This document shows positions 1 to 33,770 of a stretch of DNA of 33,770 nucleotides, piece after piece. Source of the stretch: Deltaproteobacteria bacterium (lineage in GTDB: Bacteria; Desulfobacterota; DSM-4660; Desulfatiglandales; B25-G16). Numbering within the stretch: position 1 is the first letter of the stretch; every line of letters begins with the position of its first letter. The notes beneath the pieces are model-generated. The model did not search any database. It saw only the letters and a list, made by a program, of their open reading frames with translations, and was not told the origin of the DNA. Both the position numbers and the translations under genes were made by a program. The stretch covers positions 643,243 to 677,012 of the forward strand of contig CP070704.1 of NCBI GenBank assembly GCA_020349945.1, in the 5' to 3' direction.

Positions 1-1
1 C

Positions 2-646
2 AAGGCAGTTGTATTTGAGTCAAAACTGGCGCCCGGCGGCGGCATGTGGGGTGGCGGCATGATGTTCAACGAGATTGTCGTTCAGGATGATGCCATTCGT
101 ATTGTGGAGGAGCTGGGAATCACGCATCACCCAAAGGGGAACGGCCAATACACCATGGACAGCGTGGAGGCCACCTCTACCATTGTTTCGAGCTGCGTCA
201 AGTCAGGAACTACTATCTTTAATCTGATAAAGGTGACGGATGTGTTGTTCAGGCAAGAGGCAGGGCAGAGCAAGGTGTCCGGCCTTGTCATTAACTGGTC
301 CCCTGTGGAAACCTTGGAACTTCATGTGGACCCGCTTGGGATAAAAGCCTCCTTTGTAGTGGATGGCACCGGTCATCCAGCGGAAATCTGCCGAATCGTG
401 ACACGAAAGATGGGGGTAACATTGAATACGAAAACCGGTGACGTGGTGGGAGAAATGCCCCTGTGGGCAGAAAAGGGAGAGCAGTTTACTGTGGCCAACA
501 CGGGTGAGGTCTTTCCTGGCCTCTATGTGGCCGGAATGGCAGCTAACAATGTCTTCGGTGGCCCTCGCATGGGCCCTATATTCGGGGGGATGCTCCTTTC
601 CGGAAGGAAGGTCGCCGAAATGATCTCCCTGAAGTCCAAGAAATAG
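2..646 (+). CDS. thi4: Sulfide-dependent (non-Cys) adenosine diphosphate thiazole synthase Thi4, 5' truncated by the window edge
   Basis: Frame is open from base 2 (KAVVFESKLAPGGGMWGGGMMFN). Thi4 motifs GGGMWGGG, LHVDP, DGTGH and GGPRMGPIFGGMLLSG are present. thiE follows directly. Confidence 0.93.
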   Translation, partial: KAVVFESKLAPGGGMWGGGMMFNEIVVQDDAIRIVEELGITHHPKGNGQYTMDSVEATSTIVSSCVKSGTTIFNLIKVTDVLFRQEAGQSKVSGLVINWSPVETLELHVDPLGIKASFVVDGTGHPAEICRIVTRKMGVTLNTKTGDVVGEMPLWAEKGEQFTVANTGEVFPGLYVAGMAANNVFGGPRMGPIFGGMLLSGRKVAEMISLKSKK

Positions 647-655
647 GGTATTACG

Positions 656-1285
656 ATGAAGCCACTCGAGGAGGTAAGGCTTTACTGTTTTTCCCCCGGT
701 AGTTTTCTGATGGGCAGAGACCCCATTGAAATGGTTGCGGCTCAAATAAGGGGGGGAGCGGATGTAATTCAACTACGCGAAAAAGATATGCCGAAAAGGG
801 AAAAGCTAGAGTTAGGTCGTGCGGTCAAGAACTTAGCCGCACGGGAAGGGGCTCTCTTTATTGTTAACGATGATCTTGATCTGGCCTTGATACTTGAAGC
901 TGATGGTGTTCACCTTGGCCAAGATGATATACCTATACAATATGCGAGGCCCCTGTTGAAAGACAAGATAATCGGTATATCCACACACTCCTTGGAGCAG
1001 GCGCGGCAGGCCATTGATAGCGGTGCGGACTATATAGGAATAGGCCCTGTATTTGAGACAGAGACCAAAATTAGGGTTGACCAAGTTGTGGGGATAGATT
1101 TAGTCCTGAAGGTGAAGGCCTTATCTTCTATCCCGGTAATAGCAATCGGTGGTATAGGGGAAAACAATATAGATTTGCTAGTAGATAGGGGGATAAAACG
1201 GGCTGCTATTATCTCAGATATCCTTTCCTCAGACGATATCGAGGCCAAGACCAGGGCCTTAAAAGAGAAGCTAAGAAATGTCTAA
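656..1285 (+). CDS. thiE: Thiamine-phosphate synthase
   Basis: Motifs IQLREK, FIVNDD, DGVHLGQDD, IGISTHS, GPVFETETK and AIGGI; starts 9 bp after thi4. Confidence 0.95.
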   Translation: MKPLEEVRLYCFSPGSFLMGRDPIEMVAAQIRGGADVIQLREKDMPKREKLELGRAVKNLAAREGALFIVNDDLDLALILEADGVHLGQDDIPIQYARPLLKDKIIGISTHSLEQARQAIDSGADYIGIGPVFETETKIRVDQVVGIDLVLKVKALSSIPVIAIGGIGENNIDLLVDRGIKRAAIISDILSSDDIEAKTRALKEKLRNV

Positions 1286-1332
1286 AATGAGGTAAGGTCC
1301 TTAGTATACAGTACCCAGCTGAAGGATTAAAC

Positions 1333-2682
1333 ATGACTCAAAGTGACTATGACATTCTGCTTGATAACATTAGGAATTTGATCCAAGAAAAGGCCTCTCC
1401 AGATCTGGAAAGTTTGATAACCGAGCCCCACCCAGCAGATCTCGCTGATTTGATAGAACACCTGGATAGCGAGGAGAGGCTTAGTGTGTTTAAGCTTCTT
1501 TCTTCTGAAAGGGCGGGCGAGGTCTTGAAAGAAATGTCATCCCCCATACAGGAGACCCTTACTCATGAACTGGATGACAAGACAGTAGCCGAGATCTTGA
1601 ATGAGCTCAATTCAGACGATGCTACGGATATCCTCACTCATCTCCCAAGAGAGAGGGCTCAGAAGATAATCGGCTTGGTTCAGCCAGAGGTATCCGAAGA
1701 GTTACAGAAGTTACTCGGGTATAAAACCGATACAGCTGGCGGCATTATGGCCCTGGAATTTGTTTCTGTTAATGCCAGTTCCACCATTGGAGAGGCCATA
1801 GAAAACATTAGAAAAAAGAGGGAAGAGGTTGAGAAGCTCTATTATGTCTGGGCCGTGGACGAATTTGGTAAACTGGTGGGGGTTGTCTCCATAAAGGATC
1901 TTGTCCTTGAGCCGGAAGATCGAAGGATTAAGGAAATAATGAACCCTGATGTTATCAGCGTAGATGTCAATGCCGATCAGGAAGAGGTAGCAAGGGTTGC
2001 TAAACAATACGATCTTGCCAACATACCTGTTGTCAATGATCAGCATAAACTCGTAGGGCGAATAACCAATGACGACATTATCGATGTCATTGAAGAGGAG
2101 GCCAGTGAGGATATGTCCCTGATGGCAGGTGTTATGGATCAGCAAATTGGTGAGGGATCCGCATTCAAGATTTCTAAGGCACGCCTCCCGTGGCTCCTTC
2201 TAGGTCTATTTGGGGGGCTTCTGTCGGCCTTAGTAATTAATCATTTTCATGGCTCTATAGAAAAAATACTCGCCCTATCATTCTTTATACCGGTAATAAT
2301 GGCAATGGGTGGAAATACTGGCACTCAAGCAGCTACCGTTGTAATCAGGGGCCTGGCCACAGGCGATATAAGCGTAATTCATACCAGTAAAAGGCTCGTG
2401 GTAGAGTTGTGGGTGGCATTGATAAATGGCATCCTCTGCGGTATCCTTTTAGGGCTTGTGGTGGCCTTCTGGTTATCTGACCCTCAATTAGGCCTCGGTG
2501 TTGGGGTTAGCCTGATCACGGTAATACTCTTTTCCGGCTCCTTCGGGGCATTCATCCCTCTTCTCCTCAGAAAGCTCAATATCGACCCGGCATTAGCTAC
2601 AGGACCATTCATTACCACATCGAACGATATACTCGGACTCTTGATCTATCTCAGTATTGTTACCCATTTCCTCATGGCCTGA
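1333..2682 (+). CDS. mgtE: Magnesium transporter MgtE
   Basis: N-domain (HPADLADLIE), CBS pair (TAGGIM...), and TM region with MGGNTGTQA and IDPALATGPFITTSNDILG. GAAGGA RBS upstream. Confidence 0.95.
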   Translation: MTQSDYDILLDNIRNLIQEKASPDLESLITEPHPADLADLIEHLDSEERLSVFKLLSSERAGEVLKEMSSPIQETLTHELDDKTVAEILNELNSDDATDILTHLPRERAQKIIGLVQPEVSEELQKLLGYKTDTAGGIMALEFVSVNASSTIGEAIENIRKKREEVEKLYYVWAVDEFGKLVGVVSIKDLVLEPEDRRIKEIMNPDVISVDVNADQEEVARVAKQYDLANIPVVNDQHKLVGRITNDDIIDVIEEEASEDMSLMAGVMDQQIGEGSAFKISKARLPWLLLGLFGGLLSALVINHFHGSIEKILALSFFIPVIMAMGGNTGTQAATVVIRGLATGDISVIHTSKRLVVELWVALINGILCGILLGLVVAFWLSDPQLGLGVGVSLITVILFSGSFGAFIPLLLRKLNIDPALATGPFITTSNDILGLLIYLSIVTHFLMA

Positions 2683-3607
2683 GGGCAAAAAAACTCTTAA
2701 CTGACCTTTTAACCCTACCCAAAAACTCCCACTTTGGTCCCACCAACCTTCTCATCTCAGGAAGATGATCCATAGCTGCCGACTCCCCCAGGGAAATCAG
2801 CTCCCTTGATTGGGAAAAATCAGTCCAGTGGGTGCCCTCTAACTGTGGCCTGATAACAATGTCTGCCCTTTCCAGATCGTATCGCTCCAGGTGGAAACCC
2901 TGTATCTCGCCAGCCCTTACGTATATGTCCACAGCTGTTTGAAGGTCTGAGACCAAGGATATGTCCCTATCTACGGCTACAGCAATAACCGCATCAGCTC
3001 CTTCTTCCAAGGCGCAGCTTACAGGCACTACGGAGATAATACCACCGTCGGAAAGTTGTCTGCCGTTAATCTCAACCGGTGGTAAAGCGCCAGGAACCGC
3101 CGAACTGGCTAGTATTGAGCGCCTTAAAGAACCTTCTTTCAGGACAACGAGCTCGCCACGTAATAGATCTGTTGCCACGGCCCTAAAGGGTATTGCGGTT
3201 TCACCGATTTGGATGTCCGGTATGAAGAAGTTGATGAACTCCTCGATATCGTTTATCTGCAAAATGCTGTGTCTATAGAGCGCCTGGGCCAACCTGATCT
3301 TACTTCTAAAATAGGAATGGATCCTTCTACTCAAACTCAGTTCGGCTCCACTTTCTGCATCACCCATGGCCTTAAGCTCAGATGAAGTGTAGAGATTGCT
3401 TTCCAAGAAAGATGCGAGCCTTCCCTCCAGTTCCCCGACCTTCATCCCGCTTGCCAGGGCACCCCCAACAATTGCACCTACGCTTGTGCCCACAATAATA
3501 CCAGGCCTGATCTTTTCTCTTTCCAACACCTTCATGACCCCTATGTGGGCTAATCCTCTTGCCCCACCACCACCCAAGGCCAATCCGATCTTCCCAACCT
3601 TTCTCAT
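2672..3607 (-). CDS. Patatin-like phospholipase (RssA/NTE family)
   Basis: GGGGARGLAHIG oxyanion motif, GTSVG nucleophile motif and DGG motif. Converges on mgtE with an 11-bp overlap. Confidence 0.9.
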   Translation of the reverse strand: MRKVGKIGLALGGGGARGLAHIGVMKVLEREKIRPGIIVGTSVGAIVGGALASGMKVGELEGRLASFLESNLYTSSELKAMGDAESGAELSLSRRIHSYFRSKIRLAQALYRHSILQINDIEEFINFFIPDIQIGETAIPFRAVATDLLRGELVVLKEGSLRRSILASSAVPGALPPVEINGRQLSDGGIISVVPVSCALEEGADAVIAVAVDRDISLVSDLQTAVDIYVRAGEIQGFHLERYDLERADIVIRPQLEGTHWTDFSQSRELISLGESAAMDHLPEMRRLVGPKWEFLGRVKRSVKSFFALRP

Positions 3608-3776
3608 AAAGGCACCTGATCCAAGATTAAAAGCCTATCATGCGGTAAAATATACCAAAAACCCATTGCCAAAGGCCACAATAATACAAGGGTTTGACAG
3701 CCGTGTGCAGAATTACATGAAGGTTACTATCTCGAGGAAACTTGGGCGGACACGATGGGGCCGACAAAAAGGCAAA

Positions 3777-4439
3777 TCACTCCTCGATGACGGAGGGTAT
3801 CCACTGGTAAATCGGTGCCAGGTCTTTTTTCACCTGTCCTTTTTGGGGGATCATAAAAATGAAGCCCTTTCTCTGGCCCGGAACGATTGCAATATGGCGG
3901 ACAAGGCCCGGGTCAGGGTTATTATCAATAAACTTCATGAAATGATCGTGCATCTCGGCCCTTTCATAATAGAGGTAGAAATCGTATGCTCCCCACGTTA
4001 TTTCTTCTCTGTCAAAGCGATGGACATTGGTTATTTTCGGCCCCCGAAAGCTAGCATATTTTGCCTCAATCAGATGTGCCTCTGCTGGAGGACGATGTCT
4101 TAGGTACAACGTGATGAACAGTCGATCGTATTTCATGATGAGCTTTGATATGGGCATATAAAGCCATGAATGCCTTGGAAGGAGCGTGATTGTAGCGTCA
4201 ATCTGGGAAATAGGGCCTCTCTTTTTGATGAAGAGATTGGCATGGTATCCGACAACCCCTCCGATATTCGTGAAGGTCTGATCGTCGGGTTTGACCACAT
4301 CTACAAGGTCATTAAATGCGGAGAGAAATACCCTTTTGTTTTGTCTCCTCCCCCAGAAATAACCGATTGTAAGGATACAGGAAAAGGCAATAAAAAGGAA
4401 AAAAACAGGCTGCGTAACAATATGTCCATGTTCAAACAT
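3777..4439 (-). CDS. Membrane-anchored hypothetical protein (220 aa), last gene of the cstA cluster; possible CCDC47/DUF1682-like fold
   Basis: Start moved from 4553 to the ATG at 4439 (MFEHGHIV...), which avoids overlap with the ATPase gene and has purine-rich sequence upstream. One N-terminal TM helix (VFFLFIAFSCILTIGYFWG) precedes a soluble domain. The confidence is for the CDS; the fold call is much less certain. Confidence 0.75.
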   Translation of the reverse strand: MFEHGHIVTQPVFFLFIAFSCILTIGYFWGRRQNKRVFLSAFNDLVDVVKPDDQTFTNIGGVVGYHANLFIKKRGPISQIDATITLLPRHSWLYMPISKLIMKYDRLFITLYLRHRPPAEAHLIEAKYASFRGPKITNVHRFDREEITWGAYDFYLYYERAEMHDHFMKFIDNNPDPGLVRHIAIVPGQRKGFIFMIPQKGQVKKDLAPIYQWIPSVIEE

Positions 4440-4455
4440 CTCTTCTTGCCCTTTC

Positions 4456-5376
4456 CTAGAGCCTGGATATGATGTCTTCCGGTATATCGTAGAGCTTTCC
4501 ACCTTTGCCATCAAGGAGCGCCCTTGATAGGGAAACCCGTTCCAAGGGAACATTCTTCATGTTTGTTATATCTCTTTCAACATGCTCAGCCGTCTCTTTA
4601 TTCTCTTCAGTGACCTTATTGTCTATAAGCAGGCGAAGGGGGAACCCTAAATCCTCAAGGCCTTCAATCAACCTCTGAGATTCCTTGAGCGAAAGAATAT
4701 CAGGATTAAAAACCAGGACAACAGAGCAGTTTTCACCCTGTAAGATGGTGTTGAGGGACTGGTAATTCTTTTTCAGTGTTCTGAGTCTTTTCAACACATC
4801 ATCGTCACCTTCATGGTAACTGAGCACAGTTTCCTTCTTGCTTAACTCTCCCCTTATCCTATAGATCGTATAGCGCTTTTCTAAGATCCTTCGCCTGATT
4901 TGGATCAATCGGTCAACCCAGGTCATGGTCACCCTGGGAAGGGCAAGAAACCTGAGGGTCAACCCCGTCGGGGGGGTATCGAAGATGATATAGTCAAATT
5001 TCCCTTCGGTTCTGATGGTTTCCTCAATGCTTGTCAGTAAGGCATACTCTTCGATGCCCGGTGAATATTTCAGCACTGAAAAGTAATTGTCGAGATTTAA
5101 TGTTTGAAGATATCTGTAGGTGCTGGAAAGGACGTTGATTTCCCTTTCTAAATACTGCTCGGATAGCTTGTGAAGATTGATCTCCTTGAGATGAAGGGTA
5201 TCTGTAAATCGACTTTTCCTGTTTCTGAGGGTGACCCCGAATATGTCGCCCAAATTGTGTGCCGGATCAAGGGAAACGATCAGTACACGATATTTTTGAG
5301 ATAGCTGCCATGCTGCAGCAGCTGCCATGGTGGATTTTCCTACCCCACCCTTTCCGGTGAAAAAAAGGATCTTCAT
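4456..5376 (-). CDS. Single-domain ArsA/Get3(TRC40)-family ATPase
   Basis: Deviant Walker A GKGGVGKS, switch I SLDPAHNL, PGIEE and switch II FDTPPTGLTLRFLALP. At 306 aa it has one nucleotide-binding domain. The start abuts the upstream stop (TAA-ATG). Confidence 0.92.
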   Translation of the reverse strand: MKILFFTGKGGVGKSTMAAAAAWQLSQKYRVLIVSLDPAHNLGDIFGVTLRNRKSRFTDTLHLKEINLHKLSEQYLEREINVLSSTYRYLQTLNLDNYFSVLKYSPGIEEYALLTSIEETIRTEGKFDYIIFDTPPTGLTLRFLALPRVTMTWVDRLIQIRRRILEKRYTIYRIRGELSKKETVLSYHEGDDDVLKRLRTLKKNYQSLNTILQGENCSVVLVFNPDILSLKESQRLIEGLEDLGFPLRLLIDNKVTEENKETAEHVERDITNMKNVPLERVSLSRALLDGKGGKLYDIPEDIISRL

Positions 5377-5658
5377 TTACTCAATACCCATTACTCCACA
5401 CATCTCCGCCAGCATATCCCCGGCATCCCGGGCCCTCCGGTTTAAAATCTTCAGTTCCTTTTCCATGAAAGGCAAGAGCTCGACAGCTAAAAAGGTGGGT
5501 GGAGAAGGCAGCCCAACAAAGGATCCCAGAAGCAGAAGTGCGAAGATATTTTCTAGCTCCTCGGTCTCGACAATCGTCAGTGCAACGGCATTTTCACGCT
5601 GCGAGGCATGAAACCCGGAAAAGACACCTCGAAGAAAACTGAGAATCGAAAAACCCAT
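5377..5658 (-). CDS. Small CstA-associated hydrophobic protein (resembles cory-CC-star-type proteins but has no terminal CC)
   Basis: 93 aa, located between cstA and the ArsA-like gene. Core EELENIFALLLLGSFVGLPSPP...ELLP resembles, from memory, small proteins of cstA-arsA loci. Confidence 0.75.
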   Translation of the reverse strand: MGFSILSFLRGVFSGFHASQRENAVALTIVETEELENIFALLLLGSFVGLPSPPTFLAVELLPFMEKELKILNRRARDAGDMLAEMCGVMGIE

Positions 5659-5676
5659 CAGGATGGCTTCACAGGT

Positions 5677-5737
5677 TGGGGTTGGTCAAACCGGTGCACG
5701 GTTCTTGTTCCGTGCACCGGTAATAAGACTCGCCCCA
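5677..5737 (-). other. Intercistronic stem-loop downstream of cstA
   Basis: Perfect 12-bp inverted repeat accggtgcacgg (5690-5701) / ccgtgcaccggt (5710-5721) with an 8-nt loop, extended by tgggg (5677-5681) / cccca (5733-5737). No long U-tract. Confidence 0.8.
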
Positions 5738-5745
5738 CAAGAATG

Positions 5746-7470
5746 TTACGCTGTTTTATATGCCTTGGATTTGAAAAAGTCCCGAATAAACACAATATTC
5801 AAAACCAGCAGTATGACTAGAAAGATCATAGACGCCCATCCCGTAACGGGTTTTGTAGCGATCTCGCCCGGCTGGACAACCACAATGAACCAGACAATAG
5901 CAGCAGTGACCGTAATCCAGAGAATCAAGGCCGGAATGACGGCAGCATTGGCAAATCTGGATCTTAATTTTTTAGCCACAAATCCAGCACCGGTCATGAG
6001 GGCGATAGAGGCAATCAGCTGGTTTGCCGCTCCAAAAGCACCCCAGATGATCAGAAAACTTCCACTCCAGGCCAGCCAGATTCCTATTGCCGCTGGAATC
6101 AGAGATGCGATCCAACGATTGGTTATGAAATTGTAAAACCCTCTGGCGCTTTCTTTCAGAGGCGCGGCCATCTCTGCAACACAGTAACGTCCCAGTCGGT
6201 TGGTCGTATCCAGGCTGGTCATGGCAAAGGCAGCGACCCACATGCCCGCGATGACCTTCACATACTCAGCTGGAATAAACCCTAACCATGTTGCCCCCAC
6301 CATGTCCGTATACGATTGGAGAAATAGGTTTGCCTTGCCCAGCTTAACAGATGCGGAGGCCTTGGTAAACATGGCACCCCAGTTGCCCGCATTCAGTACG
6401 TCCACTCCTACGCCTGCATTCCTCAGGGCCGTGTATCCAAATCCGGCTATGGATACCACAACAACGGTGGACAGGAATCCTTCGAAAAACATCCCCCCAT
6501 AACCAATGAAGAGTCCATGGCTCTCCTTTTCCATCTGTTTTGAGGTTGTTCCCGAGGCAACGAGAGAGTGGAACCCGGAAAGCGAGCCGCAGGCGATGAT
6601 CAGAGGAATTGCTGGCCAGAAGGGCGTGGGCTTGCCGCCGACGAGGATGGGCGAAAAGCTTGAAAATGCAGGCACCTCAAATCCCCTGAACGCAAAAAGG
6701 GCGCCAAAAAGGCCCAAGAGTAGACCAGCAAACAAAAGCCAGGAATTCAGATAGTCCCTCGGCTGCAATAAGACATTGACGGGAATGGCGGCAGCAATGA
6801 TGATATAGAAAAAGAACACAATCATCCAGGTGTCAAAATCCGCTTTTATAGGAAGCGCGACGCCTGCCCAGATGGAGGCCATCAGCATAGCGATGCCGAT
6901 TATGGTAGCCAGCAAATAATTCATCTTGACTCGGTAGAGCAAGACACCCAGGATGAGAGCGGCCACAATAGCCCAGAGGTAGGCGGAGGCAATGGCGGGA
7001 GTTCTGACAAACATTCCGCCGACAATGGAGCTGAAGGCGGCCACCACAAAAACGATGGCGAGTAAAACGATCCAGTAGAATGCTGTTCCTGTTCTCTTCC
7101 CTATGAGATCAGTGGCGACAAACTGAATCGACTTGCCGTCGTAGCGGACAGATGCCATCAGGGCCAGATAGTCGTGAACGGCTCCGATGAAGGCATTACC
7201 TAACCAGACCCAGAGTAGGCCAGGAACCCAACCCCAGCACATCGCTACTGCAGGGCCAATAATAGGGGCAGCACCGGCAATCGAGGCAAAGTGATGTCCA
7301 AAAAGAACCCCCCGCCTTGCTGAGATATAATCTACCCCATCATAGAGGCGCTTGGCTGGTGTTTCTATAGAGTCCGAAGCCTTCACGACATCTCTCTCTA
7401 CCTTTTTTCCGTAGGTGAAATACAGAACTAGGTAAATCAAAAGACCGATACTGATAACAACTGATGACAT
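5746..7470 (-). CDS. cstA: Carbon starvation protein A family transporter (peptide/pyruvate)
   Basis: Motifs TPA...DGVDY, LFGHHFASIAGAAPIIGP, GAVHDY, LLQPRDYLN, IACGSLSGFHSLVASGTTSKQ and TSLDTTNRLGR. Many TM helices; strong AAGGAGG RBS. Confidence 0.96.
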   Translation of the reverse strand: MSSVVISIGLLIYLVLYFTYGKKVERDVVKASDSIETPAKRLYDGVDYISARRGVLFGHHFASIAGAAPIIGPAVAMCWGWVPGLLWVWLGNAFIGAVHDYLALMASVRYDGKSIQFVATDLIGKRTGTAFYWIVLLAIVFVVAAFSSIVGGMFVRTPAIASAYLWAIVAALILGVLLYRVKMNYLLATIIGIAMLMASIWAGVALPIKADFDTWMIVFFFYIIIAAAIPVNVLLQPRDYLNSWLLFAGLLLGLFGALFAFRGFEVPAFSSFSPILVGGKPTPFWPAIPLIIACGSLSGFHSLVASGTTSKQMEKESHGLFIGYGGMFFEGFLSTVVVVSIAGFGYTALRNAGVGVDVLNAGNWGAMFTKASASVKLGKANLFLQSYTDMVGATWLGFIPAEYVKVIAGMWVAAFAMTSLDTTNRLGRYCVAEMAAPLKESARGFYNFITNRWIASLIPAAIGIWLAWSGSFLIIWGAFGAANQLIASIALMTGAGFVAKKLRSRFANAAVIPALILWITVTAAIVWFIVVVQPGEIATKPVTGWASMIFLVILLVLNIVFIRDFFKSKAYKTA

Positions 7471-7572
7471 GATTAGACCTCCTTTCGCTCAGCACTATAT
7501 AGGTTAGTAAAATTCCGTCTGAACCTCCTTTTCGCTGAAGCCTAAGGTATCCCTCTAACTCAATCCTTTGAC

Positions 7573-7602
7573 CTTGTAACAAAAACTTTTCTGATTAGTC
7601 AA
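7573..7602 (-). promoter_or_regulatory. Candidate sigma70 promoter for the cstA operon
   Basis: Minus strand TTGACT-N18-TACAAG with TG in the extended -10 position, about 100 nt upstream of the cstA ATG. Confidence 0.45.
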
Positions 7603-7666
7603 GAAAACAATGTGAGATATTTTTATCTGGGAAGGCTAAGATGAGGAGGCTAGGCGAACTGAACAC

Positions 7667-8968
<1,302 letters not shown>

Positions 8969-8975
8969 CTACCTC

Positions 8976-9028
8976 AAAGAAAATAAGCCCCCTCCACATT
9001 CTTTTTAGGAACGATGCGGTGATGGGGC
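8976..9028 (-). terminator. Terminator-like hairpin between the PAC2 gene and purA
   Basis: Minus strand gcccc..ccgcat..loop..atgtgg..ggggc (8987-9028) followed by U-rich ttattttcttt. The stem is imperfect. Confidence 0.45.
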
Positions 9029-9034
9029 ACCTGA

Positions 9035-9886
9035 CTATGAATCCTTATGCCTGATAAAATCCTTTATGTTTATAACCTTTGGTGTATCCTTCTTTCGTAG
9101 CTCTCCACTTCTGATCTTTTTGATCTTCTCCGTATATTCCCTCAATTCTGTATTAGTCTCCAAAATCTCCCCAATTTCACGCTCAAATTCCTTTAGGCAA
9201 CCCTCAAGTTCAAGGGTCTCAATAGAGAAGGCAAACAAAGAGGCAATGAGATTAATAATCCTGATTACCACCCTAAAATTCGTACCCGTAAGGTACAGTG
9301 GCGAGTGGCCCCAAAGCCCAACAACTGGGCAGCTTTCTTTTTCTGCCTTTTGCATAATAAGGGAATGGACCCCGGAGGGGCCTTCATATTCAGTCAGATG
9401 AATGTCCTTTTTGATAAAAATATCTCTCCACTCCTTGAAAGAATAAACTCCAGAGACGACGGCCTCCGTGTGAAGGACATCATCATGCACCCCCCCAACA
9501 CTGATGATAAGAGACACACCCCATTGTTTACATAACTGAAACAGGACCTGAACAAAGGCGGACCATCTATAGTCTGGCTCTTGCGCCTTTAAGAGGATAA
9601 AATCATTGTTCCCCTCCTTGTTAGACCAAAAATAAAAACGTATCTTTTTAAGACATATATCTTGGAGCCTTCCTTCCTTGATAGTGACAACTGGTCTGTT
9701 TTGAGTAAACTGGTAAAAACGGTCTTGATCTATTTCGGCCATTAATGTAGCCCCTTTTTTCTGAATAATGTACTCGATTGACTTTAGGGCGATATTACCG
9801 GCATTTGCCCAGCCCTCAAATCCAGCAATCAGTATTGGGCTACGGAATGGAGGCCTTTGATAAAGTCTAATAAAATCTTCAGCCAT
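9035..9886 (-). CDS. PAC2 (proteasome assembly chaperone) family protein
   Basis: Motifs LIAGFEGWANAG, FYQFTQNRP, EPDYRW, YEGPSG and LWGHSPLYL are typical of bacterial PAC2-like proteins. Confidence 0.82.
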   Translation of the reverse strand: MAEDFIRLYQRPPFRSPILIAGFEGWANAGNIALKSIEYIIQKKGATLMAEIDQDRFYQFTQNRPVVTIKEGRLQDICLKKIRFYFWSNKEGNNDFILLKAQEPDYRWSAFVQVLFQLCKQWGVSLIISVGGVHDDVLHTEAVVSGVYSFKEWRDIFIKKDIHLTEYEGPSGVHSLIMQKAEKESCPVVGLWGHSPLYLTGTNFRVVIRIINLIASLFAFSIETLELEGCLKEFEREIGEILETNTELREYTEKIKKIRSGELRKKDTPKVINIKDFIRHKDS

Positions 9887-9953
9887 GACCTAATATGCCT
9901 CAAATATCTCGTGTATGAATATGGCTTCAACCTACCATTCGACTTAATACCTC

Positions 9954-11102
9954 TTACCTCTTATAAAATGAACCTATTGTTTCTACGATATACTCAATCT
10001 GCTCACATCGTAACTCCGGATAAATCGGTAAGGCAATGGTCTTTGCTGCAGCCTCAATGGAGACAGGGCAATCCTCTGGATGATAACCCAAATATCGAAA
10101 GCACTCCTGAACATGAAGAGGGACTGGGTAATAGATCTCGCAACCTATCCCCTGATTGCTGAGATATCCCTTGAGCTCATCCCTGCCTTGATCAATCTTT
10201 ATTACAAATTGGTTATATATGTGTCTTCCTTCATTCTCAAAAGGGAGCTCAACCTCCTCTATACCCTTCCTGGCAAATAGTTCTCTATATAGGCGTGCAT
10301 TGCTTCTTCTTTTTTCAGTCCACTGCTCAAGGTACTTAAATTTTATCAGGAGAATAGCTGCCTGAAGGGCATCAAACCTAAAATTTCCACCGATCATCTT
10401 GTGGTAATATTTTGGATGAGCCCCATGCACCCTCATTATCTTAAGGCTTTGAAATGCTTCCTCATCATTTGTGGTAACCATGCCCCCGTCGCCAAAGGAA
10501 CCGAGGTTTTTCGAGGGGAAAAAAGAAAAACAGCCGTAGTTGCCCATAGAACCAGCTCTTTTCAAACATCCATCAAAAGACCTATATTCTGCTCCAATGG
10601 CCTGAGCTGCATCTTCTATAACCAGTATCCCTAAAGATTTTGCTATGGCTGTAATCTTGTCCATATTCGCACACTGCCCAAAAAGGTGAACAGGTAATAT
10701 CGCCTTTAGACGAGGCCTCTGCTTTGCGTGTAATGTGGAGATTCTTTTCTCTAATTTGTCTACATCAATATTATAGGTAAGATGGTCTATATCCACAAAA
10801 ATGGGAATAGCGCCTAATCTGGCAATTGAACCAGCGGTGGAAAAAAAGGTATAGGGGGAAGTAATCACCAAATCCCCCGGACCAATGCCAGCACTCATTA
10901 AGGATATGAGCAAGGCATCCGTGCCTGAGGAAACGCCTATTGCATACTTGACCTGGCTGTAAGCGGCTATTTTTCTCTCTAACTCTTCTACCTTTGGACC
11001 CAGGATAAACCTCTGCGATTGATATACCTCCAGAGTAGCTGCTATAATTTCTTCTTTAATGGCCTCATACTGGGCCTTTAAATCCAATAGAGGTATATCC
11101 AA
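9954..11102 (-). CDS. DegT/DnrJ/EryC1/StrS family PLP-dependent sugar aminotransferase
   Basis: Motifs IPLLDLKAQY, SSGTDAL, EDAAQAIGA, SFFPSKNLG (PLP lysine) and IYYPVPLH; TTG start. Confidence 0.92.
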   Translation of the reverse strand: MDIPLLDLKAQYEAIKEEIIAATLEVYQSQRFILGPKVEELERKIAAYSQVKYAIGVSSGTDALLISLMSAGIGPGDLVITSPYTFFSTAGSIARLGAIPIFVDIDHLTYNIDVDKLEKRISTLHAKQRPRLKAILPVHLFGQCANMDKITAIAKSLGILVIEDAAQAIGAEYRSFDGCLKRAGSMGNYGCFSFFPSKNLGSFGDGGMVTTNDEEAFQSLKIMRVHGAHPKYYHKMIGGNFRFDALQAAILLIKFKYLEQWTEKRRSNARLYRELFARKGIEEVELPFENEGRHIYNQFVIKIDQGRDELKGYLSNQGIGCEIYYPVPLHVQECFRYLGYHPEDCPVSIEAAAKTIALPIYPELRCEQIEYIVETIGSFYKR

Positions 11103-11151
11103 CGCTGATCCCTTTCTTTTTATATCACGTTAATTATAGCAGAGAATGATA

Positions 11152-12315
11152 TCAATTCACTAAGTTAGAGACCGGTACTACCTCGGCCTCATTATTGATG
11201 GTCGACTGGTATTTCTTTAAAAACATAAGGGTCTCTTCGTGAGGATGTCCAATGCCTATAGCCCGGCCCTTATGCCTTGCCAGACTAAGGAGCCTCTCTA
11301 CTTGGACTTTTAGGGCATCATCCGACAGATCATTATCCAAAAATATATCCCTGCAGGCTGTCCTAAGGGCCATTTCTTTTGCTGCCTCAAATGCCACACT
11401 GTTGCCACTCGTTCTGCTATCGATAAAGTAAAGGTCCCTTGTCTTCAACGCACCCAGCACGACCGCCATCTTCTCCTCATTCTCTGTAAATCTTGATCCC
11501 ATGTGATTATTAACACCAGCTACAAAAGGTACCTGACTCAAATCCCTGTTAAGTATCTCCAAAATCATTTCCTTATCCATCGATACCAGCAAGACCCCAT
11601 CCCCTGGATTAATAGCAGGATAATTAATGGGTTCCATGGGAAGATGGAGCATTGTTTCTCGCCCCTCCTTCCTAGCCTTACGTGCAATTGATCTGGCACT
11701 AGGGGCAAAGGGCAAAACAGAAAAGGTAAGGGGTAAATCAAATTCAATAAAGGCCTTTGCAAGAGAACTGTCATAGCCTAAGTCATCTATTATAATACCG
11801 ATCTTGGGATATGTTAAACGATGAGGATGCTCACACGTGTCCAATATAATTCTTAGTTTGTGAGTATAGAAATCTCTATAATATATATTGTAGATTATTT
11901 CATTACCTGATTTTTTGTCGGTCTTGATTTGTACGGGTATCCCGAGACTGGAAATCCTGTTTCTAATCTCCCTGCCTATCTGAAAAATGGAATGAGGCTG
12001 TGGAATCCTGGCTTCTATACTGTTAAAATCCCAGTTATAGCCGCCTTTATGTCTTGGAAGTACGGATAGAAAAATTATCTTCTCCTGGGGTACCCCTATC
12101 TCATAGAATCCATCGGAAATGGCCTTATCTATGAGGCAAATATATCCACTTAATTGCCTTGACCGGGCATATATCTCCTCAAATGGGAAGGGGGGGCCAC
12201 CTCTATCTAACCCTGACAGATAGCTTATCAATACAATACACATTATGGCCGTTAATCCAAGGCCAACAAGCGTGAGGCTAACCCCCTTCTTTCTCCTATT
12301 TTTCGATCTCACCAT
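11152..12315 (-). CDS. Divergent polysaccharide deacetylase family protein (YibQ-like), membrane anchored
   Basis: Motifs IIIDDLG, LHLPMEP, GVNNHMGS, FIDSRT and AIGIGHP; N-terminal TM helix; usual position after ctpA. Confidence 0.9.
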   Translation of the reverse strand: MVRSKNRRKKGVSLTLVGLGLTAIMCIVLISYLSGLDRGGPPFPFEEIYARSRQLSGYICLIDKAISDGFYEIGVPQEKIIFLSVLPRHKGGYNWDFNSIEARIPQPHSIFQIGREIRNRISSLGIPVQIKTDKKSGNEIIYNIYYRDFYTHKLRIILDTCEHPHRLTYPKIGIIIDDLGYDSSLAKAFIEFDLPLTFSVLPFAPSARSIARKARKEGRETMLHLPMEPINYPAINPGDGVLLVSMDKEMILEILNRDLSQVPFVAGVNNHMGSRFTENEEKMAVVLGALKTRDLYFIDSRTSGNSVAFEAAKEMALRTACRDIFLDNDLSDDALKVQVERLLSLARHKGRAIGIGHPHEETLMFLKKYQSTINNEAEVVPVSNLVN

Positions 12316-12332
12316 GTAAGACTATCTCATAG

Positions 12333-13661
12333 TCAATCTTGGCTCTGTTGGTCCTCTATTTTAGAGAGAATGCTCCAGGATTGAAGTATCTCTATCGCCC
12401 TGCTTAACTGATTATCATTAGCAATTCGCTCTTGGACGTCTGGGGAGATCCCCTTCTCTTCCTCCTTGTCTAGCCCTGGAATCCTTTCATTAATATGGCC
12501 CTCCAGATCCTTTTCTCGTAGGACATGGGGCTCTTGTTCAGCAGGTTTTTCCTTTGGTGGTATGAAGGCAACCTTTACATCTGGTTCAATACCGCTTGCC
12601 TGTATTGATCTTCCGCTTGGAGTAAAATACAGTGCAGTTGTAAGGCGCAAGCCCGAGCCATCTGAAAGGGGGAAAAGGGTCTGTACAGACCCCTTTCCAA
12701 AGGTTGCAGTGCCTAAGATAAGGGCCTTTTTATTGTCCTGTAAAGCCCCGGCCACTATTTCTGCTGCGCTAGCGCTCCCCTCATTAACCAAGGCAACCAT
12801 AGGATACCTTCGCGACTTCTTATTCTTATGGGCAATACTTCTTTCTTCCTTTTTATCACGGCCCTTGATTGAAACAATCAACCCTGAATCAAGGAATTCG
12901 TCGGCAACCTCTACCGCTTGAGACAGTAGTCCTCCAGGGTTGTTTCTCAAATCCAGAATAAGCCCCTTCAGCCTCTTTTTCTTCTCCAACTCTTCTAACT
13001 CCTTAGAAAGTTCCTGACCCGTATCACTTTGGAAGTTAGATATCCTGATATAGCCTATATCGAAGGGAAGGACGGATGAGCGAACGCTTTTTATAGGTAT
13101 CACATCCCTGGTAATCACGAAATCAACTGGTTTTTCTAAACCTTCCCTCCGAATGCTAAGCTTAACCTTACTCCCCTTAGGCCCCCGAATAAATCTCACT
13201 GCCTCCATGATGGATGAGTCTTTAGTTGACTTGCCATCTATCATGATGATCTGGTCTCCTGCCTTGATTCCAGCCTTAAACGCAGGTGTCCCTTCAATAG
13301 GAGACACTACTGTGAGGACACTGTCTCTTATGGTTAGCTCAATCCCTACCCCAGTAAAGCTTCCTTTTGTCTCTATCATCAATTCCTTGTATTCTTCTGG
13401 GCTCATAAAAAAGGAGTGAGGATCCAGGGTTCCAACCAGTCCCTTTATTGCCCCGTTTATAAGATCTTTTGAATCTGTTTCTTCAACATAGCTTTTTTCA
13501 ATCTTCCGTAAAACTTCACTAAACACCTCGATATTCTTATACACCTCCTCTGTGCTGGCCGATACATCTCGATAAGTACCGCCGATCAAAGGCAAAAATA
13601 TCACGCAGATGAAGACAATCGCCTCACAAAAAAGATGATTTCGCCTTGTTTTTAACATCAC
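12333..13661 (-). CDS. ctpA: Carboxy-terminal processing protease (S41A)
   Basis: LDPHS, a PDZ domain, DLRNNPGGLL, SASAAEIVAGAL and GKGSVQ. Confidence 0.94.
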   Translation of the reverse strand: MMLKTRRNHLFCEAIVFICVIFLPLIGGTYRDVSASTEEVYKNIEVFSEVLRKIEKSYVEETDSKDLINGAIKGLVGTLDPHSFFMSPEEYKELMIETKGSFTGVGIELTIRDSVLTVVSPIEGTPAFKAGIKAGDQIIMIDGKSTKDSSIMEAVRFIRGPKGSKVKLSIRREGLEKPVDFVITRDVIPIKSVRSSVLPFDIGYIRISNFQSDTGQELSKELEELEKKKRLKGLILDLRNNPGGLLSQAVEVADEFLDSGLIVSIKGRDKKEERSIAHKNKKSRRYPMVALVNEGSASAAEIVAGALQDNKKALILGTATFGKGSVQTLFPLSDGSGLRLTTALYFTPSGRSIQASGIEPDVKVAFIPPKEKPAEQEPHVLREKDLEGHINERIPGLDKEEEKGISPDVQERIANDNQLSRAIEILQSWSILSKIEDQQSQD

Positions 13662-13716
13662 CTTTCTCCCTTTCTATTAAAATGTTCCCCTTTGGCCTCT
13701 ACTTTTATATCCTACC

Positions 13717-14883
13717 TTATTCTAACCACCTCTTGGGGTCCAAATAATCCCGTCCTTTCCTTATCTCAAAATATACCCCTGCTGGCCCAACATGCCAGCT
13801 AGAATCCCCCACCAGACCCACTACTTCTCCACCTGAGACCATCTCTCCTTTTTCCTTTATTCTCTCCTCAAGGTGTGCATAGACCGTAAAATACCGGGAT
13901 CCATGGTTAATTATTATCAACTGCCCATATCCCTTAAACCATCCGGAATAATCTACCCTGCCGGGGAAAACTGATCTAATCGCTTCCCCTGGAGAACCCT
14001 TAATATATATACCTTTTCTGTGCACAAATGGATTGGATCCAAATCTCTCGACACCGCCAATTATTTCCCCATTGAGCGGTAGAGGTAATTTCCCTCTCAT
14101 TTCAGCAAACCCTCCTGGCAAGGGGCCTCCCTTTTCTTCCATCTCTAAATCCATCATGGTCTGATTAACGGCCTGGGTAGCGTCTTTTAGTTCCTTAACC
14201 GCTTTTGCATAAAATTCCTTCTCCCTGTGTACCCTCATTAACAAGAAAACTCCCTTCTCAATGCATTTTTCAAGCTCGGCCATCCTTCTAGCCTCGGCCT
14301 TCTTTAAGGCCTCAATCTTGGCCATATTTTCCTTGAGCATAGCTAACTCATTCTCAACCTGACTCCTCTGCCTGCCCAGCATGTCTAGAACCTGTCTATC
14401 TTGATCCATAATGGCCTTTATATATTTCAGTATCTTTTGAAATTCCTGCACAGTAGCAGAGGTAGCAAGGAGCCTCGCATATCCGGGCCTTCCAAACTTA
14501 TAAAAGGCTGCCAAACGCTTTTTTAAACATTCCTTGACAGCAATGGAAGATTGGTTGAGTTGCAGAATCCTCCTCTGGCCACCCTGGATCTCTCCTGAAA
14601 TCCCCTGTATCTGGTTTGACAACCCCCTTAATGACTCCCTATTGATGGCCGCAGCTTTTTCTAACCTCTCTATCTCTCCCAAGATGTCCTTCTGCTTGAT
14701 ATCGACATTTAGCAGTTCACTCTGCTGCTCAGAGAGGTACTTTTCCGTCTGTTGAATCTGAGAGCGAGTAACTTCGATAGAAGATCTCTGCTCTGCACCT
14801 GAGAGATCTGTAAAGACAAGGTTAAAAATAACGAGGAATAGTGCGGGAGAAAATGGTAGAAAGACTTTGATTTTCGGTTTCAT
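13717..14883 (-). CDS. envC: Murein hydrolase activator EnvC family (coiled coil plus degenerate M23)
   Basis: Signal peptide, long coiled coil and a LytM domain lacking Zn ligands (RKGIYI, GPAGVYFEIR). ATGA overlap with ftsX. Confidence 0.88.
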   Translation of the reverse strand: MKPKIKVFLPFSPALFLVIFNLVFTDLSGAEQRSSIEVTRSQIQQTEKYLSEQQSELLNVDIKQKDILGEIERLEKAAAINRESLRGLSNQIQGISGEIQGGQRRILQLNQSSIAVKECLKKRLAAFYKFGRPGYARLLATSATVQEFQKILKYIKAIMDQDRQVLDMLGRQRSQVENELAMLKENMAKIEALKKAEARRMAELEKCIEKGVFLLMRVHREKEFYAKAVKELKDATQAVNQTMMDLEMEEKGGPLPGGFAEMRGKLPLPLNGEIIGGVERFGSNPFVHRKGIYIKGSPGEAIRSVFPGRVDYSGWFKGYGQLIIINHGSRYFTVYAHLEERIKEKGEMVSGGEVVGLVGDSSWHVGPAGVYFEIRKGRDYLDPKRWLE

Positions 14884-15773
14884 ATTCTAAAAAAGCGACC
14901 CAAGGATATAGTGCTTCCAATAAAACCAATAATAATACTCATAAGCAACAGAAAAAGTATAAAGTGAGTTGGAAGAAAGATGATATCAAGAGAGGCAAAT
15001 CCAATCCTCAGGTCCACCCTGCTCATGACTACTATATAAGCTAAGAAGAGCATGAGGAGGGCAACTGAGCCACCAAGAAACCCCTGAATTGATCCCTCAA
15101 TCAGAAAGGGGATCTTTACAAAGCGATTAGTTGCGCCTACCAGCTTAAGTATTTCGATCTCATCCTTCCTGGAATAGATAGTCAGTTTTATGGTGTTGAT
15201 GATGATAAAAAGGGCTGCCAAAAAAAGCAATCCCCCAACAACTATACCTACAATCTTTATTGCCTCCATGAAGGCCTCAAATCTTTTTATCCATTCCTGA
15301 CTGTATTGTACCTCATCAACTATATCGATCCCCTCCAACCTTCTTTTCAGTTGATAGGGGGTAGAATCTCCGCTCTTATCTCTCGAAAGGACGATCTCAA
15401 GGGAGGCCGGTAGAGGATTTTCCCTTAAACCATCAAGGAGTCCAGCCTTGTCCCCCAACTGCCTCCTCAGGCTTTCCATAGCATCATCCTTGGAAATAAA
15501 CCCTTTGATAGTCACCCCAGGAAAGCCGAGTAGCTCTTTTTTAATGTCTTCAAGCACGATCCGCTCTGGCTCCGCTTTGAAATAGATAGACATGGTCAGC
15601 AATTTTCCCCGTTCCTCTGTCCAATAATTTAGATTTAGGAAAATAAGGACAAAAGCATCAAAGATAAGGAATGCTATGGCCATTGTGCCCACACCTATCA
15701 AATGAACTAATCGATTGTTAAAAATATTTGCCATAGCCTGTCTGGCAAAATAACGAAGGAATGTAATGCTCAT
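14880..15773 (-). CDS. ftsX: Cell division permease-like protein FtsX
   Basis: Motifs NPLPASL, NTIKLTIYSRKDEIEILKLVGAT and PFLIEG; four TM helices. Confidence 0.95.
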   Translation of the reverse strand: MSITFLRYFARQAMANIFNNRLVHLIGVGTMAIAFLIFDAFVLIFLNLNYWTEERGKLLTMSIYFKAEPERIVLEDIKKELLGFPGVTIKGFISKDDAMESLRRQLGDKAGLLDGLRENPLPASLEIVLSRDKSGDSTPYQLKRRLEGIDIVDEVQYSQEWIKRFEAFMEAIKIVGIVVGGLLFLAALFIIINTIKLTIYSRKDEIEILKLVGATNRFVKIPFLIEGSIQGFLGGSVALLMLFLAYIVVMSRVDLRIGFASLDIIFLPTHFILFLLLMSIIIGFIGSTISLGRFFRI

Positions 15774-16424
15774 TTATACTATCCTGCCCTTACTAAGGGT
15801 AACTATCCTTCTCCTTGTATCCCTCAGTAACTCCTGACTATGTGTGGCCACGATTACAGTTGTACCCCTGATATGTATCTGTCTTAAAAGGGCCATTATC
15901 TCCATGGTTAAATCAGGGTCAAGGTTTCCAGTGGGTTCGTCAGCTAAGAGAATCAAGGGATTATTGATTATTGCCCGGGCAACTGCAACCCTCTGCTGTT
16001 CACCACCTGAAAGCTGAGGAGGATAGTAACCTTCCTTGTTTGCTAAGCCCAGATATCTGAGCGTCTGATGAACCTTTTTGCGTATCATAGAGAACGGAAG
16101 ACCTGCTATTTCCAGGGCCAGGGCTACATTTTCAAACACATTTCGCCTTGGAAGCAACTTGAAATCCTGAAACACTACTCCTACTCGTCGGCGCAAAAAT
16201 GCAAGCTCCCTGTCCTTGATCCTATTGAGATTCCTTCCATTGACCAGTGCTTGCCCGCTGGTTACCTTTTCTGCACAGAAAATTATCTTTAACAGGGTAG
16301 TTTTTCCCGCACCGCTAGGTCCTGTGATGAAAACAAACTCTCCCTTCTTTACTGTCAAGCTTACATCTATGAGGGCTGGATTTTTTGATCCAAACGATTT
16401 ATAAACGTGGAAGAGTTGGATCAT
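15774..16424 (-). CDS. ftsE: Cell division ATP-binding protein FtsE
   Basis: Motifs GPSGAGKT, VFQDFKLL, LSGGEQQRV and LADEPTGNLD; directly upstream of ftsX. Confidence 0.96.
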   Translation of the reverse strand: MIQLFHVYKSFGSKNPALIDVSLTVKKGEFVFITGPSGAGKTTLLKIIFCAEKVTSGQALVNGRNLNRIKDRELAFLRRRVGVVFQDFKLLPRRNVFENVALALEIAGLPFSMIRKKVHQTLRYLGLANKEGYYPPQLSGGEQQRVAVARAIINNPLILLADEPTGNLDPDLTMEIMALLRQIHIRGTTVIVATHSQELLRDTRRRIVTLSKGRIV

Positions 16425-16627
16425 TTTACAAGACGATATTATTGATTAGGTAATGTCAGTAATCCCTTGTTCCGCTCGACTCCTTTCAGCGGACAAGTGA
16501 CCATAGTCGGCGGATATTATAAAATTATAAGGTTACTGGCTTATTGTTGAGAATAAGCAAAAAAGATCTCAAGATACTATTGATCTTAATTATTAGGATT
16601 CAAGCATAAGCGGGCTGGGCTTCTTGG

Positions 16628-18190
16628 TCACTTGGCATATTCGGTTGCCCTGATTTCTCTTATTACTGTTACCTTTATCTGTCCAGGATAGGTAAGATCT
16701 TTTTCTATCTTCTTTGCTATCTCCCTGCATATCATCGCTGACTCAGAATCATCTACCCTATCACTCTCTACCATTATCCTCAGTTCTCTGCCTGCCTGGA
16801 TTGCATAGGACTTACTAACACCCTTAAAGGACTTAGCTATCTCTTCCATGTCTTCCAGCCTCTTCACATAAGACTCGAACATCTCTCTCCTAGCCCCAGG
16901 CCTTGCACCAGACAGCGCGTCAGCCGCTTGGAGAACTACATCCATTACAGAGGTAGCCTGGACATCCTCATGGTGAGCGGATATCGCGTGAACTACCTCA
17001 TCAGATTCGCCATACTTCTTTGCGAGGTCTGCACCTATAAGTGCGTGTACCCCTTCTACCTCATGGTTTACTCCTTTACCGATATCATGGAGAAGTCCGA
17101 TTCTTTTGGCCCGTTTTGGATCTAACCTTAACTCCGATGCCATTATGCCACACAGGAAGGCAACCTCAAGAGAGTGCTGGAGGACATTCTGAGCATAACT
17201 TGCCCTATATTTCAGCCGACCGATTAATTTAATCAGCTCAGGATGGATACCGTGAACTCCGATATCAAAAGTAGCCTGTTCACCAGCCTCTTTGATATCT
17301 GTCTCGACCTCTCTGCTCACCCTTTCCACAACCTCCTCAATCCTAGCCGGATGAATCCTGCCGTCTTCAATCAATCTTTCCAAGGCTACCTTGGCCACCT
17401 CTCTCCTAATCGGATTAAAACCAGACAACACTACAGCCTCCGGTGTATCATCAATGATAAGATCTATTCCAGTGGCTGCCTCCAGGGCCCTAATATTCCT
17501 GCCTTCTCTTCCAATAATCCTTCCCTTCATCTCATCATTCGGTAAATTAACAACAGATACGCTCTCCTCAGCCACATACTCACCAGCATATCTTTTAATG
17601 GCCAGGGCCAAAATCTCCTGTGCCTTTCTATGAGAGATCTCCCTTGTCTCAGCCTCTATCCTCTTTATGAGTTTGGAGGCCTCATGGCGTGCCTCCGATT
17701 CCATAGAAGAAATAAGCATCTCCTTTGCCTCTGCTGCTGAAATGCCACCAATTCTCTCTAACTTCCGCCTCTCTTCTTCAATGAGACTATTAAATTCTCC
17801 CTTTTTTTCATCCAGATTCTTCTCCCGGTTCACTAAGATCGCTTCCTTCTTTTCAACTAGTGCTTCTCTTTTCTCAAGTTGCTCCATCTTTTTATCCAAG
17901 GTCTCCTCTTTTTGGAACAACCTTCTTTCCTGGCTCTGAAGCTCCTTTCGCCTTGATCTCGTCTCCTCTTCAAAATCGAGCTTCATTTGATAAAGCTTGT
18001 CCTTTGCCTGTAGCTGGGCCTCTTTTCTAATGGTTTCAGCCTGCTTGCTGGCTTCAAGAATAACCTTTCTCGAATAATCTTCTGCAGAATCAAGTTTCTT
18101 CTCTGAGATCTTTTTCCGGACGATGATACCAATCACCGCTCCTGCTATGATTCCTGCCAGTGCAACAATAACTAACTGAGTGGCTACCAT
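16628..18190 (-). CDS. rny: Ribonuclease Y
   Basis: N-terminal TM helix, coiled coil, KH domain ([14 protein letters not shown]), HD domain (LLHDIGK) and C-terminal [12 protein letters not shown]. Confidence 0.97.
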
Positions 18191-18499
18191 ATCTTCATCA
18201 CCGCCTTTTATTTTTTAATATTTTTTAGAGGGAAAAGAGGGGTTGATAGAGGCTAAAGGGAAGGACAGGTAACTCTCTGCTCGGTAAAGCCTAATTACAC
18301 ACGGGGCTCTACATGGTAACTATAAGAAAATATGAACACTGCAAGCCTATTACCTGCATACGAGTTATTTCTGAAATAATAACGTATTTATGCTGCGCTA
18401 TTTCTACCAAAGATAGTAATGTTTTCGCCTGTTTTTATTATAAAGTCTGGTAACAATTTTTTCCTCAGCCCTAGACTATCAATCCACCCTTTATTCTTT

Positions 18500-18683
18500 G
18501 TTTCCCCCGCTCCAATGCCGTGTCAGCAGCTCTTTTTGAACCTGATCTGTACCAGGTGGGTGTTCCGTTACCTCATTAGGTCTTTTCCACTATCCAAAAA
18601 ACACACAAAGGCAAGAGGGAGCTCCCTTTTCCGTTACTGTTAGCTCAAAAATCTTCCACCAATCACGAACATAGCAGGGGAAC
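18500..18683 (-). ncRNA. ssrS: 6S RNA
   Basis: About 184 nt directly after zapA, the canonical position. Ends pair (gttcccctgc / gcgggggaaac). Contains 6S-like segments tgttcgtg, ttgagc, gggagc, cccacc, aggttcaa and acacggca. Confidence 0.85.
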
Positions 18684-18686
18684 GAT

Positions 18687-18977
18687 TTAGCTCAATACCA
18701 TATTCAGGCCTTGGATTAACCTTTGAGACCTGTTGTTGATTTCAGTTAATAGATCCTCCTTTTCTTTTATGAGTTGAAAATAATCGCCTGCTATATCGAG
18801 GGCAGCTAAAATAGCTGTCTTATCATCGGATAATCCCTTTTTGGAACCGCTTATCTCTTTCAGCTTCTTGTCTACATATGCTGCCACCTTTAGTATCTGT
18901 TCCCTCTCATCAGGACCTCTTACAGCATATTCCCTATCCCTTATTCTGATTTTGACCTTCTCAACCATGGCAGTCAT
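18687..18977 (-). CDS. zapA: Cell division protein ZapA
   Basis: VKIRIRDREYAV, VAAYVDKKL and AILAALDIA followed by a coiled coil; precedes 6S RNA. Confidence 0.92.
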   Translation of the reverse strand: MTAMVEKVKIRIRDREYAVRGPDEREQILKVAAYVDKKLKEISGSKKGLSDDKTAILAALDIAGDYFQLIKEKEDLLTEINNRSQRLIQGLNMVLS

Positions 18978-18986
18978 CCCTTAATG

Positions 18987-19211
18987 TCATAAGTCAAATT
19001 CTTCTATCTTTTCTAAGAGGGTTACTATCTTCCTTCGAACAAGATCTCTATCAGCTTTCAACATCTCTACCTCGTTGGTAAGCGAGTCGATCTTCTCCTC
19101 TAAGTTAATCTTCTCTTCCCTGAGAGAACTCACCAGCGAGATAAAGGACTCGATCTTCTGTTCTAATAGACCAAACTGCCTTAATTCGTCTAATCCCATA
19201 TAGGTCTTCAA
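18987..19211 (-). CDS. zapB: ZapB-like coiled-coil cell division protein
   Basis: Short pure coiled coil (LEQKIE...LREEK...VRRKIVTLLEKI) upstream of zapA. Start may be TTG 19211 or ATG 19199. Confidence 0.75.
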   Translation of the reverse strand: MKTYMGLDELRQFGLLEQKIESFISLVSSLREEKINLEEKIDSLTNEVEMLKADRDLVRRKIVTLLEKIEEFDL

Positions 19212-19228
19212 GTTTTCCTATATGTTGC

Positions 19229-19256
19229 AGTATATCCTTTTTCTAAAGAAAGTCAA
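19229..19256 (-). promoter_or_regulatory. Sigma70-type promoter for zapB-zapA-ssrS-rny
   Basis: Minus strand TTGACT-N16-TATACT, near consensus, just upstream of zapB. Confidence 0.6.
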
Positions 19257-19318
19257 GTGATAAGAAAAAAGGGTAGGCATTGAAATAGGAAGCTTACAGC
19301 AAAGAGGATAGCCTTTTA

Positions 19319-19483
19319 TCAGATAATTTTAAGAAGGCGTAAGATAAAAAAAAGGATCCCGACAACCATGCAAAATATGGCACAGATCTGGGCTATCAAG
19401 AATAGGTAAAACAATTTCGTCTTGGCATCACTATCCCCTTGATTAGCCCTGTTGCTTTTGTTTAACTCAAGTCTGATGGTCAT
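19319..19483 (-). CDS. Small hypothetical protein with a C-terminal TM helix (54 aa)
   Basis: ATG at 19483 lies 1 nt after the subunit D stop (TGA-T-ATG). Hydrophilic N-terminus, then LFYLFLIAQICAIFCMVVGILFFIL. Confidence 0.5.
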   Translation of the reverse strand: MTIRLELNKSNRANQGDSDAKTKLFYLFLIAQICAIFCMVVGILFFILRLLKII

Positions 19484-19484
19484 A

Positions 19485-20135
19485 TCATATGCCTTGCTTT
19501 CTTGCCTCAAGGGAGGCCTTGATCTTCTTTAATCGCAAAAAGCTCTCCCTCTCTATCTCCTCCATCCTCATCTCTATATGTTTAATCGTTGCGTTGAGCC
19601 TGGGGATAACAATGTATTCCAGGGCATTAACCCTTCTTTTTGTCTTTTCCGCTTCTAGGGCAATCCTCCTGACAGACTCCTCCACCTCCGCTAGCCTCAC
19701 AATCAGCAAAAGGGACTCCTCAAAGTTTTTCGCGGCATCATCAAGTTTTGCTGTCGTACCCAAAAAGCCGTATCCCCTTTCATTGATCTTCCTGACCACA
19801 TCCTGGATTTTCATAATAGGCAGTGAGACGCCCATTATGTTTTTAGTGGTAAACTCCAGGCCTATATCTCTTAGCGTTACGCCGCTTATCTGTTCTAAAT
19901 CCCGAGATCCCAACAAAACTTCGGCCATTAAAAGGTTGTGAAAGGCAATACCTAAATTTTCCTCTACCCTCATTCGTGCATCCTTATATTCCTTAATCAC
20001 CACCATGAACTCGGAGATCAATGCATCCCTCTTCTCCTTTAAAAGTTTGTGCCCTTTGTCAGCGAGCTTCGCCCTTTTTTTGAGCCTTAATAATTCCATC
20101 CTTGTCGGCTTGATGTTTTGTAGGATCTCTGCCAC
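19485..20135 (-). CDS. ntpD: A/V-type ATP synthase subunit D
   Basis: Motifs KPTRMELL, KGHKLLKEKRDAL, NIMGV and KTKRRVNALEYIVIP; GTG start abuts the subunit B stop. Confidence 0.96.
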   Translation of the reverse strand: MAEILQNIKPTRMELLRLKKRAKLADKGHKLLKEKRDALISEFMVVIKEYKDARMRVEENLGIAFHNLLMAEVLLGSRDLEQISGVTLRDIGLEFTTKNIMGVSLPIMKIQDVVRKINERGYGFLGTTAKLDDAAKNFEESLLLIVRLAEVEESVRRIALEAEKTKRRVNALEYIVIPRLNATIKHIEMRMEEIERESFLRLKKIKASLEARKQGI

Positions 20136-21557
20136 TTACTGTTCTCCTGCCTTGACTTGAGATCCCTTCTTGTAATATTGCTTAATATATTTCTCATCTA
20201 TCCTTTTTAGCTCTCCCGCTGGGAGCATTGAGAGAAGTTCCCACCCCAAATCGAGTGTTTGTTCAATAGTCCTATTTTCATCAGCTCCCTGATTGACAAA
20301 CCTCTCTTCAAAAATATCTGCAAACCTTAAATTGAGGCGATCCCTTTCGCTTAACGCCTCCTCTCCCACAACTGCAACGAGGCTTCTGACATCCCTTCCT
20401 TCAGCATAAGCGGAATAGCATTGGTCAGACACACCCAAATGATCTGCCCTTGTTCTCCCCTCGCCTATGCCTTCATTCATAAGCCTCGACAGACTGGGCA
20501 GAACGTCTACGGGAGGGTAAACTCCCTTTCTGTGCAACTCACGAGAGAGTACAAATTGCCCCTCAGTTATATATCCTGTAAGGTCAGGTACAGGATGTGT
20601 TATATCATCATCTGGCATAGAGAGAATCGGCATCTGAGTGATGGAGCCTTTTTTTCCTCTGATCCTTCCTGCCCTCTCATAATTGCTTGCTAAATCAGTA
20701 TACATATATCCCGGATATCCTCTTCTCCCAGGAACTTCTTCCCTTGCCGATGAAATTTCCCTCAGGGCCTCACAGTAATTCGTCATATCTGTGAGTATAA
20801 CCAATACATGGGTGTTGTAATCAAAGGCGAGAAACTCCGCGGCTGTAAGGGCCATCCTTGGAGTAATAATCCTCTCAATGGCTGGATCATCCGCCAAATT
20901 GATAAAGGAAACGATCCTTTCTAGAGCGCCAGTTGATTCAAAGCTATTCATGAAAAAGTTGGCCTCTTCATGGGTTATCCCCATACCGGCAAAAATTACA
21001 CTAAAAGGCTCCTCTGAACCCAAAACTTTAGCCTGTCTTGCTATCTGGGCAGCAAGTTCATTGTGAGGTAATCCAGAGCCCGAAAAAATTGGAAGCTTTT
21101 GCCCCCTCACTAATGTATTCATTCCATCAATGGTGGATACACCAGTTTGGATAAATTCATTCGGATAGGCCCGTGCTGTCGGATTTATAGCCGCACCTGT
21201 GATTGGCAATCGAGCCTCCGGAATGATCTCAGGACCACCATCAATCGGTCTACCCAAACCATCAAAGGATCTTCCAAGGATCTCCTTGGAAAGTGAGATC
21301 CTCATGATGTCCCCTGAAAATCTGACTCTTGTCTGTTCTGTATCAAGTCCTCTTGTGCCCTCAAAAACTTGGACGACGGCCACATTCTCCTGTGACTCCA
21401 AAACCTGACCCATTCTGTTGCCACCTTCAGGTGTGCGGATATAAACGAGCTCTGCATATGCCACCTCCTCCACGCCTTCGACAATCATCAGAGGCCCTGC
21501 AACCTGCGTAACCGACCTGTACTCCCTTGCTTTTATATCCTTGGCCTTCTCCTTCAT
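20136..21557 (-). CDS. ntpB: A/V-type ATP synthase subunit B
   Basis: Motifs [35 protein letters not shown] and [15 protein letters not shown]. Confidence 0.97.
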
Positions 21558-23323
21558 CTTTGATTCCTCAAAGATTCAAACTCACCCGCGATAGACTTGA
21601 TTACCTTCTCATATCTCCGTGGAAAATCTGGGTTTGGTATATACTTCATTCGAGCTATCTCATCCTTGATCTTCATTGCTGTTATCCTGCTCGCCACTAT
21701 GCCTGACTCAATTGCCCCTTTGACCTCTTGATAAAACCTCATAATCACCTTGAGCATTAGATATTGCTTCTCTTTAGAGCAATAGGAATCTATTTCGTGA
21801 TAGGCATGTTGCTGAAGATAATCTTCTCTAATCATCCTTGCCACCTCCAAAAGGGCCCTATCTGATTCCGGCAATGCGTCCTGACCAACCAACTGGACAA
21901 TCTCTTGTAGCTCGGCCTCTTTCTCCAGAACAGCCATCATTTCTCCCCTTAGGGTTTGAAATTCCCTGTCTATGTTCTTATCATACCAGGGTTTCACAAA
22001 ATCCAGATAGAGTGAATAACTCGTCAACCAGTTGATGGCAGGAAAATGCCTCCGGTCTGCTAGGTTTGTGTCTAATGCCCAGAATGCACTAACCACCCTC
22101 AAGGTATTTTGCGCAACCGGTTCAGAGAAATCACCTCCAGGAGGAGATACCGCTCCAATAATCGAAACTGATCCAAATCTCTTTTCTCCCCCCAAGGTCA
22201 CTACCCTTCCTGCCCTTTCATAGAAGTCAGCGAGCCTGGTGCCCAAATAGGCCGGAAACCCCTCCTCGCCTGGCATCTCCTCCAGCCTTCCTGAAATCTC
22301 TCTCAATGCCTCAGCCCACCGTGACGTTGAGTCAGCCATCAAGGCTACATTATATCCCATGTCCCTGTAGTACTCGGCAATGGTAACCCCTGTGTAGATA
22401 GAGGCCTCCCTTGCTGCCACTGGCATGTTGGAGGTGTTGGCAATCAACGTGGATCTCTCCATCAGCTTTTCCCCGGTGTTTGGATCGTCCAACTCTGGAA
22501 AGGTCAGCAAGACCTCTGTCATTTCGTTTCCTCTTTCTCCACAGCCAACGTAGACGACAACCTGTGAATCGGCCCACTTTGCCAACTGATGTTGGCTAAC
22601 AGTTTTACCAGTTCCAAAGCCTCCAGGAATAGCGGCTGTGCCGCCTTTGGCTATAGGGAAAAAAGTATCATAAATCCTCTGACCAGTTAGTAGTGGCACC
22701 TCTGGGTCGAGCTTTTCTTTAAAGTGCCTTCCTACCCTTACCGGCCACTTTTGTTTCATTGTTATTGCTTGTCTCTCTCCTCTATCATCAAGGATAGCCA
22801 TAGGCTCATCAACCGTAAAACTTCCACTTTTAATCTCTATTACCCTTCCATGTATGCCTGGCGGGACCATTATCTTATGCGATATCACCTTTGATTCCTG
22901 AACCTCTCCTATAATATCTCCCTCTACAAGCCTATCACCTCTTTTGACTGTTGGTGTGAAGTCCCACTTTTTTTCAGGATCCAGGCCGGGAACATTAACC
23001 CCCCTGGTTATATAATCCCCAACCTGGTTCTTGATGCCAAGCAAGGGCCGCTGTATTCCATCATAGAAGTTGGTAATAATTCCCGGACCAAGTTCCACTG
23101 ATAGGGGAGCACCTGTTCTTGCGACCTCTTCCCCTGGTTTAAGGCCAGTAGTATCCTCGTAAACCTGGATATAGGCCAAATCCTCTATGAGCTTTATTGT
23201 TTCTCCCATCAGGCCTTCCTGGCCCACCCTGACAACCTCGTACATCTCGCAACCTCTCATGTCTTTAGCGATTACCAGTGGACCAGCAATACTCTTGATC
23301 TTTCCTATCTTATGATCTGCCAT
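21554..23323 (-). CDS. ntpA: A/V-type ATP synthase catalytic subunit A (589 aa)
   Basis: Start reassigned to ATG 23323 ([15 protein letters not shown]), which has an AAGGAAG RBS and removes the overlap with subunit F. P-loop [29 protein letters not shown] and [10 protein letters not shown]; non-homologous region present. Confidence 0.97.
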
Positions 23324-23333
23324 TTCTTCCTTG

Positions 23334-23657
23334 CTATGCCGTCTCGAATCCGACAGTCCTTTTAATAAGCTTCCGCATGGAGTCGATCTTTTTGACCATG
23401 GGACCACTGCTATCCGGGATCTCCACAACTATAGGCATTATGCCCTTCCTAAATCTACTCACCTCTTCTAATATACTCCTTATCTGCTCAGCTACCTTTT
23501 CGGTAACCAATATTATGCCGATACCCTCGTCAAATAGGCCCTTCAGTATCCCTCTGACATCTTCCTGCCTGATATCCTCCATCAGCAAGGTTCTCCTTAT
23601 ACCTGCGAGCCTAAAGCCATAGACTGTATGCCTGTCTCCGATTAAGGCGATTTCCAT
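23334..23657 (-). CDS. ntpF: A/V-type ATP synthase subunit F
   Basis: Motifs [32 protein letters not shown] and IKRTVG. Confidence 0.93.
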
Positions 23658-24697
23658 CAGTTCCTAATGAGTGATTCTCTGATTTCATCCCTATTCAGAG
23701 CAACCTCGGTGCTCCTAACAATGGCCAAAAGATTCCCTACCTCTTTCTCCTTTGACACAAGAAACCCAATAAGAGGCCCTAGGCCGAACGGCTTCTTTTT
23801 CCTAATGTCTTCTGCCTTTCTAACCACCATATTATCGAGGGCCTGTTCAAAGGATAAAATAGAACTGGTTCTTTCATGCTCAGCCAGAGCACGTAAAAGA
23901 GGTTCAAGATATATGGTATCTTCCAGAAGGGATATGAGGCCGGGCAGATCCTCTTCGTCAAAAGCGGGAAGCAGTTCATTCAACAATGTGCACTCATGGA
24001 TCAAAAAGGGCTCGATATCCTCTAAGGGGAGGCCGTTATCTTTTGCCCTCAGAATAATCTTAAGGTTATGCGTTTCAACACTTGTCCCTATAAAATCTCC
24101 GAATTCCTTCATGCCCTTTAGGTTCAAGACCTTTATCCATAGATCTTCCCAGAGAATCTTATCCAACGCAGCCTCTAAAAAAAATAGGTTTTTAGCCACA
24201 TGATATCTTGCCACACCATCCTTTAAAGACTGGTAAGGGGTTTTTGCCAAGAGGCCAACAAAGCTATCCATGCCCTCTGCATCAGTGAGGGCCCTAAAAA
24301 ACATAAAGTCTAACTCACCTCCCTCAACAAAGGAATCTAGTATTTCTTCTTTCCTTAAACCTCCCTGTATCCCCCTCATAACCGTTCTCAAATTGATAAC
24401 ATCCCACTTTCTCAAGAGGTATTCCTTTATCAACCATGCCCCTTTAGGAATAATCTTGGAGATCTCCCTCCCTAACGAGGAGAATTCCTTTAGAATGGCA
24501 TTCTCTAATTCCCTGGCCTCACTAATTGCCCTTTCTGATAAATAAGGGAAATAATCTGTTCCCTCTAAAAGTGAGGCTATCTCTCCAGGAGATTTACATC
24601 CCCATAGATCCTCCCACCTCGCTGGAGAAATAAACTTGCCCTCTTTTGCCATTACTTTTGCATTAACATACAGATATGAAAGAGCATCTCGAATCAT
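23657..24697 (-). CDS. ntpC: A/V-type ATP synthase subunit C (d)
   Basis: Motifs YVNAKV, LEGTDY, WDVINLRTVMR, NLKIILRAK and KEKEVGNL; 346 aa, between E and F. Confidence 0.9.
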   Translation of the reverse strand: MIRDALSYLYVNAKVMAKEGKFISPARWEDLWGCKSPGEIASLLEGTDYFPYLSERAISEARELENAILKEFSSLGREISKIIPKGAWLIKEYLLRKWDVINLRTVMRGIQGGLRKEEILDSFVEGGELDFMFFRALTDAEGMDSFVGLLAKTPYQSLKDGVARYHVAKNLFFLEAALDKILWEDLWIKVLNLKGMKEFGDFIGTSVETHNLKIILRAKDNGLPLEDIEPFLIHECTLLNELLPAFDEEDLPGLISLLEDTIYLEPLLRALAEHERTSSILSFEQALDNMVVRKAEDIRKKKPFGLGPLIGFLVSKEKEVGNLLAIVRSTEVALNRDEIRESLIRN

Positions 24698-25344
24698 AGC
24701 CTATCGCCAAAGAGGATCTTAGCCACATCTACCCTTATGCTCTCTTTCAGCCGGTTCAATTTAGCCTCAAGGGTGTTGTCAACCTCCACCTGCTTCTCCA
24801 AATCCCTCACAACTACGCCTCCGAGGCACTTTATGGTCTTATCAGTTCTGGTCAAAGAGATGTCTCTCCCTGTCCTTTTCTTGACAAATGTAGTTAATTC
24901 TCCCAACATACGCTTGTTGAAGGTTCTGCTGTCCCTCTGGTTAAAGGCCAACTCCAGTTTGCTTCCGGCAACAACCTCAGAGGCAGAACCAATCAGGTTA
25001 AACATTATATTCTTATATACAAAACTATCCCGCTTCCCCTTCTCGGCTAACTCTCCTAAGGCCTTTTTGGCCCCCTCAAATGAAGCAGCAATTGCTTCTT
25101 CCTGGGCATCCATCCTCTTTCTTCGAACATCAAGTTTGGTTTCGGCAATGATTCTTTCTCCCTCAAGCGATGCGGCTCTCCTGCCATTTGAGAGAATTCT
25201 CTCAGTCTGCCTCTCTGCTTTCTCCTGAGCAGCCTTCCTGATCTTACCGGCCTCTTCTTGGGCCTTAAGAAGTATCTCAGATATCTCCTTCTCGGCCTCG
25301 GCCTCTATATGGGATATTATTTTATCAACACCTTCATCTGACAT
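24694..25344 (-). CDS. ntpE: A/V-type ATP synthase subunit E
   Basis: N-terminal helical stalk (DKIISHIEAEAEKE) and C-terminal LGGVVV...VDNTLEAKL...AKILF. Confidence 0.92.
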   Translation of the reverse strand: MSDEGVDKIISHIEAEAEKEISEILLKAQEEAGKIRKAAQEKAERQTERILSNGRRAASLEGERIIAETKLDVRRKRMDAQEEAIAASFEGAKKALGELAEKGKRDSFVYKNIMFNLIGSASEVVAGSKLELAFNQRDSRTFNKRMLGELTTFVKKRTGRDISLTRTDKTIKCLGGVVVRDLEKQVEVDNTLEAKLNRLKESIRVDVAKILFGDRL

Positions 25345-25391
25345 AATTGCCCTCTATTAAACAGAAAAGCACCCCGGCATACGTATTCTAT

Positions 25392-25877
25392 TTATCCGCC
25401 CATAATCTTGGATCCTACAAAGATCAGGATAGCTATCAGGAGACCAAAAATAGCAAAGGTCTCTGCCATGACAGCAAGGACAACTGCCTGACCAAAGGTT
25501 TCTGGCCTTTTCGCTACAGCACCCATGCCACTGGCAGATATAGCGCCCTGGGCTATTGCCGTAAAACTACTTAAACCGACAACGATCCCTCCTCCAAGGG
25601 CGGCGTAACCCATCCCAATAGGGATCTCCTTGATCTCTCCGCCAAGTACACCCACCCCTATAAGAATCAAAACAGCACCCAGGAAACCATAAATTCCCTG
25701 TGTTTGCGGTAAGGCCTGGAGAACTAATACAGGCCCAAACTTTCTCGGATCCTCTGATATAACACCGGCCCCTGCAACACCAGCCAAACCAACTCCGATG
25801 CCGGAGGCAATGGCAGCCAAACCCATAGAAACTGCTGCCCCCATAATTGCTAAAATTACTCCCATCGATAATTCCAT
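25392..25877 (-). CDS. ntpK: A/V-type ATP synthase subunit K (c), duplicated 4-TM proteolipid, Na+-type
   Basis: Two hairpins: LQALPQTQGIYGFL (no Glu) and MAETFAIFGLL (Glu139). Gln110 present. Strong GAGGGAGG RBS. Confidence 0.95.
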   Translation of the reverse strand: MELSMGVILAIMGAAVSMGLAAIASGIGVGLAGVAGAGVISEDPRKFGPVLVLQALPQTQGIYGFLGAVLILIGVGVLGGEIKEIPIGMGYAALGGGIVVGLSSFTAIAQGAISASGMGAVAKRPETFGQAVVLAVMAETFAIFGLLIAILIFVGSKIMGG

Positions 25878-25896
25878 AACAATACCTCCCTCTTAT

Positions 25897-26066
25897 TACT
25901 ACAACGGCATTCCTTAAATGCTGTGCTGGGGATGTCTTCACAAGGCGATCCACCCATGGCGGGCCATATTCCTCGTGGTTACGAGGAAGGAAGAGAAAAT
26001 TGGTCGAATCACCTCAAAGTGGCTTACTTAGTGAGCTGTCATAAAGATAAAAATCCCGCTGTAGTA
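25897..26066 (-). other. Candidate structured RNA filling the subunit I - subunit K spacer
   Basis: 11-bp closing stem 26056-26066 / 25897-25907 (one G-U in mRNA sense) and an internal perfect 8-bp hairpin at 25969-25988. Confidence 0.5.
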
Positions 26067-28013
26067 TTATTTAATCTCTACAATTCCAACCTTCATCTCA
26101 AGGGGTGTGAACTGTGTTCCCCCACTTTCATAAAATTTTGTAAAAAACTCTACATAATGCAATCTAAGTCCATGAACAAAGCTGCTCATGGCGTTAATGA
26201 CAAAATTGAACAGGTGCCCGATAAAAAAGACAATAACCGCGAGGATTACCCCTATTGAACCAACCATGTAAAGCATGCCGGAGAGTACATTAACTGTCAT
26301 TGCTATTCCTGTTGTACACAACCCCAAGGCCATTAGCCTGGCATAGGAGAGGATATCCCCCATAAATCCAGTTACTTTAAACATGGCCATGGCCTTATGT
26401 CCCATTAAAAGTAATATGAGGGACGCCACTATAAATATTAGGCCTACTGACTTGTAGCCGACTAAAAATAAAAAAAGGCCCGGCTGGACAAATAGGAACC
26501 AGAGGTTTTCACTAACGGCCTTCCATCTCTGTCGCCTTTTAAGATTATCCAAAACATTAATCACTACACCGGTGTTTACATGGAGGAGACCAATAATTAA
26601 GGCAATTAACAAAAAGGCAGTAACATGAACCATAGGATCAAATACCTGCATACCTGCCAATACCGATAACTTGCGCCCAAAGCCACCAAACCATCCCCCA
26701 GAAAGTGCGCCTATAATAATTGTAGTAACTCCTGCTGATGAAAGGATGATTCCTCCATCCCTTATTGTCTGATTATATCTTCCTCCCCCGCGTATTATTG
26801 ATAGACCCAAAAAAAGGGCTATTACCCCATACAGTGCATCGGTTAACATGATTGAAAAAAACAGGAGGAAACCCGGAACTAAAAATAGGGTTGGATCTAC
26901 GCCATTATAGGCCGGCAACCCATAAAGGCGCGTTAACAGCTCAAAACTCCTGACGAACCGAGGGTTTTTTAGCTGTACTGGCACATTATCCCTCTCCTCT
27001 GGATCCGACAGCTCAACCACACATGCCTCCCGGCAGACCTCTCTTATCTCCTGAGCAGCTCTTGCAGCTGAGTGTCTCGGAACCCAACCCTCAATAGCCA
27101 CAACATGTTGCATCTTTGCAAGCTTATTCTGGCTTTCTTCTCTCTGTTTCTCAATCATTAACAATTCCTGGTACTTTTGAACCTCATCCCGCCATCTCTT
27201 AGCTATATCAACCAGGGTCGCCTCTGTTCTTATCTTCTCCTCGTTTAATGCCATCAATCTTTTAGTAATGGAATCTATTGCCTCTTTTGGTTTTCCTTGC
27301 TGGCCCTCTATTTCAACCCTTTCCCAATTCATTCGGCGAAGATTAGCTAATACCAGCGAGGCTTGTTCTTTAAGGCAGATTACTATTGTTACTAACTTGT
27401 TCCCAGATGCATCCCTTGCCTCGAGGTAGAAGCTATCATCAGTCAAATCCCTTAAGCTCTCCGTTATATTTTCTATCTGCTCCTTTGGTACAATACCTAA
27501 AAATACAGATAAAAAATCTGAATCTCCAATATCTGCTAGATCTATCTCTAAGGGTGAAATCAGGTCCAATAATCCGCTAACCCTCTCTAATTCTAAAGTC
27601 TCTTCTTCAATCTTCTCTATCTCGCTAACAGGTCCTTCTACCTCTTCTTTGATCTTTTCTATAATCTCGTCAACGCTATCGGCAAGCTCCCTACCGTAGA
27701 TCTCTCTGGTTTCAAGCTTTTTCGGCGGCAGCGGGGCAAAAATTCCCTTTATAAAACCCTCCTTTGGTTCAGGTTCATAGCGCTCAAAAAGATCTAGAAA
27801 GCGATTTACCGTGATATTTTGTGCAGCTATGTTTCTGATATTTGGTGAGAAAGGGTGAGGTCTTAGCAGGTTGTTCCAATGAGGGTCAGCGAGTTTTTCA
27901 GAATAATCATTAAGATGGATAGTACCGAGCTCCTGCAGCCTTTTAATTGTTTCATATCTATAGCCCTCTAATACGAGTATTTCTATCCTCTTCATCCGGG
28001 CTGGTCTTAGCAT
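26067..28013 (-). CDS. ntpI: A/V-type ATP synthase subunit I (a)
   Basis: MLRPARMK N-terminus, IEGWVP, YGLPAYNGVDPT, essential Arg in DILSYARLMALGL, and HGLRLHYVEFF. Confidence 0.96.
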   Translation of the reverse strand: MLRPARMKRIEILVLEGYRYETIKRLQELGTIHLNDYSEKLADPHWNNLLRPHPFSPNIRNIAAQNITVNRFLDLFERYEPEPKEGFIKGIFAPLPPKKLETREIYGRELADSVDEIIEKIKEEVEGPVSEIEKIEEETLELERVSGLLDLISPLEIDLADIGDSDFLSVFLGIVPKEQIENITESLRDLTDDSFYLEARDASGNKLVTIVICLKEQASLVLANLRRMNWERVEIEGQQGKPKEAIDSITKRLMALNEEKIRTEATLVDIAKRWRDEVQKYQELLMIEKQREESQNKLAKMQHVVAIEGWVPRHSAARAAQEIREVCREACVVELSDPEERDNVPVQLKNPRFVRSFELLTRLYGLPAYNGVDPTLFLVPGFLLFFSIMLTDALYGVIALFLGLSIIRGGGRYNQTIRDGGIILSSAGVTTIIIGALSGGWFGGFGRKLSVLAGMQVFDPMVHVTAFLLIALIIGLLHVNTGVVINVLDNLKRRQRWKAVSENLWFLFVQPGLFLFLVGYKSVGLIFIVASLILLLMGHKAMAMFKVTGFMGDILSYARLMALGLCTTGIAMTVNVLSGMLYMVGSIGVILAVIVFFIGHLFNFVINAMSSFVHGLRLHYVEFFTKFYESGGTQFTPLEMKVGIVEIK

Positions 28014-28017
28014 AATC

Positions 28018-28329
28018 TCAACTCAATAATGAACGCAAAATGAATTTCTTAGCCTTCCCTAGGTTCTTTTGGGCCTCTTTCCTAAGTTGCTCGATTTCCC
28101 TTTTCCATTCACTGGCTATATCCTGGCACACCTTCCTTGCCTCATCTCCAGCATCTTCCCTCATTCTCTCTGCTTGCCTTTGCGCATCTCTCATCCTTTC
28201 CACCAACAATTTCTCTGCTTGTGCCCTCGCTGTCTCAGCTACCGCAATGGCCTCCCCTTTGGCCTTCTCTATCCTCTCTTTTGCCTCAGTCTCTGCCTTC
28301 TTTATCCTCTGTAACGATTCTAGGATCAA
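28018..28329 (-). CDS. A/V-type ATP synthase peripheral stalk subunit H (G)
   Basis: Ala/Glu/Lys-rich helix of about 103 aa (LQRIKKAETEAKERIEKAK), first gene before subunit I. TTG at 28329 is preferred because it has a GAGGT RBS; the ORF track gives 28341. Confidence 0.85.
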   Translation of the reverse strand: MILESLQRIKKAETEAKERIEKAKGEAIAVAETARAQAEKLLVERMRDAQRQAERMREDAGDEARKVCQDIASEWKREIEQLRKEAQKNLGKAKKFILRSLLS

Positions 28330-28377
28330 CCTAAACCTCAATCGCGTGCCAAGATCTTACTAAGAGAAAAATGGTCG

Positions 28378-28779
28378 TTATTTCAAAACGGAAAGGCCTT
28401 CCGTTTTCGTTGGAGATACGGCAAGATCCTTCTCTATCTCCTCTCCCAGATCTTGCATCTTGCAACTTCCCTCAAAGATAACCCCTTCCTTAATAACCAA
28501 TTTTGGGGTTTGAATATTGCCTATAAGTTTGCCTGGGACATTAATCTCGATCTTCTTTTCTGCAAATATATCCCCCTGAACCTCCCCGCTTATTATCATA
28601 TCAGCAACATGTATCTGGGATTTTATAATTGCACTTTCCCCTACTATCAAGGTTCCACTAGAAAAGATTTCGCCAGAAAACTTTCCATCGATCCTGACAG
28701 CTCCAGTGAAGGAAAGCTTGCCCTCAAATTCTGTGTCCTTGCCTAAAAAGGCGTTTATCTCATCCTTTGGTTTCTTCAT
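28378..28779 (-). CDS. Bactofilin (polymer-forming cytoskeletal protein)
   Basis: Beta-helix pattern FEGKLSF..AVRIDGKFSGEI..LIVG..GEVQGDI..GNIQTPKLVIKEGVIFEGSCKM; AAAGGAGG RBS. Confidence 0.92.
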   Translation of the reverse strand: MKKPKDEINAFLGKDTEFEGKLSFTGAVRIDGKFSGEIFSSGTLIVGESAIIKSQIHVADMIISGEVQGDIFAEKKIEINVPGKLIGNIQTPKLVIKEGVIFEGSCKMQDLGEEIEKDLAVSPTKTEGLSVLK

Positions 28780-28894
28780 CGGTTGATACCTCCTTTAAAT
28801 ATCCGCCCGCGGCTTAATAGCACGGCCCTCTCAGTGATGGCAAGAAAAATTATAGCCATCAGATGACCTTCGAAAATCTCAGCCTTGCCTAATA

Positions 28895-30001
28895 TCATTC
28901 CTGAAACATAAACCTCCTCATACTTATATTCATTATCAAGCCCATAGCAGCCATAGTGGAAATTACAGACGATCCGCCATAGCTAAACAGAACCAATGGT
29001 ATTCCGACTACTGGGAGTAAACCGGTTACCATGCTGACATTTATAGCTACGTGCCAGAAAATCGATGCAGCAATACCTACGACAATAAGGGCGCCGAACT
29101 TATCTTTGCTATTTTTGGCTATATTGAGGCACCATAGTATTAAGAATAAGTACAGCAACAAGAGCAGTGCAGAACCTACAAAGCCCCACTCCTCTGCCAA
29201 AACAGAAAACGAAAAATCGGTATGTTGTTGTGGAAGAAAATTTAACCTTGTCTGGGTCCCTTTAAGAAAGCCTTTCCCCCAAAGAAGGCCTGAACCAATA
29301 GTGATCTTCGACTGGGTAACATGATAGGCGGCACCTAAGGGATCCAGATCAGGCCTTAAAAATGCTATTATGCGTCTCTTCTGGTATTCCTCGAGGATGA
29401 TCCAAAAAAAGGGCGCTGAAAGAAGTGCCGTGAATAAAAATATCAGCATTGACTTCCAGTTTACATTAACAAAGATAATAATTGAGAAGGAAACTATGAG
29501 TAACATCAGAGCCGTTCCCAGGTCAGGCTGATGGACTATGATAACGAAAGGGACGGCAATCAAGGTTAACGGTCTCAATAAATCCCTAACTCGGTAATTT
29601 CCCATCCTTTCTAGTTCAGAAAAATATTTAGCGAGAACAACAACAAGAGATATCTTCACCATCTCAGAAGGTTGGACAGAAAAATAACCAAAACTCAACC
29701 AGCGCTGAGAGCCATGTGTAACCTTGCCCATCTTGAGGGAAGCGAACAGAAAGATCACGGTGATAAAAAACAATGGATAAGCAAGCCGACCTAGAATATG
29801 GTAGTCAAAAGTTGTCATCAAAAGAAGAATCAAGAAACCTATTCCAAACCAACAGATTTGTCTAACGTAAATCTGGCTCTGCCCCATAGATCTAATCGTG
29901 TAGGTAGCACTGTAAAGATTAAAGATGCTCAGCAACCCTATCAATATCAATATAGCTAAAAGTATCCAGTCAAAGTTATTGATCAATCGACGATCGAACA
30001 T
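28895..30001 (-). CDS. rodA: Rod shape-determining SEDS protein RodA
   Basis: Motifs GSQRW, QPSE, QPDLGTA, FLPQQHTDF and GIPLVLFSYGGSS; follows mrdA. Confidence 0.96.
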   Translation of the reverse strand: MFDRRLINNFDWILLAILILIGLLSIFNLYSATYTIRSMGQSQIYVRQICWFGIGFLILLLMTTFDYHILGRLAYPLFFITVIFLFASLKMGKVTHGSQRWLSFGYFSVQPSEMVKISLVVVLAKYFSELERMGNYRVRDLLRPLTLIAVPFVIIVHQPDLGTALMLLIVSFSIIIFVNVNWKSMLIFLFTALLSAPFFWIILEEYQKRRIIAFLRPDLDPLGAAYHVTQSKITIGSGLLWGKGFLKGTQTRLNFLPQQHTDFSFSVLAEEWGFVGSALLLLLYLFLILWCLNIAKNSKDKFGALIVVGIAASIFWHVAINVSMVTGLLPVVGIPLVLFSYGGSSVISTMAAMGLIMNISMRRFMFQE

Positions 30002-31887
30002 TCCAGCTTGGTACTCCTTTCATGCGCCTCCCAAAATCTCCCTTTCTCCTGCTCAGGCCTCAACTTATCAAAATAACTTTCTAGTATATCTCTTGCGATG
30101 GGTGCCGCTATGCTTCCTCCTTGACCACTATGCTCTATAAGAATGGCTAACGCTATCAATGGATTTTCAGCAGGGGCAACAGCCGCAAACCATGCGTGAT
30201 CTCTAAATTCATATGGAACATCTCTTTCTTCTACGGAGCTCTCTTCCGCGGGTAAAGCAATTACTTGCGCAGTACCTGTCTTACCAGCCACCCTTATCTG
30301 ATCAAGCCTTGCGCTCTTTCCTGTTCCATGAGGCTCATTCACAACAGCGATAAGGGCCTTTTTTACCAGTTCCATGTTTTCTTTTCTTAGACTCCAGCGC
30401 CTTACCATATCAGGCTTCAATTGAAAAACCCCGTTCTTATCCTCTCCCCCTATCCATTTCGTTACCTGTGGCCTCAACAGATCCCCCCCATTAAAAAGGG
30501 CTGATATAAATCTTACTATTTGAATAGGCGTCACAAGGATAAAGCTTTGTCCAACAGACACACACAATGTCTCCCCTTCCTGCCATGGAACATGCCATCG
30601 CCTTAACTTCCAGGCCCTATCTGGAATAAGGCCTGGTTTCTCATCTCCTAATTCAAGGCCTGTCAAACAGCCTAGGCCAAGCCTTTTGGCATACTTTGCA
30701 ATGGTATCAATGCCCAGCGCCTGCCCCACTTGATAAAAGTAGACGTCACATGACTCAACTAACGCCCTGTGTAAATCAACGTAACCATGCCCTCCCTCTT
30801 TCCAATCGCGATATGTCCTGCCTTGAAAACTATAACTTCCTCCACAAAAGATCTCTTCATCGGGATCAATTATCCCTTCTTCTAATCCTGCCAAGGCTAC
30901 CACTACCTTGAAAAGAGAACCTGGTGGATACTGTCCTGAGATCACCCTATTCTGTAACGGAAAGTGGGGATTAGAGATCAATCTTTCCCATCCTTTCTTA
31001 TCCATCCCTTTCGCAAAATCATTGGGATTAAAAGCCGGGGCGCTAGCTATAGCTAATATCTCTCCACTACTTGGATTCATGGCAACAATAGCACCCACTT
31101 TACCATTGAGGGATCTCTCGGCCAACATTTGAAGATCCTTATCTATCGTAAGAAAAACATTAAACCCTGGCTCTGCCGCCTTTTGGTAAAGCACTCTCAG
31201 TATTCGCCCTGAGGCATCTACCTCATACTGTTGCCCTCCCCTACTGCCATTCAGATGTCGGTGCCATTTCTTCTCTATGCCACACTTACCGACAAAATCG
31301 CCAAGTTTATTTTCCTTATATTCCTGCCCAGCAAGCTGTTCTCTATCAATTTCCCCAAGATAACCAATGAGATGGGCAGCGAGGGTATTGTATATGCAAT
31401 GCCTTCTAGGCTTCGCTTCTATAATCACACTTGGCATGCTAAAGATGTTAGTCTCTATTCTGGCTAACTCATCCCTTGTAAGGTCCTTTTTTATGTAAAC
31501 CGGATTAAATGGATTCCATCTTAGGGCACTTTTTGTCTTCTCTTTAGCGGTTAGGCTATCGATTTCGATCAATCTGCCCAGATCTTTTATCAAACCATCA
31601 AGGTTTCTGACTTCCCCTGGAATCGCACCCAAGATAAATGAAGGCCTATTATCGACTAGTAGTTGACCATTCTTGTCAAAGATTGATCCTCTATAGGGTA
31701 AAACGTCCCTTAAGTCTATTCTATTATTTTCTGATTGTATCCTATATTTGGGCCCATTAATGATCTGTAAAGACCACAACCTTACAAACAAAACGCCAAA
31801 TAGAATAAGGACAAAGAATGTTAACCTTGTTAGGCGTTTCTGATAAATCTCTGTCTCTACGGAATCAAAACCTGAACGACCTACCAT
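29983..31887 (-). CDS. mrdA: Penicillin-binding protein 2
   Basis: RGSIFDKNG, SxxK (GSLFK), SCD and GKTGTAQ; located in the mre operon. Confidence 0.96.
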   Translation of the reverse strand: MVGRSGFDSVETEIYQKRLTRLTFFVLILFGVLFVRLWSLQIINGPKYRIQSENNRIDLRDVLPYRGSIFDKNGQLLVDNRPSFILGAIPGEVRNLDGLIKDLGRLIEIDSLTAKEKTKSALRWNPFNPVYIKKDLTRDELARIETNIFSMPSVIIEAKPRRHCIYNTLAAHLIGYLGEIDREQLAGQEYKENKLGDFVGKCGIEKKWHRHLNGSRGGQQYEVDASGRILRVLYQKAAEPGFNVFLTIDKDLQMLAERSLNGKVGAIVAMNPSSGEILAIASAPAFNPNDFAKGMDKKGWERLISNPHFPLQNRVISGQYPPGSLFKVVVALAGLEEGIIDPDEEIFCGGSYSFQGRTYRDWKEGGHGYVDLHRALVESCDVYFYQVGQALGIDTIAKYAKRLGLGCLTGLELGDEKPGLIPDRAWKLRRWHVPWQEGETLCVSVGQSFILVTPIQIVRFISALFNGGDLLRPQVTKWIGGEDKNGVFQLKPDMVRRWSLRKENMELVKKALIAVVNEPHGTGKSARLDQIRVAGKTGTAQVIALPAEESSVEERDVPYEFRDHAWFAAVAPAENPLIALAILIEHSGQGGSIAAPIARDILESYFDKLRPEQEKGRFWEAHERSTKLECSIVD

Positions 31888-31934
31888 GATAAGCCATCAA
31901 AAAATAACGATAAACAAACCAGAGGTGCCTCCTT

Positions 31935-32474
31935 TTAGGCATAATCTCGATTCTCTTTTCCTCTTACCAGATCTAGGAAATAGAACAAAAATGGGGCAAT
32001 CATGCCTGTTATGAGAGCAGAAATACATACCGAAATAAAGCTTATCGAAGGGATGCGTTGCCCTAAAGGGAAAATGCTCATGATAATAAGGAGAAGGGAC
32101 CACTTAGCCACAACAAAAAAGGCCACCAATAACATTGAGGTCCTGATTTTGGTGAAATCCAAAAACTGGCGACAGTAATTAACTCCAAGAAGGATAGCAG
32201 AATAGGTAAAAGCAAACAAACCAAGCTGACATGGAGCGAATATGTCTGTCAGCACCCCCATAAAAAAAGCCAGACAACCGGCCCTAAAGTTTTGATCCTG
32301 GCCGATGAGATATATGAGGAAGATAGGAATTAGATCGATATCAACCCATTCAATCCCTATAAGATGGGTTATGCCCCCCCTTAAAATTACAACGATCCCG
32401 CATGTTAGCCAGATTAAGGCATGGAAAAATACATTTTTCTGTTTCCCTAGCCCTAAATTAACCCTAATACCCAC
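31935..32474 (-). CDS. mreD: Rod shape-determining protein MreD
   Basis: Highly hydrophobic, about 180 aa, with IDL and FFMGVLTD..GLFA motifs; between mreC and mrdA. Start uncertain. Confidence 0.85.
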   Translation of the reverse strand: MGIRVNLGLGKQKNVFFHALIWLTCGIVVILRGGITHLIGIEWVDIDLIPIFLIYLIGQDQNFRAGCLAFFMGVLTDIFAPCQLGLFAFTYSAILLGVNYCRQFLDFTKIRTSMLLVAFFVVAKWSLLLIIMSIFPLGQRIPSISFISVCISALITGMIAPFLFYFLDLVRGKENRDYA

Positions 32475-32505
32475 TCCACTACCGCGATAAGATTAGCTAT
32501 GTCGC

Positions 32506-33351
32506 TTATGGCATCTCAGGCTCTCTTAAAGGCACAAAACCTGATCTCAAAATTATGAGAACCTCCTCTAACTTAGAGAACTCCACAGCGGGGATTACCC
32601 TAACATCCTTGAATAGCTTATTGGGCGAATCAGTAATCTTTCTAACCTTACCCAGATAAAGACCCTTGGGGAATACCCTTCCCAACCCTGAGGTTACAAT
32701 AGTGTCGCCTGCTTTTATCTCACCTGTTTTTATCACATAATCCAAATAACATTCGTTTGATCCGCTTCCTTTTAGCATCCCTCTCCCCCTTGACCTCTGA
32801 ACCAACCCGTCAACAGCACTGTTTTGATCTGTAATCAATAATGCCTGGGCGTAATTAGGGGAGACAGAAACTATCCTTCCGACAACTCCCTCTGAATTAA
32901 CAACCGGCATGTTTATCGTAAGACCATCGTTTTCCCCTTTATCTATCATGATAGATTTAAACAACCCGCTTGAATCCCACCCGATCACCCTTGCCGCCAA
33001 AAGAGGCTCATTCGTATTCTCTTGAAAGTTTAGGAGGTTCCGCAGGCGCTGATTAGCCAACAAGAGCTCTTGATACTTACTATTTTCGAGCTTGAGGAGG
33101 TTTATCTCTTTTTTGAGGAGTAAATTCTCTTGGCGTGTTTCAACCAAGGAAAAATAGTCTCTCCATATACCCCTAACTACGGAGATTGTCCCCACAAAAA
33201 ATCTTTGAAATGGGGCGGTCATCTCGACAGCGATCTTTTCTGCCGGATTCCAATCTTGCCCCCTGCCACTGCTAAGAGACAGCAAGATTAGGGATAAGAT
33301 AACGAAGATATAAAAAACCCATTTCGGCCTATGCTCTGGAAAAATGGTCAA
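32506..33351 (-). CDS. mreC: Rod shape-determining protein MreC
   Basis: TM helix, coiled coil (ENLLLKKE, NQRLRNLL), IDKG, GVVGRI and TSGLGRVFPKGL. Confidence 0.95.
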   Translation of the reverse strand: MTIFPEHRPKWVFYIFVILSLILLSLSSGRGQDWNPAEKIAVEMTAPFQRFFVGTISVVRGIWRDYFSLVETRQENLLLKKEINLLKLENSKYQELLLANQRLRNLLNFQENTNEPLLAARVIGWDSSGLFKSIMIDKGENDGLTINMPVVNSEGVVGRIVSVSPNYAQALLITDQNSAVDGLVQRSRGRGMLKGSGSNECYLDYVIKTGEIKAGDTIVTSGLGRVFPKGLYLGKVRKITDSPNKLFKDVRVIPAVEFSKLEEVLIILRSGFVPLREPEMP

Positions 33352-33375
33352 TTATTTTAAACCCGAACTTTTCAA

Positions 33376-33770
33376 TTACTTTATCATGATCTCCCTTAAA
33401 ACCGACAGATTATCCAAGGCCCTTCCTGCCCCTATAGCAACAGTGCTCAGTGGGTCATCTGTGATAGTGATCGGCAGGCGTGTCTCCTCTCTGAGCAAGA
33501 CATCGAGGTTCTTAAGAAGGGCCCCGCCTCCAACTAAGACAATGCCCTTATCCACCACATCAGCTGATAGCTCAGGTGGGGTCTGCTCCAGGGCAATCCT
33601 CACGGTCTCAACAATGGTCTCTACCTGCTCGGATATGGCATTTCTGACCTCCTCTGAATCGATGGTCAGTATCTTTGGTATGCCGGTGACAAGATCCCTG
33701 CCCTTGACCTCTATACACTCCGGCTCATCCATGGGGTATGCGCTGCCAACCGTGACCTTGATGAGCTCCG
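33376..33770 (-). CDS. mreB: Rod shape-determining actin homolog MreB, 5' truncated by the window edge
   Basis: Frame is open to the window end (ELIKVTVGSAYP...). Motifs VKGRDLVTGIPK, LEQTPPELSAD and GGGALL. Confidence 0.96.
   Translation of the reverse strand, partial: ELIKVTVGSAYPMDEPECIEVKGRDLVTGIPKILTIDSEEVRNAISEQVETIVETVRIALEQTPPELSADVVDKGIVLVGGGALLKNLDVLLREETRLPITITDDPLSTVAIGAGRALDNLSVLREIMIK

Follow-up and report, generated by a model that had tools for sequence, protein, structure and literature searches.

CCDC47 (calumin) is a eukaryotic subunit shared by the PAT complex, the multipass translocon and the SND3 translocon. It carries a signal peptide and an acidic luminal N-terminal domain. 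Published work describes CCDC47 as acting on multipass proteins (PMC7505659, PMC9630114) and its coiled-coil and latch helices as binding the ribosome and Sec61 (PMC7505659, PMC12572126). Sundaram et al. (Nature 2022) describe components of the PAT complex as lacking in prokaryotes (PMC9630114), and a 2024 review presents the complex as conserved across eukaryotes (PMC7616256). The mycobacterial trehalose monomycolate transport factor A (TtfA) is reported to consist of an N-terminal transmembrane (TM) helix and a cytoplasmic domain, to bind the multipass transporter MmpL3 and to function with approximately its first 205 residues (PMC6593404). Finally, Castillo & Saier used gene context in 2010 to propose a CstA-CstX-ArsA-CstY module and suggested that CstX and CstY are auxiliary subunits; in that paper, CstY is confined to five archaea and is assigned to no fold or family (PMC2963123). 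In the literature we searched, we found no bench test of the CstA module and no report that connects CCDC47 with bacteria, archaea, Asgard or TtfA.

The window analyzed here, a stretch of 33,770 nucleotides from the genome of a Deltaproteobacteria bacterium, contains an operon in the order cstA-cstX-arsA(Get3-like)-cstY, with all four genes on the minus strand. The last of them, cstY (3777..4439, minus strand), encodes 220 residues plus a stop codon. A longer alternative frame reaches position 4553 and would specify 258 amino acids, running into the 3' end of the arsA-like gene upstream (4456–5376). Because of this overlap, because the ATG at 4439 lies 16 nt past the arsA-like stop codon and follows a purine-rich stretch, and because the equivalent methionine is the start in 27 of 28 aligned CstY relatives, we take 3777–4439 to be the correct gene. 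cstY is a genuine gene and not a chance open reading frame, with 511 matching proteins at E ≤ 1e-3 in a word-indexed search and 241 clusters (50% identity) among 1.84 billion representatives. Like the CstY of Castillo & Saier, the protein is approximately 210 amino acids long, has one TM segment and is encoded downstream of cstA, cstX and the gene for a single-domain ArsA homolog of approximately 300 residues; unlike their archaeal examples, the present copy is bacterial (PMC2963123). Architecture and context suggest that this gene family corresponds to the CstY family of those authors.

CstY is predicted to be an N-terminal membrane anchor followed by an alpha/beta domain of the CCDC47/TtfA type. 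Its single strongly hydrophobic segment, with a best 19-residue Kyte-Doolittle window of 2.22 at residues 7–25, precedes the string YFWGRRQNKRVFLSAF (residues 27–42, window 4314–4361); a second string singled out in the preliminary description, ATITLLPRHSWLYMPISKLIMKYDRLFITLYL, occupies residues 82–113 (window 4101–4196). The TM helix and both strings of that description were thus located in a real gene. From the hydropathy profile and an AlphaFold2 (AF2) model, in which residues 5–49 form one unbroken helix, we place the TM helix at about residues 10–29 (4353..4412, minus strand). Only about nine residues precede it, with neither a signal peptide nor an acidic luminal domain, and basic residues follow it, which by the positive-inside rule would place the globular domain in the cytoplasm.

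Conservation is distributed unevenly along the protein. Among 109 relatives, the TM residues 10–29 have a mean column entropy of 2.65 bits, and this weak conservation suits a simple anchor better than a helix that packs specifically against one in CstA. The juxtamembrane motif Y-x-x-G-R-R-x-N (residues 27–34; 4338..4361, minus strand) retains G30 in 96% and N34 in 94% of the same relatives. By column conservation, the most conserved core spans residues 51–122 (4074..4289, minus strand), is marked by the motifs P-x-D-x-x-Y-T-x-I-G-G-x-x-G and L-P-R-x-S-x-L-Y-x-P, by D105 and by E-x-H122, and overlaps the stretch matched by the Pfam model of CCDC47.

That model, PF07946 (formerly DUF1682), matches CstY with an E value of 0.0016, aligning residues 15–115 with profile positions 7–123 of 326. 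The score of 18.1 bits lies under the gathering cut-off of 27.7 bits; in a six-frame search of the genome, cstY scored 13.8 bits. The signal recurs across the family: among close relatives PF07946 matches all 28, with a best E of 5.6e-6, and among the 109 diverse relatives it matches 46, with a best E of 6.2e-5, the next commonest family matching only 5 of the 109, so that PF07946 is the sole or most frequent sub-threshold match among close and diverse CstY relatives alike. Precomputed PF07946 matches are also present on three relatives. When sequences in the PDB were searched with sequence and profile queries (CstY, P0050 and alignments A1 and A2), neither CCDC47 nor TtfA was recovered, and the only matches had chance-level E values near 1. 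Among 8000 scored candidates there were no longer, fused or eukaryote-length CstY relatives, a result that constitutes weak evidence.

Comparison of structures points to the same family. In a Foldseek search with the AF2 model (pLDDT 86.6, pTM 0.81), the three best PDB matches were the translocon chains 7tm3_4 (E 2.8e-8), 9i78_4 (E 7.5e-8) and 6w6l_7 (E 9e-4). From their residue ranges, together with the single TM helix and large globular cytosolic domain described in the corresponding papers, we infer that these chains and 7tut_4 are CCDC47. VIA-align superimposed the model on 7tm3_4/7tut_4 with Z 16.7 and an r.m.s.d. of 3.4 over 209 aligned residues, matching model residues 9–220 to chain residues 135–396 of a chain modeled over 342 residues; 9i78_4 (Z 15.3, 204 aligned) and 6w6l_7 (Z 11.4, 186 aligned) followed. 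TtfA (6t84) came next, with Z 10.4 and an r.m.s.d. of 4.0 over 151 residues (model 34–220, chain 27–201), and the next match after TtfA had Z 5.9. In a scan of 48,161 chains that did not depend on Foldseek, the same three families were the sole matches with Z of at least 8, and the rest did not exceed 6.3.

Could CstY simply be a convergent look-alike, sharing neither ancestry nor role with CCDC47 and TtfA? Several observations would be compatible with this reading, including a sequence identity of only 5–11% (9–11% to the translocon chains and 5% to TtfA), the sub-threshold PF07946 score, the lack of a match among PDB sequences and the recurrence, at Z 4–6, of two-layer alpha/beta domains from unrelated families. 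Nevertheless, we regard convergence as highly improbable. First, a sequence model and a structural comparison independently indicate the same family. Second, the Pfam match spans exactly the most conserved half of the protein, including the TM-proximal motif, and the structural alignment takes in 209 of the 220 residues, including the TM helix. Third, approximately four Z units separate the CCDC47 and TtfA matches from the next fold. Finally, the weights used for the AF2 model are older than the structures of CCDC47 and TtfA, whose release dates fall in 2019–2022. The likeness of CstY to CCDC47 is thus better read as homology, and CstY is very probably a remote homolog of the TM-plus-globular core of CCDC47. 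The proposal of a prokaryotic CCDC47 homolog in the preliminary description, made by eye, stands with respect to fold and remote homology, with Z values of 11.4–16.7 for the translocon chains, but falls short of the Pfam threshold.

CstY shares with CCDC47 a single TM helix, a conserved juxtamembrane stretch and, in the predicted structure, a cytosolic alpha/beta globular domain. By contrast, it is prokaryotic, lacks the signal peptide and acidic luminal domain, and is missing the C-terminal coiled-coil and latch helices: the last element of the model is a 16-residue helix and the protein stops at residue 220, which aligns with chain residue 396. The absence of the long coiled coil had been anticipated from the sequence. 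In a further difference from CCDC47, the gene for CstY sits beside an ATPase gene in a transporter operon, and no partner like Asterix, the obligate small multi-TM protein of the PAT complex, was detected when CstX was examined. The resemblance to TtfA (6T84) lies in the N-terminal TM anchor and in a cytoplasmic domain of the same predicted fold. TtfA partners one multipass transporter, MmpL3, whereas the context of CstY is CstA; TtfA comes from mycolate producers, has a disordered C-terminal tail and has no described ATPase partner. In sum, CstY is apparently a shorter relative of CCDC47, a bacterial, tail-less CCDC47-like form of a known CstA-module gene.

The neighbors of cstY bear on what such a protein might do. 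The first gene of the operon, cstA (5746..7470, minus strand), encodes a CstA-family multipass transporter of 574 amino acids (PF02554, E 5e-121) that is the only CstA of the genome, as judged by a single PF02554 match. A scan for promoters and terminators gave one promoter-like site upstream of cstA and otherwise nothing decisive. Directly upstream of cstY, arsA (4456..5376, minus strand) encodes a single-domain P-loop ATPase of the ArsA/Get3 family with 306 amino acids, which scores 189.6 bits against PF02374 (cut-off 24.3; E 1e-55) and 172.8 bits against TIGR00345 (cut-off 135; E 1.2e-50), bearing out the earlier suggestion of a Get3-like ATPase next door. Its nearest solved chains are ArsA1 5zme (4.5e-35), the archaeal 3ug6 (4.5e-30) and ArsA 1f48 (1e-27). 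As read from the translation, it has a single cysteine and no CxxC motif, and its helical region is charged, not hydrophobic, with no sign of a Get3-type client groove. We rejected an arsenic role for the module, there being no ars genes nearby, an absence that Castillo & Saier likewise note for the loci they describe (PMC2963123).

The remaining gene, cstX (5377..5658, minus strand), encodes a conserved small protein of 93 amino acids with a best Kyte-Doolittle window of 1.62. The AF2 model (pLDDT 71.8, pTM 0.36) predicts a helical hairpin, with helices at residues 3–48 and 55–89 and a hydrophobic GLPSPP tip. CstX matches the NCBIfam model NF041419 'cory-CC-star' with E 3.5e-5, under the cut-off of that model, has no Pfam match at E ≤ 1, and its model gave no Foldseek match at E ≤ 0.001. 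With a hairpin of low pTM and neither a family nor a fold match, a resemblance of CstX to Asterix, YbdD or the Get1 coiled coil is unsupported.

Gene order around cstY is strongly conserved. arsA lies directly upstream of cstY in 106 of 108 informative loci, a linkage that the preliminary description had put forward for checking; the count comprises 75 of 76 close loci with at least 1 kb of upstream sequence and 31 of 32 distant loci, in which CstY is 24–39% identical. The median arsA-cstY gap is 11 nt in close and 3 nt in distant loci, and stop and start codons overlap in 21 loci. In one case (P0268), the C-terminal part of ArsA is fused in frame to CstY (PF02374, E 5.9e-12). A patatin gene was rejected as a module member, as it lies downstream in only 2 of 80 loci, the two closest. 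The family carries taxon labels of Thermodesulfobacteriota and Chloroflexota and includes archaeal clusters; Atlas clusters of distant relatives are labeled Methanobacteriota and Thermoproteota, and an Hjc gene (PF01870, E 6.3e-30) beside one such relative (L092) places distant CstY proteins in an archaeal context. A profile built from 58 distant members retrieved only 11 proteins. Within a phylum sample of 401 genomes, CstY occurs in 14 and CstX in 67, with CstX present in 13 of the 14 CstY genomes.

The module is also found in reduced forms. Two loci (L125 and L126) comprise cstA, cstX and arsA but lack cstY, from which it follows that the ATPase does not need CstY. Conversely, two independent loci (L093 and L127) consist of cstA and cstY only, without cstX or arsA. 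The latter pair would suit an arrangement in which CstY, like TtfA, partners the transporter alone and supports CstA directly, arsA being adjacent through operon packing and making no contact with CstY. In line with such an arrangement, Hyperthermus butylicus is reported to have a CstY but no ArsA, and the CstY tree of Castillo & Saier nearly coincides with that of CstA (PMC2963123), and TtfA binds MmpL3 with no ATPase involved (PMC6593404). The near-invariant position of arsA immediately upstream, often with overlapping stop and start codons, and the fused ArsA-CstY frame argue against it, as does a closer tracking of CstY distances with those of ArsA (r 0.66) than with those of CstA (r 0.47) in the close clade, a test of little power given the common history of these genes. 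Mirror-tree correlations over 39 loci were all 0.88–0.96 and are given little weight, being dominated by that shared history. A role for CstY confined to the transporter thus seems to us quite improbable. On this combined evidence, we consider it likely that CstY is a dedicated subunit of the CstA module.

CstY could instead act in client-specific biogenesis, inserting, folding or assembling CstA together with the Get3-like ATPase and CstX as a miniature analog of the PAT and GET systems; like CCDC47, CstY would then chaperone its client within or beside the membrane. This proposal draws on the fold that CstY shares with a factor for multipass proteins (PMC7505659, PMC9630114), on an ATPase of the Get3/ArsA family, on the constant presence of one large multipass protein in the module, here the sole CstA of the genome, and on the type III secretion chaperones found among the fold matches of CstY at Z 4–6. 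It is weakened by the lack of the latch and coiled-coil region that positions CCDC47 at the ribosome and Sec61, by a CstX that does not resemble Asterix, by an ATPase in which a hydrophobic client groove is not evident and by the observation that most CstA genes manage without CstY (14 of the 401 sampled genomes, against 67 for CstX). Get1/Get2 (WRB/CAML), in which a membrane-anchored cytosolic element sits beside a Get3/ArsA-family ATPase, serve as a working analogy only: CstY spans the membrane once and lacks an Oxa1-type insertase core, we saw no likeness of fold or sequence, and no tail-anchored client is evident. We therefore judge dedicated biogenesis of CstA to be unlikely, and the evidence does not support a general PAT/GET machine in prokaryotes. 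The broader claim of the preliminary description, a counterpart of ER membrane-biogenesis machinery, is likewise unsupported, given the placement of cstY in the CstA module, where it follows cstA even in loci that lack the ATPase, and the absence of the CCDC47 regions in contact with the ribosome and Sec61.

On balance, we favor a model in which CstY is a tail-less homolog of the CCDC47 core that serves as a dedicated accessory subunit of the CstA module and as a platform for its ATPase, with the last of these assignments, the tethering of the ATPase, being a tentative one. As a single-pass protein with a short N-terminus outside, one TM helix and a cytoplasmic alpha/beta domain of approximately 190 residues, CstY would reside in the membrane beside the multipass nutrient transporter CstA. 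The conserved juxtamembrane stretch, together with the surface of the N-terminal half, could form a cytoplasmic platform. Where the ATPase is present, this platform would keep both the soluble Get3/ArsA-like ATPase and the hairpin protein CstX at CstA, whose assembly, stability or activity might then be controlled by ATP binding or hydrolysis. Both the physical contact of CstY with CstA or the ATPase and the role of the ATPase cycle are putative.

More broadly, CstY, TtfA and CCDC47 might make up a single ancient superfamily, whose members span the membrane once and act as escorts docked on the cytoplasmic face of multipass proteins. Eukaryotic CCDC47 would in that case be the descendant of a CstY-like protein of archaea that acquired a tail for ribosome binding, and the cst module would be a surviving prokaryotic system for client-specific assembly, composed of an escort and a Get3-like ATPase. 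We offer this joint reading as a speculation that is doubtful as a whole. The practical value of the present results is moderate, and the function of CstY is one that we infer. The predicted fold nevertheless offers a first structural foothold for cstY, the fourth gene of the module. If the relationship proposed here is true, the history of CCDC47 would extend into prokaryotes through a compact relative of its core in bacteria and archaea. That relative would also connect CCDC47 with TtfA, which assists a lipid transporter, and would offer a small, tractable model for the CCDC47 globular domain free of its ribosome-binding tail.

The gene at 3777-4439 (-) encodes a 220-residue protein (P0001), which we call CstY, and is the last of a tight minus-strand operon comprising cstA (5746-7470 (-); PF02554, E 5e-121), the only CstA gene in the genome, the 93-residue cstX (5377-5658 (-)), a gene for a 306-residue ArsA/Get3-family ATPase (4456-5376 (-); PF02374, E 1e-55; TIGR00345), and cstY. 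The CstX product had no match in a Pfam search and met the NCBIfam model ‘cory-CC-star’ below its cut-off (E 3.5e-5). The relevant passages of Castillo & Saier 2010 (PMC2963123) describe clusters of cstA, cstX (~90 aa) and a single-domain arsA homologue, with cstY (~210 aa, one TMS) in five archaea, and propose an auxiliary-subunit role for CstX and CstY, with the ATPase energizing CstA. Our gene fits their CstY, yet its host is bacterial. The ATG at 4439 lies 16 nt past the upstream stop codon, follows a purine-rich stretch and encodes a methionine matched by an equivalent one in 27 of 28 aligned relatives; an alternative 258-residue frame reaching 4553 runs into the 3' end of the upstream gene. 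The most hydrophobic 19-residue segment (residues 7-25, Kyte-Doolittle 2.22) is followed by a basic run, GRRQNKR (residues 30-36), which by the positive-inside rule would place the remainder of CstY in the cytoplasm.

The other genes of the window are those of an ordinary bacterial chromosome: purA (labelled only by reading its translation), a PAC2-family gene, cell-envelope genes, RNase Y, a V/A-type ATPase operon and RodA/PBP2/MreC. The PAC2-family protein (9035-9886 (-); PF09754, E 1.4e-38) belongs to a family that takes its name from a eukaryotic chaperone of proteasome assembly. The V/A-type ATPase operon (19485-28013 (-)), here in a member of the Thermodesulfobacteriota, encodes, going by Pfam matches, subunits I, c, E, C, A, B and D. 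A 179-residue open reading frame (31935-32474 (-)) with no Pfam match at E <= 1e-5 sits between PBP2 (29983-31887) and MreC (32506-33351), the usual position of MreD.

The preliminary description had noted, by eye, a resemblance of CstY to eukaryotic CCDC47, and its two quoted strings are present in the translation at residues 27-42 and 82-113. Structure comparison bears the resemblance out. An AF2 model built from 28 sequences (pLDDT 86.6, pTM 0.81) has a long helix at residues 5-49 and, after it, a domain of mixed alpha/beta structure, and its three top Foldseek matches are translocon chains: 7tm3_4 (E 2.8e-8; VIA-align Z 16.7, rmsd 3.4 over 209 residues, model 9-220 with chain 135-396), 9i78_4 (E 7.5e-8; Z 15.3, rmsd 3.0, 204 residues) and 6w6l_7 (E 9e-4; Z 11.4, rmsd 4.0, 186 residues). 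Fourth is 6t84, the mycobacterial trehalose monomycolate transport factor TtfA (E 5.7e-3; Z 10.4, rmsd 4.0, 151 residues), after which the next VIA-align match falls to Z 5.9. A Foldseek-independent scan of 48,161 representative chains returned only 7tut_4 (16.7), 9i78_4 (15.3) and 6t84_A (10.4) at Z >= 8, with the best match below them at 6.3. These matches are labelled by entry title rather than molecule name; we infer that the translocon chains are CCDC47 because their residue numbering and lengths fit and because the papers' descriptions agree, McGilvray et al. (PMC7505659) mentioning a large globular cytosolic domain and C-terminal coiled coil, and the 9I78 paper (PMC12572126) a single TMD and well-resolved cytosolic domain for ctCCDC47, in the sections concerned.

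Profile searches supply an independent pointer to the same family. The sole Pfam match of CstY is PF07946 (CCDC47, formerly DUF1682), at a sub-threshold E of 0.0016 (18.1 bits; cut-off 27.7), spanning residues 15-115 and profile positions 7-123 of 326. The same profile matched all 28 close relatives (best E 5.6e-6) and 46 of 109 diverse ones (best E 6.2e-5), the next commonest family matching 5 of the 109. No NCBIfam model for the CstY family was found, and single CstY sequences and family profiles used as queries did not find CCDC47 among PDB sequences; a eukaryotic CCDC47 cluster at rank 22 in the ESM Atlas (score 0.80) serves as a lead only. With fold and profile pointing the same way, CstY is very probably homologous to CCDC47, and it would be surprising if its likeness to CCDC47 and TtfA were the product of convergence.

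CstY differs from CCDC47 in what it lacks. [quoted passage not shown] What is left, as modelled, is the bare TM-plus-globular core. The missing coiled-coil/latch helices are the parts that contact the ribosome and Sec61, according to the pertinent sections of the structural papers (PMC7505659, PMC12572126). TtfA shares its fold and topology with the predicted CstY model, and is described, in the part of its report concerned with function (PMC6593404), as binding the multipass transporter MmpL3 and as functional with its first 205 residues alone. CCDC47 works beside multipass clients, and CstY always accompanies one multipass transporter. CstY could belong to a client-specific biogenesis system for CstA, a reading that we consider rather unlikely.

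The CstY family is small and rather rare. At E <= 1e-3 a word-indexed search detected 511 relatives; among the matches listed, most come from Thermodesulfobacteriota/‘Deltaproteobacteria’ MAGs, are ~220 aa and all are unnamed, and three carry a precomputed PF07946 match. When 1.84 billion representatives were searched exhaustively with a profile, only 241 clusters matched at E <= 1e-3, and most of the best 150 are ~200-240 aa, the others being mainly shorter fragments; a search for longer relatives, itself weak evidence, found none. ESM Atlas clusters nearest CstY members bear Thermodesulfobacteriota, Chloroflexota, Methanobacteriota and Thermoproteota labels, each on few members. Conserved positions in the 109 diverse members cluster in the N-terminal half, with G30 and N34 right after the TM helix, P51-x-D-x-x-Y-T-x-I-G-G-x-x-G64, L-P88-R89-x-S-x-L-Y-x-P96, an invariant D105 and E120-x-H122; H182 is also conserved, and the TM helix itself is variable in sequence. 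Sub-threshold PF07946 matches also occur in the control genomes of Bacillus subtilis and Corynebacterium glutamicum, both of which have CstA.

The suspected linkage to cstA and arsA held widely. An arsA homologue ends just upstream of cstY in 75 of the 76 close loci with at least 1 kb upstream (80 loci in all, CstY 58-84% identical), the exception (L040) being a second cstY copy in a MAG that also holds the full module, and in 31 of 32 informative loci among 40 distant metagenomic ones (CstY 24-39% identical to ours). Median arsA-cstY gaps are 11 nt (close) and 3 nt (distant), and stop and start codons overlap in 21 loci. One locus overlooked by tblastn, L092, has an ArsA-type C-terminal open reading frame upstream of cstY and an archaeal Hjc resolvase as neighbour (PF01870, E 6.3e-30). 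In the only ArsA-CstY fusion seen, the 323-residue database protein P0268, an ArsA-family C-terminal part (PF02374 positions 180-285, E 5.9e-12) is joined in frame to a full CstY; this may reflect genuine fusion or loss of a stop codon. One metagenome contig carries two cstA-cstX-arsA-cstY copies ~7.5 kb apart (L113, L114), which looks like tandem duplication of the whole module. A patatin-like phospholipase gene (2672-3607 (-)) lies on the same strand 169 nt downstream of our cstY; it is probably not a module member, because it occupies that place only in the two closest loci (2/80).

The module also comes apart. In two independent loci, the distant metagenomic exception L093 (77-2748) and L127 (2668-5093) from another genome of the phylum, cstY comes directly after cstA and both cstX and an arsA homologue are absent, which is evidence that CstY can work without the ATPase; L125 and L126 are cstA-cstX-arsA clusters without cstY, evidence that the ATPase can likewise work without CstY. 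When 401 genomes were sampled evenly across the phylum, CstY was present in 14, 13 of which also have CstX, and CstX in 67; no CstY turned up in the genomes searched from the same family or the same order. CstY is thus an optional add-on with a patchy distribution, and CstA is the one companion that it always has. The two-gene loci would suit a CstY that partners CstA only and never contacts the ATPase, which we think improbable, somewhat more so than a biogenesis role; within the close clade, distance-matrix comparison, confounded by shared history, gave r 0.66 for CstY-ATPase vs r 0.47 for CstY-CstA, slightly favouring the ATPase as the closer co-varying partner. We lean towards CstY as a dedicated CstA accessory subunit, whose conserved membrane-proximal cytoplasmic surface would provide a docking platform; where all four genes are present, CstY would tether the pair of ATPase and CstX to the transporter.

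The ATPase has a deviant Walker A (GKGGVGKST), DPAHN and DTPPTG, and a single Cys; it lacks CxxC, and its helical region is charged. Among solved structures, those closest to it are algal ArsA1, archaeal Get3-like proteins and ArsA, then eukaryotic Get3. A second, more canonical ArsA-family gene lies elsewhere in the genome. CstX is strongly conserved (E-x-R-E-L-E-N-I-F-A-L-L-L-L-G-S-F-V-G-L-P-S-P-P) and is predicted, with modest confidence, to form a helical hairpin whose tip is hydrophobic, a model that had no match in a fold search. That CstA can rely on a small partner is shown in E. coli, where the small protein YbdD, encoded beside cstA, is required for CstA-dependent pyruvate uptake (PMC5847655, in the part on YbdD); we found no evidence that CstX and YbdD are related.

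The cst module itself was described in 2010, in the part of Castillo & Saier (PMC2963123) devoted to it, and a search of full-text literature, main articles only, found no paper tying CCDC47 to bacterial or archaeal homologues, Asgard archaea or TtfA. Our claim to novelty is modest: CstY would represent a tail-less, transporter-module variant of CCDC47-like proteins.

Follow-up and report, generated by a model that had tools for sequence, protein, structure and literature searches.

Few cellular machines are as conserved as the rotary ATP synthases, and the replacement of an F-type enzyme by an A/V-type enzyme is usually inferred from deep phylogeny alone. The A1Ao enzyme of Pyrococcus furiosus depends on Na+ and has a "V-type" c subunit, in which each double hairpin carries a single ion site, yet it makes ATP. 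For lineages of the Thermus/Deinococcus type, a "before" state of the same slot is not known. The A/V-type ATPases of these and other bacteria came from archaea (cf. Mahendrarajah et al. 2023, PMC10656485). For the ammonia-oxidising Thaumarchaeota, Wang et al. (2019, ISME J, PMC6863869) describe in-situ displacement of atp operons, with both types present in some genomes.

Here, we analyse a window (the whole stretch of DNA under study, 33,770 nt) from the genome G000, whose family, composed of Desulfobacterales-like bacteria, we refer to as the G000 family. We consider it likely that the window records an ancient, family-wide displacement in situ, in which a complete archaeal-type A1Ao operon replaced the native F1 cluster in its slot. 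No description of this replacement was found in the literature searched, which was partly available as extracts; the closest printed analogue was the thaumarchaeal exchange.

The operon and its flanks

Nine co-oriented ORFs on the minus strand (19485-28341) form a complete H-I-K-E-C-F-A-B-D operon of an A/V-type ATPase (Table 1), as the preliminary description of this DNA had claimed. Pfam matched the full subunit set, i.e., A, B, D, F, C(d), E, H(G-like, a weak match), I(a) and K(c), and the V/A-type models of NCBIfam assigned the same nine names. No internal stop or frameshift was found in these nine ORFs, and the subunit starts quoted earlier for B (19 protein letters) and D (IKPTRMELL) were confirmed. 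Subunit H, 51-67% identical across six loci of the G000 family, starts with TTG at 28341 or with a second TTG at 28329, the latter being the operon end given in the preliminary description. The ORF of A can be extended beyond the ATG used here up to 23428; its translation holds no intein and carries the A-specific insert (PF16886 ATP-synt_ab_Xtn, 106.8 bits) and the P-loop GGFGTGKT. The top-scoring NCBIfam models for A and B are archaeal equivalogs, whose cut-offs are narrowly missed. Those of AhaC and of AhaH, the closest H-type model, are missed as well, and C scores higher with a V-type C model; subfamily V-type models for A and B are above cut-off.

Directly past D, with its ATG 1 nt beyond the D stop codon (TGATATG), lies a conserved ORF of 54 aa. 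It is present between D and zapB in all six G000-family loci (52-76% identity), has no significant match in out-family loci or in G008 (a family member discussed below), and matches neither Pfam nor NCBIfam. Its homologues number only 15, and the four of these with an organism name are all Deltaproteobacteria/Desulfobacterales MAGs. This ORF is a possible tenth gene of the operon.

Pfam and Rfam confirmed that the operon is located between mreBCD-mrdA-rodA-bactofilin and zapB-zapA-6S-rny (the zapB match being under the Pfam cut-off), and the gene order of both flanks is the same in sister families. The operon may be co-transcribed with the upstream cell-shape genes. As stated earlier, mobile-element genes are absent: no transposase or integrase families were detected among the 37 window ORFs scanned. 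With an estimated contamination of 4.97% for the G000 assembly, one might suspect a chimera, or a contaminating archaeal contig fused to bacterial flanks. However, the GC content is continuous over both junctions, with no step. The joins bactofilin-H and D-zapB are also found in 17 of 20 G000-family genomes, each assembled independently, and in L057, a public MAG contig labelled "Desulfobacteraceae". This repetition in other assemblies of the family excludes misassembly and leaves the explanation with practically no probability.

Table 1. Features of the A1Ao locus and its surroundings (window positions; scores in bits)
Feature	Position	Strand	Matches and remarks
Upstream resident flank: mreB (partial), mreC, mreD (weak MreD match), mrdA, rodA, bactofilin	28378..33768	-	Pfam
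Subunit H, peripheral stalk	28018..28341	-	Pfam ATP-synt_B 30.3; NCBIfam AhaH TIGR02926 39.2 (cut-off 48.5)
Subunit I, stator a-subunit/ion channel	26067..28013	-	Pfam V_ATPase_I 90.7; NF004428 572 (below its cut-off)
Subunit K, double-hairpin (4-helix) rotor proteolipid, one Na+-type site	25392..25877	-	Two Pfam ATP-synt_C stretches
Subunit E, peripheral stalk	24694..25344	-	Pfam vATP-synt_E 97
Subunit C, d-type rotor socket	23657..24697	-	Pfam vATP-synt_AC39 183.6; AhaC TIGR02923 214.5 (cut-off 240.5)
Subunit F, central stalk	23334..23657	-	Pfam ATP-synt_F 75
Catalytic subunit A, 589 aa from ATG (23323)	21554..23323	-	Pfam ATP-synt_ab, Xtn, VA_C, N domains; TIGR01043 ATP_syn_A_arch 960.8 (cut-off 972.15)
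Non-catalytic subunit B	20136..21557	-	Pfam; TIGR01041 ATP_syn_B_arch 820.9 (cut-off 844.65)
Subunit D, central stalk	19485..20135	-	Pfam ATP-synt_D 200; NF001545 266.6 (above cut-off 226)
Conserved 54-aa ORF, one predicted membrane helix	19319..19483	-	Directly 3' of D
Downstream resident flank: zapB, zapA, 6S RNA, RNase Y (rny)	16628..19211	-	Pfam; Rfam RF00013
6S RNA	18500..18683		Rfam RF00013 77.6

Occupants of the slot in related genomes

Six full maps of out-family loci read rodA-bactofilin-(atpF'-F-H-A-G-D-C)-zapB-zapA-rny, where the cluster in brackets encodes b'-b-delta-alpha-gamma-beta-epsilon, and all six maps of G000-family loci read rodA-bactofilin-(H-I-K-E-C-F-A-B-D)-zapB-zapA-rny. 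By coordinates, native F1 genes adjoin rny and/or rodA in 13 of 16 sister-family genomes, and subunit A occupies the same slot in 17 of 20 G000-family genomes; in each set, the other three genomes have the region broken up between contigs and do not conflict with the pattern. Identical flanks, the mark of displacement in situ, thus surround the resident operon (six out-family loci and G008) and the foreign one (six family loci). This is the slot that the preliminary description had indicated for the F-type genes, except that glmU, placed there ahead of zapB, is not part of the order: the atpC-zapB gaps in out-family loci measure only about 120-360 bp. Orthologues of A (84-100% identical) were found in 29 of 34 G000-family genomes and in none of the other 175 genomes of the order (209 sampled). 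The V-type enzymes of 41 of these 175 are unrelated, being 41-62% identical.

G008 belongs to the G000 family and still has F-type genes in the slot. Its operon has an unusual order (delta-alpha-gamma-beta-epsilon-gene1-I-a-c(4x fused)-c-b-b'), and its beta shows 79-83% identity to out-family betas, compared with 83-99% for those betas against one another. Along with the RpoB tree, where G008, genus g7 and the rest of the family form a trichotomy, these two features might indicate a reverse order of events, i.e., that the ancestor of the whole family had the A-type operon in the slot and that G008 later regained an F-type there from a relative in the order. Such a course requires two precise in-slot displacements instead of one, however, and G008 beta and alpha depart from their out-family counterparts in proportion to RNase Y (64-68%), as expected for vertical descent. 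We therefore regard it as improbable and favour a single displacement of the native F1 cluster by the A-type operon.

Archaeal ancestry of the operon

Archaeal and bacterial sequences for comparison were the best 80 of 600 stretches, so that V-ATPases of the Thermus, Chlamydia and spirochaete types have no explicit place in the trees; these were quick searches, with SH-aLRT as their only support. In the A+B tree of these best 80 of 600 stretches, the G000 family forms a clade (SH-aLRT 100) apart from a bacterial Bacillota/Synergistota V-type clade of 23 rows (SH-aLRT 100). An AU test against joining the two gave p 0.018, for a group chosen after the tree had been seen. The seven-subunit tree, again from the best 80 of 600 stretches, splits 33 Bacteria from 22 Archaea plus the family (SH-aLRT 100) and places the family in a group (SH-aLRT 97) with one Thermoplasmatales row and four Methanobacteriaceae-type rows, three labelled Methanobacteriaceae and one Methanobacteriota only. 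The sister group varies, being Hadarchaeota (support 91) in the A+B tree and Methanobacteriaceae/Thermoplasmatales in the seven-subunit tree, which holds no Hadarchaeota rows.

Among the best 80 of 600 stretches, Methanobacteriaceae provided the best matches of I (28-31% identity), E, C, F, B (71-74%) and D (49-50%). Overall, the identity of B amounts to 70-76% with archaea but 60-66% with the bacteria sampled. These values, the archaeal best matches of I, E, C, F and D, the split of the seven-subunit tree and the AU test together make it very improbable that the operon is an ordinary bacterial V-type ATPase from the Bacillota/Synergistota-type clade, even though that clade shares the order I-K-E-C-F-A-B-D and, within the best 80 of 600 stretches, A has 58-61% identity to Clostridia, little below the maximum of 64% to archaea, and K finds its best matches in Bacillota-type K subunits. 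Judged by sequence comparison, the operon falls on the archaeal side and not in the main bacterial V-type clade, and both trees and the best matches of I, E, C, F, B and D support the archaeal, euryarchaeal-like ancestry proposed earlier. The accompanying idea of a recent acquisition from archaeal neighbours had to be given up. The operon dates to the family root, and identity to archaeal B subunits reaches no more than 76% in 301 genomes, which rules out a recent transfer; the stem of the family measures 0.4-0.5 changes per site, and the smooth GC content at the junctions likewise fits an old event.

Subunit K and sodium coupling

The best solved relative of K was the rotor subunit NtpK of Enterococcus hirae (2bl2; phmmer, E 1.3e-21). 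The Na+ ligands of NtpK are L61, T64, Q65, Q110 and E139 (PMC2359735), and all five are identical in K in the phmmer alignment. The ligands are conserved in eight of eight G000-family K subunits, all of which carry PQTQ in the first hairpin and ET in the second. K has a single carboxylate per double hairpin. The claim of a Na+ enzyme is thereby upheld at the level of a Na+-type K subunit, and the A-type enzyme is probably Na+-coupled. A membrane pyrophosphatase and a decarboxylase beta subunit of the Na+-pump type (OAD_beta) are also encoded in G000.

Other rotary ATPases in G000 and its relatives

G000 has an intact F-type operon at C1:1.426-1.433 Mb (L009:6037-12955), 0.79 Mb from the A-type operon, in which ATPase_gene1 (AtpZ-like), a, c, b, delta, alpha, gamma, beta and epsilon were all matched by Pfam, as well as a second V-type operon at C1:0.833-0.842 Mb. 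The F-type beta is 63-67% identical to the native-type betas of the G008 slot and the out-families; RNase Y of G000 and G008 is 80% identical. In a search of 401 genomes of the phylum, betas 85-88% identical to that of G000 occurred in seven genomes of families f17 and f20. On this sequence evidence, the F operon of G000 is a xenologue that came from a different family within the phylum. G000 has a single Fo a-subunit gene and contains no leftovers of the native F-type genes. Taken together with the distance of the present beta from the resident type, this means that the native F-type is gone from G000. The replacement of the main F-type enzyme, as first proposed, is therefore borne out for the native genes, but not in the sense of a genome left without F-type, since G000 still has a complete F operon and a second V-type operon.

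Relatives of G000 in the family differ in this respect. The F operon is present in 12 of 24, as against the A-type operon in 29 of 34 family genomes. The G000-type F beta was not found in 11 of the 24; F-type gamma was found in none of the ten tested among these 11, and Fo a in none of five F-less relatives. The F-less relatives are MAGs of 68-93% completeness, including G011 (93%), G017 (92%) and the single-contig G004. Four of them (G002, G005, G006 and G007) have dsrA, and therefore the respiring cell there has the A-type enzyme only. No dsrA, dsrB or Rnf/Nqr was found in G000 itself.

The rotary-ATPase repertoire of the family is in flux, with a patchy foreign F-type, a patchy second V-type and an N-ATPase-like operon in G008.

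According to the preliminary description, an intact F-type operon elsewhere would reduce the case to an addition. One might then suppose that the F-type is the ATP synthase of G000 and that the A-type, an accessory ATP-driven pump for Na+ extrusion, merely landed in the old atp slot. The complete F operon of G000 fits this supposition, although that operon is itself a xenologue, and in the relatives without it (beta absent in 11 of 24, gamma in all ten and Fo a in all five tested) no such division of labour is available. One carboxylate per K double hairpin, with a Na+ pump rotor as the best solved match, is the design of the E. hirae ATP-driven Na+ pump and counts against a synthase; however, ATP synthesis is known from enzymes of archaea and acetogens that have V-type c subunits. 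Without dsrA, dsrB and Rnf/Nqr, G000 may live largely by substrate-level phosphorylation, but in the four F-less genomes with dsrA the A-type must be able to make ATP. Moreover, the family has kept the A-type more widely than the F operon. Overall, we consider a mere addition unlikely, while giving it more weight than any other alternative discussed here, and we retain displacement of the native F1 cluster as the preferred reading.

Discussion

The following scenario would account for these observations. The ancestor of the G000 family probably received the operon from an archaeon related, but not close, to today's Methanobacteriota/Thermoplasmatota. The operon would have displaced the native atpF'FHAGDC in situ, between bactofilin and zapB, with complete loss of the native F-type genes afterwards. 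About half of the family, including G000, has a complete F-type operon elsewhere in the genome, which came from a different family within the phylum. For the other half, no rotary ATPase besides the A-type was found, apart from a second V-type in a few genomes; there the A-type must be the housekeeping enzyme, most likely a Na+-coupled, reversible ATP synthase. The encoded enzyme comprises an A3B3 head, a rotor shaft of D, F and C, stalks of E and H, the stator I and a rotor ring in which every double-hairpin K subunit has one Na+ site. The claim in its fullest form is that the native F1Fo was exchanged, at the same position, for an archaeal Na+-coupled A1Ao, which is now the only ATP synthase of roughly half of the species alive today, some of them with dsrA; we offer it tentatively, with somewhat less than an even chance of being right.

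In the G000 family, the exchange is readable directly from synteny, the same flanks holding F1 (sister families and one member) or the archaeal operon (the rest), which gives an example of in-situ, non-orthologous operon displacement that lies at family level and can be dated. If the scenario is true, a foreign enzyme took the place of the resident genes beside cell-shape and division genes, and genomes representing the states "before" (G008 and sister families), "after" and "after, with a re-acquired foreign F-type" all survive. The cross-domain replacement of a central bioenergetic enzyme and the shift to Na+ energetics would then be open to stepwise study. A respiring bacterium may also be able to run on an archaeal enzyme with a rotor of one site per four helices, which would bear on whether "V-type" rotors synthesise ATP.

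Among known systems, the Methanobacteriaceae aha operons (L084, L111, L102 and L069) have the same gene order as that of G000. Their K subunits, however, have a carboxylate in both hairpins (PETQ, P/SETQ), whereas G000-family K has PQTQ in the first, and their sequences are much too divergent for them to have been a recent donor. The enzyme of P. furiosus resembles that of G000 in having one ion site per double hairpin. NtpK of E. hirae (PDB 2BL2) is likewise a 4-helix K with one Na+ site, and all of its five ligands are kept in G000, but in E. hirae the enzyme is a pump that is induced, with a separate F-type for housekeeping. In the G000 family, the operon sits in the housekeeping slot and encodes the only rotary ATPase found in many relatives, and its other subunits are closest to archaeal ones. 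As in Thermus/Deinococcus, a bacterium has an archaeal-type enzyme with the order I-K-E-C-F-A-B-D, in some cases as the sole ATP synthase; the G000-family clade is a separate acquisition, not nested in the sampled bacterial clade, the sample being one without Thermus-type sequences. Finally, the G000 family shares with the Thaumarchaeota the in-situ displacement of an atp operon and the presence of both types in some genomes. The thaumarchaeal swap involves two A/V-type variants within one archaeal phylum, whereas in the G000 family a bacterial F1 cluster gave way to an archaeal A-type operon, across domains and enzyme types, with a foreign F-type gained later elsewhere in the genome.

The operon and its chromosomal context

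The preliminary description had placed a complete H-I-K-E-C-F-A-B-D operon between cell-shape genes and zapB-zapA-rny, and annotation with Pfam and NCBIfam confirmed it at the same coordinates. All nine ORFs are intact in frame, tightly spaced and encoded on one strand (see the table), and the 6S RNA expected between zapA and rny was also recovered. A scan of 37 window ORFs turned up no mobile-element family, and GC content ranges from 0.41 to 0.49 in the window with no step at the junctions. The gap between bactofilin and H measures 36-48 bp, and it is from this gap alone that we infer a possible co-transcription of the A-type operon with bactofilin. The promoter scan was not informative: it predicted 21 sites where 20.7 would be expected. 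Terminator-like sites exceeded expectation (18 versus 10.8), with none at the ends of the A-type operon. A search of sequencing runs matched no RNA run; its one hit was an unclassified run that contained a fraction of 0.23 of the words sampled.

Coordinates of the A-type operon, its flanks and other ATPase operons (G000, genome holding the window; G008, a relative from the same family)
Feature	Coordinates	Strand	Evidence or remark
Upstream flank: mreB (truncated at window end), mreC, weak MreD, mrdA, rodA, bactofilin			Pfam
Subunit H	28341/28329-28018	minus	Pfam + NCBIfam V/A-type model
Subunit I	28013-26067	minus	Pfam + NCBIfam V/A-type model
Subunit K	25877-25392	minus	Pfam + NCBIfam V/A-type model
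Subunit E	25344-24694	minus	Pfam + NCBIfam V/A-type model
Subunit C	24697-23657	minus	Pfam + NCBIfam V/A-type model
Subunit F	23657-23334	minus	Pfam + NCBIfam V/A-type model
Subunit A	23323-21554	minus	Pfam + NCBIfam V/A-type model
Subunit B	21557-20136	minus	Pfam + NCBIfam V/A-type model
Subunit D	20135-19485	minus	Pfam + NCBIfam V/A-type model
54-aa ORF	19483-19319	minus	One hydrophobic/membrane helix; starts 1 nt past D stop codon
6S RNA	18500-18683	minus	RF00013, 77.6 bits; between zapA and rny
Downstream flank: zapB, zapA, 6S RNA, RNase Y, ftsE/ftsX			Pfam, Rfam
G000 F-type operon: gene1, a, c, b, delta, alpha, gamma, beta, epsilon	L009:6037-12955 = G000:C1:1426036-1432954	plus	Pfam
G000 second V-type operon: 102-aa ORF, C, I, K, F, E, A, B, D	L010:17634-8956 = G000:C1:832955-841633	minus	Pfam
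G008 slot operon: delta, alpha, gamma, beta, epsilon, gene1, I, a, 324-aa c fusion, c, b, b'	L041:7428-15830 (G008:C2)	minus	Pfam

The 54-aa ORF following D is kept in all six family loci fetched. A large-database search yielded 15 homologues, and the four with an organism name come from Deltaproteobacteria/Desulfobacterales MAGs. The ORF weakly resembles small ORFs lying 1.6-1.8 kb 3' of ahaD in three Methanobacteriaceae loci (E 0.06-0.4 in a small database; for example, L084:15612-15773). A link to Archaea was not established for it, there being no archaeal name among the 15 homologues.

F-type genes as the probable former occupants of the slot

We surveyed the interval between bactofilin and zapB (the slot) in 40 relatives, 24 from the same family (f1) and 16 from five sister families of the order, using subunit A, RodA, RNase Y and F-type beta as queries; 16 loci were fetched and mapped by tblastn with G000 proteins. 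Six sister-family genomes (G034, G035, G030, G025, G037, G029) share the order mreB-mreC-(mreD)-mrdA-rodA-bactofilin-[F-type genes]-zapB-zapA-rny, and in G034 Pfam identified the slot genes as b', b, delta, (alpha, gamma, beta), epsilon, i.e., atpF'FHAGDC. Judging by coordinates, F1 genes adjoin rny and/or rodA in all sister-family genomes (13 of 16) except G026, G031 and G039, which are split over contigs. Sister-family synteny bears out the idea of the slot as the place of F-type genes. The native arrangement given in the preliminary description matches exactly as regards atpF'FHAGDC, but not as regards glmU, which is absent from the slot in this order, as follows from atpC-zapB gaps of only ~120-360 bp.

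Within family f1, all six fetched loci (G004, G020, G013, G014, G002, G011) read rodA-bactofilin-[H-I-K-E-C-F-A-B-D]-zapB-zapA-rny. A few kb at most separate the A orthologue from rodA and/or rny in 17 of the 20 relatives having it, and the remaining three (G003, G006, G015) are fragmented. The identical arrangement also occurs in a public MAG contig, L057 ("uncultured Desulfobacteraceae bacterium"). Such recurrence rules out a chimeric assembly of the window, a possibility raised earlier.

One family genome has a disturbed flank. In G004, a single contig, RodA is split into two parts separated by 1.17 Mb. Residues 171-368 are encoded next to the A-type operon and residues 1-290 elsewhere (G004:C1:269611-270204 and G004:C1:1441892-1442761, respectively), and no mre-mrdA genes precede the slot. 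Either a rearrangement breakpoint within rodA or an assembly error would account for this.

An A orthologue (84-100% identity) was found in 29 of the 34 family genomes, and only in this family among the 209 genomes of the order; 41 of the 175 genomes outside the family encode V-type A subunits that are just 41-62% identical. The genomes without an orthologue are G008, G001 (55% complete), G018 (80%), G021 (73%; a fragment is present) and G042 (78%). G008 (95% complete) lacks the A-type operon and carries F-type genes in the slot. Their order is unusual, with Fo genes appended after the F1 genes, and the 324-aa ORF comprises four ATP-synt_C domains (fused c hairpins) next to an ordinary 93-aa c. 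In an RpoB tree of 30 rows, the family is a clade (SH-aLRT 100; here and below, SH-aLRT values come from quick tree searches) at the base of which G008, genus g7 and all other members form a trichotomy (support 94). The simplest reading would be a single displacement after G008 branched off. An N-ATPase-like operon is also encoded in G008 (L054:2730-9503, G008:C51). In it, beta precedes a, b, alpha and gamma and is ~52% identical to both F-type lineages.

Loss of the native F-type genes

The genome holding the window is a single 2.53-Mb contig (90.7% complete), of which the window occupies G000:C1:643243-677012. A search for alpha/beta nucleotide-binding domains gave seven matches. Two are A and B of the window; two more, at 0.834-0.836 Mb, form a second V-type A/B pair, and those at 1.429-1.432 Mb are F-type alpha and beta. 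The seventh, at 0.265 Mb, is weaker. With three rotary ATPases in G000, including the F-type and second V-type operons, the proposal that the main F-type enzyme had been replaced is not acceptable at face value for this genome, and the A-type enzyme as its sole or main ATPase was not borne out. The F-type operon is flanked by two-component-system genes. As for the second V-type operon, its leading 102-aa ORF has no family match, its K combines an N-terminal extension with a single hairpin, and its A is 56% identical to that of the window; comparable A subunits (54-56%) are encoded by five of the 34 family genomes (G000, G004, G013, G014, G024).

The F-type operon of G000 is, judging by its divergence, foreign in origin. 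Compared with the slot type of G008 and the sister families, its beta is 63-67% identical, alpha 59-65% and gamma 37-42%; the G008 slot beta shares 79-83% with sister-family betas, which are 83-99% identical among themselves, and RNase Y is 80% identical between G000 and G008. Betas 85-88% identical to that of G000 were found in seven genomes of f17 and f20, other families of the phylum (401 phylum genomes sampled). The Fo a-subunit gene exists in G000 as a single copy, within the F-type operon, and tblastn with slot proteins of G008 and G034 revealed no native atp remnants in the window or the whole genome. A G000-type beta (89-94%) is present in 12 of the 24 family relatives, G008 has the native type and 11 have no F-type beta. 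Among these F-less relatives, the F-type gamma family was found in none of ten searched and the Fo a-subunit family in none of five; the set, all of MAG grade, includes G011 (93% complete), G017 (92%) and the single-contig G004. From the divergent beta, the single Fo a, the lack of remnants and the F-less relatives, we conclude that the native F-type operon is lost from family f1 except in G008, so this part of the original claim stands. A foreign F operon at another site was subsequently acquired, or has been kept, in about half of the family.

No mobile-element genes, repeats or gene remnants were found at the junctions of the A-type operon. It is tempting to suppose that the operon was inserted beside the resident F-type operon, which would then have been deleted. 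Such tandem states exist: in an Aminipila MAG (Bacillota; L071:5503-20900), a V-type operon (I...D) is directly followed by F-type c, b, alpha, gamma and beta on the same strand.

A probable ancient acquisition from Archaea

A homologue search with subunit A gave 120 rows of 87-98% identity, every one of them from the same lineage, and hence no outgroup. In an exhaustive search of 50%-identity representatives, identity did not exceed 61%; the top matches include many A subunits of ~1,100 aa that bear an intein, and named examples include Picrophilus, Lokiarchaeota and Oscillospiraceae. The named loci used for comparison are the best 80 of 600 contig stretches, an arbitrary sample. Within it, subunit A identity was 64% for Hadarchaeota, 63% for Archaeoglobi and 58-61% for Clostridia; the best matches of I, E, C, F, B and D were from Methanobacteriaceae (B 71-74%, D 49-50%), that of A from Hadarchaeota, and that of K was Bacillota-type.

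Three trees, all quick searches on this sample, bear out the archaeal origin put forward in the preliminary description. With A alone (116 rows, LG+G4), the family clade (SH-aLRT 100) falls on the archaeal side of a split with SH-aLRT 95. With A+B (55 rows x 1051 columns, LG+C20 PMSF, IQ-TREE), the family clade (SH-aLRT 100) adjoins Hadarchaeota (support 91), separate from a 23-row bacterial clade (SH-aLRT 100); joining the two clades costs 26.9 log-likelihood units (AU p 0.018, for a group chosen post hoc after inspection of the tree). With seven subunits (I+E+C+F+A+B+D; 61 rows x 2352 columns, LG+G4), a split with SH-aLRT 100 has 33 Bacteria on one side and 22 Archaea together with the family on the other, and the family falls in a group (SH-aLRT 97) with four Methanobacteriaceae-type rows and a Thermoplasmatales row. 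Hadarchaeota were left out of this last tree because their operon is split.

The acquisition from archaeal neighbours that had been suggested was not a recent gift from a present-day one: the family stem is long (0.4-0.5 changes per site), GC is ameliorated, and the top B subunit among 301 genomes of the archaeal phylum containing those Methanobacteriaceae is 76% identical. These observations point the same way, to a probable ancient acquisition at the family root from a euryarchaeote-like donor without a close present-day representative. A Methanomicrobia MAG (L062:5509-21700) carries two aha operons tail to tail, and one of its K subunits is 51% identical to that of the window.

Ion coupling and direction of catalysis

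The nine genes would build a standard A1Ao machine. Its K subunit is a double hairpin of 161 aa; among solved structures, it comes closest to Enterococcus hirae NtpK, which binds Na+ (E 1.3e-21). The Na+ ligands of NtpK, as given by Mulkidjanian et al. 2008 (PMC2359735), are L61, T64, Q65, Q110 and E139, and window K is identical at all five. In all eight family K subunits examined, hairpin 1 has PQTQ, without a carboxylate, and hairpin 2 has ET; four Methanobacteriaceae-type K subunits have a carboxylate in each of two hairpins. With the ligands kept and hairpin 1 devoid of a carboxylate, the enzyme is best predicted to couple to Na+, at one ion for every four helices, and the proposed Na+-type rotor is upheld at the sequence level. 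G000 also encodes the beta subunit (OAD_beta) of a decarboxylase Na+ pump, along with a membrane pyrophosphatase and three NuoLMN-like genes; Rnf/Nqr, sought in this genome as a Na+ partner, was not found.

Neither dsrA nor dsrB was found in G000. Among relatives, dsrA occurs in 14 of 16 sister-family genomes versus four of 24 family genomes (G002, G005, G006, G007), and most of family f1 appears to have given up dissimilatory sulfate/sulfite reduction. A simple rule linking the swap to this loss fails in both directions, as G008, with F-type genes in the slot, also lacks dsrA, and four A-type-only genomes have it. These four dsrA-bearing relatives are all F-less, so the A-type enzyme is their only candidate ATP synthase, which argues that it works there in the direction of synthesis; a one-site rotor is also the design of ATP-driven pumps. 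In G000, which encodes an F-type enzyme as well, either enzyme may make ATP.

Comparison with known systems

Overall, the initial interpretation stands in part: it holds for the slot, for the archaeal source, for a rotor of the Na+ type and for the disappearance of the native F-type genes. Thermus and Enterococcus are known examples of bacteria that acquired archaeal A/V-type ATPases. In the literature accessible to us, including papers on syntrophic sulfate reducers and Desulfatiglans-related bacteria, we found no earlier account of an F-to-A slot exchange. An in-situ displacement of the atp operon is described for ammonia-oxidising Thaumarchaeota by Wang et al. 2019 (PMC6863869). What is new in our case is that, in a bacterial family, a conserved slot underwent an exchange across domains and across enzyme types (F to A), that genomes in the ancestral state survive and that the exchange was followed by the patchy regain of a foreign F-type.
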